A stretch of 63,599 bases of DNA, counting the filler, from Sphacelaria rigidula (taxonomy: Eukaryota), in assembly GCA_964200075.2 (NCBI GenBank). It is 8 parts of 8 records of this genome, joined end to end, with 100 filler letters (N's around TTAATTAATTAA, not from the genome) between each part and the next. Parts side by side here need not be neighbours in the genome. Positions count along the whole stretch, not along the records: positions 47,777 to 55,638 come from CAXNAA020013189.1; 7 more parts are not named here. The stretch is one strand, 5' to 3'. The position numbers were made by a program, and so were the translations under genes. The notes under the pieces are model-generated. The model worked only from the letters and a program-made list of their open reading frames with translations. It ran no database searches and was not told the DNA's origin. The first letter of the stretch is position 1. The number at the start of each line of letters is the position of its first letter. Of the stretch, positions 1 to 63,599 are shown in pieces.

Positions 1-1049
1 TCTCCCTTTTGGGCAATCAGGCCGAAGAAATCGTGGATTTGGTGATTCTTAGTCGTAATGGTTCGTCCTAACCGCGTAACATTGCCTTGTCAGACTTCCG
101 ATCGGCGCCGATTTCGACAAAAACGCGTCCTGCGCACGCTAGGAGCACTCAGGGCTGTCAGCTCTACCAGAGATCCGAACATCGGTGGTCACCTCAAAAT
201 CAATTATGTTTCAACCGTGGATCTGGGACTACGGAGTTCGTATGTGCCACCGCAGACGTGAGCTGCACCATCTACAGTTTTACTGTGACACGCACATTTG
301 CTTTTGGTGGATTTACCACTTCCTTGTTTTTTTGCCATGTCGTCGACGGCTCCACCATATCTGCGCGGACGGCGCAATAGACGATATACCTAGCACCGTG
401 TGCGCGCTTGTGAAACGTGTATGTGATATATATATACATAAATACATATGTGGCCTACAGTAGTCAACATTCTAATATGGTACTCCCCTGATGGGGATTT
501 GTTTTTTGCACTTCATCACCTTTACTCGGAAGTTCTAGGGTCGGTCGGCGGTGAGAAAAGAGGCAGGGATGTCGTGTCCAAGACACATTTCCCAACTTGA
601 TGTTGTCCGACCAACACGGAGTAAATCGCCGTTTTTCGAGGGGAAGGTGACTGACCGTGTATAATCCACAGCACGGTTCTTCGGATGTAGCGCAATAAAT
701 ACGAGAATGAATAAAACAGAGCCATAAAGTTGTTTATCACAAATATCCAGATCATTTCGGTCGAGCGACAATCGATTGGATATAATTGGGTGTTTGGAGT
801 TTGATTGTGGTGGATGGGATAGGACGGGATCGGGTTTTGGATGCTTTGGAGGGTTTCTGTCAAGGGGAAAACAGTTCAATCAGCGTAAATCGCGAGCTGT
901 GCACTCGTAGGACCTCGATGGACCGGTAAGTTGAAAAAAGAAATGTGGCGGGTACTCATGCCTCTTGATCCTCAAAGTTTGGGGGTAAGTAGAAACTGTG
1001 ATTAGTCGTGGTAGAACCAAAAACTGAAGAAAAAAAAACCGATACATTC

Positions 1050-1429
1050 GAAAACACGTAACTTTGAGTCATTTAACGTTACCTAAGATTTGATTTTTTG
1101 GATGGGACATACGTAACGTAACGTGATGTGACGTGTGGTCCTTCGCATGAACCCTGACATTGCGTTTTACTTTCCAAATGTGACGAAAACTCTGCTTGTT
1201 TTCGTGAATATGTAACGTGTCACGTGTCACGTTAAAAAATCATAAAAACAGCCTTTTTTCACATCTGGAAAACACCAAGAGACTGGTTCAAGGTCCACAT
1301 GTTACATCACGTTACGTTGCATTTGTCCCGTCCAAAAAATCAAACATTACGTAGCGTTTAATGCCCCAAAGTTACGTTTTTTTCCCCTTTTTTTTCAAAT
1401 GTGTCACGTGTGTCACGTATCCCTCCCTG
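1050..1429. mobile_element. hAT-like MITE, degraded copy of the family at 57095-57511
   Basis: About 100-bp imperfect inverted arms (aaaacacgtaacttt...gtgacgtgtggtcc / ggtccacatgttacatcacg...aaagttacgtttt). The central sequence matches 57140-57470 and the right end is ...CCCTG. Confidence 0.7.
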
Positions 1430-2669
1430 ATTTTTTTTCTCGTGCGTCAACACCGACGCTATAGAATGTGCAGCATTCGCCATCAAAAGCCAGCATCGCT
1501 TGCAGCAAAGCGGGGACCGGTCCACCACAACGCGCATGACTCCGCAGCACGAGAAGCACCCTCAGTCCCATGCACCAAATAAATATGCCCATGGCCTAAA
1601 CCAAAATGGCTGTTTGCATGGCTGATGGGTGCGAGTGTGAAAGTAAAAAAACGCAGCCCTTCGCGGATCATGACCATTTACGGGCGAAAAAAAGTCTCAA
1701 CGTGAACAACCGACGGGGGTTGGGGTGCGCGCCAAGCTCGGAGAGCGGCGTTTTCATTGACATGGTCAGCTTTACTGTCGAAGTACAGTACAGTACATTA
1801 CGGTACGGTACGAAGTAGGATTTTGCAATACTGCAAGTCCGTTGCATACGCCGTGACCCGGGTCACACAACGTGACGCACGGTACTCGGGGAACTGAAGA
1901 CTTCAAAACCAACGATTTGCGGCGTTGGGACTTGAAGACAATTGGGGCGCACTTCACCGGGCCGCGTGCTGTGTTTGGACGAAACTGGCCCGACCACGAT
2001 GACGCGATACTATTGTAAACCCCTGGCGTGTTCATCGTTGCAATTGGTCTTTTCTATTTCTATCTCACTTTCTTTCTTCAACTCTTGGGAGCAAGGAGGC
2101 GTTTGGGCCGATGATGGGAGCGGAGAGGTCCAGAAATATCAACTCCTCCATTGCAACATCGATCCCAACATCGACTCTCAACAGGCCATTGGAAACATAT
2201 ACTGCTACATGAAAAGGAAGCGATTGCTTCGATCGTATAATGGGCATAAGTCACGGCTCGGATAATGACTCTTTCACGCAGAGAGCATCTACTCAGCCAC
2301 AGCGACGGTGGAACTGTCGTCGAAGGTCAGACGATATATATATATTGTTCCAAAAGGAGGTCAGGTGCGCATGGCTTTCTCTCACCTTCCTGGGTGGGTG
2401 AGTCAATGCAAGGGCTGAAAATAAATAAAGTGAACAGGTAACATGTCCTACATCACGCGTGATTCAAACAGCTACATATACTGTTTTATGAGGCGACACA
2501 ACGGATTCGTGCGATGCGGATTCAAGTTGCAAGGGACACAGAGCCCAGACAAGGTTTGGACGTCCGTATGTGTGGGATGCATCATCAGGTTCATCAGAGT
2601 GATCCAAGACTTTTGATGGCGATATGTATAATACAAGATTGTGAGCATGCTCTACATGCGGATAGAATA

Positions 2670-2970
2670 CAGTAGTAGGCGGTCTAACTATTTAGCGGGG
2701 TTTTGGGGTTCTCGTCGCGTACAACTCTTCGATAGAACTGGAAATTGCTGGCGTCGGTAGATTTTGGTAAGAAAACAGATCATCCTCAAAACACAGTGCC
2801 CAGGTCAGTGTTAGTTGGTGTTATCGGGCGAAACGAGTAAATATTCCGTTCATCAGGAGGGTGTTATTGACCGTGAAACGCAGTTTTTCGGCTCTAGTGC
2901 AATGAGTAGGCGGAATTTCGAAAAATAAAACTGCACATTTTTTTAGAAATATGATCGGGACAGGCTCGAA
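2670..2970 (+). mobile_element. Truncated Tc1/mariner-like MITE (family of 44801-45445)
   Basis: Starts TA|CAGTAGTAGGCGGTCTAACT and is colinear with 44801-45195. Confidence 0.7.
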
Positions 2971-4635
2971 TACTCTAGCCAGATATGGGCTAAGCACTCT
3001 CAGCAATAACTGGGCATAGAGTATCACTTGGGTATGACCTCAGTACTGCACCCCAAATTTGGGTAATTCGGGTACGAGTTCAACACTTGACCCAGATGTT
3101 GGGGAAGGCCGTGTCTAAGCACACATCCTTCTTCGAATTCGTTCATTTCTCGCGAGTTGGATCCAAACGAATGTGCAAGCTTTTCGATCCAAAAATAGAG
3201 AGAAATTTGTGGAGCGACACTTGTTCGCTTGTCCATGGTACAGTGCTGTACTGTCCGCGCTGTAATCATGCAGTGTGCCTGTGTGTGTGAGTGTGTGTGT
3301 GTGCGTGTTACGTACAGTAAGATCTGAAAGAGACGCGGGCGAAGTGCGGTACAGACAGCGCAGGACTATTTGTACTCTCTGCTTACAGTACAACGTAAAA
3401 ACAACTTGAAAAGCGTGCAGCTTTGACCTGCCTGCACTGTCCATGGATGTACGCAACTCGGTCGCCAACCTTATCACGCAGTTCCGTCGCCGATCCCCAC
3501 CATGAGAAAGATGGTCAAGTTTTCGCCAACAAAAAATAAACACACCATACCCAACTACTGCAGTGTATCTATCCCTGTGCCCAACTCGTGCTCTATGCTG
3601 CAGGGTTGCTGTGGTAGCTGAGAATGAGTTGTGTGGGATTTGCAGGTTTTGTGAATGGGTGGTACCTGGCGCAGTGGTCTGCAAGATAGATAGAAGTCGA
3701 GCGCCCATTCGTACCTTTCCTCCGCATGTTCTCGATCGAAGAAGCCAAGGGCAGGTCGGGTAGGGTAGATTGAGTACGCCCCCAAATACTCTTCCCAAAT
3801 ATTAGGTAAGTACCCTCAACGATAGGAGTATAGAGTATCGCTTGCGTATGACCTCAACACTCTACAAGCATTAGACCTTTCCACGGTAGGCTCCTTTCTT
3901 GTTTTTGGGTCTCTAGAACAATACAAGTATATTTTTAAACTAGACTTTTATTGATTATCTCTTATTTCTTATTTCCTTTGTGACCTCTCAAAGTTTTCTT
4001 CGGCCACAACTGTTTTTTTCACCCACCCACTAACCGCGAGCATAGATCAAAATTTTGAAGCAGCACCGTTATTATCTTCAGAAATGACTGCGTAGCCAGA
4101 TGACCTACCCTCGCGGTCAAAGGGCCAACCGGCATATTCGGCAGTGATCCGATCACAACGGCCAATCTCGGCAGATCTTTCCGGAAATATAAGTCCGGGT
4201 CTATCCGCTCTCGGCGCCGATGAACTCGTCGGCGTTTTCGGGGTATCTACCTAAACGGATTTCCGTCTACCCAAGACTGCTGTGTGTGCATGAGCCACAG
4301 GGCCAGCGCTGGAGCAAATGCGTGTGAGTGGTGGGGTTCAGCGGGTGATTTTCAGGGCTCGATGTGTGGGTGTTGTGGTTCCTTACTGCATATTTTTCTG
4401 TCAGCAGTACGTGGATGTCGGACCAGCGACCACTGCTAGAACCGCCTCATCACTGAACATGTTTCTGCAAAATGTAAAATGTTCTCGATGGTACTCGAAC
4501 TGGTCGTCGTGGATACAATCTGCTGTTCTAACTATGATTCCGAGGGAAACGACCAATCTGTTTCAACAAGAACTCGCCTAACCGCGGGATCTACGGTTGT
4601 CACATCGAGGGGTTTCTCCACCGTTATCCGCACTA

Positions 4636-5544
4636 CAGTAGTCAAGCGTCGGAAGTATGCAGAATTCGTAATTTCCTAGTTTTTCGAAGATTTTCCAAAT
4701 TTGTTGCGCTTGCCACCGCTCATCACAGTGACTGTTGAATGCCAAAAAATGGGCATCTGGAGGCATTTTGAAAATATTTTCATCCTGTTGACAAATCTTG
4801 AAAAAAAAATACATCACGATCAATATTGAGTGATTTACGGGCTTGACAGCTTCGAAGGTCCTGCAAAAGTGCAATCCCAGGTTCTAGCTTTTCGGTATGT
4901 TCGGAGGACCAAGTCGATGCCGATCATTTGAGTGGAGACTCAAAAAGTTTTTTTTTTGTTCTACCCATTCACTGCGCTAAAGCCGGAGAACTATGTTTCT
5001 TGGACCGTTCACGGTCAATAACACCCTCCTGATAAACGGGGTCTTTACTCCGTATCGCCACCACAACACCAACTTGGGCATTGTAATTTGAGCACGGTCT
5101 GCTTATTTTGCCGAAACTATCGACGCTAGCATTCTCCAGTGCTTATGGAAAATGATACGCGAAAACCCCCCGAGAAGAGGCCATCCGCAGAAAATGCTTG
5201 ACTGAGGTCTGTGCAGTATAGGAGGGAAACACGATCTCGATCGTTTTTGTCAAGAATTGTATACGTATTCATTTATCTGAATATTTACCATCGCGTTGCG
5301 GAAGAGCAGGAAACCTGTTGTTATTGAACCAAAAACGGTCAATAACACCTTCCTGATAAACGGGGTATCTAGTCCGTATCGCCCCAAAAGCACCAACTTG
5401 GGCACTGCAGTTTGAGCGAGGCCTATGTTTTCCCCTAAATCTACCGGCGCTAGCACTTCCAAGCCGTAATGAAGAATAATACTCGAGAAAAACTCAAGAA
5501 CCGCAACAACTACGAATTCTGAAAACTTCTGATGCTGACCACTA
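4636..5544. mobile_element. Tc1/mariner-like non-autonomous element, inverted homolog of 40352-41180
   Basis: Ends are TA|CAGTAGTCA... and ...TGATGCTGACCACTA|TA. The internal subunit (acggtcaataacacc.tcctgataaacgggg) is duplicated, and the element shows reverse-complement similarity to 40352-41180. Confidence 0.7.
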
Positions 5545-5590
5545 TACTGCCATGTCTCCGGTCGGAGGGCTATTCCGTGAGGGTACGTAC

Positions 5591-6732
5591 CGCATAAGAT
5601 CCACCATGCCGTCAGCGGTCGTCTTCGCCGCCACTCTCGAGCTTTCCTTTTCCGCCGCTGCCGCCACTCGGTTATCACCCCAGTTCCTCTCCCCCCCTGC
5701 CCCCTCTGTACCGTAACCAATCCCGGCGCCGCCGGATTGTTGCTGCTGCTGCTGCTGAAGTTCTGAACGTGTGCGTGGTGATTGGCGATTTCGAACCGTT
5801 GGCGGCGTGTCCGAGGCTGCACTGTTGTGATAGTGGTGCTGATTTTGACGGTGGCGATTGTCAACATTCGGTGGGGGAGGTTCGTTAATCAGCCTCCCCC
5901 TGCTGTCGTTGTTGTTGTAATTGTTACCGTTCTCGTTGTTGTTGGGATGTGGCATCAGACCACCGCCTACGCCGTCAGCGCCGTTTCCGCTGTGTTCTGC
6001 CGCTGCGACGACATCGGACATATCGGTTGTGCTCGTCATCATTGGGTCGTGATTGTGTGGAGCAAACTGACCATCATATTGTTGTTGGCGATGTGCTTGC
6101 GGCGGTGACGGTGGGGTATGTTGACGGGAGGGGCGACGTTGCTGCTGCTGCTGATGCTGCTGACTTCGGATTGCACTACTGCCGCCGCGCCGACCCACTC
6201 CTTTGCCCGCACTACCGACACCACCACCAGCTATAAACCCACCGCTACCGCCGAAACTAGGTCCCTCTTGAAAAGGTTGTCCATGACCTTGCTGTCGATG
6301 CTGCTTGAGAAAAGAGCCGTTACGGCTGTTGTCCTGTCGCCACCGCTGCTGATTTGGTGGCTGTGGGCACTGCGCTCCTTCCATAGCATCGTTGTTGCTG
6401 GCGTGACTTCCGTGAACTCCGTTGCCACCACTGCCCGCGCTACTGCTACAACTACCATCACCAGCACTAGTAGCATCGCCATCAGCACATCCACCAGGAC
6501 CGTGTGAACCGTTAGACTTCGAAGGTGGCGATAGAGCCAAACCTAACCGTTTCAGCAACGCCAACAGAGCTGCCTCATCACAAGCACCTCGTTTTTGCCG
6601 GTGCTTCCCCCGTGCTTCCGCGGCGGCAGGGGGGATATCATCATCATCATCATCATCGTTAGTGTCATCATCGTTGCCCCTTTGTTGTCGTGGGGGTAAA
6701 GACCCAGCCTTGGGCGGCCCCGATATGCTCAT
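5591..6732 (-). CDS. Probable exon of an unknown low-complexity (G/Q/N/D-rich) protein
   Basis: About 380 open codons from ATG 6732 (MSISGPPKAG...) with poly-D, poly-Q and poly-N tracts. A donor CG|GTACGT lies at 5590. The ORF-track stop at 5542 falls in a MITE terminus and is therefore probably intronic. Downstream exons were not identified. Confidence 0.6.
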
Positions 6733-7056
6733 GGTCGCGACGCTTAAGTCGCGCACAAATGAGGCGGAGGGCGGGGCGTAGGGGCAAGGAGGGCAGGCGG
6801 GGATGGTGATAAAGATTGAGACGTGAACACCACCAAGCTCGTCAGTGGCTGGGCAAGGGTTGATCAGATAAAACAAAAAGTAATGCGCGTCACAGGGAGG
6901 AAGGTTGGGTCACGTTTTCTTGTGTTACTTTTAGTTGTGTTCTGTCCCGATTTCGGAAGAAGCTAAGGACGCTTCAAACACATGAACATACATACCTGGA
7001 TACATTTCTAATGCGTCTCGGTTAACTGATTTTCGACGAGAAATCGGCGGTGAATT

Positions 7057-7420
7057 TGTTGCTCTCATCTCCCGTAGGAACTGATTCAGGTCCTTCGTAC
7101 TCAATCTCGGATGGCGACTCCTGTCTCCCGGCTCCGTACTCTTGCCCTACCCCTAGTCGCCTACCTCGTGGGGTCAGAGTCGGCTTAGCCCCCATGGAGT
7201 GCAGCCACCCTTCGGTGCAGCCACCTTCCTTGCACAAGCATGTTTTGCTCACATATTTCAAGTACGTATCGGCACAACGTGTGCCATCGAAACGTTCCAA
7301 TTTTCACCACCAACGCGGGGCGGCGGGAAAAAATAGACGTGTCTCCAGTGTATCTACTCGGGCAGTCATCGTCCATGCATTCTCGCACACCATTTCTGTC
7401 AACATCCCCCCTGAACCGGG
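7057..7420 (-). mobile_element. 3' LTR plus polypurine tract of a minus-strand Copia-like element
   Basis: TGTTG...CAACA ends at 7057-7404. On the minus strand it is preceded by CCGGTTCAGGGGGGA, closely matching the PPT at 12461-12476. Confidence 0.65.
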
Positions 7421-7704
7421 CTCTCCGAAGACATCAGACCAGTGCTGATAGAGGAATGGGTTGGAATTTCAGTGATACGGACCTCATCACATGTAGCCAA
7501 CACAAGAGAAACATCTGCCAACGCGTTACATGCACAGGCCCCGGACACACCCCTCTTCTTAGTGCATACCCGAAAACACGGTGAATATATATATATAAGG
7601 TTTCCCCAGGCACCGTAGGTAAGGTACCGTACCGAGCATACCCTCGGTATTTACCGGAGTATCCCATACCGTGGTATGCGTAGGTATCGTAGGCATGTCA
7701 TTTG

Positions 7705-7863
7705 AAAATACCGGATTGGGCGGGTACGGTAGGTATTGAAATCTCGAAATACCGTGGTTATCATAGGTATCGTAGGTATGATATTTGAAAATACCGGATT
7801 GGGCGGGTACGGTAGGTATTGAAATCTCGAAATACCCTGGTATCGTAGGTACGGTAGGTATGG
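7705..7863. repeat. ~80-bp tandem repeat with GGTA subrepeats
   Basis: Two copies of gaaaataccggattgggcgggtacggtaggtattgaaatctcgaaatacc..., running into the gap. Confidence 0.7.
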
Positions 7864-7963
7864 NNNNNNNNNNNNNNNNNNNNNNNNNNNNNNNNNNNNN
7901 NNNNNNNTTAATTAATTAANNNNNNNNNNNNNNNNNNNNNNNNNNNNNNNNNNNNNNNNNNNN
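7864..7963. other. Artificial gap/linker (also at ~15827, 23790, 31753, 39715, 47677, 55638)
   Basis: 100-nt N-blocks containing TTAATTAATTAA, spaced ~7962 bp apart. Confidence 0.97.
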
Positions 7964-8035
7964 AGTTGCTTTATTCTGTGGTATCGCCACTTCCAGAGAC
8001 AGCCATGGCTTTTAGACTGCCTCATGGGTGTCTAA

Positions 8036-11000
8036 CCGTCTGTTCGGTGGCGGATGAGGAGGCTTTCACCTCTCTCGACACCACCATCAACGGCGACACA
8101 AGCGAGTATGCATTGAGTGTTGAGCGGGGGGGTGATAGCCAGCAGGGTTAGGGCGAACCGTGGGTATTTGACACGGGGGCTACCCAACATTTTCCCCACG
8201 ATTTCCATGGGATGACGGAGTACAGAGAGTGCAAAGGTAGGGTACTACGGTGCGCGGGAGGTAGTACTTACATGATCGTAGGCAGAGGAAAGTTGTCTCT
8301 TGCCTTCACATCTGACGGACAGGGTGTGATCCCAAAACTAGTGGATGTTGACCATGTACCTGGTGTCCGTCACCACCTCTTGTCACTCACGAGCGTCCAA
8401 CACATGGGACACATCCACATTGGATTTCGTACAGGTTTCAGGGTAGATCTCAATTCAGGAAATGCACTGATAATAACCGGACAACCACGTCAACTCAGAA
8501 TGTACGCCCGCCGCCTCGATCAAAGTGGTAGTGACAAGTGTGCTTCGGCATATGCTGTTATTGCCTCGGGGGCTTCGCCTAGCCCCCAGACCGCTGATAT
8601 CAACGATTTTCACTGTTCCCACGCCCACGTCCACGAGGATTTACTGAGAAAGACGGCGAAGCAGCAGGGAAAGCAGCTGGCTGGGGAGCTGCAGTCCTGC
8701 CGCGGCTGCTCAGAGGCAAAGGGACTGCGGGTGCCGATTCCAAGATCGACGCACACGAGAGCAGCTAAGTCAGCGTCTAGCGTGTTTGTAGATCTTTACG
8801 GGCCGAAACCAGTCGAGTCTTACGGGGGAAAGTCGTACACGATGATAGTACGAGATGATCACTCACGGTACACAAAGCTGTACTTCCTCCGTAAGAAGGG
8901 TGAGGCAGAGAGATACTTCGCACAATGTATTGAATGGGTCTCTCCGAGAAAAATTGAGATGGTCCGTAGCGATGACGGGGGTGAATTTTCGAAGAGGTTA
9001 TTTGGTGAACTATGCGACAGGGAAAAGATCAACCAGGTAAGGACAACTGCCGACTCACCCCAGTTCAACGGTGTTGCAGAGCGAGCGTTAGGTATCATCG
9101 AAACAGCAGGCCTTGCGGCCAGAATCCAGGTATCTGAGCTGTAACCAGATGAGCGCATCCCAAATGGTAATAGCCTGTGGGCTGAACAGGCAAACTGGGC
9201 GTGTCACGCCCTGAACTGTACCGCTACCTCAGCTAACCCGCACCACAAGTCACCGCATGAGATGTGGTATGGATCACCACCGGAAGGTGATCTCATTCTG
9301 TTCTTGAAGCCTGGTTTTTGTAGGGGGAAGCGGACAAATAAATTACAGCCGAAGGCCGAAAAATGCTGGTACTTGAGCCCAGCCCCACGCTACCCACGCG
9401 ACGCGATGCGAGTTCTGACTGTACGAGGAGCTATCTCCGTGATAAGACATGTAATATGGGCACGTACGTCCGCCGCCGTCCCCCGCACACTACAGCAAGC
9501 GATCCAGACGCCGGGCGAGCTGAAGGATTCCAGCATCGATCAAGGCCAGGGTGTGAGTGAAGACAGGACGGAAAGCTCGACAGTGGACACTTCGTCCAGC
9601 GGTTCCTCAAGCGCGCCGTCTTCCCCCCCGAGTTCCGTTGGTGGAAGGGGCGGAGCAGCACCGCAGATCCCCGTCAGTAGTGGAGGGGGCGAGGTGCCTT
9701 CACCGTCCCCGCGAGGGGGCGGGGAAGGCGGGGTGAGACCAGAGATCCCCGTTCCAGATTTGTTAACGGAGGGGGTGAGGCGGAGCCGGAATCATCATCA
9801 TCATTATCATCATCAACACCAACATCAGCGGCGACGCCGACACCAGCGGCGACGCCGACACCAGCGCAGACGCCGACACCTATGCCGACGCTCACATCGA
9901 CATCAGACGCTCCCTCGTCGCCCGCACTGTCACCCTCTCCCACGGATCCTTCGCAAGATGGCGGGGGGGGCGGCGACGCTCCTCAACTCCCAAGGACCGA
10001 GCAACGCCGTCTTGCGTGGGCTGACCGCTTACCAACACCAAGGGCGGGGCGTACGAGGAGCCAAACGCGCGAGACCATGGGGTCGGCACACGCACGAGGT
10101 GAAACGCTGGTGGCTGGCGGAGCGGAGGAGAGCAAGAAGGAAGCGGAGATGGCGCTGGCGGGAATGGCGGAGGACAAATGCTCAACCATGGAGATGATCA
10201 CCGCGGCAGCAGGACATGTGGCTGGGCAAGACACAATCGCTTCGACTCAACACGAGTTAGCTGAAAACGAGTTTTTTTGTTTTGTCGCTGAGGAAAACAG
10301 GGTAGGGCAGCCTGAATTCGGTTTGCGTTCACCGGTTGGCCTACACGTAAGCAAAATAGAGGCAACACCAACCAGTATGGATGACATTGTCAAGTCAGAA
10401 TTTCGAGAGGCATGGTTAGGCGCGATGCAGGCCGAACTAGGCGGTCATAGAAGGGCTGGAACATTTTCGACTGGCCCTGTACCGGAAGGAGTAAATGTGA
10501 TTTCAGCGAAGTGGGTTTTTAGTTGGAAGACTGACGCAGATGGTACTGTAACGAAGGCAAAGGCAAGGTTGGTGGCACGAGGATTTGGACAACGTTTTGC
10601 AGTCGACTATTTCGAGACTTTCGCGGCAACGCCCTCCATGGCCTCCATCAAACTGGTCATGGCAGTGGCAGTTCAGGAAGAGTGGCCGCTGTATCATTTT
10701 GACGTGACACAGGCTTTTGTTCAGGCAGAAATAGATACCGACGTGTACATGAGGTTGCCTGAAGGTTGCTCTGTTTTGACAGACATGACCGTGAAGCTGG
10801 AAAAATCTATTTACGGGATCAAGCAAGCGGGCAGGCAGTGGTCTCGTCTTCTGTGCCAAAATTTGCTGGAGGATGTCGGGATGGTGCAGTGTGAGGCTGA
10901 CCCAGGTGTTTTTAAGATGGAGGATGCAAGAGACGTGCGTGTGATTTTAGTTGTCCATGTGGACGACATCCTTATCAGTGGTTCTGAGGAATACGTCGGA

Positions 11001-12476
11001 AAGGTGGGCAAATTCCTCAACGGAAAATTCCCACGAACAATCTCGGAGAAGTCACCTGGTACATGGGGTGCGCAGTGGAAAGAGACTGGGATAGAGGTGC
11101 ACTGTCCGTGACGCAAACCACGTTCACGGACACGCTCCTGAAACGTTTTGAGGTGAGGGGGTACTCGGAAATCCCTGCCTCTGTTTCTGTTTACATTGGG
11201 GCCGACAACGGGCGAAGAAGAAAAGGTGAATCGCCCATATCGTAACGCAGTGGGGGGGTTGATGTGGCTGGCAACAGCCACCAGACCCGACATCGCGAAT
11301 TCGGTACGAGCGCTTGCTCGACAGTCGCATGATCCGTGCGAGAGGCACTGGGAAGCTGTGATAAAAAGCGCTCAAGTATCTCAATGAGACGGAGGAGTTT
11401 GGACTTACGCCCAAGAAAGGTCATGATAGACCCTCAGTCTACTGCGACGCAGACTACACTAAGAAGGAAACGGATAGGCGTTCGGTATCAGGGGTAGCCG
11501 TAATGTACGGTGGTGTGGTAGTGTCGGTCACGAGCCGCACGCAACACTGTGTGGCTCTGTCAACTACGGAGGCAGAATATGTTGCAATGGCCGAGGGGGC
11601 AAAGGAGGGACTGTTTGTAAAGGCAGTGTTGACGTTCCTGCGACCGCAGACTGTGTCGGGATGCGGGGAGGACCAAGGTATTGTTTTGTACGAGGACAAC
11701 GAGGGAGCAAAAGCTCTGGCCGAGAATCCTCTCAGTTCCGGAAGGAGTAAGCACGTAGACGTGAGATACCGCTTCATTCGAGAGCTGGTGGGGACGGGAA
11801 AGGTCACGGTTGTGCATGTAGGCTCAGGATGGCAGCATACTGATATTTTGACGAAGCCTCTCTCGATCAGCCTGTTTACGAGGCAAAGACGTTGTTTGAT
11901 GAACTTGACTAATGCCGAGATAGCCCCCCCCCCACAAAATGTGCACGGGAGACCGTCCGACAAACCGGCTGCGATCCCACTATTGGGCTCATTTGCAGCA
12001 ATGCCGCCCACATAAAAGGCTTGTAGCAGTCCATAAACAGCTATAACGCCCAAATAAGTCGCGTAGTGGAACCCGAAACCAGCTCTAACGGCATTTATGA
12101 TCATCGCCTCCGTGCACATTTTTGGCCGGTTTTGGGGGGGGGCTATCTCGGCAGCAGTCACTTGGAAGGTGACAAGTAGGTACGTTTTTTGTGTGTCCCA
12201 CGGTGCTAGTGCCGGGTATTTTTAGATGTTCAAGTGATGCTTTTATGCGCATTTTGGGTCAAGCCACCCACGCTACTTAGCGGGGCATGGGTTTTGTAGG
12301 GCGTTTCCTGACATGACGTGTATCTGCCTTGACCGGCGTAATGGATTATCTAGATGAAGCACAAGCTGTTGAGGGGAGGGGGTTTTGCCTGGATGGCCGG
12401 GTTTCCCCCTTAAAACTTTTTTTTTTGTGAGAGAGAGAAGAAGCCACGACGACGGATGAACCGGTTCAGAGGGGGG
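8036..12476 (+). mobile_element. Ty1/Copia LTR retrotransposon copy 1, degenerate pol (PR-IN-RT-RNaseH)
   Basis: Protease WVFDTGATQHF (8161). HHCC motif FHCSHAH...CRGC. Integrase DLYGP/RSDDGGEF/NGVAER. RT KARLVARGF and VHVDDIL. RNase H CDADY/YEDN/KHVDVRYRF/DILTK. Domains are in Copia order, with stops at 8149 and 9142 and several frameshifts. PPT at 12461-12476. Confidence 0.95.
11907..12159. mobile_element. 253-bp MITE with 4-bp TSD (ACTT) inserted at the end of Copia pol
   Basis: ACTT|GACTAATGCCGAGATAGCCCC...GGGGCTATCTCGGCAGCAGTC|ACTT. Removing it restores the pol end ...RRCLMNLEGDK*. Confidence 0.9.
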
Positions 12477-12728
12477 TGTTTATGTGAACAGGTACACTGA
12501 GGGAACATGTACATGTGCGGATAGATTAATTCTGACGCACGGGTACTGGTAGTCAAGTGTGTGTGACTACAGTACCGCGCTCAGGCTGGCTGATACGTCG
12601 CCACCTGAGCGCACTCTACATCTGATCCCTCTATCATAGGGTCGACTCAGTCAAGGCACTCTCCAATAATGAAAGATAAAACTATCTATCTTTCGCCATG
12701 GGCCACGGAATACACTAGTGTTAAAACC
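12477..12728 (+). repeat. LTR shared by the two tandem Copia copies
   Basis: Starts TGTTT directly after the PPT and ends ...GTTAAAAC before a copia-type PBS-like GGTTGGGCC. A homologous LTR segment lies at ~24195-24332. The right boundary is approximate. Confidence 0.75.
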
Positions 12729-15700
12729 GGTTGGGCCGAATGGCAGAACAGGGTGATAGGCCTGCTACAGTTAGGGGTGAGCAGGGTGTTACTGAGCAGT
12801 TGCAGGAAGTAAGTAGTCAGATCAGTTCCTTAGCTCAGCTCATGCGTGATATGCCGTTAAGCCAAGCTGCATTATAGATTAACATGGACGATATGAGGGC
12901 AGTAAGAGAGGCCGGGCGCGCAGAAAACAACGGCGTCCTCGATAGTGAAGGTTCCCATAGCCAACAGGGAGAATTCAACATCAATATAATAGTGGAGCGA
13001 CGTGGTGCTGGAGTTCGAAGAGACCAACGGTACATCGGGAGTCAAGCTGTTCCAGAGGACGGAGCGCGCGACGCAATGGACAACGATGCTACCAGTGACG
13101 AAGCTAGGGACTTTGTCCCCGCACATGAGTCAATCCGAATAAACGCTACAAGTGGAAATGTGTCAGGGGTTCCCGTTTTTCGACAGAACGTCCCAAAATT
13201 CTCAGGGAAGGGCGCTGATTATGCTCGGTACAGGCATGAACTGGTCAACTTCGCGAGGGGCGAAGGAATTGGGTGGATGTTTACCATGGTCGGCGATAGT
13301 TCGGACGACGTAGATGTTGGTAATCCTGAATTTCCTAAATTAAAAATGGGGTATCTGGAAAGTAGACATGGAAAAGACACAGTGGCAGCCAACGTGAGGG
13401 CGAGACGTATGCTTGTTGCTAGTTTAGAAGGAAGGAGAGATCAAGACATTTTGCTCAGAATCCACTCACCTGCTGCGGTTTGGAGAAAACTCGAGGATGT
13501 CTTTCGCCCCAAAACAAATGGGACGAAAACCGCTTCGTTGGAAAAGTTCGATGGAGTCAAGATTGGTGTCCATGATGATCCAGAGCAGAAGCTGCTCGAG
13601 ATGGAGGAAATTGCACGTAACCTGAACTCATACGAGTAGCATAAACGACCAAGCGAAAACTGTACTCTCTTGAAATTTCTCAACGCGTTGTCCTTCGAGT
13701 ATCACATCCAGAAGCAACTGCTGGAGGATCGAGCGGGACTGCTGACACGGGAGGTTGTGTTGGCTGCGATCCGAAAGCGCTTCGAATCAACATCTTTGAA
13801 GCAGGAACTTGCCCGGGGGAAGAAATCATCCCCGGGCGACCAGGCTCTCCTTGCCGGGGGTGGGACCTGAAAACCGAGTGGTGCACACCGCAAGGGGAAA
13901 CCGGGAAGACCCCAGGGCTCTGGTCAGAAAAACGGCGGGAGCCAGAGTTCAAGTAGCTCTGGGTCGGCATCATCGGACGGCAAACCGGCGACTGGGAAGC
14001 TGCTCCGCTGCCACGTTTGCGACGAGGACACGACGCATCGAGCCAGGAACTTCCCGAAGAGATACTGCGGGAGGTGCGGTCAGCAGGGGCACACGTTCTG
14101 GGACTGTTCGAGATCGACAGCGAAGAAAGAAGACGTGGTGATGGCGATGGGCGCGGCCGACGACAGCGACAGCTCCTCCGTCTGTTCGATGGCGAATGGG
14201 GAGGCTTTCACCTCTCTCGACACCACCATCAACGGCGACACAGGCGAGTATGCATTGAGTGTTGAGCGGGGGGGTGATAGTCAGCAGGGTGAGGGCGAAC
14301 CGTGGGTATTGGACACGGGGGGTACCCAGCATTTTTCCCACGATTCCCATGGGATGACGGAGTACAGAGAGTGCAAGGGTAGGGCACTACGGTTCGCAGG
14401 AGGTAGTACTTACCCGATCGTAGGCAGGGGAAATTAGTCTCTTGCCTTCAGATCTGATGGACAGGATGTGATCCTAAAACTAGTGGATGTTGACCATGTA
14501 CCTGGTGTCCGTCATCACCTCTTGTCACTCACGAGGGTCCAACACATGGGACACACCTACACTGGTTTTCGTACAGGTTTCAGGGTAGATCTTATTTCAG
14601 GCAATACACTGATAATACCCGGACAACCACGTCAACTCAGAATGTACGCCCGCCACCTCGACCAAAGTGGTAGTAACAAGTGTGCTTCGGCATATGCTGT
14701 TATTGTCCCGGGGGCTTCGCCTAGCCCCCAGACCGCTGACATCAACGAATTTCATTGTGTCCACGCCCACGTCCACGAAGACCTACTGCTAAAGACGGCG
14801 AAGCAGCAGGGGAAGCAGCTGGATGGGGAGCTGCAGTCCTGCCGCGGCTGCTCAGAGGCGAAGGGACTGCGGGCACCGATTCCAAGATCGACGCACACAA
14901 GAGCACAAGCGATTCAGACGCCGGGTGAGCTGAAGGATTCCAGCGTCGATCAAGGACAGGGAGTGAGTGAAAAAAGGACAGAAAGCTCGACAGCGGACAC
15001 TCCCCCCAGCGGTTTCTCAAGCGCGCCGTCCTCCCCGCCGAGTTCCGTTGGTGGGAGGGGCGGAGCAGCACCGCAGATCCCCGTCAATAGTGGAGAGGGC
15101 GAAGTGCCTTTACCGTCCCCGCGAGGGGGGGGAGAAGGCGGGGTGATACCAGAGATCCCCGTTCCAGATTTTGTCAACGGAGGGGGTGAGGCGGAGCCGG
15201 AATCATCATCATCATCATCAACGCCAACATCAGCGCCGACGCCGACACCAGCACAGACGTTGATACCTACGCCGACGCAGACACCAGCGCAGACGCCGAC
15301 ACCTACGCCGACGCTCACATCGGCATCGGACACTGCCTCGTCGCCCGCACTGTCACCATCTTCCAGGGGTCCCTCGCAAGACAGCGGGGGGGGGCGGCGA
15401 CGCTCCTCAACTCCCGAGGATCGAGCAACGCCGTCTTGCGTGGGCTGACCGGTTACCAACACCAAGGGCGGGGCGTAGGCTCGCGCGAGGCCATGGGGTC
15501 GGCACACGCACGAGGTGAAACGCTGGTGGCTGGCGGAGCGGAGGAGAACAAAAAGGAAGCGGAGATGGCGCTGGCGGGAATGGCGGAGGACAAATGCTCA
15601 ACCATAGAGATGATCACCGCGGCAGCAGGACAGGTGGCCGGACAAGCAGCAATCGTTTCGACTCAACACGAGTTAGCTGAAAACGAGTTTTTTTGTTTTG

Positions 15701-15826
15701 TTGCTGAGGAAAACAGGGTAGGACAGCCTGAATTCGGTTTGCGTTCACCGGTTGGCCTGCACGAGAGCGAAATAGAGGCAGCACAAACCAGTATGGGTGA
15801 CATCGCCAAGTCAGAATTTCGAGAGG
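12729..15826 (+). mobile_element. Ty1/Copia copy 2: gag, protease, integrase-core deletion, cut by the gap
   Basis: gag from 12884 with stops. Zinc knuckle CGRCGQQGHTFWDC at ~14065-14108. Protease WVLDTGGTQHF. Highly similar to copy 1 but joins RSTHTRA directly to QAIQTPG at 14905/14906. Confidence 0.92.
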
Positions 15827-17281
15827 NNNNNNNNNNNNNNNNNNNNNNNNNNNNNNNNNNNNNNNNNNNNTTAATTAATTAANNNNNNNNNNNNNNNNNN
15901 NNNNNNNNNNNNNNNNNNNNNNNNNNCTTGAGCCTCATCTCGAAGTTAAACCTCAATTCGCACAATTCGTTGTTTATTCATGATCGATCCATGGATTGGG
16001 CGTCTCGCCCTGTCAGCAGATTGCACTAACCCAGCTGGTGGTCAGGATTGGATTCTATGTGCTTTGAGGTCTGCAGGTCAGCGTTGTGCGTTGTGTGCGT
16101 GTGGTGGTGGCGCTTTCCACCTTGGGCACATCAATAATTTGACTTCCGAACTTGCACAGGGATCTCGCAGGTTTCTCCGCACTGCGGGATGCCAGTATTG
16201 AAATCGGCATAGAGGGTAAGGTAGGTACCCCGTACTGGTATTTCGGACATCGCATACCCTACCGATATCGACCCAATCGGGTATTTCCAAGCGTCATACC
16301 GATGATACTCACGATACCCCGGTAGTTCAAGATAACAGTACCTGCCGTCCCCTTCCTTCCGTACCTGTTCCTTTCGCGGTCAGTGAACACCGCTAAGCGG
16401 CCGGTGTTCATATTTTTTAATGCCATGGAATAGGCGTCCGTCTCAACTGTGGACCGAGCCGCATGTATGGAGAGGTGCAGAGGGGCCAATCGGATTTTGT
16501 TTAGCGATTCCTGCCCGTCGCGAGCTGGCGACAAAGCAAGCAAAGGCGCGTGGTGTGTACCAGCAGTGAAACATCATATTTCGACGTCAAAACCCTCCCA
16601 TAGATGACATATCTTCATACCTGTTTATGTCGCTCGGGACAATGCGGTGGAAAACACAATTGTCATGGCATATGTCCACGGCATTCTGCTCCTAGTTGGC
16701 ATCAACGGTTGTTTATCATTATGGCGTGCCTTCGCATATCATTTTTATATGGAAAATGTGCGGTGAAAGGGAAGACTCCGGTTTGATAGGCCGTAGTTTC
16801 AGCTATATTATATCAAATTATTGTTTCCGCACATTAATCCGATTCCTCGAACCCGTGGTCGCAGACGTAGTCTCGTCTTTCCAGTGCCGTCCCTGCTATT
16901 CAGCTATCGTATTTTATTCAGAAACTGGTTCAAATTACGACCTTTTTCATCGGAATTTCTGTTTTTCACCGCACGTTTTCGATCGAAAATTATATACTAA
17001 GATACGGCCTTAGTGGTGAGCGGAGAAGAAATGAAAAACAATCAAGCTCACCTCTTCCTAACATACATACTGGCGAAAAGCACCAAGAGGTTCTCGGCCC
17101 CTAACATACAGACCACCACGCCACATACCATCCGTTCAAATGATCATGCAAACTAGTACAGCAGCCATCGTTAGCTACGGTCGCAACCCTACCCTGCAGC
17201 ATAAAGCAGGAGTTGAGCACAGGGATGGATGCACTGCAGCAGTTGCGTATGCTGTGCTTACATTTTGTCGGCGAAACCTTG

Positions 17282-18357
17282 CACACGTCGGACGAGTTAT
17301 TACTCGTCGAAATGAGTAAACTCGTTAATTTTTATCGAAGACACCACGAGCACGACTCGTGTGCTTGAGTTATTTATTTGTCTTCACCAAAACCGATGAC
17401 TCGTGTGCTGGAGTGATGATTTTTTCCACCACGGATAATGACTCGAGTGCCAGACCTATGAATTCTCTCTGCCACGAGCAATGGCTCGAGTACTCGCTCT
17501 ATTGTGTGTCAACACGCCGCGCGAGCACGAGTATGACTCGTGGCACTCGCACTCGTTGAGCTGCTCGTTGGCGGTAAGAATCAATAGGGCGAATACCCGA
17601 GTCATTGCTCGTTGTGGAAAAATATAATAGAGCGACCACTCGAGTCATTGCTCATGATGAACGACTTGAGTGCAGTTGTCAGCAATCTGACGAGAAAATA
17701 ATTGCAATGAGAGCTTCGATGATCTTGAACCTAGAATCTTCAACTTCATATGCATGTCTGCATACGTCCAGCTCCAAAGTTCTTTTTCATTTTATTCAAG
17801 CACCCCTCCACGCACGTATAGATCAGAGTTCTACTGAAACAGCGGAGAGTATCTCTCGAATAGTGCATTTACAATTCTTTTAGGGCAAGCACTTGAGCCA
17901 TTGCTCGCTGTAAAAAGAAATGACGTGAGCACGTTCTAAAAACAATGACGACTCGAGCACATGGCTCATTGCTCGTTGTGGCAAAGATTAATGACTCGAG
18001 CACACGAATCATTGTTCGTTGTCAGAAATATGATTGACTCGAGCACACGAGTCATTGCTCCTTGTGAAAAAACTGAATGACTCCAGCACACGAGCCGTTG
18101 CTCGTTGTAGAAAGAAATCATGACTCGAGCACACGAGGCATGCTCGTTGTAGAAAGAAATCATGACTCGAGCACATGAGGCATGCTCGTTGTGTTTAAAC
18201 AATATCCACGAGTGCACTCGTTTCGCCGAGCAATGAATAGTCTGACGTGTGATTTTTCTTTCACGAGCAATGACTCGAGTACTCACCCTATTCATTTTTT
18301 TTCACCATGAGCAGCCCACGAGCGCAACGATTCGTACTCGTGCTCGCCCGACGTGTG
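17282..18357. mobile_element. TIR element with ~40-bp internal subrepeats (ctcgagcacacgag.c.ttgctcgttg)
   Basis: CACACGTCGG at the left end, with T/CCGACGTGTG at 18251 and 18357. Subrepeats are inverted between the halves. The same family occurs at 29436-29972. Confidence 0.65.
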
Positions 18358-19788
18358 AAAACTTGACCATCGTTTTCCATCGTAGGGGCCAGGGTTAGAA
18401 CGACGTGGTACGATGGCCAACCCCGTCGCGGACACGGTAACGGACACAATGCATGTACAAAGCTGCGCGTTGTCGGAGTCATTTTCACGTTGCATTGTGG
18501 GCATAGAGAACAGATGGTGCAACCGTGGAAGTTCTGCATGTTGCCCGCTCCTCTTTCACATCCTTCTGCACGAAACACGCAGACACGAACTTCACATACA
18601 CTGCATGCAAACAGTGCAGGCAGTACGGACTGGCTGTATTGTTCACAAACGGCCATCTATCGCTTCACGAATTTTACCGTCCTATTCCGATAGAAAGCTT
18701 GAAAATTCGCTTCGACCCACCTCGAGAGAAAATGAGCGAATTTCGCTAACGTTGATTGCCATCGGTCCTTTCTTTAATGGAAAAATTATGCAAGACGTTC
18801 ACTCAGCACATTATGCCGTCGGCGCGCGAACTGCCATAGGCGCCTCCGTCAAAGCGTGTTCTTGACGTCGAGACGGCCACCAAGTGCGTCGATCCTATGC
18901 TCGAACGCGGTGCGGAAATGACGAAATAGAATGATTTCAACGGTTTGGTGATTGCGGCGTTTTCTACATGTATATTCTGTCGAAAGCCCTAGTGAGAGCT
19001 CCTAATACCCGTGTTCAGTACTGCCATCGCATGCGAAAGTACTCGTATCTTTTCGTAGAGCTGCGCGAGCGGGTCATGACTTTGTCGGAATAACTGATAT
19101 CGGAATAAAGTTGTGAGCTCACATGCACAGGGTGGAGAAGACAGACCTTGGGGGATGGAAACCACATTTCCATGATAAATAGACGGAGGGGGGAGCGGGA
19201 AGTCCAACCTCATTTTGGATTCACGATAGTCTGCCCCGCCGGAAGTTGGGGTGACGTTTCCTACCCGCCTGTCGCGACGAATCATACATCCTTCTATGGT
19301 CGTGGTGAATTCGTTGTCTCGACATGTCGGCGCCGACGCGTCGTGGTGTTGGGGGCGACAGGGAACTGTAAGGATGGCTGCTGTCGGGATTTGCGGATGT
19401 GCTGTGCTCCATGGCGGAGTATGGATTCGTGTGATAAAGTCGGCGCACATCGCACAAAAAGTATCCCTGTTTGGCTCACTGAGTCACGGACTTGGGCTGT
19501 GGGTTCTAGGTATGAGGCGCCTCGTATTGCGTGGTTATGTTCTCCTCTGTGGCACGGTGATCGGCGGGCTGATGTATTTGTCCTCCTTCTCGGCTTCCTT
19601 CGTACTTTGTAGCCTTCCCCCGCGTGTGCTCCTTGTTGTCGATGTCTGTGATTGCAAGTATAGGATCTCGGTCTCTTGGGGGCTGGGGGTGTGTGCTTCA
19701 TAACTGTGGTGATGAGGTCTACTCATATGCTTCGCCTGTGATCGTTCGGGTGTTCCGTGTTGAGTTTTGTTTTATTTGTTATCATAGA

Positions 19789-20039
19789 GAGTCATCCTAC
19801 GATAGGGGGGGTAGGTATTTTGGGCCACTTTTTGCACGAAATTCCAAGTCAAATCGCCCTTGAAAGGAGCAACGGTTGCTCGAACGAGCTTATTATAGAT
19901 GAAAAATGCACATTCATACCGATTGACACTGTTTTGAACCTCATAGAAGCGCACCGGGAGTGTGGCAGGTCGTTTGACACACTTCCGAGCCTCTTTTTTC
20001 GGGCAATCAAATCCCTCCCCCCCTATCGTAGGATGACTC
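19789..20039. mobile_element. 251-bp MITE with 4-bp TSD (TAGA)
   Basis: TAGA|GAGTCATCCTACGATAGGGGGGG...CCCCCCCTATCGTAGGATGACTC|TAGA, a perfect TIR of more than 20 bp. Confidence 0.88.
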
Positions 20040-21804
20040 TAGAACTTGGGTTCCGGTGCACGATGATACGCGCCGGAGCGACGGCGCAGAGACCGTTTAA
20101 CCACGACGTTTTTGCATTGCTTCTGCTTGATCCTCGGAGGACCTGTGCGAGTATTTCAGTACCAATTGTTCCACGGTCCGACCTTCTCCATTTGTGCACT
20201 TTTGGCATCCGAGTGTTCTCATACCGTACTTCCCTGCGCCATGCACGCAGAGCTACGGTCTCTCCACCCTACGGTCACTCCGCCGACGTGCGAGTGGCCC
20301 TGGCGCGTGTTCAGATGTTTTCTTAGATCGGGTCCTGTGACTCCTAAAATGACGGGGGTTCCAGTGGTTGGCGAGCGTATGTCTCGCCTTTGCAGTTCTC
20401 CACTCATCGACTGGCGACAGCCCGATACCTTGTGACCGGTGGGCGACTTTAAGACATGGACGATACGCTTCATTTTCGGGTATGCATCGATGAGGCTTAG
20501 TGTGCCGACTTGTTTTCGGCTGTGCAATCTTCTGGTGTCGGTGCAATCCGGCGCAATATTACCGCAGCCGTGGGAGTTACCTCTTATGAAAAATGCCCTG
20601 CCCCTCCCGGACGACTAAGGCAAGCAAGAAATAAGGACGCTCCCCCCCCCCCGGCGAGGGGATCCCTCGTCGTAATTGGGAGACTGGCTTTCATCCTACA
20701 TCATCATTTTCCCGCTATGGCCAAGGTCTCTAATCCAACGAAAGACCATGGTGATGGTGTCAGCCATCTTGCCCGCAGAAATAATTGCATATTTGCACTG
20801 AATCCAACGTTCATAGCGAAAAGCAGATTCGAGCAAATTAGCGTCGCAGAGACCACCCCGTTCTATTTCAGCAGTATCGGTAACATGGAACGGGGGTTTC
20901 ATCATTTGCGGGAGAAGATACTGTTGAGGATGGGTCGTGGGAACCTGCATAACAATCGCAGTAATTGCAAAAAAAGTGCTAATGCACACTCCGGTCGCGA
21001 TATGGCGATATCTCGATCTTTAAAGTGAAAGCACCACCCACTATTTCTAAATTCCCCCTCCACTTGGACATCATGAACGTCGGGGTGGAGAATTCCTGTC
21101 GGGAAGTGGACGGATGTCGAAATGATTCGGAATTAGCAGAGGTTACAGTCGAATATACCGGGAACCTCAAGTTTGAGATACCGGATCTCTGGAACGTGGG
21201 TTTACACATTCCTGGTCGCTCTCTTCAAATAGTTGACGCCACGCACAACGGTCTGCGAACTAATTTACATTTTCCCTGAAGACTTCGACGCGAGAGGGTA
21301 GAACCATGTACTGCCCGTGATTCGATGCCGGCGGATCGTGTTGCCCTGTGAGAATTCCTAGTAACAATAGCCCCAGTGAAGCTGCGCCGATGAGTGCGGC
21401 ACGTGCTGTAAGCGTTTTCGCAGCGGTAGTCATGGTGCAAAACCACACAAGGACGCTGCGTACCCTCAACACGTGCAAAACTGTAAGATCTAGTACGCTG
21501 TAGAAGTTATGTGGAGCTGCGGCAAAAAACACTGCAGGCTGCTGCTGTGCACAATTGTGCAACGTAATGTCATTAAAGCAGTACTTCAGATTCCACACCA
21601 CTACTGCACTGTCTGCAGGCGCCCGTGTACTGACTCTCACACCTATATGCCTCGTATGCACCCCCCATCCCTTCCGCCGTAGAGTAGGCGTTTTGGTTTG
21701 TGACAAAAGGATGATTCTGAACCCAAAAAATGGATAGTCTTACTCAGTCTTCCAGCGGGGGGTTCGCGGTCTAAGGCTTAATATGCTGGACAGTGTTAGG
21801 GTCG

Positions 21805-21901
21805 CTCCCGTGGCTCAGTTGGTAACCTCGTAACCTTATGACGGTTGAGTAGTGGGCTTCGTTTCCCGGAGTGATCTGGGATCTTTTCTCACACCATGCC
21901 C
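21805..21901 (+). mobile_element. tRNA-derived SINE head
   Basis: A-box TGGCTCAGTTGG and a degenerate B-box, followed by ttctcacaccatgccc as in the copy at ~26 kb. Confidence 0.55.
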
Positions 21902-22979
21902 NNNNNNNNNNCGAGGTAAAGGGACTGCTGAACCCCTCTCGCGACAAAAAATAAAGGCAAGCACCGCAGAAGGAAAGTGAGATATTAAGAACAAATAGAA
22001 AAGAAAAGGCTCCTGTGTTGACCTTCCTCCTGTGTGATCCCGGCTGATGCGGCCACATATACCAAAAGGTGTAGCCTGGCGCCTAGAATAAATGGGACGA
22101 CAACACACACAACAGCACAGTGTTTTATAGCGCACATACAATATACTCTCCCGTACAGTATAGGCACGGTAGTGGCAGAAAGAAACGGTCGAGATGTGGC
22201 AGTGGTGGGAATTGAACTCACGATTCCGCGCTTGGGAATGCGACGACATGTACGTTGAACCGCTTCAAATTCGTTGTTGGCGGCATACAAAGTTTTGTAC
22301 TTGGAATAAATACCAAGCAAAAACCTCCATGAACAAAAGCATGATGGATTGAGTGATTTTTCTAAACATCATTCGGTTTATCTTATTGGTAGACATTGGA
22401 CAACAGGGTTTTTATTAACTATCTGCATACATATGCGAGGTATACACCTCCTTCGCAGCATCCACGCCTGAAGTCAAAGCATCGTATCTAAGCTCAGGCG
22501 TGTGGACATACCCTCGTAAGCAGTGTTCGATATTTGTATTCAGCAAAAGCTGTTGAGAGTTCTATACTGTAGCCCAAGTGATATTTAAATTCCGTAAATG
22601 TGTATATGATTTGTGCAGCAGATGAAGCTGTTCAAGATAGATCCTCTTTTTACCCAATATAACTGGACAAAAAAAGGATCTATTTCGAAGAGCTTCTTCT
22701 GCTGTCCGAAATAATTCCCCTTTTTGCCCTATTGCCCAATTGGAAATCGGGCAAAAAAAGAATTATCTCGAATAGCTTCTCTCAATAAAAAAATCATAAT
22801 TTCTGCAACAAACTAATTTAGCATTTTCAAATTGGGAGTGCCTCTCCACAGGGTTGCTTACAGGGTCTCGAGAAAAAAGCTACACGAAATGCTGGTAGAG
22901 GTACTAGGGTTTGCAGATGCTGTACCGGGGTTTGCAAATGCTGTACCGGGGTTTTCACAAAGACTACGAACAAGCCTGT

Positions 22980-23130
22980 GCTGCAGGTTGTACAGGGTAC
23001 CATCTGTCCACGTGTGTTGCAGTGGCCCAGTCTGCGATGCCATAAATCAGCGCTTGCAACCGAGGTATAAGTGTTACAGAGCGAATAATGACCCTGTATA
23101 AAAGACAATAGGTCAATGCGATGACGGGTT
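22980..23130 (-). pseudogene. Copia GAG-pre-integrase fragment
   Basis: Translates SVASADLWHRRLGHCNTR, containing the LWHxRLGH motif. Confidence 0.65.
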
Positions 23131-23889
23131 CCCCCAACCACCTGCAGCTCAATGACGGTTTATAAAATATGAAGACACGCTATCCATCAGGTTAGCGCGC
23201 ACACGGTCAGAAAAAAGAACGACCGCAAGCCATTCCATTCCGAGGGCAATTTGATATATCGTCTCACGATAACTGAAGACACTTTCTACGATAGCCCCCC
23301 CCCAAACCAGCCCAAAACTGTCACGTCCACAAAAAATAAAACCAAACCCCAGGCTCCTGGGGTTTCCGGTAGTGGTGTGTGGAGTAGCCCACCCCTAGTG
23401 AACATGCAGGTGCATGATGAGCTGCAGGTTAATACATGGAGACTTGGATATGAAGTTTGCACCATTATATCAGGTCATGAGATATTTTTGGAGTATGAAG
23501 TGCCGACGGAAGTGCAACGAACCACTTCCGATAACGAAGACTGTGTGTTTGTGAACAACATCTGTCTTGAAGCCTCCAAGCCCTAGTGAGGGAGGAAGCC
23601 CTTGGAGCCCTTGGAGCAGTCTTGTGACCTTGTTCTGAGTCCAAGAGGGGTCTGTAATAAACGTTTATTCAGTGAACCCGCTAGCTTCTAGGGACGATTG
23701 TTTCAGTCACTTTCTACGATAGCCCCCCCAAAAACCAGCCCAAAAGTGTCTCGAAAAAAGTACCATACAGCGCCTGATGTTTGGGTTCANNNNNNNNNNN
23801 NNNNNNNNNNNNNNNNNNNNNNNNNNNNNNNNNTTAATTAATTAANNNNNNNNNNNNNNNNNNNNNNNNNNNNNNNNNNNNNNNNNNNN

Positions 23890-24332
23890 GTGCTAACTTC
23901 GGTCCGAAAGCGCTTCGAATCGACAGCTTTGAAGCGCTTTCGGACCGAAGTTAGCACGCCCTCCCGTGTCGGCTGCCCCTCTCGATCCCTCCCGTCTCGG
24001 CTTCGGCTTCTGCATGTGATACTCGAAGGGCAATACGTTGAGGTATTTCAAGAGGATATGGTTTTCGCTTAGGGGTTCATGCTCCTCGTATGAGCTCAGG
24101 TCTCGTGCAATTTCCTCCATCTCGAGCAGATTCAATTTAAAGGAACAGCACCAGGGCTCCCCACGTGGTCCCCCACCGTGGTACTAGCTTGGCCCGACGC
24201 CGCTGTCTGCCCTCACTCCACATATGATCCCTCTGTCATAGGGTCTACTCCGTCCAGGCACTCTCCAATGATCCAAAACATAAAACCATCTGTCCTTCGC
24301 CACGGGCCAGGGAATACAGACAAGTGTTCAAA
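23890..24332. mobile_element. Rearranged Copia relic: minus-strand gag fragment beside a plus-strand LTR fragment
   Basis: LLEMEEIARDLSSYEEHEPLSENHILLKYLN matches gag at 13590-13700, and 24195-24332 matches the LTR at 12590-12728. Confidence 0.8.
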
Positions 24333-25954
24333 CGTGATCCTGTCATGTATATCTGTGCGATTACGTAGCCACAACTGTTCACACCCGCCGCGGCCTATGC
24401 GCGGGAAAACAGTGAACTCGGGCAGATGACATGTACATGGATACTGCGGTACTCTAAGTACTAAACGACACAAGGCCGTACACACGGAAGGAGAGGAGTG
24501 GACTTGTGAAATCACACCATCATTGTACTACAGGTAGTGTTGTCTGCTGTCTACTGCGCGGTCTGTATACTCTGTATAGCGGACAACAGGCAAGAGTAGT
24601 ACAGTAGTATTATACCGTACAGGGCTTGTGGTGCTCTCTGTCCAGTAGACAAGTAGTTCGATACAGGTACACTCCTACTACTCGTACTGCCGCCTCAATA
24701 GCCTACACAGTGTACAGACAGCGTGGTGTCTTGTTCAACAGCATTGTAATAAATAGGCGATATTCTCGATAGCAAACAGCTGATACGTAAACACCAGTCG
24801 GTGTGTTCAGAGCATCAATTCAATCAAGCGTGAGCGGTGCTTGGTTGACTAAGAACCCAACACGACTGTTGGCTTGTCAAAATCGATCAGAGAGCTCACC
24901 GCCGCCGACATATGTGGTCTCCTGCCCTACAACAAGATGCTTTCTTGCCTGCCCTGCTGTGGAGTGCGAATGCCCGTTTTTTCGTGTGTGCAGCATTCCG
25001 ACTTGAAATTGGGTTCATTGTGGATTTGGTTCTGGAGGCGTTCGCGACCTGTACCCTCTTGTTTGCATACCCCACGTGGAAATATGTCGCGCAGGGTTGT
25101 TCCTATCTGTGTGCGGGTGGTCTGGCTCCTAGTGCCAGCTTCGCCCGCTGAATTAATTGGGTACATTCTGGTCCGGTACGACTTCATTTTGCCACTTTTC
25201 ATCGCGAGAGGGGCTCAGCAGTCCCTTTCCCTCGTCGACCGTTGACCCTTAGACAGCGGGCGTCTCCTCGGAACAGATTCACAGGCTGACAATCCGGAGA
25301 CATTGGGGGGTATCCAGTGGTCGGGGTCCGTGGTTTTTGAGGGAGGGGTGTCTGTCCGCAGAGGAGCCGAAAAGCCCACCGAGTCAACCCTTTGTCTTTA
25401 AATGTTTCCCGCGGAAAACTATTAGCCGTGCACGAGGCCCGAGAGGCGCGGGATGCCCATTTTGACCAATCACGGTCGTCAAAATGAGCACGTTCTTCCG
25501 GTTCGGGTGGACTACATTGGAACAGTTCGCTGTCTACCTCCACGACTCATTTTGGTCATGGGAAATGAATCATAGATTAATTACATGGGTGCAAATAACT
25601 TGTTGTGATTTCTGCTCGTGGTCTATGCCTCCTGCCTGATCCCTCATGTGCTACCAGCATGGCTTCACATTGTCTGTGGTGTTGTTGAGCACTAGGCAGA
25701 GGCATCAGCAGCATGCAGTAAATTGTGGTCAGTGGAGAGCGATTGCACACTTATACTGTCTGATGCCGTTGTATCCAGTGAGAACATACAACACACTTAC
25801 ATACCGACTCTGCACGCAATCGACTGCAGGGTCAGAACTGATCACGGGGTTTTCCTGGATCATTTTCTATAGAGATGACAAATATCCATATGTTGATGAA
25901 AAAGGCGTTTTCTGTAGCGAGAAGAGAGAAGTTCTAAACCTCAAATGTGGCATA

Positions 25955-26135
25955 TAGTCCAACTCAGTCCATCTACAGGGGATCGCTGTCAAAGGGTGAA
26001 GTCGAATTTTGTGTACCCACGATATAGTCTTTCTTCACTGTTGGGCATTGTGTGAGAAACATTCCATGTCGCTCCGAGGTTTGAACCCACGACCTAGCCG
26101 TCAGAGGAATTCGAGGCTACCAACTAAGCCACAGG
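25955..26135 (-). mobile_element. tRNA-derived SINE
   Basis: On the minus strand, TGGCTTAGTTGG (A-box) ... GGTTCAAACC (B-box). No intact cloverleaf is evident. The body is shared with the 21805 copy. Confidence 0.65.
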
Positions 26136-27022
26136 ATTCACAGCCATAAACGTAGGTCTGAGACAGACTTGTATGGCAGCCAATCCCGAATCTGGCGGGA
26201 CCCGAATCTGTGCTGAATCGACGGGACCCAGATTCGTGAAGCTCAGATTAGTGTGTACCCCTGTATGGCTTCACAGATTTGTTGAAATTGTTCTGTACAC
26301 GAACGGCCATTTTCTGGGCGGGTGTGGTGTCACAGTGAAGCCGGAAAACAGGCCGGCAGGGAATTGTCCTTGAAGAGCAGAGTCTTAGCGTGGTACCCTA
26401 GGGTATGATGCAATGTAGTACACTGCACAATCACAGTACACGATAATGCCGTGTGGTAATACATGATGATACAGTCGGTATTGCGAGAACAGTGCACAGT
26501 GTGCGACAAGAGTTCACGAGTGCAGTGTCATTTATCACCCTGCAAGTACAGCAGCAGCAGAGGGTAGGATAGTACAACAGTACCGTTAGCTATGCTGATA
26601 CATACAGCAGAACAGTGCAGCATATAACATTGCCATCGCAGGGTACGGCGTCAACACTTCTTATTCACTAGTCAAACCCCGTGCGGAGCTGCTCCAGCAG
26701 CCGGCGCTCGCGGGTACGGTCTGTGCTGTCACGAGACTGTCTACTGCTGTTCTTGCAAAAATATCAAACACCTGTTGTCTTATCACCGTACGCCAACATA
26801 CGTACGTTACTTCCCACAGATTTGGGGGACCTCGATTCTCCACGGATCTATGCTCAGATTCGTGTGAAACCGTTCTCAAATCGTGACAAACGAATCTGAG
26901 CTTCCCCGATTTGGTCCAAATTGGAACCATAAGCCGTTCAGTATGGAAACCAATCCGCATTTGTACAAATATGAGGATTTCAGCCCGTGTCTATCCGTTT
27001 TTTTCCCGTGTATTGATTTTTC

Positions 27023-27515
27023 CAGGGGTCTACACGTTCACGTTCACTTTACACGTTCACGTTACGTTCATCACGTGAAACAATTTGATGTTCACTTAAG
27101 TAACGTATGTCACGGTAAATTAATTTTAATGTTACGTGAGCGTTTCATTTGAAAAATTAACGTTACGTTCATCACGTCAAAAACATTAACCCTTTAGGAA
27201 CTCATTGACGATTTTTGTTTTCGCGAATCGGCATCATTTTCAATCATTTTCAAGTCAAAATGATGCCGATACACGAAAATAAAAATCGTCAGTGGGTTCC
27301 AAAAGGGTTTAGGTTACGTTTCGTTACATGCAACGTAATAAGAAACGCTTCGATGTCACGTTCAAGGTCTAATATAACGTGACGTTGACCCGTGTAACAT
27401 TCGAATGTAACGTTCCATTCTGTGCATGTCGCGGCTCATTTACCAGTATCCAAGGTGTTGTAACGTGTCGTGTAACGCGCGATGTTACCGTGTACGTGAC
27501 GCTGACGGAGACCCG
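27023..27515. mobile_element. hAT-like MITE with ACGT subrepeats and an internal hairpin
   Basis: Starts CAGGGGTCTACACG and contains an imperfect ~55-bp inverted repeat at 27189-27310. Confidence 0.5.
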
Positions 27516-28153
27516 TCGGCTACTTCTCATGTAAAACAAAAACTCTTGAAAAAACGCGTTCTCTGATACATGATCAAAAACCTACTTCCTATGTGACAGA
27601 AAACGCGTTTTTTTATAGAACATTTCTGACAACATTTCTGATAGCCCAAATTGATCGGAAAATCAGGATTTTCTGATAGCTTTGGACTATCGAAGAATGT
27701 CATTGAAAACGCGTTTAAAATCCCGCCGCACGCCAACACACCCTCCAGCCCACAACAGCAGCCATGGTGGCTTGGCTGCAATCACCACTGCTGTCGCTGG
27801 TGCTCGCGGGCAGTCAGCGTGTTGCTTTACTGTCCTTCGCTTCGCCAGTATCATGGTGGCCCCCAACCCCATGAGAACAGTACAGGGCAGGGTCGATGAC
27901 GAGTGCTGTACAAACACTCTGTATGTAGTTTGTACAGACAGTTTCTAGCTCGCAGTTCAGCTGTGTGCATGCAGCGTGTTGCGAACAGCACTCGCAATGC
28001 AGTACAGACTGCCCACGCACCCAAGACTTGTAGAGACAGGACCGCACTCACTGTACACACAAGATCACAGTGTAAGCAGTGCTACTTCCGTAGTGTCGAC
28101 AGGGCTTGGGTGCTTGGGCAGTCGGTACTGTATTCGAGTGCTGTTTGCAACCA

Positions 28154-29435
28154 CCCGGCGTATTTACGCCAGCGCTGGCCAAATAACAGAACCTGCCAGC
28201 AGTCTAGAACCAGTCCCACATCGTATTTGTGCAGACTCGCCGGTCCTGCAAACACCATTTTAGAATCCGCCCGCGCACAACAGAGGCAACAACAGAGTCG
28301 GCACACCATTTTTGAACGCACCCCCCAAAACAGAGCAGACATATAGGACACGCCACAGCACGCACACCCACTACACAGCTCACATGCATACATACACTGA
28401 CGAACCACCACCAGCTAGCCGCAAAAGCAACAGCAGCAACGGTACTGTAGTACGGAGACCGCCGTGCAGCAGCGGCAGGAGTAATATAGAGTGGAGAACT
28501 CTGCTGTTGCTCATAGTGAGAGTGCTGGGCTGATGGAGACTTGGCACGCAGCCGAGCCAACGCGCACTCCCACTTTGTCACCAGACAGAGTGGCACAACA
28601 TTGCCACTCTGCAAAGACAGAGCCATTGCAGAGGCAAGAGATGATAACAGCAGAAATATAAGGCCCAGCGCTTCTGCTCGAAAAACCTACCCAAAACCAA
28701 ATTACCCTAATATTCACCTTGGAGGAAAATAGAATTACAAACCGCATAATTCATTATCTGCATACACATTGCATATGACCGGGTGTATTCGCCGTTGTCT
28801 CTCCGTCCTTCGCGTTCATTCTGTTCGTAGTCGGGGACAACGAGAGCAGTCTTGAACACCCTTTCGGTGGCGACATCAGCAAACCATCTGCTGTAGTCCT
28901 GATCGTAGAAGTTACTTCTGCTCACGGCACGACTTTCAGTGCAAATAAATGCCACCATCCCGCCGCACAGTACCACTGTCTGTATAGCATACAGTACTGT
29001 CTACTACTTACTGTCTGCGGTTGGGAGCAATGCCACGCGGTACTGTCTGTCGAAAATATATGTACTAAAAACTAGAAACAATTGATCGAAGGACACAACA
29101 ATTGATTCAAACACAAAAGAGTTCGTGGTGGTTCAGTTGCCTGCCAGGCGCGTGAAGCGTATGCGATAAGTTCAATGGCGGTCTCCGTACTACAGTACTG
29201 CTGCTACTGTTGCTTTTGCGGCTAGCAGGTGGTGGTTCGTTAGTGTATGCATGCTTGTGAGCTGTGTTGTGAGTGTGCGTGCTGTGGCGTGCCCATATGC
29301 CTGCTCTGTTTTGGGTAGGTGCGTTCTAAAATGGTGTTCGCAGGACCGGCGGGTTTGCACAGAGGCGATGTGGAACTGGTTCTAGATTGCTGGCAGGTTC
29401 TGTCATTTGGCCAGCGCTGCCGTAAATACGCCGGG
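28154..29435. mobile_element. Long-TIR non-autonomous DNA transposon (CCC...GGG ends, possible 2-bp TSD CA)
   Basis: 28154-28462 is the imperfect reverse complement of 29177-29435. Flanks read ca|CCCGGCG ... CGCCGGG|ca. Confidence 0.75.
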
Positions 29436-30892
29436 CACTCGAGTCATTGCTCGTTGTGGAACAAAACAAATGGGGCGAGCACTCGAGAGTTATTACTCGT
29501 TGTGGAACAAAACACGGTTAGGACGAATCATCACGACTAAGAATCACCAAATTCACGATTTCCTCGGCCTGATTGCCCAAAAGGGAGAAAACAGTCGATC
29601 GCTGGTCCGAGGGGTATTCACGCAACTTTTGCGCCATTCCACGTGTCTGGGTTGCAACGCTAAAATAAAGGCTAGGGATTGATTCGTCGCGAGTCGAATC
29701 ATTATTCTAAAATCAAGTACTTTCCAGACGAATCATTATTTGTACGACCCTTGAAAAGAACTATTAGGGCGAGCACTCGAGTCATTGCTAGTTGTGAAAA
29801 AAAATAATGACTCGAGCACACAAGTCATTGCTCGAATGATTCGAGCACAGGAGTAGTCGTTGCTCGTCGTGAAAAAAGTAATGACTCGAGCACACAAGTC
29901 ATGCTCGTTGTGATTTCAAAAAACATCCACGAGTACACTCGTCTCGACGAGTAATGACTCGTCCGACGTGTGGAAGGTTTCCAGGTTACCAACTGAGTGA
30001 CCACGGAAGGCGTCCGCATAAGATGCCCAGTACCAATGTACCGCGCAGATATCGGAACGGCTTTTAATGTGAAGACAACAACAACAACAACAACTGAGGC
30101 ATTGGGGCGAGGCAGTGAACGAACGAAGGGTTGGTCCGAGATACGTACTGCACGAGACCTAGACTCACGTTGAATGCCTGAGCAGTGGTAGCAGCACAAG
30201 GAGAACCCTCAAGAAGACAGTACGCGGATAGCACTTTGTCCTCAGCGGTCGAAGAGATGTTAGCTTTTGCTCAATCGCTGCGAGATGAGGTCCAAATTGA
30301 AAACGCTGTGGGAACCCGAAACTACCTGTTGAAAAACGGCCGGCGCACAACTGTACAGGTGCCCGTACGGGTAAGGTTCGAGAACCTGGCTGAAAAAGTA
30401 GAACCAGTTCCATACAAGTTACCATATGTATGTGCAGACCCGCCGGTCGAATCCCTACTATATTCCTATATTTGAACCGACAGGCCCGCTCCCCCATACA
30501 CGGAGACGAGCCACCACCAGCTGGCGGCGAAAACAGCTACAGCAGCAGTAATAAGAAGATCGTCGTCGATTCTCGAGGGCTTCATCGGTGGAGACGCCGA
30601 ATCTGACGCGCCTTTCTCGATATTTATTGGAAGATGAGTCGACAATTTCGGGATACTACCACTGTGGGTCACAGCTATCCGAACCCAACATGACTCGTGG
30701 TTCTATGTAGAACCAGACCTACAGGTCTTGTCCATAGGAAACTTCTCGCCACGAGGAAGGTTCCTCGGGTGTCGGCTATATTGCCCTAGGAGACTTGCGA
30801 ACTGTCCATGTGTGCCTTGGGAGCCACGGAGCAAAGTGTACACTCCAAGCTCTAAGCCAACGCGCACGATACCATCGAGCTCACATTCTTTG

Positions 30893-31010
30893 AGATTGAC
30901 TGTACACCACACCACAAGCATGTTCTGTGAGCTTGACTGTACACCACACACCACAAGCATGTTCTGTGAGCTTGACTGTACACCACACACCAGAAGCATG
31001 TTCTGTGAGA
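30893..31010. repeat. ~39-bp tandem repeat, 3 copies
   Basis: Unit ttgactgtacaccacacaccacaagcatgttctgtgagc. Confidence 0.85.
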
Positions 31011-31852
31011 ACGCGACTAGCTTGTGGCTTGTCCTTTGCCCGAGACACGGTGCGAGCCTATACAGCTCGCCCCCCGTCTGTCACTTCACTTCACATCCCA
31101 GTCTACTTCTGGGATCTCCACTGTCAGCTCTCCTGAGCATTGTCCTGTCCTCAACGTACCGTCATAGCTTGATCGACAGGGCGCTCTACTGTCTCAGAGA
31201 GGCCAGGGATCGTAACCCTCTGGCGTCACTCTACTGATGTGTACTGAACCGTGTTACTACAGGAAAAAAAAATGTAAGGCAGGTAAAATATTAACCCGGA
31301 AATCGAACCTACAATACGATGTCAACTTATGGAAGGTAGAAGTAAGTCGAGGTGACGTCGTCGGTCATGGCGAATGCTGGGGGAAGGTTCGGGCACATCG
31401 ACCGACGGAGCTCTACCAGTCATTAGAATCTCGAACGCTGCTGGGGTTAATGTGGCTTCGCTTCCTGCTTGGTTGTTTCGGTGCATGCAAAACCTCATGA
31501 AGAGTCGAAATGTCATCACAGGATGGCACATTCAACGAGGGGACCTTAGGATTTGTACGTAAACAATGGTTGGTACTATGGAGATGCCGCCAACCCTAAC
31601 GCTAACCCTAACCCTAACCCCGACCAAGGCATACCGAGAACCCTCGGGCAAAGGGGTGCAGAGTGTTCCCTAGGCAAGGTGTGCGTTGCCAGAGCTCAAA
31701 TCGACGCCTTTCAGCCGATTTTGGACCAAAACACGTTCTGGACGAGCTGGGTNNNNNNNNNNNNNNNNNNNNNNNNNNNNNNNNNNNNNNNNNNNNTTAA
31801 TTAATTAANNNNNNNNNNNNNNNNNNNNNNNNNNNNNNNNNNNNNNNNNNNN

Positions 31853-34800
31853 TTCAGCAGCTTTACTTATTCATGTATTAACCCTCAGCATAGTACAGGA
31901 GAACAGGATCATAGCCTCTCTCCACCAGAGTAGCAAAACCAAGCCTGCACGTCACCTATCACAGAGTCCGGAAATCAGACCCGCAACTCCACCAACACAA
32001 TATTCCTAACCTTTGGTAACAAGGGTGGCTAGAGTCTACAGCACCCCCAAAGCTCTCTACTTCCAACAAGTAATTACATCAAAGCTTGACAAACTCAGAC
32101 ATCATTGGTGCCCGATAGTACTGTCGTTCCCCTCAAAGATTAGCAATCTCTTCCGCTGCTTTCGACAACAGCTTCATACAAGCTTGTCCCACTTCCGAAC
32201 AACTTGAAAGATATTCCAAGGGAATATCGTCCATCATGAACATGCAATCACGCAACTTGCACCACTTCGAGTTACAAAGCGATAGGTAGCGCCAAATTCT
32301 CAAATCTTCGCCCAAAACAAGTTTCTTCACTCTTTTCATCGTCACGAAACCGGAAATGTCAGCGAACGTCAAATCCCAGAGCGTTTGTGACTCATCGTCC
32401 CTCTCATCCGAGACAAGGTACTCCTCAACATACAAAATGCACTTTTTGTACGTTCAACACCTGCGCGACGGAGTGCAACAGCCAAATGATACATCATCCT
32501 CACGCTAGAAGGAAATAAGCACCCAACACGTCTGAAACTCACCTGGCCTCTTGCGTCTGCAACACTGTAAAAAACGTATGCATCGCATGCCTCCCCGCCG
32601 TCAAAGCTTCAATACTTCAACTTGCCATCGTTTCATTAAGACAACTAAAGGAAGGCCATGACTCAAACCACTATTCAAGTCATGCATACTAATCCAACGA
32701 CGGCGAACGGACCTGCACCGCCGCCATCATTGATCATCTCTCGTGATCTCGCTTTCGAACTCTTGTATTGGAGCAAATCCCAGATATTTCTATATCTCGT
32801 TTGGATCTTGGACCGTCATATCCCATCCGTGCATCAGCCAAAATGTAGAAATATTGAATTCCTCGACACTCTTGGAGTTCACCCGGACCAGTTCCTCGAA
32901 CAAACGGACGCATCATCCACATGCTCCTTCTGACATGAACGAAAAACCAACCACGTGCTCGTTCAAACACGTGACAATCCATATAAAAACGTGCCAGTGT
33001 CAAAGATCATTGATGCATGCGCGAATAATGTCTTTATTTGCAACCACCGGGATCACTCGCGTCATACCTGCACACATACGACGAGCCTACGCATTTAGTA
33101 TCTTTCAGCTCATTTTCACGCTAACGGCAGGTGTCACCGTCTCCTACAGTCAATATGAGCCTACGCATTTCGTATCTGTCAGCTCATTTTCACGCTAACA
33201 GCAGCAATCCATCTATCCTGCAGTCAGTACGTGCAAACCGCACAGATATGATTCGACTGTGTTCCTGCGCGAGTAAGATCATACGAGGTTCACTTCATTT
33301 CGTAGCATACAGCAGTATATTGAAAACTGCCCCACCCTAGGTCGTCACTAGATACCATTGAAATCAGTACCATTCAAGCAAAAATTCCCACATGCCTGCC
33401 AAAATTCCACCCAGCACATGAAAATCCGCGCATGCATGCCAGCATTTCACTCAGCCCATACAATGCCACCTTCCTCGCAGCAAACACCATGCATCGTCCG
33501 TGCCAACCACATCAGCACAACACACACATGCCAAATATCCACGTGTACGCGACACGATCATACTCGCTCAACAACCATGTTTCATGCGCGAACATGACCA
33601 CAAACCACACAATGACAAGCTGCAATCATTCTCAAAAGGATTCGCGGATACCAGTCATAATGTGTTTCCTCATTCTCAACAAGGACTCAATTACCACAGC
33701 ACTTGCTCTTCAACATCGGTACCCAATTCGGCGCTCACCAGAACAGCAAACACCTCAGGTAATGCCTTCTTTGTAGTCCTCCAGCCCGCTTCTGAGAGAC
33801 AACAGCACTCGAACCACAACCCCGTGCACAGAGAGCAGCGTTTCCCCTTGGACACTCCCTCCTTGCACCTTCAGTCTTGCTACACCTGGCACCCCCATGG
33901 TGTAGCTCAACACGCCGCTCAAAGGTATATTCGCACCGCTAAACCAATGCGACAGATCCTCCACCCCCATAGATGCTTGCGCACTCATGAACGCTCGTTC
34001 TTCGGTCGCTTTAACAATGGAAACGAGAGGCGAAACGCGAACATCCATACAGCCCCGCACAGCAACACCTCCCGATGGCATCACGCCATCCTCCTCCAGC
34101 ACCTGACCGTACAGCGGCAAAGACACCGCAATCAACGCCGCCAAACACGCCAAACCTGTCTATGCATACAGCAGTGCACACGACCACCCCAAGACTACGC
34201 GACGCTCGTCGTCGCCGTCAGAATTGTGATCGCTAACAGCATCACGAGCTTGCAGCTCGCTCTGCGTACCCGCTTCACGCGGGTCACACGCCCCTGTTGT
34301 TTCGATCATGCAAGGCGTGTCCATAGCTACGCGCTGGTCCGGCGGCAATTCCGCCAACCCGGCATCCACCTGTCCTTCAAGCAGACACCCCTGCGAATCA
34401 TCTGATCGATCTCCCGCCATGTCACTGGCGCAGATAGATTCACCCTGAGCATCGCAAGTCCCAAGCTTGCTCTGCTCACTCTCATCACGAATATAACACC
34501 CCCTTGCAGCTTCGAGCATGCAAGGTGTATCCCCAATCACGCTCTGGTCCGGCGGCCACAAGCAAACTGGACCTTTGCCGCTCAGCGCTAGGTCATCGGA
34601 ACAAATGGGCTTCGCGCTTCCAACAGCGGCGGCAGCTGCGGCTGGGTCGAAAATTTCCGCTTCAGCCACCACCTCCTGCTCAGCGCACTCCTGAACGGCA
34701 ACAGCGGCAGCTGAGCTGCCTGCAGCCCGCTCGGGCTGCGTGGCATGTTCGCTCTCTCCAACAGCAATACCAGCGGCATGCAAACCAATGCTTACCGTGG

Positions 34801-36780
34801 TACTGTCAGCGGGCGCGCTATCATGCCTACCCGTTTTGACAGACACGTGCTGAGTCTCCTTCCCGCTCTGCAGGGTGGAAACAGCTGCCCTGTATCGTTG
34901 TTTCAGACGCGGAACACCTACTGCACGTTCATCGGGTGCACTATCGTGCCTGTTCTTTCAGGCAGACACATGCTTCTCGGCTTTCACAGTGCAAGCATCT
35001 GCCGTGTATCGTTGTTTCAATTGCGCAGAACCTACTACACGTTCAGCGGGTGCAATATTTTGCCTGTCCCCTCGGGCAGACACATATTTCTCGGCTGTCA
35101 CAGTGCAAACAGCTACCCTGTATCGTTGTTTCAGACGCGGACCACCTAATGCACGTTCATCGGGTGCATTGTCGTGCCTGTTTTTTCAGGCAGACACATG
35201 CTTCTCGGCTGTCGCAGTGCAAGCATCTGCCGTGTATCGTTGTTTCAAACGCGCAGAACCTACTGCACGTTCAGCGGGTGCACTGTCGTGCCTGTCCCCT
35301 CTGACAGACACATGCTTCTCGGCTGTCACTAGGCAAGCAGCCACACCGGACGGCACATGCTTGCGCAACGCGAAAAGCAACTGCTCGTCCTCAGCATCAT
35401 TATCATGCTTCAAGAACGTGTCACACAGACATTTCGCAATATGTTTCGGCATGAGCTCAGAAACTGCGGCCACCTCAAAGAGATTTGTCCACCGCGCGTT
35501 CACCTGATCTACATCTCGCACATATTGCTCGTATTTTCGTAAAAACTCGGCCGATTTCTCGCTCGAAAACTTGCGACCGTAGTACGGCATCTCCAGCGCC
35601 AGTACAAGAACAACACGACCATCGACGATGACATATCCTTGCGACTCATCCATTTCGGTCAGCAGTACAGTATCCTACACCGCCTTGTTTGAAAATGAAG
35701 TCGCCTCCCACTCACAGGAACAACAACTCTCTCCTTACACCGAGACGCGCTGTATCACCTTACAACGACAATGGCCACAGCGCCTCTTCCTCACGCAGGT
35801 CTCACCACGTGTTTGAAGTCCTTAGACTCGTCTTCCTGGCCGTACCTGGCCAAGCGTGGAACACGCAAACCTCGCTGGCTCCACCAGGTCGTATGGTAAT
35901 TGCGCCGCTTTTTCTGGAACGCGCACGGACTCGTCAGCTGTCGATGAGCCCCCTGCACCTCACGCACGAGCGATACCACAGCCCGCCTTAGCACTACCTC
36001 AGAACCTCCTCGGCTCTACTCCTCCGACTCCTCGCGACGTTCACACGCCTTGAGCTGGTCTTGTTTGCTGCAAACTGATCAGGCCTGCAGACTTCCCTAT
36101 CGTGAAGTGTCAACTGCTTTTCAGCGGACCTACCGCCTTTCGGCGGACTTAATGAACGTTCATTATAGACTTCTGTCACTCAAGATCAGATTGCCATGTG
36201 AACTTCTTTCATCACGGGCACATGGACTTCAGCAGCTTTAATTCTTCATGTATTAAGCCTCAGCATGGTACAGGAGAACAGGACCGTAGTCTCTCTCCAC
36301 CAGAGTAGCAAAACCGGCTCTACTCGTCGTGGAGATCACCCATCACAAAGTCCGGCAATCAGACCCGCCACTCCATCAACACAATGTCCGGGACCTTATG
36401 TAAGAATGGTGGCTAGGTCTACCAAATTGATCAGGCCTGCAGACTTTCCCATCTTGAAGTGTCAGCTGCTTTTCAGCGGACCTACCGCCTCGGCGGACTT
36501 AATGAACGTTCATTATAGACTTCTGTAACTCAACATCAGATCGCCATGTATGATACTCCTCCCATCACGGGCACATGGACTTCAGCAGCTTTAGTTCTTC
36601 ATGTATTAAGCCTCAGCGTTGTACAGGAGAACAGAACCATAGCCTCTCTCCACCACAGTAGCAAAACCAAGTCTCACGTCATGGAGGTCACCCATCACAG
36701 AGTCCGGCGATCAGATCCGCAACTCCGTCTACCTAATGCCCCCAACCTTAGGTAACAACGGTGGCTAGAGTCTACGAGTC
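31853..36780 (-). mobile_element. Heavily degenerate retroelement-like unit bounded by direct repeats
   Basis: The block ttcagcagcttta...catgtattaa.cctcagc...gtagcaaaacc occurs at 31853, 36228 and 36581. A gag-like minus-strand ORF starts at 35653 (LEMPYYGRKFSSEKSAEFLRKYEQY), followed by interrupted frames. No catalytic motif was recognised with confidence. Confidence 0.5.
34790..35330 (-). repeat. 117-bp (39-codon) tandem repeat in alternating A/B variants
   Basis: Repeated RHDSAPAER...LKQRY...TAEKHVS units, with one more copy at ~36850-37030. Confidence 0.85.
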
Positions 36781-37039
36781 CGCTCGAGCTGCATGGCATA
36801 TTCCCCCTCTCCAACAGCAATACCAGCAGCATCCAAACCAGTGCATACTGCGGTACTGTCGGCGGGCGCGCTCTCATGCCTCCTCGCTTTGACAGACTAC
36901 TGCTGTCTTCTTCCCGCTCTGCACAGTGGAAACAGCTGCCCTGTATCGTTGTTTCAGATGCGCACTACCGATTGCACTTTCGGCGGATGCACTGTCGTGC
37001 CTGTCCCCTCGGGCAGATACATGTCCCCTCGGGCTAACA

Positions 37040-38300
37040 CGTCTGCACGCCAAGTTCACCCGAGAGTTGCTGGAAAATGTATTGGGGTGGGCGTACAATT
37101 GGCTGCGTGGAAAAGGTGGCTACTTTATGAAGGGTGGAGACAACCCCGCTGAACGCCTCCCGCCTGGGTTGCGCTTCGCAGAGGTTGCTGATTTTTCTGT
37201 CGATTTTAAGCGGAGGCGAGAGGAGCTGCGCCAGCATCCGGATAAATATTTCCCTGATTCGCTGGACTTCGCGCGGATACACTTAAAAACGGCAGAGGTG
37301 AATATTCGTGTCATGGGTTGCAAACGGTAGCTCGTTTGTGTATCAGTGCTCCCACATAGTTCCAGGTGTCGCGTGGTGCCAGCCGTTTGAATCTGTATCG
37401 CATTCTCGCCTCTAAGTAATATTTGTACTTTCGACGGTTGAAGTTTCGATTTACTCTTTCATGCAGTATGGTCGTAAAAACCAACGCAGGTCCGTCATTG
37501 TTTGGGTCACGAATGCTCGATCGCACTATCACCGCTCTCGATGTCTTCCGCAGATACGGACGGAGGCTTCTTCACGGAGATGGACGAGAAATGGGACACG
37601 TGGGGTGACCGCAATCAGCATTTACCACAAAGCATGGCTCGGGTTGGGTGTAGTTCATACTACTACGGGAAATGGGTAGGGGCAGATATAGCTACTGAGG
37701 CAGCTGTCACACTGGAATTCACGCGGGCTTTAGTGGCGGTGTTGTTGCCAGAGGATAACGTCGGCGATCCCGAACTGACCTTGAGGACACTTTTCGTGAT
37801 ACCCTCCGAGATGACCTGAGTAGTACAGATACACAATAAGCAAGAGATAGGCTGACGATGGGATTCTATTCACTAATTGCGCCGCTTCCATAATCATCCT
37901 ACTTTCCGTCAGCAAGCGGAAGATTACGCTGAATCCGCCTTTGAAGTGTGGCGGACGTTTGTCGCGGAACGGTCGACGATGACGACGATAACCCCTCACC
38001 GAGGGAATCCAGTTCTCCGCAGATCTGGTCTTTTCCGTTGGTGTAAGAGTGGGCTTGCGAGCTTATATAAATCACGATTCCAGATAACTTGATATCGTGC
38101 GCACGGGGCAATTTCGCTGTGCAGAGTCCAGGTTTATCATGACATTGTCTGCGGATAGTGGTGACATAAGTAAGGCTGCCAAGAGGGCAATTGCCCGAGC
38201 TAGGGAATCACGACATAGTTCGATCGCCACTCTCCCTTTCCAAAACAAGATACGGAAGCGTGGGCACGATCTTCGCCGGTATTTGATCGGTATAAATGCC
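37040..38300 (+). pseudogene. Interrupted coding remnant of unknown, possibly transposon, origin
   Basis: Successive protein-like frames (FTRELLENVLGWAYNWLRG..., FFTEMDEKWDTWG..., FHNHPTFRQQAEDYAE...) are broken by stops and frameshifts. Confidence 0.35.
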
Positions 38301-39889
38301 GAGTAGTCTAGCGAGTGGCAGATACGTGGATTGGATGATGAATGTTCGCCAGATGGGTCGGAGTACGAATCCGCAGACGATAGTGGTGGCAAGAGGAGTT
38401 CCGCTGAGTGTTCGTTGGAAGGGTCGGATGACGAATCTTCAGGCAATAGCGATAGCCAAACAGATTGTTCAGAGGGTAGCGAGTCAGATTCCTCAGACGA
38501 GACATCATCCCAAAGCGACGTCGACGGATGAGGTCCAAGTCGTGATCTTTTCGGTTAGGGTTATCACGATACAAACGTTTGTGTTGATGATGTTTGAAGG
38601 CGTGTATTTTTTTGCGGATGAAATAGCCTGGCATTGTGAAGATGCATTTATTTGTTGTGCCGTGAGCATGATTTTTTATGTAATAAAGATGATACTCGAT
38701 CAGACACCGAACATGTCTATTCTCCGACAGGAAATGGAAACAAACCGTCTTCACACACGCAACCGACCAATGCCGGGGACAATACACTCGTGCCTCAGGA
38801 GGGGCGGAGCCAAAAACATACATAGAAGGCGTCCCAGTGGCATGTGGCTTCAGGAAAAGTGGGTCGACCACTTCATCCTGATTTTATGCCATATTAGTGA
38901 CGTGCGAGACTGCAGGCTTGTCCTGCGTTCGAACCCCAACTCTCGCGCATTTCTTCATTTCGCCTAGAAGCGGGTTTTTATGTCATGGACGTTACTGAAG
39001 TGAATATTCGAAATTGTTGCTGACGGAGTAATGCACCTTCTCAGACGGTATGTTGCACCGTGGTGGTATGGTATCACAGAAATGGATACAACGTGTAACA
39101 ATAACGGCCGTGTGCCTAGCACTGGTGGAGGAAGTACACACATAAGTGGTGCTGGTGTGGCACGTGGAATGAGCCATGACGGGCGGATCGCATCTTCGAG
39201 TGTTTCATGCACGGTCGGTCCTATGTGTGTGCCTGGTGGCCGCGGTTCGCGAACTATGCATGGGGTGGACTGCGCGCATATTTTGTTATCGCCTGTACAC
39301 GAGTTTTGATGTCACGAACTTTATAGAAGCTGACGTTGGAAATGTTGTGTGAGAATGAACACACATACACAAATCTGTCTTCCACGAGGTCAGTTGCACA
39401 AGACAGCTACCTTCGATGAAGACTGACCGCGCAGCGCACGCCTGGAGTATAACGGAATGTCGTGCTTGATTAAAACAGAGAAGGAATATACCCCAGAGGA
39501 TGGAGATGAGTGCCGCCGCTGTGGGCGCCGTGTGGCAGATGCCTCATACTTTACACATAACAGAAGGATGTTTGATCGGGCTTGATGCCCAACAGCACAT
39601 CACACGTGAACATTTTTTTTACATGATGGTTACCCAATAACAGGAAACAGTGTTTTCGTGAGATTGAGAGTAGATGATACGATTGATAGCGGCTTTGATC
39701 ATTCGCTTTATGTGNNNNNNNNNNNNNNNNNNNNNNNNNNNNNNNNNNNNNNNNNNNNTTAATTAATTAANNNNNNNNNNNNNNNNNNNNNNNNNNNNNN
39801 NNNNNNNNNNNNNNTCCTCCGGGTTCTCATCCTCAATGAAAAGCACCATCCTCAACATAGATGATCGGCTGTTAATAGGAGGAAACCAA

Positions 39890-41735
39890 CATGAAATACC
39901 ATCCATAGGTGAGAGCGCGTGGTACAAAGCAAAAGTAAAAAACATGATAAAAGTAAGGGGAAAAGGAGCGCTCAGACGCAGAGTAGACGAGGAAGAACAC
40001 CTGGATATATACGGGGGGTCGAGAGAGGGGATAGGGATGCAAACACATCTGCATGGCCCAATGGACGCGGCCAAAGAGTTGAAACTGCGATTTCGGGTGG
40101 GGGACCTGGACCTGCTACTGTAGAAAGAAGAAATAGATATATCAGTGTTCGAGAGGAGGAGAAAGTAGATGCACAGAATTGCCCCTACGGCAAAGCAGTA
40201 GAGAGCAGAAGTCATATTGTGGCGGAATGTGAACTATACAAGGAGGTACGGGACATGCTAGAGGGGGAAATGCAGGGGGTGAACGAAGGTGGCAAGAAAT
40301 CGTTTGATGCACTAGACAGTAGGGAGAAAACGATGGCTATACTAGGAGACATAATAGTCAGCATCAGAAGTTTTCAGAAATCGTAGTTGTTCTATTTTTT
40401 AGGTCTTTCTGGAGTATTATCCTTCACTACTACTTGAAAGTGCTAGCGCCGATAGATTTAGGTAGGAAGCGTAGGCCGCGCTCAAACTGCAGTGCTCAAG
40501 TTGATGTTTTGGGGCGATACGGACTTGATACCCCGTTTATCAGGATGGTGTTATTGACCGTTTTGGGGCCAATGTAAGCAGTTTTCCCGCTCTTCACCGA
40601 CAAAACGGTAAGTATTCAGATAAATGCATACGTACAAAGTTCTTCACAATAACGATCGAGATCGTGTTTACCTCCTATACTGCACAGACCTCAGTCTAGC
40701 ATTTTCTGCGGATGGCCTATTTTCGTTTTTTTTCGCATACCATTTTCCATGAGCAATCGAAAGTGCTAGCGTCGATAGTTTTGGCAAAATAAGCATAACA
40801 TGCTCGAATCACAATCGATTAAGTTGGTGTCGTGGGGGCGATACCGGGTAAAGACCCCATCTATCAGGAGGGTGTTATTGACCGTAAATGATCCAAAACA
40901 CATAGTTTTCCTGCTTTAGCGCAGTGACTAGGTGGAATTCCAGAAAAACAGTCCCTTTTGAGCTTAATTTATATGTTCCAGATCGAGTCGGTCCACCGCA
41001 AATACCGAGAAGCTAGAGCCTGGGGTCGTATTTTCGCAGGACCTCCAAAGATCGGTCAAGCCCGTGAGTCACTCATTATTGGTCGCAGATAATTTTCATT
41101 TCGATGTTTGTCAAATGGTATAGAATATCTCCGGATGCCCATTTTTTGGCATCCAACAGTCACTGTGATGCTGACTACTGGAGATGGTGGCCACAGACGG
41201 CGAAACAGGACGGTGATAAGATATGTAAAAGGTTTTCGTCTAATGCGTGGAAGAAACGTAATGAGGGCCGGAATGTTGTAGGTGTCTCTATGAGGAGTAC
41301 GAACGGTGCTCCGTCTTGAAAGGGATGCGTGGTCAACGGTCAAACGACTACGGCAAGCAACAAATGAGTACGCTCCCATCCCCCCGGAAACGAGCCCGGC
41401 TCTGTCTTGTCTCTTACACTCCCTTCTCTCCGTTTCATTCTCCTATTTACTCATTTCTTTCATTTTTCTCCGTATTTTCTGTTTCTGATCACGAGCGGAA
41501 ATGTTGCAATCAGCTACCCAATGCGAGATGATCATGTCGATATTTGTGTTTGTCCTCGTGTTCGTGTGTGTCGTTGTTGTTGTCGCTGCTTTCGTTCCGC
41601 TTTCCTTTCTGCGGCTGGTGCTTCTGTCTTTTTCTTTTCCTTTCCTTCTTTTTGGTGCTATTTTTTTGCTGCCCCTGATCACGGGCTGGTTTGTTGCAAT
41701 CAGCGAATGTGAGATGATCAATTAATCAATCGATC
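39890..41735 (+). mobile_element. Non-LTR retrotransposon (LINE) 3' fragment split by a MITE
   Basis: C-terminal region with a degenerate CCHC (NCPYGKAVESRSHIVAEC). The frame ...AILGD (40350) resumes RWWPQTAKQ (41182). A pyrimidine-rich 3' UTR ends in an AATC-like tail at ~41718-41735. Confidence 0.75.
40352..41180. mobile_element. Tc1/mariner-like MITE inserted in the LINE
   Basis: Ends are taatagtcagcatca and tgatgctgactactg. It interrupts the LINE frame and is homologous to 4636-5544. Confidence 0.8.
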
Positions 41736-42017
41736 AGCCGTGAGACAAAATCAAAAGCACGGTATATGCCCGGTGAAACCGAGATTCACAGAGCCGGGTG
41801 GGTACCATGGTCAGATTTGTCAGCCTGGTTCCATCAACGCTGAGACTGTTTTTGACTACCGATAGTGCGCTCAACCATGCCCATTAGATTTTTTCGTGTC
41901 TTCATTTTCTCACACAAACTCTTCATGCCATCTCCTTGACAAGTTGCAACGGGGAAGCGGGTCGGAGTGCATGCTCACGTCTCATGAAGCTCACCATGAA
42001 CATGCACCAGTACTCAC

Positions 42018-43217
42018 CATTCCTTCCTCGAAATTCTTCTTGACAACTGCATGCACCCAGTCGACGGCTTCGGTACTGCGGGATAGAATCGCTAGCGTGA
42101 ACAGGGATCTACCAGCCAAGGAAATCGCCTCGATTGCACGTCGTACGCGTGACTGAGCTTCGCACTCCCTGGTGTCAGCTCCTCGTATTTTCCTCTCGAC
42201 AAGGTCCAGCACGTCCACATGGCCTCGTCGGGCCGCTGCAGCCAGCAGCATTCCATGTCCCCATGCCTTTAGCAGGTCGTCCGAAAGTCCGTCAATGGAT
42301 GCTGCACTCTTATCGGTGCTCTTTATCACCAAGGTCACTGCAAGTATTTCGTCCAGATCCCCTTTGTCGAGATCCACCTTGTCGAGATTCACCTTGTCGA
42401 GGTTCACTTTTTCTCCGCCACCATGGACAACCATCTCAATTACCATATTCCACGACTGCAGTCCACCATACGCAGCGTGTATCAACTCTGTCGTGCCCTT
42501 CACCACGACTTGATCGAACTCCAACTTGCACCGTTCTTTTTTCGTCCTCCCGGTGGATACGTCGTCGACAGATAGCCCTCTCAAGTCCCGCGGCACCTTC
42601 GGATGAAGTCGAAGCGGGCGACTGTGCATCCACCCGTCTTCGCCGGCATGATTGCGTTTTTCCCAGAGGAGCTCGAACTTCTGTGTTACGCTGTCTCCAA
42701 TGCTGCCCGCGCTGTAGCGCCTGCGCAAGACGTACATCATGGGGGTCCGTCCGTTGTTGTCCGGCTTGCTCATGGCGTCAAAGACCTCGTACTTCTCGGC
42801 CATCTCGATCACCTGCCGCAGAATATCTGCGTTCCCAGCCTCGCTCGCATGATGAAGCAATGTACGTCCAGACTTGTCAGGCTGGACAAATACTGTCTTT
42901 AGCTTCTCCTCCCAATCCTTGCGGAGGTTCTGGCCAGAGAGACTCCCCTTGCAAGCTGCCTCAAGCAAACGCAACACCTCACGGAAGACCTCAATGTGAT
43001 TGCTTCTAGCGGCATACATGAGAATTCCTCTGGCGGCCTTGCGGTCGACTGCCTCTACTTGCTCTATCAGACCGATCGCTGACAGGGTTTCCTCAATCGT
43101 TTGGCGAACAGCTTCGAAGCACGAACGCGGTCCTTTGCTACTTGCTGCGAGAGATAGCAGGGGCGCTCCGTTTGCATCCGATTCCCTCAGTTGCTTCACG
43201 AGCCCTCTTAATCCCAG
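42018..43217 (-). CDS. Ankyrin-repeat protein, 1200-nt internal exon
   Basis: Acceptor ctattag|CTG, donor ATG|gtgagt, phase 0/0. Ankyrin motifs DANGAPLLSLAA, DKSGRTLLHHASEAGNADIL, DNNGRTPMMYVL and LLAAAARRGHVDVL. Confidence 0.88.
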
Positions 43218-44158
43218 CTAATAGCGCGACATCCGCAGAGTCAGGGGTCCACAAAAACAAATGGACAGGGGAGGGAGGGCGGTGAGACCCACGATAGCTT
43301 TGAACCCCACGTGTTAACGGACAAACATGGCGGGCATCCGTTTCCTTTCACTGCCACATGTACGCTCCGAAACTGTAGCTCTAGTGTTTCGTTTTCGTTC
43401 ATCATATGTAAAATTGGCAATTGCATCAGACTGATGCCACCGTGGGGAACGACGGAGGAGGGTTGGTGATCCAATTGTTGCAAGGAAGAGCCGCTTTGAA
43501 ATGTTGCTACAGGCTAAAATGCCCGTATGAATTTCTTGATATCAGCATCGAGTTCCTTTTCAAAACACCTGATATCGTTCCTACCCATATACGACCAGTA
43601 CTTGAGTATGAGGTCGTGGAATACACTCCTGACCTCGTTTTTTCGTGCGACCAAACGCCCCGCCCCCCTATCGAGGGATGAGACATCATTTGATCCCCGG
43701 CGCATCTTTGTGGTGAGAAAACAACGCTTGGTGCCGTGTGAATTATGCTGTCAAAAGCCGTCGCCGCGTGGCTTGAATCTTGGTGTGAGTCAATAAAACG
43801 CCTAGAACAGCCGTTTTGTTGCATGTCCTCAAGCTGTTCATGTGTACCAAAGAATTATTTGGCAACCATTCAAATGAACAGAACGGAGTCCAACAGCCTT
43901 GCTCTCCATGTGATACGCATGCAATACCAGGTCATGCAATAGCGCAGATTTTGCCTTTGACGTCTCTGATACAGGCCAGCACCACTCCAGCTTTTGCCTA
44001 AAGGTGCAAATAAGTAGAGCTCATTGTCAGCGTTCTAGCTATCAGGGACACGGAATTTACCCTCGATGTGAAAGTTTCCTTTCGTGGAGAAAATCGTGTC
44101 AAAAGAAGAAAATACATCGCAGTGTAGTAGTTGCAATTACCCCTGCGTACGTCCATAC

Positions 44159-44353
44159 CTCGCTTTTGATAACGTTGACTAATTGTATGAACCATTCCTT
44201 CTCTCCTGCTTCTGCGGCGTACATGATGAGGCTCTTCCCGCTTTCTATCTCCTTGGCCTCGAGAGTATCTACCGACACCGATCCCCGCTCCAGCGCCGGA
44301 TCAGACTCGCTTGACATCCGACCCGTCAATCTGTACATCATCTCTAGATGGTG
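44159..44353 (-). CDS. Ankyrin-repeat protein, upstream 195-nt exon
   Basis: gtcccag|CAC...GAG|gtatgg. Encodes ESGKSLIMYAAEAGEKEWF and splices in frame to 43217 (VIKSE|LGLRGL). Confidence 0.75.
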
Positions 44354-44800
44354 CTGGGACAAGGTGTTCGAGAAAACGGTAAGAATTATCCTTGAGAAAT
44401 GTATCACACGACCGACAGCTGTAATGTACATTTTTTTCTAAACGTGGCTAAATCTCAACACGCACGCGTGTACCCTCTGCGCAGAATTGTCAAGCAAATG
44501 CAGTGTGAGTGAGTGATTGATGTACCCTAGAATATGAACTCAGAACTTCAGTATTCAGCGTAACGGACACAAAGGGAGCACTCCCTCCCCGAACTCAGTG
44601 CATGGGCGAGGAAGCCCGCATGCCCAGGTCTTTGTTCTGGGTGACACCTAGGTACTGGAGGCGGGTTCACGCCAACACGCCGAGAAAACGCCACGCTAGA
44701 AAACACTTTTGTATCGTGAAACTCCAACGCCAACCCCAACGTTAGACCCAGCAAGGCATACCGTGGACCCTCGAGCATGGGAGGCGCACAGAGTGTCCTA

Positions 44801-45445
44801 CAGTAGTGGGCGGTCTAACTATTCAGCGGAGTTTCGAGGTTTTCCTCGCGTACTACTCTTCGATAGAATTCGAAATTGATAGCGTCGGTAGATTTCGGTA
44901 CATTGAATAGATCATCCTCAAAACACAGTGCCCAAGTCAGAGCTAGTTGGTGTTATGGGTGCGTACTCATTTGTTGCTTGCCTTAGTAATTTGACCATTG
45001 ACCACGCATCCCTTTCGAGACGGAGCAAGTTGGTGTTATGGGGGGAAACGAGTAAATACCCCGTTCATCAGGAGGGTGTTATTGACCATGTAACAAATTT
45101 TACAAAGTTTTTAGGCTCTAGTGCAATGAGTAGGCAGAATTTCAAAAAAAACTAAAAATGAATTTGTTTTTAGAAATATGTTCGGGACAGGCTCGATCGG
45201 CCGAAAATACAGAAGAGAAAGAATCTGGGCTGAAACGTCGCAGGACCCTCGATGACCAGTCAGCCCGTAAGTCACTCAATATTGAGTACAGATTGAAAAA
45301 AAAATCTTGGAATGTGGAGCGGATACAAATATCTTCAGATTCCCAATGTGCTGAGTGGTGGCAAGCGAAAAGAGCCCAAGAAAATCGCCAATTACGAAGA
45401 AATCACACAATGCCTCAAAATGAAAAGTTAGACCGCCCACTACTG
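44801..45445. mobile_element. Tc1/mariner-like MITE with TA TSD
   Basis: TA|CAGTAGTGGGCGGTCTAACT...AGTTAGACCGCCCACTACTG|TA, a perfect 20-bp TIR. The empty-site version of the host repeat is at ~31670. Confidence 0.92.
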
Positions 45446-48400
45446 TAGGCCAAGTATGCGTTGGCATAGATCAATTCTGTACCGATTTGCTCCGGGACGC
45501 GTGCTGCGTACGCTGGGGATGTGGTCGGGACTGTGAACCCTGTACAAATCCGAATATATGATGGAATATACTGATTCCACGTCCTTGCTTGCTATAGATT
45601 TTGTCCCCGAGTTCGTGTGAAGCTTAGTTGCAAGTGCTGTAATGCGTGAGCGGATCGCGTGCTCTTTGGACCGCATTGGAGTTCAAAATACCCCGGGATC
45701 GACGTTTATCCAGACCGCCCCGGCCAGTCCCTGCTGGGACCACGCCCCTGGCCCCAAAAAACCCTAACCCTAATCGTGACCATTGGGATGTTCAAACTCC
45801 GACGCGGTGCAAAGAGCACGCGGTCTGCTCGCGCATTGCAACGCTTCAACTGTTCTTGAGTAAGAGTCTCAAACCCTCATCAAGCGCCCGAACCTTAGCA
45901 TAAGGAGCTTATGCTCTTTAGGCCATGCACGTGGAGGACACGCACCCCTTCATCGCTGCAAATGTAGTGAAGTGCCCTTTTTTGTCGTTGTGATATCCCT
46001 AATCGTGCATCTCTGTACCCCGTGTCTTTTCCCAGGTGAACTGGGAGTGGTTTATGGCAGTAATAATGGTCGTCAGCAATCGTTCAAAAAATAACACGCA
46101 TCAAACGATTGACCAGCAAGATATATCTGCTGTGCATTGCGATCATTTACAGGTGGTGCCTCAGGACCAGCTTAATCGTTTGACTACACGCCTAGCTTTG
46201 GAACCATAATTTCGCTGGCAATCTTCTGCTACCTCGGTTGCATCTACTTCTCCACCGTAATCTTAGTAGGGCAGGATGCATTTGTACGCTGTGCCATGCT
46301 TCACTTGATGGAGTTATCTTGGCAACCCACGGGGCATGTGCCGACAACTGCACAGTAGCTCCACCTCTTTCGCGTATTCGAACCGTCTCTTCTCGTCGCT
46401 ATAGAAAAGGCAAAATGCGGCTGAGCTACGAAGTGGTCGATGATTTGGTATTTCATACTGGGAAACAAACCTAGCTGAAAGTTGGTACGCAGTCAATCTG
46501 CCTCGTACACACATCTTCAAAATAAACAAGTGCTCTGGCTATCAGCAGAACAATTCTACTTGACTTTAGTGTTATCAACGGAGGGAGTCAACGAAACGGC
46601 AGAGCAGAAACACAAGATCGAGGCGCGGACTCAATTTGAGGGACCTCTGGCGTCGTGCGCATTACTCGCCGAATAAGGGGGCATAGAATACAGCGCAAGG
46701 GACTGACCTCGGGTGACCACCTGTCGATGCCACGTACGGCATATAGATTGCCGTTGCAAGCCCTTTTTCATTGGCCAGCGCATATTCGGTGAGGCTCAAA
46801 GCAATACAGTGTATGTTCAAGCCCAGTGAGGGTGGCCCAGGCGACTCTGTTGCCGCACACTCTCTTGGGCAGAGTCGAGAGGGAGAGGTTTTCATGCGCT
46901 TTCTCTCAGAGACCCTGAACGGTGCTCTACTTGAGAATTTGTTCGAGAAATATTGAGAGAAACAATATACATAATCCATTCATGTCAGGACGGTGCTCCG
47001 ACAGTTCGCTAGCGCAAATTTCGTGATTATTCTTCATATCGAGTTGGGATGAAGCCAAATGTTAAGTGCGTACCGTGATTCAACTCGGGATTTTACAGAT
47101 TAAATTGCGGATGGGCTTTTTATTGAGCATGACTCTCGGGAGACTTCATGAGCATCGAAATATTTTTCAAATGTAAATATAAATGCACTTTACGGCCTTG
47201 ATGTTTAGCCTCACTTATCCTCAAAGGTATCCATCCGCAGTTTGAAAAATCTTGTGTTCGTACCGAACCATTTCGACGTTCGTTCATTCCCGTACAGAAC
47301 ACTGTTCTTTTCTGTCGGAATTTCCTGTGCACACGGGATTCAACTAATTACGAGATTTCACTTATTGCGGGTGGATTTTCTACAATTAAGGAGCGAGGCC
47401 ACACATCACAGCCGGTGAGTGCATTTTCAGTTTGGTTCCGAGGTAAGTTCAATAGTTATGAGCGCTCGCACGATTCATCCCTAAAAGTTATCCCATGCGA
47501 AATGTGTAAAATCCCGTGCTACTTGTCGATGCAGCCCACAAAATGAGCGTCGATTTTGTCATGATTGATCCGTGGCCAAATTGAGTCATGCTACCATAGA
47601 CGAGGGGGGAGGGGGGCGTTCTCATGTGTTGCTTGCCTTAGTCGTTTGACCATTGACCACGCATCCCTTTCGAGACNNNNNNNNNNNNNNNNNNNNNNNN
47701 NNNNNNNNNNNNNNNNNNNNTTAATTAATTAANNNNNNNNNNNNNNNNNNNNNNNNNNNNNNNNNNNNNNNNNNNNTTTCTTATGGCCTATGCACTGCCC
47801 ATACCAAAGTTCAGGGCCCAACTCTAAATGCATAAAAGAGCATGGGCCTGCAAACTTCAAATCCGCCTCTAGGCTGGCCCACTTCGTACAGGTTTTGAAA
47901 ACCTCCTAGTCCCGTGTTTACCATTCGAAAATGAAAGTGAAGCATTTTTTCGAGTGAACAGGCCAAAAATCATGATCGTGTTTTATTCTGTACGTTGCAT
48001 GACGGTATGACCATCACGACGATGAGCATGGTTTGATGCTGTACTGAACTGTACGATACCGTGTAGGACAGCACCACGTCGTGCTTATATAGGTGCGGTG
48101 CAATATACGGCAGTTAGCGCGGCATATACGCCACGTATGGCTGAAAAAAAAGTGGGATGCCTGTACCTTCGGGTGCATAGGGATGTTACATACCGTCGGC
48201 TACTGAGTAAATATCACGATGCCCGTACTTGCAGCATGCTCACCGCTGCAGTCAATAGGACGTGAGAGGGAAGCGGACACAGTACAGTACAGAGAGCGCA
48301 GGACTGTATGTATGTTTCCTGCGTACAGTGCGACGTGAATAGGACTTGAGCAATGTGCGCAGCTTTGTCTGCCTGCACTGTACATGGGCGTGTATATGCA

Positions 48401-49014
48401 GTAAACCGCCGGTTATTGCCCGCACCATACTCCGCTGCTCAAGTTGAAATTTCCACCAACAAGACATACACCATGCCTAACTACTGCAGTGTATATCTAT
48501 ATCCCCCTGTGCCGAACTCGTTCTCTTTGTTGCAGAGATATTGTGGAGGTATTACAGCTGGGAAGAAGTGTTGTCGGGTTTGCATTTTAAATCTGTGAGC
48601 GGCGTGTGTTGCTTGCGAGGCCATAGTCGGTCCCTCCTCCGGAGGAATGATGGCTCATTTTTTCCTCTGCTGTTCGTATTTCCTCCGAGAGACGTTCACG
48701 AGAAACACGTGCTTCGGAGCACCATATCTTCGGTACTCTGGAGGGATTCAGACGTCGGAAGCCACTGGAGCACCAGATGCAGGGGACTTGTTATATGACC
48801 CGAACCGGGTATGCGATACCCTCCAGAGGGTATTTTTACCCTCCCGACGGTCACTATTTCCTCGGGGGGATGAATCGCGATAGAGGATTTCCAGTGGGGT
48901 AGCCGATGGCCGCGTGTGGGGTCAGAGGCGCACATGACAGATTCACGAGACAGTCGAGTAAACTTCAAATACTATCCCTGCTCCGATACACATTCACTCG
49001 TCGAAGGAACTCGC

Positions 49015-49066
49015 CGCGTAGCCGATTGCTCGAGAGGTCAAAAGTTCCCAGGTTGCTGAGCTGACC
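49015..49066 (-). pseudogene. Decayed terminal LRR exon
   Basis: Retains QLSNLGTFDL-like sequence, but the acceptor half is deleted, the donor is GCGAGT and there are indels. Confidence 0.7.
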
Positions 49067-49259
49067 CAAGTTTGAAACACACGGGGATTGCAGTCCCATC
49101 ACGTTTCCCACCTCGACTGCAAATGCGTCCCGCCAACCCGGAGCCTACCCGGAGACGAGACACTATTTCACGACACAACAGCCGACCACAACTTGACATT
49201 ATCGCGTGAACCTTCAATACCGGCCATGCTACCATACACGTTTGTCCCCAGGAACTCAC

Positions 49260-52200
49260 CGCTCAGCTGGTTTCCGAAGAGGTTCAGCGTTCCTAGGTTG
49301 CTGAGCTGACTAAGGGAGTGCGGAATTGCGCCTGCATGATGTCCAAAACACGCGTGGATTGCAGGCCCATCAGTTTCTCACATCCACTACAATGCGTGCC
49401 GCCAACCCGGAGCCTACCCGGAGACGAGACACAGTTCAACGAGACAACAGCCGACCACGACTTGACACTATCGCGTGAACCTCCAATACTGCCCCTGCCA
49501 CCATACACGTTCATTTATCCCGAAGAACTCACCCCTTAGCTGGTTAATGAAGAGGCGTAGCGCTGTCAGGTTGCTGAGCTGACCAAGGGAGTGCGGAATT
49601 GCGCCTGCATGGTGTACAAGACACGCGTTAATTGCAGTCCCATCAGTTTCTCACCTCCACTATAAATGCGTCCCGTCAACCCGGAGCCTACCCGGAGACG
49701 AGACACAGTTCCACGAGACAACAGCCGACCACGACTTGACACTATCGCGTGAACATTCGATACCGGCCCTGCTACCATACACGTCCCTTTGTCCCCAGGA
49801 ACTCACCGCTCAGCTGGTTCCTGGAGAGGTCTAGCGTCCCCAGGTTGCGGAGCTGACCGAGGGAGTCCGGAATTCCGCCTGCATGATGTCCAAAACACGC
49901 GTGGATTGCAGTCCCATCAGTTTCTCACATCCACTACAATGCGTCCCGCCAACCCGGAGCCTACCCGGAGACAGGACACAGTTCCACGACACAACAGCCG
50001 ACGACGACTTGACACTATCGCGTGAACCTCCGATACCGGCCCTGCTACCATACACGTTCATTTGTCCCCAGGAACTCACCGCTCAGCTGGTTCCTGGAGA
50101 GGTCTAGCGTCCCCAGGTTGCTGAGCTGACCAAGGGAGTCCGGAATTGCGCCTGCATGGGTGTCAAAAACACGCGTGGATTGCAGTCCCATCAGTTTGTC
50201 ACACCCACTGGAATGCGTGCCGCCAACCCGGAGCCTACCCGGAGACGAGACACAGTTCCACGAGATAACAGCCGGCGACGACTCCACACCATTGCGTGGA
50301 TCTTCGATACCGGCCCTGCTACCGTACACGTTCATTTGTCCCGAGGAACTCACCGCTCAGCCGGTTTCTGGCGAGGTCTAGCGTCCCCAGGTTGCTGAGC
50401 TGACCGAGGGAGTCCGGAATTGCACCTGCTAGGTGTCCGAAACACGCGTGGATTGCAGTCCCATCAGTTTGTCACCTCCACTACATTGCGTCCCGCCAAC
50501 CCGGAGCCTGCCCGGAGACGAGACACAGTTCCACGAGATACGACACAGGTCCACGAGATACGACACAGGTCCACGAGACAGCAGCCGACCACAACTTGAC
50601 ACTATCGCGTGAACCTCCAATGCTACCCTTGCTACCATCAACGTTCATTTGTCTCGAGGAACTCACCGCTCAGCTGGTTTTGCAAGAGGTTGAGAGTCCC
50701 CAGGTTGCTGAGCTGACCAAGGGAGTCCGGAATGGCGCCTGCATGGGTGTCCAAAACACGCGTGGATTGCAGTCCCATCAGGTTTCCACATCCACTACAA
50801 TGCGTGCCGCCAACCCGGAGCCTAGACGAGACTCAGTTTCCACGAAATAGCAGCCAACCACGACTTGACACTATCGCATGAACCTTCGATACCGGCCCTG
50901 CTACCATACACGTTCATTTGTCCCAAGAAACTGACCGCTCAGCCGGTTTCTGGAGAGGTCTAGCGTCCCCAGGTTGCTGAGCTGACCAAGGGAGTCCGGA
51001 ATTACGCCTGCATGGTGTCCAAAACACGCGTGGATTGCAGTCCCATCAGTTCTCCACCTCCACAACAATTCGTGCCGCCAACCCGGAGCCTACCCGGAGA
51101 CGAGACACAGTTTCACGAGACAAGACACAGTTCTACGAGACAAGACACAGTTCCACGAGACAAGACACAGTTCCACGAGACAAGACACAGTTCCACGAGA
51201 CAAGACACAGTTCCACGAGACAACAGCCGACCACAACTTGACACTATCGCGTGAACCTCCAATACTGCCCCTGCAACCATACACGTTCATTTGTTCCAAG
51301 GAACTCACCGCTCAGCTGGTTTTGCAAGAGGTTTAGCGTCCCCAGGTTGCTGAGCTGACCAAGGGAGTCCGGAATGGCGCCTGCATGGGTGTCCAAAACA
51401 CGCGTTAATTGCAGTCCCATCAGTTTTCCACATCCACTACAATGCTTGCCGCCAACCCGGAGCCTACCCGGAGACGAGATACAGTTCCACGACACAACAG
51501 CCGACCACAACTTGACGCTATCGCGTGAACATCCAATACTGCTCCTGCTATCATACACGTTCATTTGTCCCGAGGAACTCACCGCTCAGCTGGTTCCTCG
51601 AGAGGTCTTGCGTCCCCAGGTTGCTGAGCTGACCAAGGGAGTCCGGAATTGCGCCTGCATGGTGTCCAAAACACGCGTTGATTGCAGTCCCATCAGTGTC
51701 TCATCTCCACCACAAATGCGTCCCGCTAACCCGGAGCCTACCCGGAGACGAGACACAGTTCCACGAGACAAGACACAGTTCCACGAGACAACAGCCGACC
51801 ACAAGTTGACACTATCGCGTGAATCACGAACACTATCCGTGCTACCGTACACGTTCATTTGCCCCCAGAAACTCACCGCTCAGCTGGTTGTGGGGGAGGT
51901 TTAGCGTCCCCAGGTTGCTGAGCTGACCAAGGGAGTCCGGGATTGCGCCTACACGGTGTCCAAAACACGCGTGGATAGCAGTCCCATCAGTGTCTCACAT
52001 GCACTACAAATGCTTCCCGTCAACCCGGAGCCTACCCGGAGACGAGACACAGTTCCACGAGATAAGACGCAGTTCCACGAGACAAGACACAGTTCCACGA
52101 GACAAGACACAGTTCCCCGAGACAACAGCCGACCATAACTTGACGCTGTCGCGTGAGTCTCCAATACTGCCCCTGCTACCGTGTACGTTCATTTGTCCCA

Positions 52201-53675
52201 AGGAACCCACCGCCCAGCTGGTTTCCGACCAGGTTTAGCGTCCCCAGGTTGCTGAACTGACCAAGGGAGTCCGGAATTGCGCCTGCTCGGTGTCAAAACC
52301 AAGAGTGGATTGCAGTCCCAACAGTTTCCCACCTCCACTACAATGCGTCCCGTCAACCCGGAGCCTACCCGGAGACGAGACACAGTTCCACGAGATAAGA
52401 CACAGTTCCACGAGACAACAGCCGACCACAACTTGACACTATCGCGTGAACCTCCAATACCGGTCCTGCTACCGTACACGTTCATTTGTCCCCAAGGAAC
52501 TCACCGCTCAGCTGGTTTTGCAAGAGGTTTAGCGTCCCCAGGTTGCTGAGCTGACCAAGGGAGTCCGGAATGGCGCCTGCATGGGTGTCCAAAACACGCG
52601 TGGATTGCAGTCCCATCAGTTTCCCATATCCACTACATATGCGTCCCGTCAACTCGGAGCCTACCCGGAGATAAGACACAGTTCCACGACACAACAGCCA
52701 ACCACAACTTGACACTATCGCGTGAACCTCCAATACCGGCCCTGCTACCGTACACGTTCATTTGTCCCAAGGAACTCACCGCTCAGCTGGTTAACGGAGA
52801 GGCGTAGCGCTTTCAGGTTGCTGAGCTGACCAAGGGAGTCCGGAATTGCGCCTGCATGGGTGTCCAAAACACGCGTGGATTGCAGTCCCATCAGTTTCTC
52901 ACCTCCACTAGAAATGCGTCCCGTCAACCCGCAACCTACTCGGAGACGAGATTCAGTTCCACGACACAAGAGCCGACCACAACTTGACGCTATCGCGTGA
53001 ACCTCCAATACTGCTCCTGCTACCATACACGTCCCTTTGTCCCCAGGAACTCACCGCTCAGCTGGTTTCCGAAGAGGTCTAGCGTCCCCAGGTTGCTAAG
53101 CTGACCGAGGGAGTCCGGAATTGCGCCTGCATGGTGTCCAAAACACGCATGGATTGCAGTCCCATCAGTGTCTCACATCCACTATAAATGCGTCCCGCCA
53201 ACCCGGAGCCTACCCGGAGACGAGACACAGTTCCACGAGACAACAGCCGACGACGACTTGACACTATCGCGTGAACCTCCAATACTACCCCTGCTACCAT
53301 ACACGTTCATTTGTCCCCAGGAACTCACCGCTTAGCTGGTTTTCGAAGAGGTCTAGCGTCCGCAGGTTGCTGAGCTGACCGAGAGAGTCCGGAATTGCGC
53401 CTGCATGGTGTCCAAAACACGCGTGGATTGCAGTCCCATCAGTTTCTCACCTCCACTATAAATGCGTCCCGTCAACCCGGAGCCTACACGGAGACGAAAC
53501 ACAGTTCCACGGGGCAACAGCCGACGACGACTTGACACTATTGCGTGAATGTCCGATACTGCCCCTGCTACCATACACGTTCATTTGTCCCCAACGAACT
53601 CACCGCCCAGCTGGTTTTCGGAGAGGTTTAGCGTCCGCAGGTTGCTGAGCTGACCGAGGGAGTCCGGAATTCCGC
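49260..53675 (-). CDS. LRR domain encoded by 16 single-repeat 72-nt exons (ROCO-type LRR exon array; consensus GAIPDSLGQLSNLGTLDLSRNQLS)
   Basis: Exons: 53604-53675, 53329-53400, 53055-53126, 52780-52851, 52505-52576, 52211-52282, 51877-51948, 51583-51654, 51309-51380, 50936-51007, 50667-50738, 50354-50425, 50080-50151, 49807-49878, 49533-49604, 49260-49331. All are YAG|...|GT (mostly GTGAGT), phase 1/1 and stop-free. A CTGAT branch-like motif lies ~40 nt before most acceptors. Confidence 0.93.
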
Positions 53676-53812
53676 CTGCATGGTGTCCAAAACACGCGTG
53701 GATTGCAGTCCCATCAGTTTCTCACATCCACTACAATGCGCCTCGTCAACCCGGAGCCTACCCGGAGACGAGACACAGTTCCACGACACAACAGCCGACG
53801 ACGACTTGACAC

Positions 53813-54161
53813 TGTTTGTAGGATGGCCTGCGGTGTTCAGTAGGATACACCTAGTCAGGGTAAGGTACAACAGTCTAGTGACATACGTGTTTGAGTTCCG
53901 GCTACTACGCGGAATGACTATATTGTGATGTTAGTAACTGGACATACGTGAGTAGTGCTTATCGCATCTTGGTACGTTGGCCCCGTAGGGCCCACTCCCC
54001 TTCCTTCCCTCTTCATCAACAAAGCTTTATATACATTTCTACCTCATCTTGATCGGCAGTCAGCCGTGTTCATTGATCGACTATCGCTGTCGTGTGCATT
54101 GATCGACTATCTGAGTCGAGTCTGTACCCCATCCTCTCACGGGGTCACGAAGCTACAAACA
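53813..54161. mobile_element. Solo-LTR-like insertion in an LRR-array intron
   Basis: GACAC|TGTTTGTAG...CTACAAACA|GACAC: TG..CA ends, 9-bp inverted termini and a 5-bp flanking duplication. Confidence 0.75.
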
Positions 54162-54214
54162 GACACTAGAGCCCAAACCCTAACCAACTTGGGAGCTCCG
54201 TGGCCAAGGGACCG

Positions 54215-54700
54215 ATGGCGGACCGGAGCACTGCGGAAAGACACTCGGCCATCGTAGGAGACTCATCGTCTCCAACAGAGATGCTGGAGGTGAAAGAGAA
54301 TGTCGCCAGCTTGCAAGGATCGGTGACGGATATCACCGAGCAGCTGGTGGAGCTGAAGACGATGATGGTGTCCCAGTTAGTGCGCGGGACATCGTCCACT
54401 GGCCCCGGAGCGGCAGCGGACGAGGAGGGGGAGGCAGGCGACGGAAGGCACACCGTCGCCGGTGCCGGAACAGGGAGGGTCCGGTCACCACTCGGTGTAG
54501 GGATTGTATCAGGCCCTCTCCGAGGATCCACGGGCGATGGATCCGCCCATGTAAGTATGAACGAGGAGTCCCCGGCTTACTACCCTCATCTAGGCGTGAA
54601 GAGTTGTTTTCGTGTTGATGAAAGATTCGATGAGAAGTTTGACAGTAAGGAGAAAAATTGGCCGTTGTTCCGTGATGATGATCTCCCCGACACAAGTTAG
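54215..54700 (+). mobile_element. Possible gag-like 5' ORF of a degenerate retroelement
   Basis: Coiled-coil-like start (EMLEVKENVASLQGSVTDITEQLVELK) preceded by a PBS-like TGGGAGCTCC. No diagnostic motif was seen. Confidence 0.3.
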
Positions 54701-57094
54701 TGCCGCACTTTTCATAAGCACCTCACGTGAAAGACGGGAAATATTTCCGTATGACACAGGAAACTGGCCAGGACCCCCGTGAAGTGGCAAGGGAAGTCGA
54801 AAAAGGAATTTACGAATTTACAAGGGACCTCGGGGGATATGGGGGATTCGAAACGTGATGGGCGTGAAAAATGGTTCTGTAAAGGAGAGGTGATGTTGGA
54901 TTTGCCGAAAGCAAACGACACACTTCGCGCGTGACTGTCCGGAACGACATTGTATGAGATACGGAAAAAAGAGACACTCTTTTGAGGATTATAATACAGG
55001 AGAAGAAGATACAGCGATGGCAGTAGGGTCACCGGGTAGTACCGATTCTTCAGTATGTTCGGAAGCGGACGCAGAAGCCTTTTGAAAAATGATGGCATGA
55101 GACCTATGCATGACTCAAATACCCCTTTGTTTTTATGTTTTGAGTGTTCGTGTCCATCACGCAGATAGCGATTTATGTACCCAAGGAGGGGTTGTTGCCC
55201 AGGTGGATCGAGATATTGGATATCTCTGGACAATGCTGAGTTCATATTTTTGATATGGACACCGAAACTCAGTGTTGATGTTTGACGAATTTGTGGCTCG
55301 ATGAGTGCATACCTACTTTGCGCGTTTGTTTGACTCGATTGATGAATAGAAAACCGTCTGCCGTTTTTGTAAGTATGAGGAGAGCGGGGCACCGCGACTT
55401 GACTTGACTGTGGAACGGTGTCGGTAAAATTGCACAGAGTGAAGTGCGTGAAGAGTGTTGAGAACATGTTTTGACATGGTTGCCGAAACTCACCGCTTAT
55501 GGGTAACATTATTGCCACCCCGATGAGCGCAGGACTGTGGGGCACCACACCCTTACTCGATCGGTTGAGGTGGAACCTTGTTCGTCGCCTTGGTGAGTAC
55601 AGGCACGTGGGGCACTGCTGTCTGACTAGACTAGAGGGNNNNNNNNNNNNNNNNNNNNNNNNNNNNNNNNNNNNNNNNNNNNTTAATTAATTAANNNNNN
55701 NNNNNNNNNNNNNNNNNNNNNNNNNNNNNNNNNNNNNNGGCCGAAGAAATCGTGAAATTGGTGATTTTGAGTCGTGATGATTTTGTCCTATGAACGTGAA
55801 AACATTGGTGCAACGAAAAGCAACCCCCAAAAAGAAATCGGGCTCGACGTCTAACCCCATACTACTTCCTACATAATACGCGTACGACGCTAGTCCTTTG
55901 GGTGAGAGACTACTCGTAAAAAATGAGATGTTGAGCCCGGTATAGGCCCGACACAGTATCTCCTACTATTTGTAGCGAGCGCTACAGTGTGAACCATGGG
56001 CATCTCGCGTCAGCCCCAACTTGAGCGGTTTTCGTCAACCAACCCGTTTCCTCACGAAACGGTGACATGGATCCAGGTTATCTCCCGTGCTCTCGCACAT
56101 ATCCCTTACTTATTTCGTGATAGAACGTCTGGTTGTCAGAAAGGGAACTCAGGCCATCGACAGATACTCAAGCGACCATATTCTAGGGTCGTGCATCAAT
56201 ACAAGCACACAAGGTAATATATACCGGCGATCGGCGGAGGTCGTATTGCCTTTCCCTTGTCCAAGAAATAAAATTCGACCGACCATCCAAGTATCCATTC
56301 AATCCCAACCAATCAATGAATTGATTATAATATATGACAAAAATATCGAAGTACATCGCAAAAATGCCTCATCAACATTTGACCCAAACTGTATAACGCC
56401 CCCCCGCTCCCCCCCCCCAAAAAAATATTGGTCAACTCATCGTGCCGAATTTTTAGATGTACAATACAACAGGTATCGACAGATAGTATCAAATGCATCT
56501 GCAGGGGATGATACACAACCTTTACTGTACAGCTGGTGCATTGTGCTGTGCTGTACTCTGCTGCGTTGTGTTTGTCTCTCGACTTCGTTCAGTTCACCAT
56601 GACCGTTCCACATGCTTCTCATGTCGTTCTTTCCTCGAGCCTTCTTGAGCGAGTGTTTCTGTCCTGTGTACCTTACTGAGTGCGTCCATTTTGTGGATAA
56701 TGACCACAGCTGGATTACTCGGTGACCAGATAATGACCACGACTGTATCACTCTATTTTTGTGGATAATGACCACGGCTGGATTACTCGGTGATCGGATA
56801 ATGTGCTACAATCAAAGCAAGTCATAACAAGAAATTAAACCTAGGGTCCACCCCTTCGTAACCTTTTATGCCCCAGATCTCCACCTTGACTGATGTCGCC
56901 CATGGTAAGAGGGTTTGGGTCTATCCAAGGACACTTGTAGCAATTTACCCCTTGTACAATGACGCGCATTCCCTCACAACGAGTCTCCTCCGGGCGCTAC
57001 ACACGCACCAATCTCCCTGTCGAAACTCTGGATGCTCTCTTGACAATTTTTCCGGCCGTTACATCCATTTTGCAGCAGGGGCTTCCAATATTTT

Positions 57095-57511
57095 CATGGG
57101 TATACACGTTACACGTGACGTTTTTACGCGACGCGTTCGAAAAAACGTAACTTTGGGCCAATTGACGCTACGTATGGTTTAATTTTTTGGACGGGACAAG
57201 TGTAAAGTAACGTGATGTAACGTGTGGTCGTTCGCATGAACCCCACCATAGCGTTTTACTTTTCAAATGTGACGAAAACTCTGCGTTTTTTCGTGAATAT
57301 GTAACGTATCACATGTCACGTAATATATATATATATATATATATACGTCTGGGAAATCCCGAGAAGCACTGCTTCAAGGTCCACACGTTACATCACGTTA
57401 CGTTACATTTGTCCCGTCCAAAACATCCAACCTTACGTAGCGTTATTTGACCCAAAGTTACGTTTTTCCGGTTTTTTCAAATGTGTAACGTGTGTAACGT
57501 GTATATCCCTG
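57095..57511. mobile_element. hAT-like MITE with 8-bp TSD
   Basis: AATATTTT|CATGGGTATACACG...CGTGTATATCCCTG|AATATTTT, with long inverted arms. Confidence 0.9.
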
Positions 57512-57574
57512 AATATTTTTTGTTCAATCGAGGGAAGCGACGCAGACAGAAATCATGCCTTGCATTGCACCAAC

Positions 57575-60500
57575 CTCGAACTGGCAGCGGCTGCTGACGA
57601 CATCAATCATGCCGGGGTCCTTGTGGGCGCTGCAGAACGAAGCACGCTGGCCGACCATTGCGTACAGCGGTCGCCTGGCGCACTCCGGGTGCTGGCAACG
57701 CCGACTGACCACGTCAACCATGCCTGGTGCCTTGTGACCGCTGAAATTTGAGGAGGTAGCGAGGGCAGGAGGAGGAAGGTAGGGGGGATACGTGCATCAG
57801 GAAGGGAAGATGACATGCATGCAAGCTTGAGTCTCAGTTCCAATTATCATGGCGTTAGCTTGATACCCAATCACGCGCGTCCGCCAAGGGATCGACTTAT
57901 ATATATATATACATATTGAGGCGTCTTTTACGATCGCTCCCGCGTGTGCAGTTGCAGTACTGGGTGATGTTCTCATTTAGGAAATGTTATTGTTCTTGTT
58001 GTTGTTGTCTTCACATCAAAAACCGCTCCGACATCTGCGCAGTACCCTATACTGGGCATCTGATGCCGACGACTTCCGTGACCATCTACCCAAAATAAGG
58101 TATGACGAAATGTAAATCGAGAGTTAACTCGGGAAGGAACAACCCCCGCTGAATATCTACCATAGGCAAAAGTCAAGTCGGCGAGTCAAGGGGACTCGTA
58201 TCTCTAGGCTTGTCAAACAGAGGCCATGACCCAGAGACATCATGAGAACATACAAGTGTGTACCGTGCATCACCCCACCGAGAGAAGTCTATCCCAATTT
58301 TCCGGCCCGATTAGCTTGGAGTTTTCGAGAACGCCCTCTGGGGTACGGCTGGAAAAAAAAGAAAACGCGGCGTCTGCAGATATTTTCGCCCAAGACATGT
58401 GATGGCGATTCTCCCTGACTGGGAGCCAAAAGCAGGGTCGAAATGAACCAAAAAGTGGAAAATACGCCCCTACAAAAATATCCAACCTGAAAGACAAGGT
58501 CTCAGCACAAGAGAAAACAAAGTTTGAATTGCAGTATTGGAGAACAACATTCCACTAGACACATTCTTAGGATAAAGTTTCAATTTCGGTGACCTCGAGC
58601 TGATCAACTTGAAACTCAGTCTGCACGAGAACACAGGGACATGACACACATTCTGAAACAAAAGGTAAGTGAACATGGCAGAACCTCACCAGCAGAAGGA
58701 TGCCCGGCGATCCCCTGGGTATCCGAAGTTGGGGTGACGCAGGCACTGCGGAGCTCGGCAGCGGCGGCTTGACACGTTGACCATGTTGGGGAGGCGATGT
58801 TCGGAGCAAAAAGATGCCCGCTGATCACCCTGCGAACGCGGTCGTCATTTATCACCACATGTTACGGGCCACGAGTTAGCGCGGACTACGATTAGAGAAT
58901 ACCCCCACCGACGCACTACTGTACTGCGCTGCGTTTACCCTGCGGCACAATTGTCGGCACAGTTGTCGCGGTATTCATATACATGGGGGGGAGGGGGGGG
59001 ACATTCTTCTGAACAAGTGAGAGTACAAAATATATCGAATATCCAAATGAGCCGTCCAATGAACCGAGGTTCGCCAACAGAGTGGTGACACAGTAGGGGT
59101 GCACAAGAAACTTCGTAAGCCTCTTCATTTTAGGAGACGTTCAATGAGCAACATCCGAGCCCAACTGTGCAACCTCAGACAGCATTTGGCCAAAAACAAA
59201 TACACATTACCGTAGCAGACCAACTTGGCCGGCCACCACGTGTACCTCGATCCCGAAGCTAGGCTGTCGAAAGCAGGACTCGTGCTGGCAGAGAGGGTGC
59301 CTGACGTTAACCATCTCTTCCAACCTGACGACAAACGACAAGAGACGCGGTGGGAAACCATAATTTTTACAAACTTGTTATCAGCACACTGAAAGTTCAA
59401 AAACGGGCTAGGAACAACCCATCAGTTCCAGACCGAAAACACAGGGATGGCGCAAAGGAGCACCACGAAACTGTATCAGCAGGACGGCGAAATCGTACTT
59501 GGTCAGGCCGACATATATGGGCGGATACTGTTCACGTTTCAAACGGAGACCCATGATCCATGACAGTCGAACTTGCGCTAGCTTCGCCCCATTCGCGGCC
59601 AATATCTCCGCCCTTTGCTCCCGCGTGGGATCTTTCAAGGACACACCATGCCCGAGCACGTTCTCAACAGCTGCTCCCGCCACGTCTCCCTCTGCCCCCC
59701 TCTCCAAAACGCAACGATAGGCACAAACAAGGTCCCCGCTCCCAGGCGAATGACGGCCGTTACTTGTGTAATAGAAAAAAATGCAATGTCGTTTCTCTTA
59801 CGCTGTGGTATTACCTGTGCAACGGGCAACGGATGGCCTTGCGTGCTCCCTTGAAAGCGTACAGGGGTCGCCGTCGGCAGCCCATCTCTCTGCATCCTTT
59901 CACAACCCGCTCATCGGTGTTGTTGCCGCCCTCTTTGTTGCCGCTTTCCGTTCTGCCCAGAGCAAACGCATCCGTTCGTCCGTCCGTTCGTCCGTCCGTC
60001 CGACAAATTAATCAGCCACAAATATACGCGTTCGGTTTCGAAAATCGCGAGGCGGTAAAGAGGTACGCGACAGATAGACGTCAGGGCATATATTTTCTGG
60101 GGATGGGTGGCTGGACAGGTGAATACCCTGTTTTAACCTCTTCGGGGCCATACGGGAACTTGATGTTATTCATTATTTTTTACTCGTAATAGAGAATATT
60201 CCCACCGCGTGTCTTTTGGCGCTATGCATCATCACCCGGCCGAGAGGAGTCCAACCTACTATTTCCAACGCGCTCCGCTCCGACGCTCCGAGAATGTCGA
60301 TAACACCGTTAATATCTCCGCACACAAATACACACAACACAACCAAGAAAACGGGACCTTGCCCCGCTCCCCACCTTTCCGGACCCTGTGAACCGGATCC
60401 AACCGTTTTTGAACCCAGGATCGCAGCAGAGCTGATGCGCCTGTTGAGCGCTCGCGAAGAAGCGGCTTTGGTCGTACCGCCGTTGCCGAACGTCGCCGCT

Positions 60501-61735
60501 GCTGCCACCTCGAGCTCCCTCGCGCCGTTTTTTTTCACCTCTGCCCACGAGGTAACATCCACCCCGCCGCCGCCGCCGCCGCCGCCACCACCATCACCGC
60601 CCCCACCCCCGCCGTTGCCTCCGTCGCATAGAGCGGGCAACCCGCCACCACTTCCGGATCCGCTGGCAGCGCCGGCACTGCAGCTGGCTAGTTGCAGCGT
60701 GTCCAGCGTCACATCGGCGGAGGGCCGTCGTCGTCGTTCTTGTTCACCGACCGTCTGTACCACCGTGGTGACGATGCACGAGGGGAAGTCAGAGGAAGAA
60801 ACAGACGAGGAAGGTATCACGTCCTCTACTCCCTTTCCGTGCTGTCGCTGTTGCTGCTCTTGTTGTTGCGTACCGTAGAGAAGTGCGGGGGAGCCAATCA
60901 CGGCAGGCGACGACGGTCCTGTTTGCTGCTGCCCACCGATCAGGGGACGATATTTCAAGCCGCCCCCGTCCAGCATGCCTCCGGGCAAGTCGCCCCCTGC
61001 GTTGAAGGCGAAGCGGTCTTCAGAAAAATTATCGTCGGCAAAGCTAACGCCCGCCAGCAAGCCGCCCATTATAAGACCTTCTGTCAAGCCGTTGCCACCG
61101 CCGCCACCGCCATTGTCGGTGTCCACGTGACGAACTGGACGCGACCAGGCGGGGCCACCGGAATCATCTGCTGCGTGCGTCAGATCGTGATGGTCGTTCG
61201 TTGTGACCTGGTGCGCGAGGTGGGTCGCTTGTGCCGCCGGCGACGACAACGCAAACGACGGTCGCCGCCGTCGTTGTTGATGCGGTTGCCGCTGTTGTTG
61301 GCGCGTGGAGCCGCCCGCTCCGTGCCAAGCGACGCCGGTCGACGTCAGTCCCACCGCCCCCGGCAGCGCTACAGGAACTTGAGGCACTGAGGAGTTCATC
61401 TGGATACCCATTGCCGGCGTCGCGCTGCTCGTCCGCCTTATTGCTGCTCCCGGCGTTGCGGGAGAAGATACCATCAAGTTTATCGACATAGCGGCGGGTG
61501 TGTTCTCGTCGGGCGGTAGGCCGTTGCAGCTGTTGAGCCCCAGACCACTGCTCCACTCCTTATCCCAACTCACGGCGGGTGCTTCGTTTTCGTTGTTTGC
61601 GACGGCGGGGGCAACGGCGGTCGAGACGAGGCTGTCGGTCATCGTGGAGTTTTTCGTCGTCGGTACGGGCAATCGAATGCGAAACCTTTTCGCCGTTGCC
61701 GGGGCGGGGACGGAGCTGTCGATTTTGTTTCGCAT
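57575..61735 (-). CDS. EsV-1-7 repeat-domain protein (partial, 5 exons)
   Basis: Exons 61735-60375 (low complexity, start uncertain), 59952-59815, 59324-59246, 58829-58690 and 57740-57575 have GT-AG boundaries and compatible phases (2,2,0,2). The spliced product is CREMGCRRRPLYAFKGARKAIRCPLHRLEEMVNVRHPLCQHESCFRQPSFGIEGDQRASFCSEHRLPNMVNVSSRRCRAPQCLRHPNFGYPGDRRASFCCGHKAPGMVDVVSRRCQHPECARRPLYAMVGQRASFCSAHKDPGMIDVVSSRCQFE. Confidence 0.9.
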
Positions 61736-62075
61736 GATGGTTTCGATCTCCCGCGCTCGCTTGGTGGCAGTTGCGGTAGTAGTCGGAGTCGTCGACGAAG
61801 GGAAAAGGCGAACCGCACGCTGACCGCTGCGCGAGTGTGTACCACAGAGCAAGAACAAAATTAGGTCGAAGCGGGATCGGAAGAGGAGCGCGTTTCAGTT
61901 CACCCGCTGCAGTTGCTACCGTGTCCTCTTGCGGTCTTTCCCACACATTATTGTACAAGGAACACCAATAGGTCAACACCGTGTAATCCTGACACGACAG
62001 ACAAGACACGTCACGTAACGGTGCGACACAGCGACATAGATATTTACAAAGAACTGGCCAAGCCGATTGCATGAA

Positions 62076-62477
62076 CATGCTAAGTGTTTCGAGTACTATT
62101 GAGCTCATAGTTCCGTGCTCTGGGGGTGGGGTTGGGATAGCAGGCAACACGCGGTACTACCGTCTACAGTACTTGAGAACGGCCCGCAGGCTAGCTATAG
62201 ATGAAGGCCAGTTGGATATGGGTGATGCAGGGAGTTCGCGCGTCGAAATGGCTTCAGCTTCCCGCCCCGAGAAAATGAATTACTTGTTTTGAGCTCCGGT
62301 ACCTGGTGCGTGTGAATGGCAACGAAGAAAACATGCGCCACAACAAGATCGGCATGAATGCGTTGCTCGTGTGGCTTTTGCGAGCTCCCCCCGTAGTACC
62401 GCGTGTTGCCTGCTATCCCAACCCCACCCCCAGAGCACGGAACTATGAGCTCAATAGTACTCGAAACACTTAGCATG
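62076..62477. repeat. Perfect 85-bp inverted repeat with a 232-bp spacer
   Basis: 62076-62160 is the exact reverse complement of 62393-62477. Confidence 0.95.
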
Positions 62478-63599
62478 GACGAACCACTACTGCCCCTCAA
62501 AATTAAGGGACTGTCAGCCGAGCAACACACGGCAAGATTAAGCTCGGGAGCTCCAAGTTTCAAGTCTAATCGGATCGGAAACGCGCAGTTTTTTCACGTC
62601 CCTCGTACGATAACGGGTCGAAGAGGTAGGGGAGCGTGTCCGTATAGCTATACCAGACACAGCTACAGGGAAGCACCGGAGCGTGTAGTCTACTGTGCTT
62701 CGAGTCTCGATCTTACCGAAATAAGAAAATAATAACTGACAAAAAAAAAGAGGGAGAAACAAAGCTTGTCCGCCAGCAACAACCAGCTCGGGCCCCGACC
62801 AGGATATACAACACGGACTTTCTTGAGAGAGCGGTGTTTCTTTTGGCGCTGACCGCAGTCGGAAATGGGTCTGGAAATCCAAAAGGGCGCGACTGACACA
62901 AATTCTATCTACACAATCGGTGTGTCTTTCGGCTATGGCCGCCGTCGGAAACAGGTCTGGAAATGTCAATGGGCGGGACGGGAATACGCGCCACCGACAC
63001 AACCCAGCCCGAATAAAAACGCACACCCACAGTAGTACAAGTGCATCATGCCTCGCGCTAGCCCTTGTTTGTCTATACACCGCGCTGTTTTCTCCACCGC
63101 AACCCGAGCGGTATGGAAAAAAGGGCCGGTCCTGTGTATTTGCCACAAAATTTTCTCACGACGGGGTCGTTTATCGTTCCTGGGTGTATTATACGACACC
63201 CGTCTGTCAGAAATCATCATGAATGGTTTAATATAATTTTGAAGCGGTTCGCCCAGAGTCAAAATCATCGTACGCAGTTTATCAATAAACGCGGCTCGAA
63301 CTACCCGTTGCTCGACGTCGCCGCATTTTCTCGTAGAGGGAGGGGAGTATCGCGGCGACCAACTGACATGTGAAAAATGCCGCGATAGCCCCCCCTCCCC
63401 CGACACAAGTAGCTGCTTTGAGGGGGTAAAATCTACATTAAAAAAAAAAGAAACGAGCATACCGAGCAGCTGGAATATGTCACGCTTGGGATCGTTTTCG
63501 CCGAGAGTGTCCATCTGAGGCGCTTCATGCAGTCTGAAATCGGCTATCTTGTGCTGTAAGATCATTTCTTCATTACAATTTTGGAGCTGGTTTGGGGGG

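What the first reader, a model, noticed from the sequence alone, without database searches (positions are those of the whole stretch)
49015..53812. Array of one-LRR-per-exon cassettes: candidate diversifying immune-receptor locus
Seen in the sequence: 16 intact 72-nt exons, each exactly one 24-aa LRR, all phase 1/1 and stop-free, within near-identical ~200-bp introns. Any exon can be skipped, duplicated or swapped without a frameshift. Established knowledge: this architecture was described for LRR-ROCO genes of Ectocarpus (Zambounis et al. 2012) and proposed as a basis for variable pathogen receptors. To my knowledge the shuffling mechanism, and whether it acts somatically, remain unresolved. 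Inference: this is a young, homogeneous example that could generate combinatorial receptor diversity by recombination, conversion or alternative splicing, analogous to lamprey VLR cassettes or Dscam.
Basis: partly seen in the sequence, partly recalled or inferred. Interest (0 to 1): 0.92.

Follow-up and report, generated by a model that had tools for sequence, protein, structure and literature searches.

The report
Tandem one-LRR-per-exon array, known algal type
This is a real tandem array of sixteen 72-base exons, each encoding one leucine-rich repeat; it matches an exon type already described in brown-algal candidate immune-receptor genes, so it is a clean new example of a known design rather than a new system.

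Summary
On the minus strand, 49260-53675 carries 16 intact 72-nt exons. All have an AG acceptor and a GT donor, all are phase 1/1 and stop-free, and each encodes one 24-aa LRR. The unit is about 274 bp. The peptides fit the published "type I LRR exon" GxxPxxLxxxxxLxxLxLxxNxLx (PMC3341825).

The introns are not near-identical. They are 83-94% alike, mean 88%.

Framework codons are conserved (pN/pS 0.30). Codons 14, 15, 17, 19 and 20 are three times as diverse as the introns. Codons 15, 17, 19 and 20 are the published positively selected sites.

Contigs of three runs guessed to be RNA carry exact GT..AG joints at 4 of 15 introns. One further joint fits skipping of exon 8. A DNA-like run has none of these joints.

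The window holds no Roc/COR domain, N-terminal cap, start codon or in-frame stop. The array stops mid-intron against a high-copy LTR-like repeat at 53813, and its last unit is degenerate. The ankyrin gene downstream is separate.

My reading is a germline, selected and spliced LRR domain of a non-ROCO or LRR-only locus. Somatic diversification has no support here. Alternative splicing of such arrays is already published (PMC11378527). It is a new member of a known kind, of modest interest.

The parts
49015..53812 (-). Whole tandem array: 16 intact units, one truncated unit, and a leading partial intron (53812-53676)
   Evidence: TRF period 274-275; exon table; intron alignment
53604..53675 (-). 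LRR exon 1 (xGIPDSLGQLSNLRTLNLSENQLG)
53329..53400 (-). LRR exon 2
53055..53126 (-). LRR exon 3
52780..52851 (-). LRR exon 4 (KALRLSV subtype, resembles exon 15)
52505..52576 (-). LRR exon 5 (72 of 72 nt identical to exon 9)
52211..52282 (-). LRR exon 6 (donor GTGGGT; run X5 contigs run unspliced into both flanking introns)
51877..51948 (-). LRR exon 7 (its 3' end is joined to an exon 5/9/11-type start in runs X5 and X7)
51583..51654 (-). LRR exon 8 (core Leu16 replaced by Gln; candidate skipped exon)
51309..51380 (-). LRR exon 9
50936..51007 (-). LRR exon 10 (donor GTCAGT); intron 10 joint seen in X5
50667..50738 (-). LRR exon 11
50354..50425 (-). LRR exon 12
50080..50151 (-). LRR exon 13; intron 13 joint seen in X8
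49807..49878 (-). LRR exon 14; intron 14 joint seen in X8
49533..49604 (-). LRR exon 15; intron 15 joint seen in X5 and X8 (72 letters on the shorter side)
49260..49331 (-). LRR exon 16, the last intact exon
49015..49070 (-). Truncated 17th LRR copy: acceptor and first ~17 nt deleted, 1-nt insertion, GC instead of GT donor. A diverged intron remnant follows, down to about 48930
   Evidence: read from the sequence
51097..51223 (+). Largest expansion (6 copies) of the 20-nt intronic minisatellite GAGACAAGACACAGTTCCAC. All 27 matches in the window lie in the array's introns
53813..54161 (+). High-copy repeat that cuts the array mid-intron. It is 349 bp, starts TG and ends CA (LTR-like), and is followed by an ORF at 54170-54697 with no Pfam match
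   Evidence: depth 1e4-1e5 and loose ends at 53813 and 54161 in several runs; no second copy in the window; Pfam negative

Best explanation
The array is a germline tandem array of brown-alga-type 'type I' LRR exons. It encodes all or part of the LRR solenoid of a non-ROCO LRR gene or an LRR-only locus. A 274-bp unit (72-nt exon plus ~202-nt intron) was amplified by unequal recombination. Because every exon is 72 nt and phase 1/1, any copy number stays in frame. Selection keeps the framework residues, the exon length and the splice sites. The residues on the concave beta-strand face (codons 14, 15, 17, 19, 20) have diversified, so each repeat offers a different surface. The locus is transcribed and spliced at the predicted sites, with at least occasional exon skipping. 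Shown: the anatomy, the selection pattern and the exact intron-removal joints. Inferred: the amplification mechanism, the binding function, translation, and the position of the missing 5' and 3' parts. At its 5' end the array is interrupted mid-intron by a high-copy LTR-like repeat. Any start exon must therefore lie beyond that repeat, outside the window, or has been lost.
For: Anatomy: 16 of 16 exons are 72 nt, with AG/GT sites and an open frame in one frame only, and they fit the type I motif of PMC3341825. A single exon peptide matches the repeats of solved plant LRR ectodomains, PGIP, SHOC-2 and Leptospira LRR proteins: 114 distinct PDB sequences at E<=0.01. Selection: intron pi is 0.120; framework codons have pi 0.064, with positions 1+2 at 0.041 and position 3 at 0.112, and pN/pS 0.30. 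The hypervariable codons 14, 15, 17, 19 and 20 have pi 0.362 and pN/pS 1.27, and 0 of 181 15-nt intron windows reach that diversity. Published positively selected sites are 15, 17, 19 and 20 (PMC3341825 section 22), which equal 14, 16, 18 and 19 in 23-aa numbering (PMC11378527 section 11). Integrity: the neutral simulation gives P=0.0024 that all 16 stay intact. There are 0 indels in the exons, against 16 sequence-level indels at 5 alignment positions in the introns outside the minisatellite. Splicing: contigs of X5 and X8, guessed to be RNA, carry joints with CT..AC ends that remove exactly introns 15 (X5 and X8), 14 (X8), 13 (X8) and 10 (X5). X1, the DNA-like best holder, has 0 contigs with any of these joints. 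X5 and X7 carry a joint from the exon 7 end to an exon 5/9/11-type start. Exons 5 and 9 are 72 of 72 identical, so this fits exon 7 joined to exon 9, skipping exon 8. Not ROCO: and the separate ankyrin gene.
Against: The window has no start codon (no Met in any LRR exon), no in-frame stop, no N-terminal cap and no other domain, so a complete gene is not shown. Both flanks are high-copy repeats. The last unit is degenerate. Exon 8 has Gln at a core Leu position, and exons 6 and 10 have weaker donors. The runs with joints are only guessed to be RNA. Their contigs are short, of low depth (2-23) and accepted from 90% likeness, so they could come from a paralogous array. The same runs also hold unspliced contigs, such as the X5 records across exon 6 into both introns. 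11 of 15 introns have no listed joint. The selection statistics come from 16 related copies without a formal test. Synonymous diversity is also raised in the hypervariable codons (pS 0.30), which fits conversion from other loci as well as it fits selection. The organism is coded and I did not establish that it is a brown alga; that rests on the exon type and on small word shares in runs labelled 'algae metagenome'.
Confidence: 0.55

Rival explanations
1. A decaying relic. The array is a 5'-truncated fragment of a former LRR gene, stranded between transposable elements. It is transcribed at a low level and spliced but no longer translated. The selection pattern is inherited from its functional past or is refreshed by conversion from functional paralogues.
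For: The array stops mid-intron at a high-copy LTR-like repeat. There is no start, stop, cap or other domain in the window. The terminal unit is degenerate. Exon 8 carries L16Q. Depth of the spliced contigs is low and unspliced contigs are present. The window is rich in transposable elements, including a copia-type element at 8152-15445.
Against: 16 of 16 exons are intact despite about 12% divergence between units (P=0.0024 under neutrality). Framework pN/pS is 0.30. Transposable-element insertions inside introns are compatible with function.
Confidence: 0.22
2. The LRR domain of an LRR-Roc-COR (ROCO) gene. Its GTPase part would lie outside the window or be displaced by rearrangement.
For: All but one of the Ectocarpus ROCO genes use this exon type, with up to 18 LRRs (PMC3341825 sections 12 and 15) or 4-49 LRRs (PMC11378527 section 10). 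16 LRRs is in that range.
Against: Roc-COR follows the LRRs in ROCO proteins. Downstream of exon 16 there are only a degenerate unit, repeats, and then, 4.7 kb on, a separate ankyrin gene on the same strand. tblastn with the one ROCO-like protein retrieved (P0017) hits only the LRR exons. There is no credible P-loop or DxxGQ motif in six frames of the whole window: the 2 P-loop pattern matches are in stop-riddled context. No LRRNT-like W.GV cap was found. Caveat: P0017 looks bacterial, and small diverged exons could be missed.
Confidence: 0.12
3. A somatically diversifying receptor or cassette locus. The array would be rearranged or used as a conversion donor in somatic cells (VLR-like), or spliced combinatorially on a Dscam-like scale, to build a repertoire.
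For: In-frame modularity. Hypervariable contact positions. One joint type fits exon skipping. The 5' and 3' intron halves have different nearest neighbours, which suggests past recombination between units. The hypothesis is published (PMC3341825 sections 27-28; only section 27 and the outline were read).
Against: No data here address somatic change. The DNA-like run shows no in-register alternative array form; its single 3445-nt skip is out of register, with 24 letters on the shorter side. 0 of 17 LRR copies lie on the opposite strand, so the 'shuffling' hallmark of ROCO loci is absent. Teng et al. 2024 state that somatic recombinant loci, site-specific recombinases and clonal immune cells have not been reported.
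Confidence: 0.05

Closest known systems
Type I LRR exon arrays of Ectocarpus LRR-containing loci (Zambounis et al. 2012, PMC3341825)
   Same: 72-nt exons with one 24-aa LRR each, motif GxxPxxLxxxxxLxxLxLxxNxLx, symmetric phase, tandem arrangement. Variability is concentrated at residues 15, 17, 19 and 20 on the concave face.
   Different: No LRR copies lie on the non-coding strand and none lie inside introns. No N-terminal cap or other domain is in view. The units are a simple head-to-tail repeat with a variable 20-nt intronic minisatellite, which is not mentioned in the sections I read.
Brown-algal LRR-ROCO genes and 'LRR-only' loci (Teng et al. 2024, PMC11378527)
   Same: The same exon size and phase (which they call phase 2), the same selected sites, and alternative splicing of LRR exons. 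They note loci that contain only LRR motifs, 15 of them in S. japonica, as a possible reservoir.
   Different: ROC and COR were not found here. This locus fits their LRR-only class better than ROCO, but I could not see their supplementary tables to compare it with listed loci.
Plant-specific LRR ectodomains (PGIP, FLS2, ERL, GSO1 and others)
   Same: 24-residue repeat with the consensus LxxLxLxxNxLSGxIPxxLGxL. A single exon peptide matches their repeats.
   Different: This is sequence-level repeat similarity only. Plant genes do not encode one repeat per 72-nt exon, and no kinase, transmembrane segment or signal peptide was seen here.
Lamprey VLR cassettes and arthropod Dscam exon clusters
   Same: Modular, in-frame repeat units that could in principle be combined.
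   Different: VLR assembly needs an incomplete germline gene, flanking donor cassettes and cytidine deaminases. Dscam uses mutually exclusive splicing with docking and selector sequences. None of these was tested or seen here; the likeness is conceptual only.

Membership tests
Brown-algal type I LRR exon array | Each LRR is encoded by one 72-nt exon with motif GxxPxxLxxxxxLxxLxLxxNxLx | tested here: met
   16 of 16 exons are 72 nt and fit the motif; definition from PMC3341825 section 15
Brown-algal type I LRR exon array | Symmetric intron phase, so exons can be added or removed in frame | tested here: met
   All exons end with the first base of a Gly codon; the 16 joined exons read 383 aa without a stop
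Brown-algal type I LRR exon array | Excess variability at concave-face residues 15, 17, 19 and 20 | tested here: met
   Codons 14, 15, 17, 19, 20: pi 0.362 against intron 0.120 and framework 0.064; pN/pS 1.27 against 0.30. No formal PAML test was run
Brown-algal type I LRR exon array | Signs of 'shuffling': intact or inactivated LRR exons on the non-coding strand or inside introns | tested here: not met
   0 LRR motif hits on the + strand and none outside 49015-53700. The only inactivated copy is the terminal unit 17
Brown-algal type I LRR exon array | The organism is a brown alga | not testable with these tools
   No genome is held. Organism names are coded. There are small word shares in 'algae metagenome' runs. 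Homologues of the neighbouring gene are unnamed
LRR-Roc-COR (ROCO) protein | Roc GTPase domain C-terminal to the LRRs | tested here: not met
   tblastn of ROCO-like P0017 hits only the LRR exons. No credible P-loop or DxxGQ motif in six frames. This holds within the window only; sensitivity is limited for small diverged exons
LRR-Roc-COR (ROCO) protein | COR domain after Roc | tested here: not met
   No hit to the C-terminal 600 aa of P0017. Pfam on the large ORFs found only ankyrin repeats and transposable-element domains
LRR-Roc-COR (ROCO) protein | N-terminal ~45-residue LRRNT_2-like cap | tested here: inconclusive
   The W.G[VI] motif scan found no plausible cap. However, the array is cut by a repeat at 53813 and the 5' part may lie outside the window. 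The motif used is recalled from the Pfam family, not taken from a call
VLR-type somatic cassette assembly | Incomplete germline receptor gene plus donor cassettes; somatic copy-choice or conversion | not testable with these tools
   Needs DNA from different cells or tissues. The one DNA-like run shows no in-register alternative form
Dscam-type combinatorial splicing | Many alternative exon combinations in mature mRNA | tested here: inconclusive
   One joint type (exon 7 to an exon 5/9/11-type start) in X5 and X7, both from one study. A second apparent skip (exon 15 to exon 13) is ambiguous, because exons 13 and 14 share their last 42 nt and the joint has only 28 letters on that side

The most novel reading that the evidence does not exclude
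This is a TE-bounded LRR-only cassette bank with no start exon in view, yet it is kept intact by selection and is spliced. It would act as a reservoir of hypervariable LRR modules. These would reach receptors either through exon-skipping isoforms of one long transcript or as donors for gene conversion into ROCO or other LRR receptor genes. The intronic 20-nt minisatellite would mark the exchange zone.
Probability: 0.1. Interest if true: 0.8.

Novelty: new member of a known kind. Interest (0 to 1): 0.3.

Why it matters
Brown algae lack the classic plant and animal immune-receptor families, and arrays of one-repeat exons are their leading receptor candidates. This locus is an unusually regular example with 16 in-register units. 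Introns can therefore serve as an internal neutral yardstick, and they show that the contact residues vary three times as much as the introns while the scaffold is conserved. That regularity makes it a convenient target for long-read cDNA and DNA tests of exon skipping and array-length variation. It does not add a new mechanism: the architecture, the selected sites, the alternative splicing and the Dscam/VLR analogies are all in print.

Tried and rejected
- Whole genome: none is held for this window, so paralogous arrays and the rest of the gene could not be sought.
- Earlier findings: three look-ups returned nothing.
- Sequencing runs: no RNA holder is listed on record. The RNA nature of X5, X7 and X8 is the tool's guess.
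- Parts without cover: bins 48829-49091 have zero depth in X5, X7 and X8. I draw nothing from that.
- Protein searches (all three used):
  - A 23-aa exon was too short.
  - A 42-aa contiguous read-through of exon 13, searched against longer proteins, gave 24 hits among 30 candidates. Most were plant LRR kinases, plus one ROCO-like protein, P0017.
  - A read-through of exon 16 against near lengths found no candidate.
  - No brown-algal ROCO protein was therefore available as a probe.
- LRR-ankyrin fusion: rejected.
  - Relatives of the ankyrin ORF (41994-43217, minus strand) are mostly 300-560-aa proteins aligned from their own N-termini.
  - Apart from the window's own LRR query peptide (P0033), none of the 153 proteins scanned carries the LRR motif.
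  - An upstream ORF (44102-44437) aligns colinearly with residues 60-95 of P0038.
- 'Skips 475' joint as exon 14 skipping: rejected as ambiguous.
- X1 joint 49835 to 53281: it skips 3445 nt (12.6 units, out of register) with 24 letters on the shorter side. It remains unexplained and is probably a mapping or paralogue artefact.
- Breakpoint test: Mantel correlations gave r=0.38 across the exon (p=0.017) and r=0.12 across the minisatellite. Within-segment controls gave r=0.03 and -0.47, so the result is not interpretable.
- Identity against distance in the array: no decay with lag.
- Rfam: 0 matches over 47777-55638.
- Intron fold: unremarkable, z = -0.54.
- Protein atlas on the ankyrin ORF: no help with taxonomy.
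- Indel test: 16 sequence-level indels give P(0 in exons)=0.0022, but they sit at only 5 alignment positions, so the independent-event version is weak, about 0.17 by my own arithmetic.
- Not seen: supplementary tables of both papers (lists of loci, PAML tables). They may already list comparable LRR-only arrays.
Full report

Yes.

- Tandem Repeats Finder reports a 274-275-bp period over 49075-53813.
- The coding sense is the minus strand. A script located 16 exons of exactly 72 nt, from 53675-53604 down to 49331-49260.
- All 16 are preceded by AG. All 16 are followed by GT: GTGAGT in 14, GTGGGT at exon 6, GTCAGT at exon 10.
- Each exon ends with the first base of a Gly codon, so the introns are phase 1/1.
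- None has a stop in the LRR frame, whereas 16 of 16 and 4 of 16 have stops in the other two frames.
- Joined in the script, the exons read as 383 residues without a stop.
- Each exon is one 24-aa leucine-rich repeat, for example GAIPDSLGQLSNLGTLDLSRNQLS.
- A single exon peptide matches the repeats of 114 distinct PDB sequences at E<=0.01. These include plant LRR receptor ectodomains, PGIP, SHOC-2 and Leptospira LRR proteins.
- The window contains no other LRR on either strand.

Two descriptors in the finding need correcting.

- Intron length is 197-301 nt (mode 201-203). The differences come from 0-6 copies of a 20-nt minisatellite, GAGACAAGACACAGTTCCAC on the + strand. It occurs 27 times in the window, always in these introns.
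- The introns are 83-94% identical, mean about 88%, with pi = 0.120. They are homologous but not near-identical, so the array is not especially young.

**2. The ends of the array**

The 5' end on the minus strand:

- The repeat stops in mid-intron at 53812, which is column 66 of the intron alignment.
- From 53813 the sequence is a high-copy repeat. Summed contig depth rises from tens or hundreds to 1e4-1e5 in all four runs.
- Contigs have loose ends at 53813 and at 54161.
- The 349-bp segment 53813-54161 starts TG and ends CA, like an LTR. It is followed by an ORF (54170-54697, + strand) with no Pfam match.
- No second copy of it lies in the window.
- The missing half of the intron does not reappear before 63599.

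The 3' end:

- A 17th unit (49070-49015) has lost its acceptor and first ~17 nt. It has a 1-nt insertion and a GC instead of a GT donor.
- A more diverged intron remnant follows, to about 48930.
- High-copy sequence resumes below about 48830.

**3. What gene is it part of?**

The window shows no start codon (no Met in any LRR exon), no in-frame stop, and no other domain.

- Pfam on the large ORFs found only ankyrin repeats (41994-43217, minus strand) and copia-type retrotransposon domains at 8152-13636.
- A tblastn with the only ROCO-like protein I could retrieve (P0017, with Roc and COR Pfam hits) matched the LRR exons only.
- Six-frame scans found no credible P-loop or DxxGQ motif and no W.G[VI] cap motif.

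I tested whether the ankyrin ORF, 5.8 kb downstream on the same strand, could be the C-terminal part of the same gene. I rejected this.

- A full HMMER search found 479 relatives. The close ones are mostly 300-560-aa proteins aligned from their own N-termini.
- Apart from the window's own LRR query peptide (P0033), none of the 153 proteins scanned has the LRR motif.
- An upstream ORF (44102-44437) aligns colinearly with residues 60-95 of relative P0038, just before the part that matches the main ORF.

The ankyrin gene therefore starts near 44.4 kb. That leaves about 4.5 kb of repeat-rich DNA downstream of the array. This is too little, and of the wrong content, for Roc-COR.

**4. Is it under selection?**

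The introns serve as an internal neutral yardstick.

| Region | pi | pN/pS |
|---|---|---|
| Introns | 0.120 | n/a |
| Framework codons, all positions | 0.064 | 0.30 |
| Framework codons, positions 1+2 | 0.041 | n/a |
| Framework codons, position 3 | 0.112 | n/a |
| Codons 14, 15, 17, 19, 20 | 0.362 | 1.27 |

- No 15-nt intron window reaches the diversity of the hypervariable codons (0 of 181; maximum 0.27).
- Codons 15, 17, 19 and 20 are the positions reported as positively selected in Ectocarpus (PMC3341825 section 22). In four brown algae they are reported as 14, 16, 18 and 19 in 23-aa numbering (PMC11378527 section 11).
- A substitution-only simulation at the intron divergence gives P = 0.0024 that all 16 units keep AG, GT and an open frame.
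- The exons contain no indels. The introns have 16 sequence-level indels at 5 alignment positions outside the minisatellite.

Caveats:

- The 16 copies are related.
- No formal likelihood test was run.
- Synonymous diversity is also raised in the hypervariable codons (pS 0.30). Conversion from other loci could contribute as well as selection.

**5. Is it expressed and spliced?**

No run is on record as RNA. Contigs of three runs that the tool guesses to be RNA were laid on 47777-55638 together with the best, DNA-like holder X1.

- X5 and X8 carry joints with CT..AC ends (GT..AG on the minus strand). These remove exactly intron 15 (both runs, 72 letters on the shorter side), intron 14 (X8), intron 13 (X8) and intron 10 (X5).
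- X1 has no contig with any of these joints. This argues against an intronless genomic copy.
- X5 and X7 carry a 'goes back 700' joint between 52576 (start of exon 5) and 51877 (end of exon 7).
- Exons 5 and 9 are identical over all 72 nt, and exon 11 shares the first 43 nt. The simplest reading is exon 7 spliced to exon 9, skipping exon 8. Exon 8 happens to carry Gln at the core Leu16 position.
- A 'skips 475' joint (exon 15 to exon 13) is not evidence of skipping. Exons 13 and 14 share their last 42 nt, and only 28 letters lie on that side.

Limits:

- The contigs are short and of depth 2-23.
- They were accepted from 90% likeness, so a paralogous array could be their source.
- 11 of 15 introns have no listed joint.
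- The same runs contain unspliced contigs, for example across exon 6 into both introns.

**6. How it most likely works**

- A 274-bp exon-plus-intron unit was amplified head to tail by unequal recombination.
- The 5' and 3' halves of the introns have different nearest neighbours, and identity does not fall with distance. This fits repeated exchange between units.
- An attempt to place the breakpoints at the minisatellite was inconclusive.
- Because every exon is 72 nt and phase 1/1, copy number can change without breaking the frame.
- Selection keeps the scaffold and the splice sites. The concave-face residues differ from repeat to repeat, giving a solenoid with a varied binding surface.
- Transcripts are spliced at the predicted sites, with at least occasional exon skipping.
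- Nothing here speaks to somatic rearrangement.

**7. Comparison with what is known**

- The exon type is defined in Zambounis et al. 2012. They also count 46 non-ROCO, non-kinase loci with such exons in Ectocarpus (PMC3341825 section 15).
- Teng et al. 2024 confirm the structure in four brown algae and show alternatively spliced LRR exon combinations. They draw the Dscam analogy and note LRR-only loci as a possible reservoir. They state that somatic recombinant loci have not been reported (PMC11378527 sections 11 and 15).
- Three literature searches found no further paper on this architecture in brown algae. Supplementary tables were not available to me.
- This locus passes the tests for a type I LRR exon array, except for the 'shuffling' hallmark: 0 of 17 copies lie on the opposite strand.
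- Within the window it fails the ROCO tests.
- I could not confirm that the organism is a brown alga.

**8. Verdict**

The feature is real and cleanly described. It is a new member of a known kind, most likely the LRR domain of a non-ROCO or LRR-only locus that is selected, transcribed and spliced, and that is interrupted at its 5' side by a repeat. Interest is modest, at 0.3. The bolder reading is a selected cassette bank feeding receptor diversity by splicing or conversion. It is not excluded, but nothing here supports it directly (probability about 0.1).

Noticed in passing
window 7864-7963, 15827-15926, 23790-23889, 31753-31852, 39715-39814, 47677-47776, 55639-55738: Regular blocks of 44 N + TTAATTAATTAA + 44 N recur every ~7962 bases. 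They look like inserted spacers or masks rather than natural sequence. A separate 10-N run lies at 21902-21911.
   Followed up: partly
window 8152-15445 (+): Copia-type LTR retrotransposon remains. Pfam hits are Pol_BBD and rve (8152-9141), RVT_2 (9681-11108) and Retrotran_gag_2 (12878-13636). A second integrase-like ORF at 14438-15445 had no hit.
   Followed up: partly
window 41994-44437 (-): An ankyrin-repeat gene (Ank_2, E=1.2e-11) with an upstream exon colinear with relative P0038. It has 479 relatives in the representative library. The seven relatives found by the named-source search are all unnamed, Logan-only proteins.
   Followed up: yes
window ~42700-42740 (-), inside the ankyrin ORF: A 33-nt in-frame stretch with GT..AG ends (GTACGT...GGGCAG) is absent from a 99%-identical database fragment, P0034, which reads PMIIGD where the window reads PMMYVLRRRYSAGSIGD. 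This may be a very short intron or an alternative splice form.
   Followed up: partly
window 62076-62160 and 62393-62477: A perfect 85-nt inverted repeat with 232 nt between the arms. ORFs on both strands repeat the same peptide. It may be a foldback or MITE-like element.
   Followed up: no
window 34875-35341; 17950-18192; 30886-31009: Other tandem repeats of period 114/228, 43 and 39 nt.
   Followed up: no
window 47777-48828: Very high summed contig depth in the DNA-like run (6e3-1.5e5) marks another high-copy repeat just downstream of the array. Runs X7 and X8 have exact low-depth contigs at 48238-48497. Positions 48263-48546 are 68% identical to 3325-3614.
   Followed up: partly

Follow-up and report, generated by a model that had tools for sequence, protein, structure and literature searches.

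The minus strand of the stretch of Sphacelaria rigidula DNA analyzed here—63,599 nt in eight parts joined end to end, referred to below as 'the window'—carries between positions 49260 and 53675 a run of 16 tandem 72-nt exons, each with the register of one 24-residue leucine-rich repeat (LRR) of plant type. Probably the array is one of 'type I LRR exons' such as brown algae have, in which residues of the concave face differ under selection while the scaffold is held by purifying selection. The locus is real, not new: it is of a kind already described, and it adds no new principle. Its diversity exceeds that of its own introns robustly only at two codons, 19 and 20.

Organization of the array

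To find the exons we searched for stretches of 72 nt bordered by AG and GT, open in frame and bearing the LRR motif; of the 17 rows returned, 16 were kept. The other, 49221–49292, was discarded because it was exon 16 read on into its own intron. The exons recur as part of a longer unit (Table 1). TRF gives a period of 274–275 across 49075–53813; when the sequence is read, the homology between units breaks off at 53813 on one side and near 48930 on the other, and a blastn search with one unit found no match elsewhere in the window. Exon 16 belongs to the most divergent of the intact units (intron p-distance to the others 0.13–0.20). Beyond the 16 exons, the sole significant tblastn match is a truncated unit at the 3' edge (E 1.7e-6, 83% over 18 aa), and a candidate terminal exon there would carry the frame from exon 16 through this truncated LRR to a stop.

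Introns between exons are 197–301 nt long, and most of the differences in length reflect the copy number of a 20-nt minisatellite, 0–6 copies across the 15 internal introns (TRF rows 50522–50578, 51097–51223, 51745–51791, 52039–52125 and 52378–52415). A Gly codon is split at each exon border: its last 2 nt open the exon, and 1 nt of the next such codon closes it. All flanking introns are thus in phase 1, and exons can be duplicated, lost or skipped with the frame kept. Donors are GT in 16/16 units, acceptors are CAG in 15 and TAG in one, and none of the 32 splice dinucleotides is disrupted. All 16 exons are open in the LRR frame, and the other two frames have stops in 16 and 4 of them; gaps affect 0 of 72 alignment columns in the exon versus 119 of 310 in the intron. 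The exons are putatively spliced and translated.

The register is G1-A-I-P4-D-S-L7-G-Q-L-S-N-L13-x14-x15-L16-x17-L18-x19-x20-N21-x22-L23-S24. G1 (the split codon), P4, L7, L13, L18, N21 and L23 occur in 16/16 exons, L16 in 15/16 (exon 8 has Q), and the stretch IPDSLGQLSNL, which an earlier note on this DNA called almost invariant, is intact in 12/16. That note listed the residues at 19–20 as SE, FE, FG, SV, LQ, VG, PH, SR, LQ, SR, LQ, AR, SR, SR, FI and FG, and this is exactly what we find: 10 dipeptides, encoded by 12 distinct hexamers (exon start+13 to start+18 in every exon), among 16 exons. The scan also bears out its D/N/R at residue 17, GT/RT/KA/TA at 14–15 and Q/R at 22. It placed these residues at the x positions of xxLxLxxNxL on the concave strand, and this structural reading is correct: in the unit register they are the x positions of LxxLxLxxNxL, and two published papers on this exon family put residues 15, 17, 19 and 20 on the concave face.

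Table 1. Coordinates of the array and its parts. Residues are those at positions 14, 15, 17, 19, 20 and 22, in that order.
Feature	Position	Strand	Residues	Remarks
Whole tandem array	48930..53813	-		274-bp unit; 16 intact units + one degenerate edge unit
LRR exon 1	53604..53675	-	R T N S E Q	
LRR exon 2	53329..53400	-	R T D F E Q	
LRR exon 3	53055..53126	-	G T D F G Q	
LRR exon 4	52780..52851	-	K A R S V Q	
LRR exon 5	52505..52576	-	G T N L Q Q	LQ type
LRR exon 6	52211..52282	-	G T N V G Q	donor GTGGGT
LRR exon 7	51877..51948	-	G T N P H Q	TAG acceptor
LRR exon 8	51583..51654	-	G T D S R Q	residue 16 = Q, not L
LRR exon 9	51309..51380	-	G T N L Q Q	LQ type
LRR exon 10	50936..51007	-	G T D S R R	donor GTCAGT
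LRR exon 11	50667..50738	-	G T N L Q Q	LQ type
LRR exon 12	50354..50425	-	G T D A R R	
LRR exon 13	50080..50151	-	G T D S R Q	
LRR exon 14	49807..49878	-	G T D S R Q	
LRR exon 15	49533..49604	-	T A R F I Q	
LRR exon 16	49260..49331	-	G T N F G Q	most divergent intact unit
Truncated 17th LRR unit	49019..49072	-		exon 5' half + acceptor deleted; donor GC, not GT
Candidate terminal exon	48965..49116	-		in-phase CAG acceptor after exon 16; ORF 48965-49144(-)
Intronic 20-nt minisatellite	51097..51223	.		6 copies at these coordinates

Surroundings of the array and searches beyond it

When the window's 201 ORFs of 90 aa or more were compared with Pfam, none matched a Roc or Ras-like domain, and Roc was also absent from the 136 ORFs of 25 aa or more on the minus strand at 43.2–49.3 kb and 53.6–57.8 kb; neither set matched COR or a protein kinase. 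ORFs upstream of the array gave no PF08263 match at E up to 1, which is where an LRRNT_2-like N-terminus would have appeared, and a six-frame regex, W...WxG[VIL], gave 9 matches, 0 of them in an LRRNT-like context. No start codon was found within the array, and no signal peptide, transmembrane segment or NB-ARC domain is detectable at the locus. A Roc domain could sit beyond the window or be split among short exons. As neither Roc-COR nor a kinase nor an N-terminal cap is detectable there, the array is best read as an LRR-only locus or as the detached part of a larger gene. Neither the plus strand nor the introns contain an LRR match that might be a relic or antisense exon; the truncated edge unit is the only one of its kind.

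Three EsV_1_7_cys exons lie 4–6 kb upstream, with distance counted along the window (E 1.9e-17, 7.9e-16 and 4.1e-6), members of a family described as expanded in brown algae and close relatives. The window also includes an ankyrin ORF, for which a protein search gave 7 matches, the best at 72% identity. Rfam gave 0 matches at gathering score across the whole window, and a search for LTRs in 53700–63599 gave no long direct repeat pair. An ORF beside 53813 matches a zinc knuckle at E 0.031, under the Pfam threshold; that a retroelement inserted at the 5' edge of the array is a guess.

A protein search with the LRR ORF 53584–53721(-) against longer proteins gave 5 matches among 20 candidates, all generic plant-class LRRs; the best two are LRR-only proteins of 1311 and 1063 aa, and no named brown-algal protein is among the 5. 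In metagenome DNA, a 33-nt scaffold pattern gave 0 loci and a two-copy 12-nt pattern with a 250–280 nt gap gave 21. Our units matched 3 of the 21 by blastn, over exon length only (41–79 nt, 72–83% identity) and with no similarity in the introns; we rejected them as unrelated, contiguous LRR genes. IPDSLGQLSNL occurs 0 times in one supplementary text file of Teng 2024 (PMC11378527), and the repeat motif 0 times in the searched supplementary files of Zambounis 2012, a set that excludes files 1 and 3; the locus may already be listed in the published locus tables.

Diversity and rates at codons 19 and 20

The earlier note held the hexamer of codons 19–20 to be more divergent than intron sequence, and per-site diversity across the 16 units confirms it. 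Mean pi over these 6 columns is 0.533, the highest of any 6-nt window in the 274-bp unit, compared with 0.121 for the intron background (202 columns) and a maximum of 0.353 when a 6-nt window is moved along the intron (197 windows); of 200,000 sets of 6 intron columns drawn at random, 0 reached 0.533. The six variable codons together have a pi of 0.315. In the scaffold, third positions stand at 0.119, versus 0.121 for the introns, and codon positions 1–2 are depressed to 0.036. The flanking codons, 18 and 21, are constant in amino acid, codon 21 being invariant and codon 18 having only a synonymous third-position variant. Transitions and transversions number 193:191 at codons 19–20 versus 1757:1190 in the introns.

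Codon rates were estimated by an intron-anchored codon likelihood, in a custom script rather than PAML or HyPhy, on a tree of length 0.97, built from the intron sequence that flanks each exon (95+95 nt). A second, conservative tree took its topology from the variable codons themselves, the choice most favorable to the null. Relative to the intron rate, codon 19 has an omega of 7.0 on the flank tree (p 3e-6) and codon 20 one of 14.7 (p 1e-9); on the conservative tree the values are 4.3 (p 0.0013) and 6.6 (p 3e-5). Both LRTs exceed those of all 154 intron pseudo-codon controls, the highest of which is 15.5. Scaffold codons behave in the opposite way, with alpha 1.01 and beta 0.34 (p 0.006): their synonymous rate equals the intron rate, and their omega is 0.34.

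The other variable codons fail individually. Codon 14 is nominal (p 0.03) and lies within the upper tail of the intron controls; codon 17 (omega 3.0, p 0.016) lies in that tail also, and its signal is lost on the conservative tree; codons 15 (omega 0.92) and 22 evolve at the neutral rate. The test is anti-conservative—16 of the 154 intron pseudo-codons have an LRT above 3.84 and an omega above 1—and codons 14 and 17 are indistinguishable from the rate heterogeneity of the introns. A single tree is, moreover, a poor model for these units, for 48% of informative site pairs are incompatible; the PHI recombination test (p 0.42) is uninformative.

When dN at codons 19–20 is set against local dS instead, the excess is marginal: alpha is 2.7 and beta 8.8, with p 0.057 on the flank tree and 0.21 on the conservative one. 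Synonymous change at these codons runs at an estimated 2.4–2.7 times neutral, not significantly above 1. Diversifying selection, one of two causes proposed earlier, is partly supported: by rates 7 and 15 times that of the linked introns, and only marginally by this narrower comparison.

Stability within repeat types

The other cause proposed, targeted mutation as an ongoing process, is disfavored by the stability of the same hexamer. Units 5, 9 and 11 have it in identical form despite flank distances of 0.096–0.153, and the probability of no change in the three is 0.009 at 4.3 times the neutral rate and 0.0005 at 6.9 times, the range of rates that a hot spot would require. Units 13 and 14 likewise have a common hexamer, as do units 3 and 16, and within the SR/AR type the differences observed are mostly synonymous third-position changes, plus one S/A change. 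With types defined post hoc from the variable codons, hexamer differences per 6 nt average 1.15 within types versus 3.61 between them, and flank distances 0.117 versus 0.135 (permutation p 0.04). Such stability is easier to square with selection acting on repeat types that already exist than with hypermutation still under way, and diversifying selection is the better of the two options.

We picture the history of the locus as follows. Each 24-residue LRR of the plant class sits in its own 72-nt exon. The array would have grown as whole 274-bp units, exon and intron together, were duplicated in tandem, and the units would later have recombined with one another. Purifying selection maintains the scaffold residues I3, P4, L7, L10, N12, L13, L16, L18, N21 and L23. 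Residues of the concave beta-face differ sharply between repeat types, those at 19 and 20 most of all, and those at 14 and 17 probably too; within each type they are conserved. The likely function would be that of a solenoid whose surface putatively binds ligands, with a specificity set by the string of residue 19/20 pairs. We infer that the differences were made by selection rather than imported from other loci.

Alternative explanations

Import is nonetheless the alternative that survives best, and we regard it as possible though rather doubtful. On this account the diversity at codons 19–20 is old variation that reached the array from other LRR loci, through shuffled exons or the conversion of short tracts, and does not consist of substitutions fixed here. 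Exon haplotypes do disagree with flank relationships: units 4 and 15 have the K/T-A-R-x-[VI] haplotype in common but lie apart on the flank tree, and the LQ trio has a common upstream marker yet does not group there. Flanks within a type are barely closer than flanks between types, while their hexamers differ threefold less, the incompatible site pairs point the same way, and recombination among type I loci has been published (Zambounis 2012, PMC3341825). Neither strand of the window, however, holds a donor LRR exon elsewhere. Shuffling would, besides, still need selection to hold the differences against homogenisation, and so it complements the selected array rather than replacing it.

It is unlikely that the array is a non-expressed relic or detached fragment, its coding-like pattern inherited from functional type I LRR genes at other places in the genome or kept fresh through gene conversion by them. 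The absence of a cap exon, start codon, Roc, COR or kinase from the 63.6-kb window would suit a relic, as would the break in unit homology mid-intron at 53813 beside the ORF with the weak zinc knuckle, the dispersed repeats downstream of the array and the truncated 3' unit. Intergenic recombination among type I loci, as reported in Zambounis 2012 (PMC3341825), would suit it too. Against this stands the scaffold omega of 0.34, at a synonymous rate equal to that of the introns, over divergence that arose in place, since the linked introns diverged alongside; so do 16 exons free of stops and indels next to the gaps in the introns, a full set of splice dinucleotides, and an in-phase candidate terminal exon.

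Improbable, if intriguing, is the thought that the locus might be no conventional gene but a selection-maintained store of LRR-only cassettes, units of which are copied by recombination into ROCO-type receptor genes elsewhere. It is prompted by a locus with no cap, start codon or effector domain in 63 kb, yet with a constrained scaffold and intact splice sites. Copying might then take place in the germline or even somatically, the 19/20 hexamer types would be stored specificities, and the intronic minisatellite could serve as a substrate for recombination.

Least credible of all is a hot spot, or targeted mutagenesis, that strikes the six bases of codons 19–20, synonymous and nonsynonymous changes alike, with no selection for diversity: a shared-rate model (alpha = beta = 6.9 times neutral, or 4.3 on the conservative tree) is unrejected at 5%, the estimate of the local synonymous rate is raised, if not significantly, and the introns are themselves heterogeneous in rate, but the stasis of hexamers within types, the constancy of the adjoining codons and a transition:transversion ratio unlike that of the introns all speak against it, as does omega above 1 at these sites by PAML in 222 and 62 exons of the type I family (Zambounis 2012, PMC3341825, and Teng 2024, PMC11378527).

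Significance

As a natural experiment the array is unusually clean: sixteen young units, with their own introns as a linked neutral yardstick. To our knowledge, brown algae are without the plant and animal types of immune receptor. LRR exon arrays are the main candidate for their recognition repertoire, and whether these arrays diversify by germline shuffling, alternative splicing or somatic recombination is debated. Against the yardstick, two codons carry most of the signal, constraint is seen on the scaffold, and the variable codons are stable within repeat types. The yardstick thereby addresses limits of short exons and of alignment that the authors of Zambounis 2012 (PMC3341825) admit. With no signalling domain attached in 63 kb, the array is also a candidate for testing the 'reservoir' idea discussed below.

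Comparison with known systems

The closest parallels are in Ectocarpus, where, according to Zambounis 2012 (PMC3341825), type I exons have the register GxxPxxLxxxxxLxxLxLxxNxLx, distinct from that of the offset type II, and selected sites 15, 17, 19 and (20). Our array likewise has one LRR per 72-nt exon, the identical register (save for Q16 in exon 8), frame-neutral tandem exons, and more nonsynonymous change than the introns predict at sites 19 and 20 of the concave face. It departs from that account at site 15, which evolves neutrally in our units, and its signal at sites 14 and 17 is no more than nominal. ROCO GTPases (LRR-Roc-COR) as described there have a Roc-COR region, a linker and an N-terminus of about 45 residues that resembles LRRNT_2, none of which we found in the window. 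Of 164 non-ROCO, non-kinase LRR loci, 46 are also built of type I exons, according to the same source. Relic or antisense intronic LRR exons, reported for 19 ROCO loci and 13 of the 46 others (PMC3341825), are not obligatory; unlike the loci that have them, ours has one truncated edge unit and no others. Next to the Ectocarpus exons as portrayed in that source, our units form a very regular 274-bp repeat, with about 12% intron divergence.

In Saccharina japonica, Teng 2024 (PMC11378527) describes LRR-only loci with shuffling 72-bp exons and proposes them as a reservoir for LRR shuffling; one locus, SJ02233, has a 16-exon LRR domain. Our array resembles these in consisting of LRR motifs alone, in 72-bp exons, and the Saccharina selected sites, 14, 16, 18 and 19 in 23-residue numbering, correspond to 15, 17, 19 and 20 here. 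That work includes evidence of alternative splicing, whereas our array is known from genomic sequence alone.

Read across exon junctions, the consensus unit L-G-T-L-D-L-S-R-N-Q-L-S-G-A-I-P-D-S-L-G-Q-L-S-N fits the plant-specific class, LxxLxLxxNxLSGxIPxxLGxLxx. The best PDB matches by sequence are plant ectodomains of this 24-residue class: GSO1 (6s6q), PEPR1 (5gr8), FLS2 (4mn8) and PGIP (1ogq), with E from 7e-41 to 1e-8; the top database matches are of that class too. In plant LRRs, the concave sheet is lined by the x residues of xxLxLxx, and diversifying selection usually acts on these. Plant LRR genes mostly have many repeats per exon, and plant LRR receptors and resistance genes differ from our locus in the signal peptide, transmembrane segment, kinase or NB-ARC that it does not detectably have. 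The array shows no sign of somatic assembly or of mutually exclusive splicing. Further afield, lamprey VLR, a cassette-based LRR receptor, and arthropod DSCAM, an exon-array receptor, offer no more than a conceptual analogy: tandem, interchangeable modules that differ at the residues in contact with ligand.

A modular array of LRR exons

The LRR array consists of tandem units of 274–275 bp (TRF), each of which carries, on the minus strand, a single 72-nt open segment between AG and GT. A scan for AG/GT-bounded 72-nt open segments whose translation resembles an LRR gave 17 rows, 16 of which we accepted; the other (49221-49292) is not a separate exon but exon 16 read through into its own intron. 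Donors are GT throughout, and GTGAGT in 14 exons; acceptors are CAG in 15 exons and TAG in one. Every exon starts with two bases of a split glycine codon and ends with one, so all introns are of phase 1, and gain, loss or skipping of any exon therefore leaves the reading frame intact. In all 16 exons the LRR frame is open; the two alternative frames are interrupted by stops in 16 and in 4 of them. The unit translates as G-A-I-P-D-S-L-G-Q-L-S-N-L-x-x-L-x-L-x-x-N-x-L-S, and the residue patterns that the earlier note had read at its variable positions are all correct.

When the 16 units are aligned, none of the 72 exon columns is gapped, versus 119 of the 310 intron columns, the latter largely because of a 20-nt minisatellite. 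This is present in 0–6 copies per intron, explains most of the variation in intron length (197–301 nt), and could serve as the substrate when units recombine unequally.

Upstream, unit homology ends mid-intron at 53813, and no cap exon was found beyond it in the window. No other LRR exons occur on either strand of the window except for a truncated 17th unit. An in-phase CAG acceptor follows exon 16, from which, judging by the frame, a possible terminal exon would read across the remnant as far as a stop at ~48965.

Features of the window, with positions
Feature	Position	Strand	Remarks
LRR array	48930-53813	minus	exon 1, 53604-53675; exon 16, 49260-49331
20-nt intronic minisatellite	50522-50578, 51097-51223, 51745-51791, 52039-52125, 52378-52415		
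Truncated 17th LRR unit	49019-49072	minus	acceptor and 5' half lost; GC donor
ORFs adjoining 5' edge of array	54170-55085	plus	one with CX2CX4HX4C-like zinc knuckle, E 0.031, below Pfam threshold
EsV-1-7 cysteine-rich motif segments (PF19114)	57527-57796, 58686-58844, 59207-59377	minus	E 1.9e-17, 7.9e-16, 4.1e-6
65-nt dispersed repeat	44957-45021, 47612-47676		copies 92% identical; downstream of array
Ankyrin ORF	41994-43217	minus	408 aa, uninterrupted; Ank_2, E 1.2e-11
Copia-type ORFs, overall span	8152-15445	plus	Pfam
Pol_BBD + integrase	8152-9141	plus	copia-type
RVT_2	9681-11108	plus	copia-type
gag	12878-13636	plus	copia-type
Second Pol_BBD	13871-14434	plus	copia-type
Interstitial telomere-like AACCCT run	31588-31620		4.8 copies
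Tandem repeat, 114/228 bp	34875-35341		4 and 2 copies; unrelated to LRR array
Tandem repeat, 43 bp	17950-18192		5.7 copies; unrelated to LRR array

Other features

The three EsV-1-7 segments probably form one multi-exon gene, just upstream of the array and on the same strand. Brown algae and their nearest relatives are described as having an expanded EsV-1-7 family, which together with the exon architecture places the window within or close to the brown algae. The zinc-knuckle ORF may be part of a retroelement gag; a search of 53700-63599 gave no pair of LTRs. The 65-nt repeat is probably a small mobile element, and a similar translated motif occurs near 41.3 kb. The closest database relative of the ankyrin ORF is 72% identical; within the ORF, a 15-nt unit is repeated in tandem (42351-42407). 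The copia-type ORFs, by their arrangement, point to two copies, either side by side or nested. Paired 44-N runs are spaced roughly 7,960 bases apart (7864-7963, 15827-15926, 23790-23889, 31753-31852, 39715-39814, 47677-47776, 55639-55738; and 21902-21911), and look like an artefact of masking or of assembly or preparation rather than biology.

Diversity is concentrated at codons 19 and 20

Pairwise diversity (pi), computed per column on the alignment of the 16 units, is 0.121 in the intron (202 columns), 0.119 at third positions of the near-constant scaffold codons, and 0.036 at their first and second positions. It is 0.315 over the six variable codons (14, 15, 17, 19, 20 and 22), and 0.533 over the six bases of codons 19–20. 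These six bases, which take 12 different forms among the 16 exons, are the most diverse 6-nt window in the whole unit (the intron maximum is 0.353, over 197 consecutive windows), and six columns drawn at random from the intron never reached 0.533 in 200,000 draws. The variability here is real and strongly non-random, and the earlier note was right that these six bases out-diverge the intron.

Codon rates were measured against linked introns. The 95 nt of intron flanking each exon on either side served to build an HKY tree with a length of 0.97 substitutions per site, and the nonsynonymous rate of each codon was fitted with the synonymous rate fixed to that of the introns, using our own MG94xHKY script. 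On this flank tree, omega is 7.0 at codon 19 (p 3e-6), 14.7 at codon 20 (p 1e-9), 3.7 at codon 14 (p 0.03) and 3.0 at codon 17 (p 0.016); codons 15 (0.92) and 22 (1.02) show no significant excess over introns, and at nine scaffold codons there is no nonsynonymous change at all. Because recombination can inflate nonsynonymous counts, the test was rerun with the topology derived first from exon sequence and afterwards from the variable codons, while the flanks again supplied the branch lengths. The excess persisted at codons 19 (omega 4.3, p 0.0013) and 20 (6.6, p 3e-5); codons 14 and 17 were no longer significant. The nominal test is anti-conservative, since 16 of 154 intron pseudo-codons put through it as an empirical control exceeded an LRT of 3.84 with omega above 1, but the LRTs of codons 19 (21.75) and 20 (37.4) lie beyond the pseudo-codon maximum of 15.5. 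The excess over introns is thus robust at codons 19 and 20, suggestive at 14 and 17, and absent at 15 and 22.

Repeat types, recombination and the case for selection

By their variable sites the units fall into an LQ type (units 5, 9, 11), an SR/AR type (8, 10, 12, 13, 14), an xE/FG type (1, 2, 3, 16) and a K/T-A-R-x-V/I type (4, 15), with units 6 and 7 as singletons. The six bases of codons 19–20 differ on average at 3.61/6 between types and 1.15/6 within them, a contrast that is partly circular, as it was the variable codons that defined the types. No such circularity affects the flanks, whose distances are 0.135 and 0.117 (permutation p 0.04). The repeat types, then, are sharply distinct and each is conserved, while the introns of the units are all related to nearly the same degree. 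Recombination has been part of this history, for 48% of informative site pairs are incompatible, and the exon types disagree with the flank tree. Two routes would lead to such a pattern: either selection drove rapid diversification early on and constraint set in afterwards, or the flanks were homogenized and recombined while selection held the contact residues apart.

Might codons 19–20 be a mutational hot spot, instead? With both rates free and expressed relative to introns, the synonymous and nonsynonymous rates are 1.01 and 0.34 at scaffold codons (p 0.006), and 2.7 and 8.8 at codons 19–20. Equality of the latter two gives p 0.057 on the flank tree and 0.21 on a conservative tree (the topology from the variable codons, most favorable to the null, with flank branch lengths), so that this marginal test, taken alone, is compatible with a hot spot. 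A continuing one fits poorly, however, with the LQ units, whose six bases are identical though their flanks differ by 0.096–0.153; the probability of no change in this trio is 0.009 at 4.3 times the intron rate and 0.0005 at 6.9 times. Differences within the SR/AR type, too, are mostly synonymous (TCC/TCG, AGG/AGA), plus one S/A change. Transitions and transversions number 193:191 at codons 19–20 versus 1757:1190 in introns. Constraint within repeat types argues against ongoing hypermutation. The earlier note had left the choice between diversifying selection and targeted mutation: ongoing targeted mutation is disfavored, and selection is the better supported through the excess over introns, though marginally so against the local synonymous rate. 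The best explanation is that diversifying selection acts on the residues that face the ligand in a modular LRR array, and it is already the published one.

Comparison with known systems

The ‘type I LRR exon’ is described by Zambounis et al. 2012 (PMC3341825) as 72 nt long with the register GxxPxxLxxxxxLxxLxLxxNxLx; in the account given there, such exons occur in Ectocarpus in ROCO GTPases and in 46/164 other LRR loci, and sites 15, 17, 19 and (20), which lie on the concave face, are under positive selection. Teng et al. 2024 (PMC11378527) report confirmation of the architecture and of the four selected sites in four brown algae. Within the window, the present locus is without the features that distinguish a ROCO gene: no Pfam match to Roc, COR, kinase, NB-ARC or LRRNT_2 turned up among the 201 ORFs of 90 aa or more in the whole window, nor among 136 shorter ORFs on the minus strand to either side of the array. 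What we add to the published work is modest: an intron-anchored test that narrows the signal to codons 19–20, evidence for constraint within repeat types, and the absence of an attached signaling domain across the 63 kb window. The repeat belongs to the plant-specific LRR class, its best solved-structure matches being plant receptor ectodomains. The features that define the type I exon arrays of brown algae are present here, and the locus is a further array of this already described kind.
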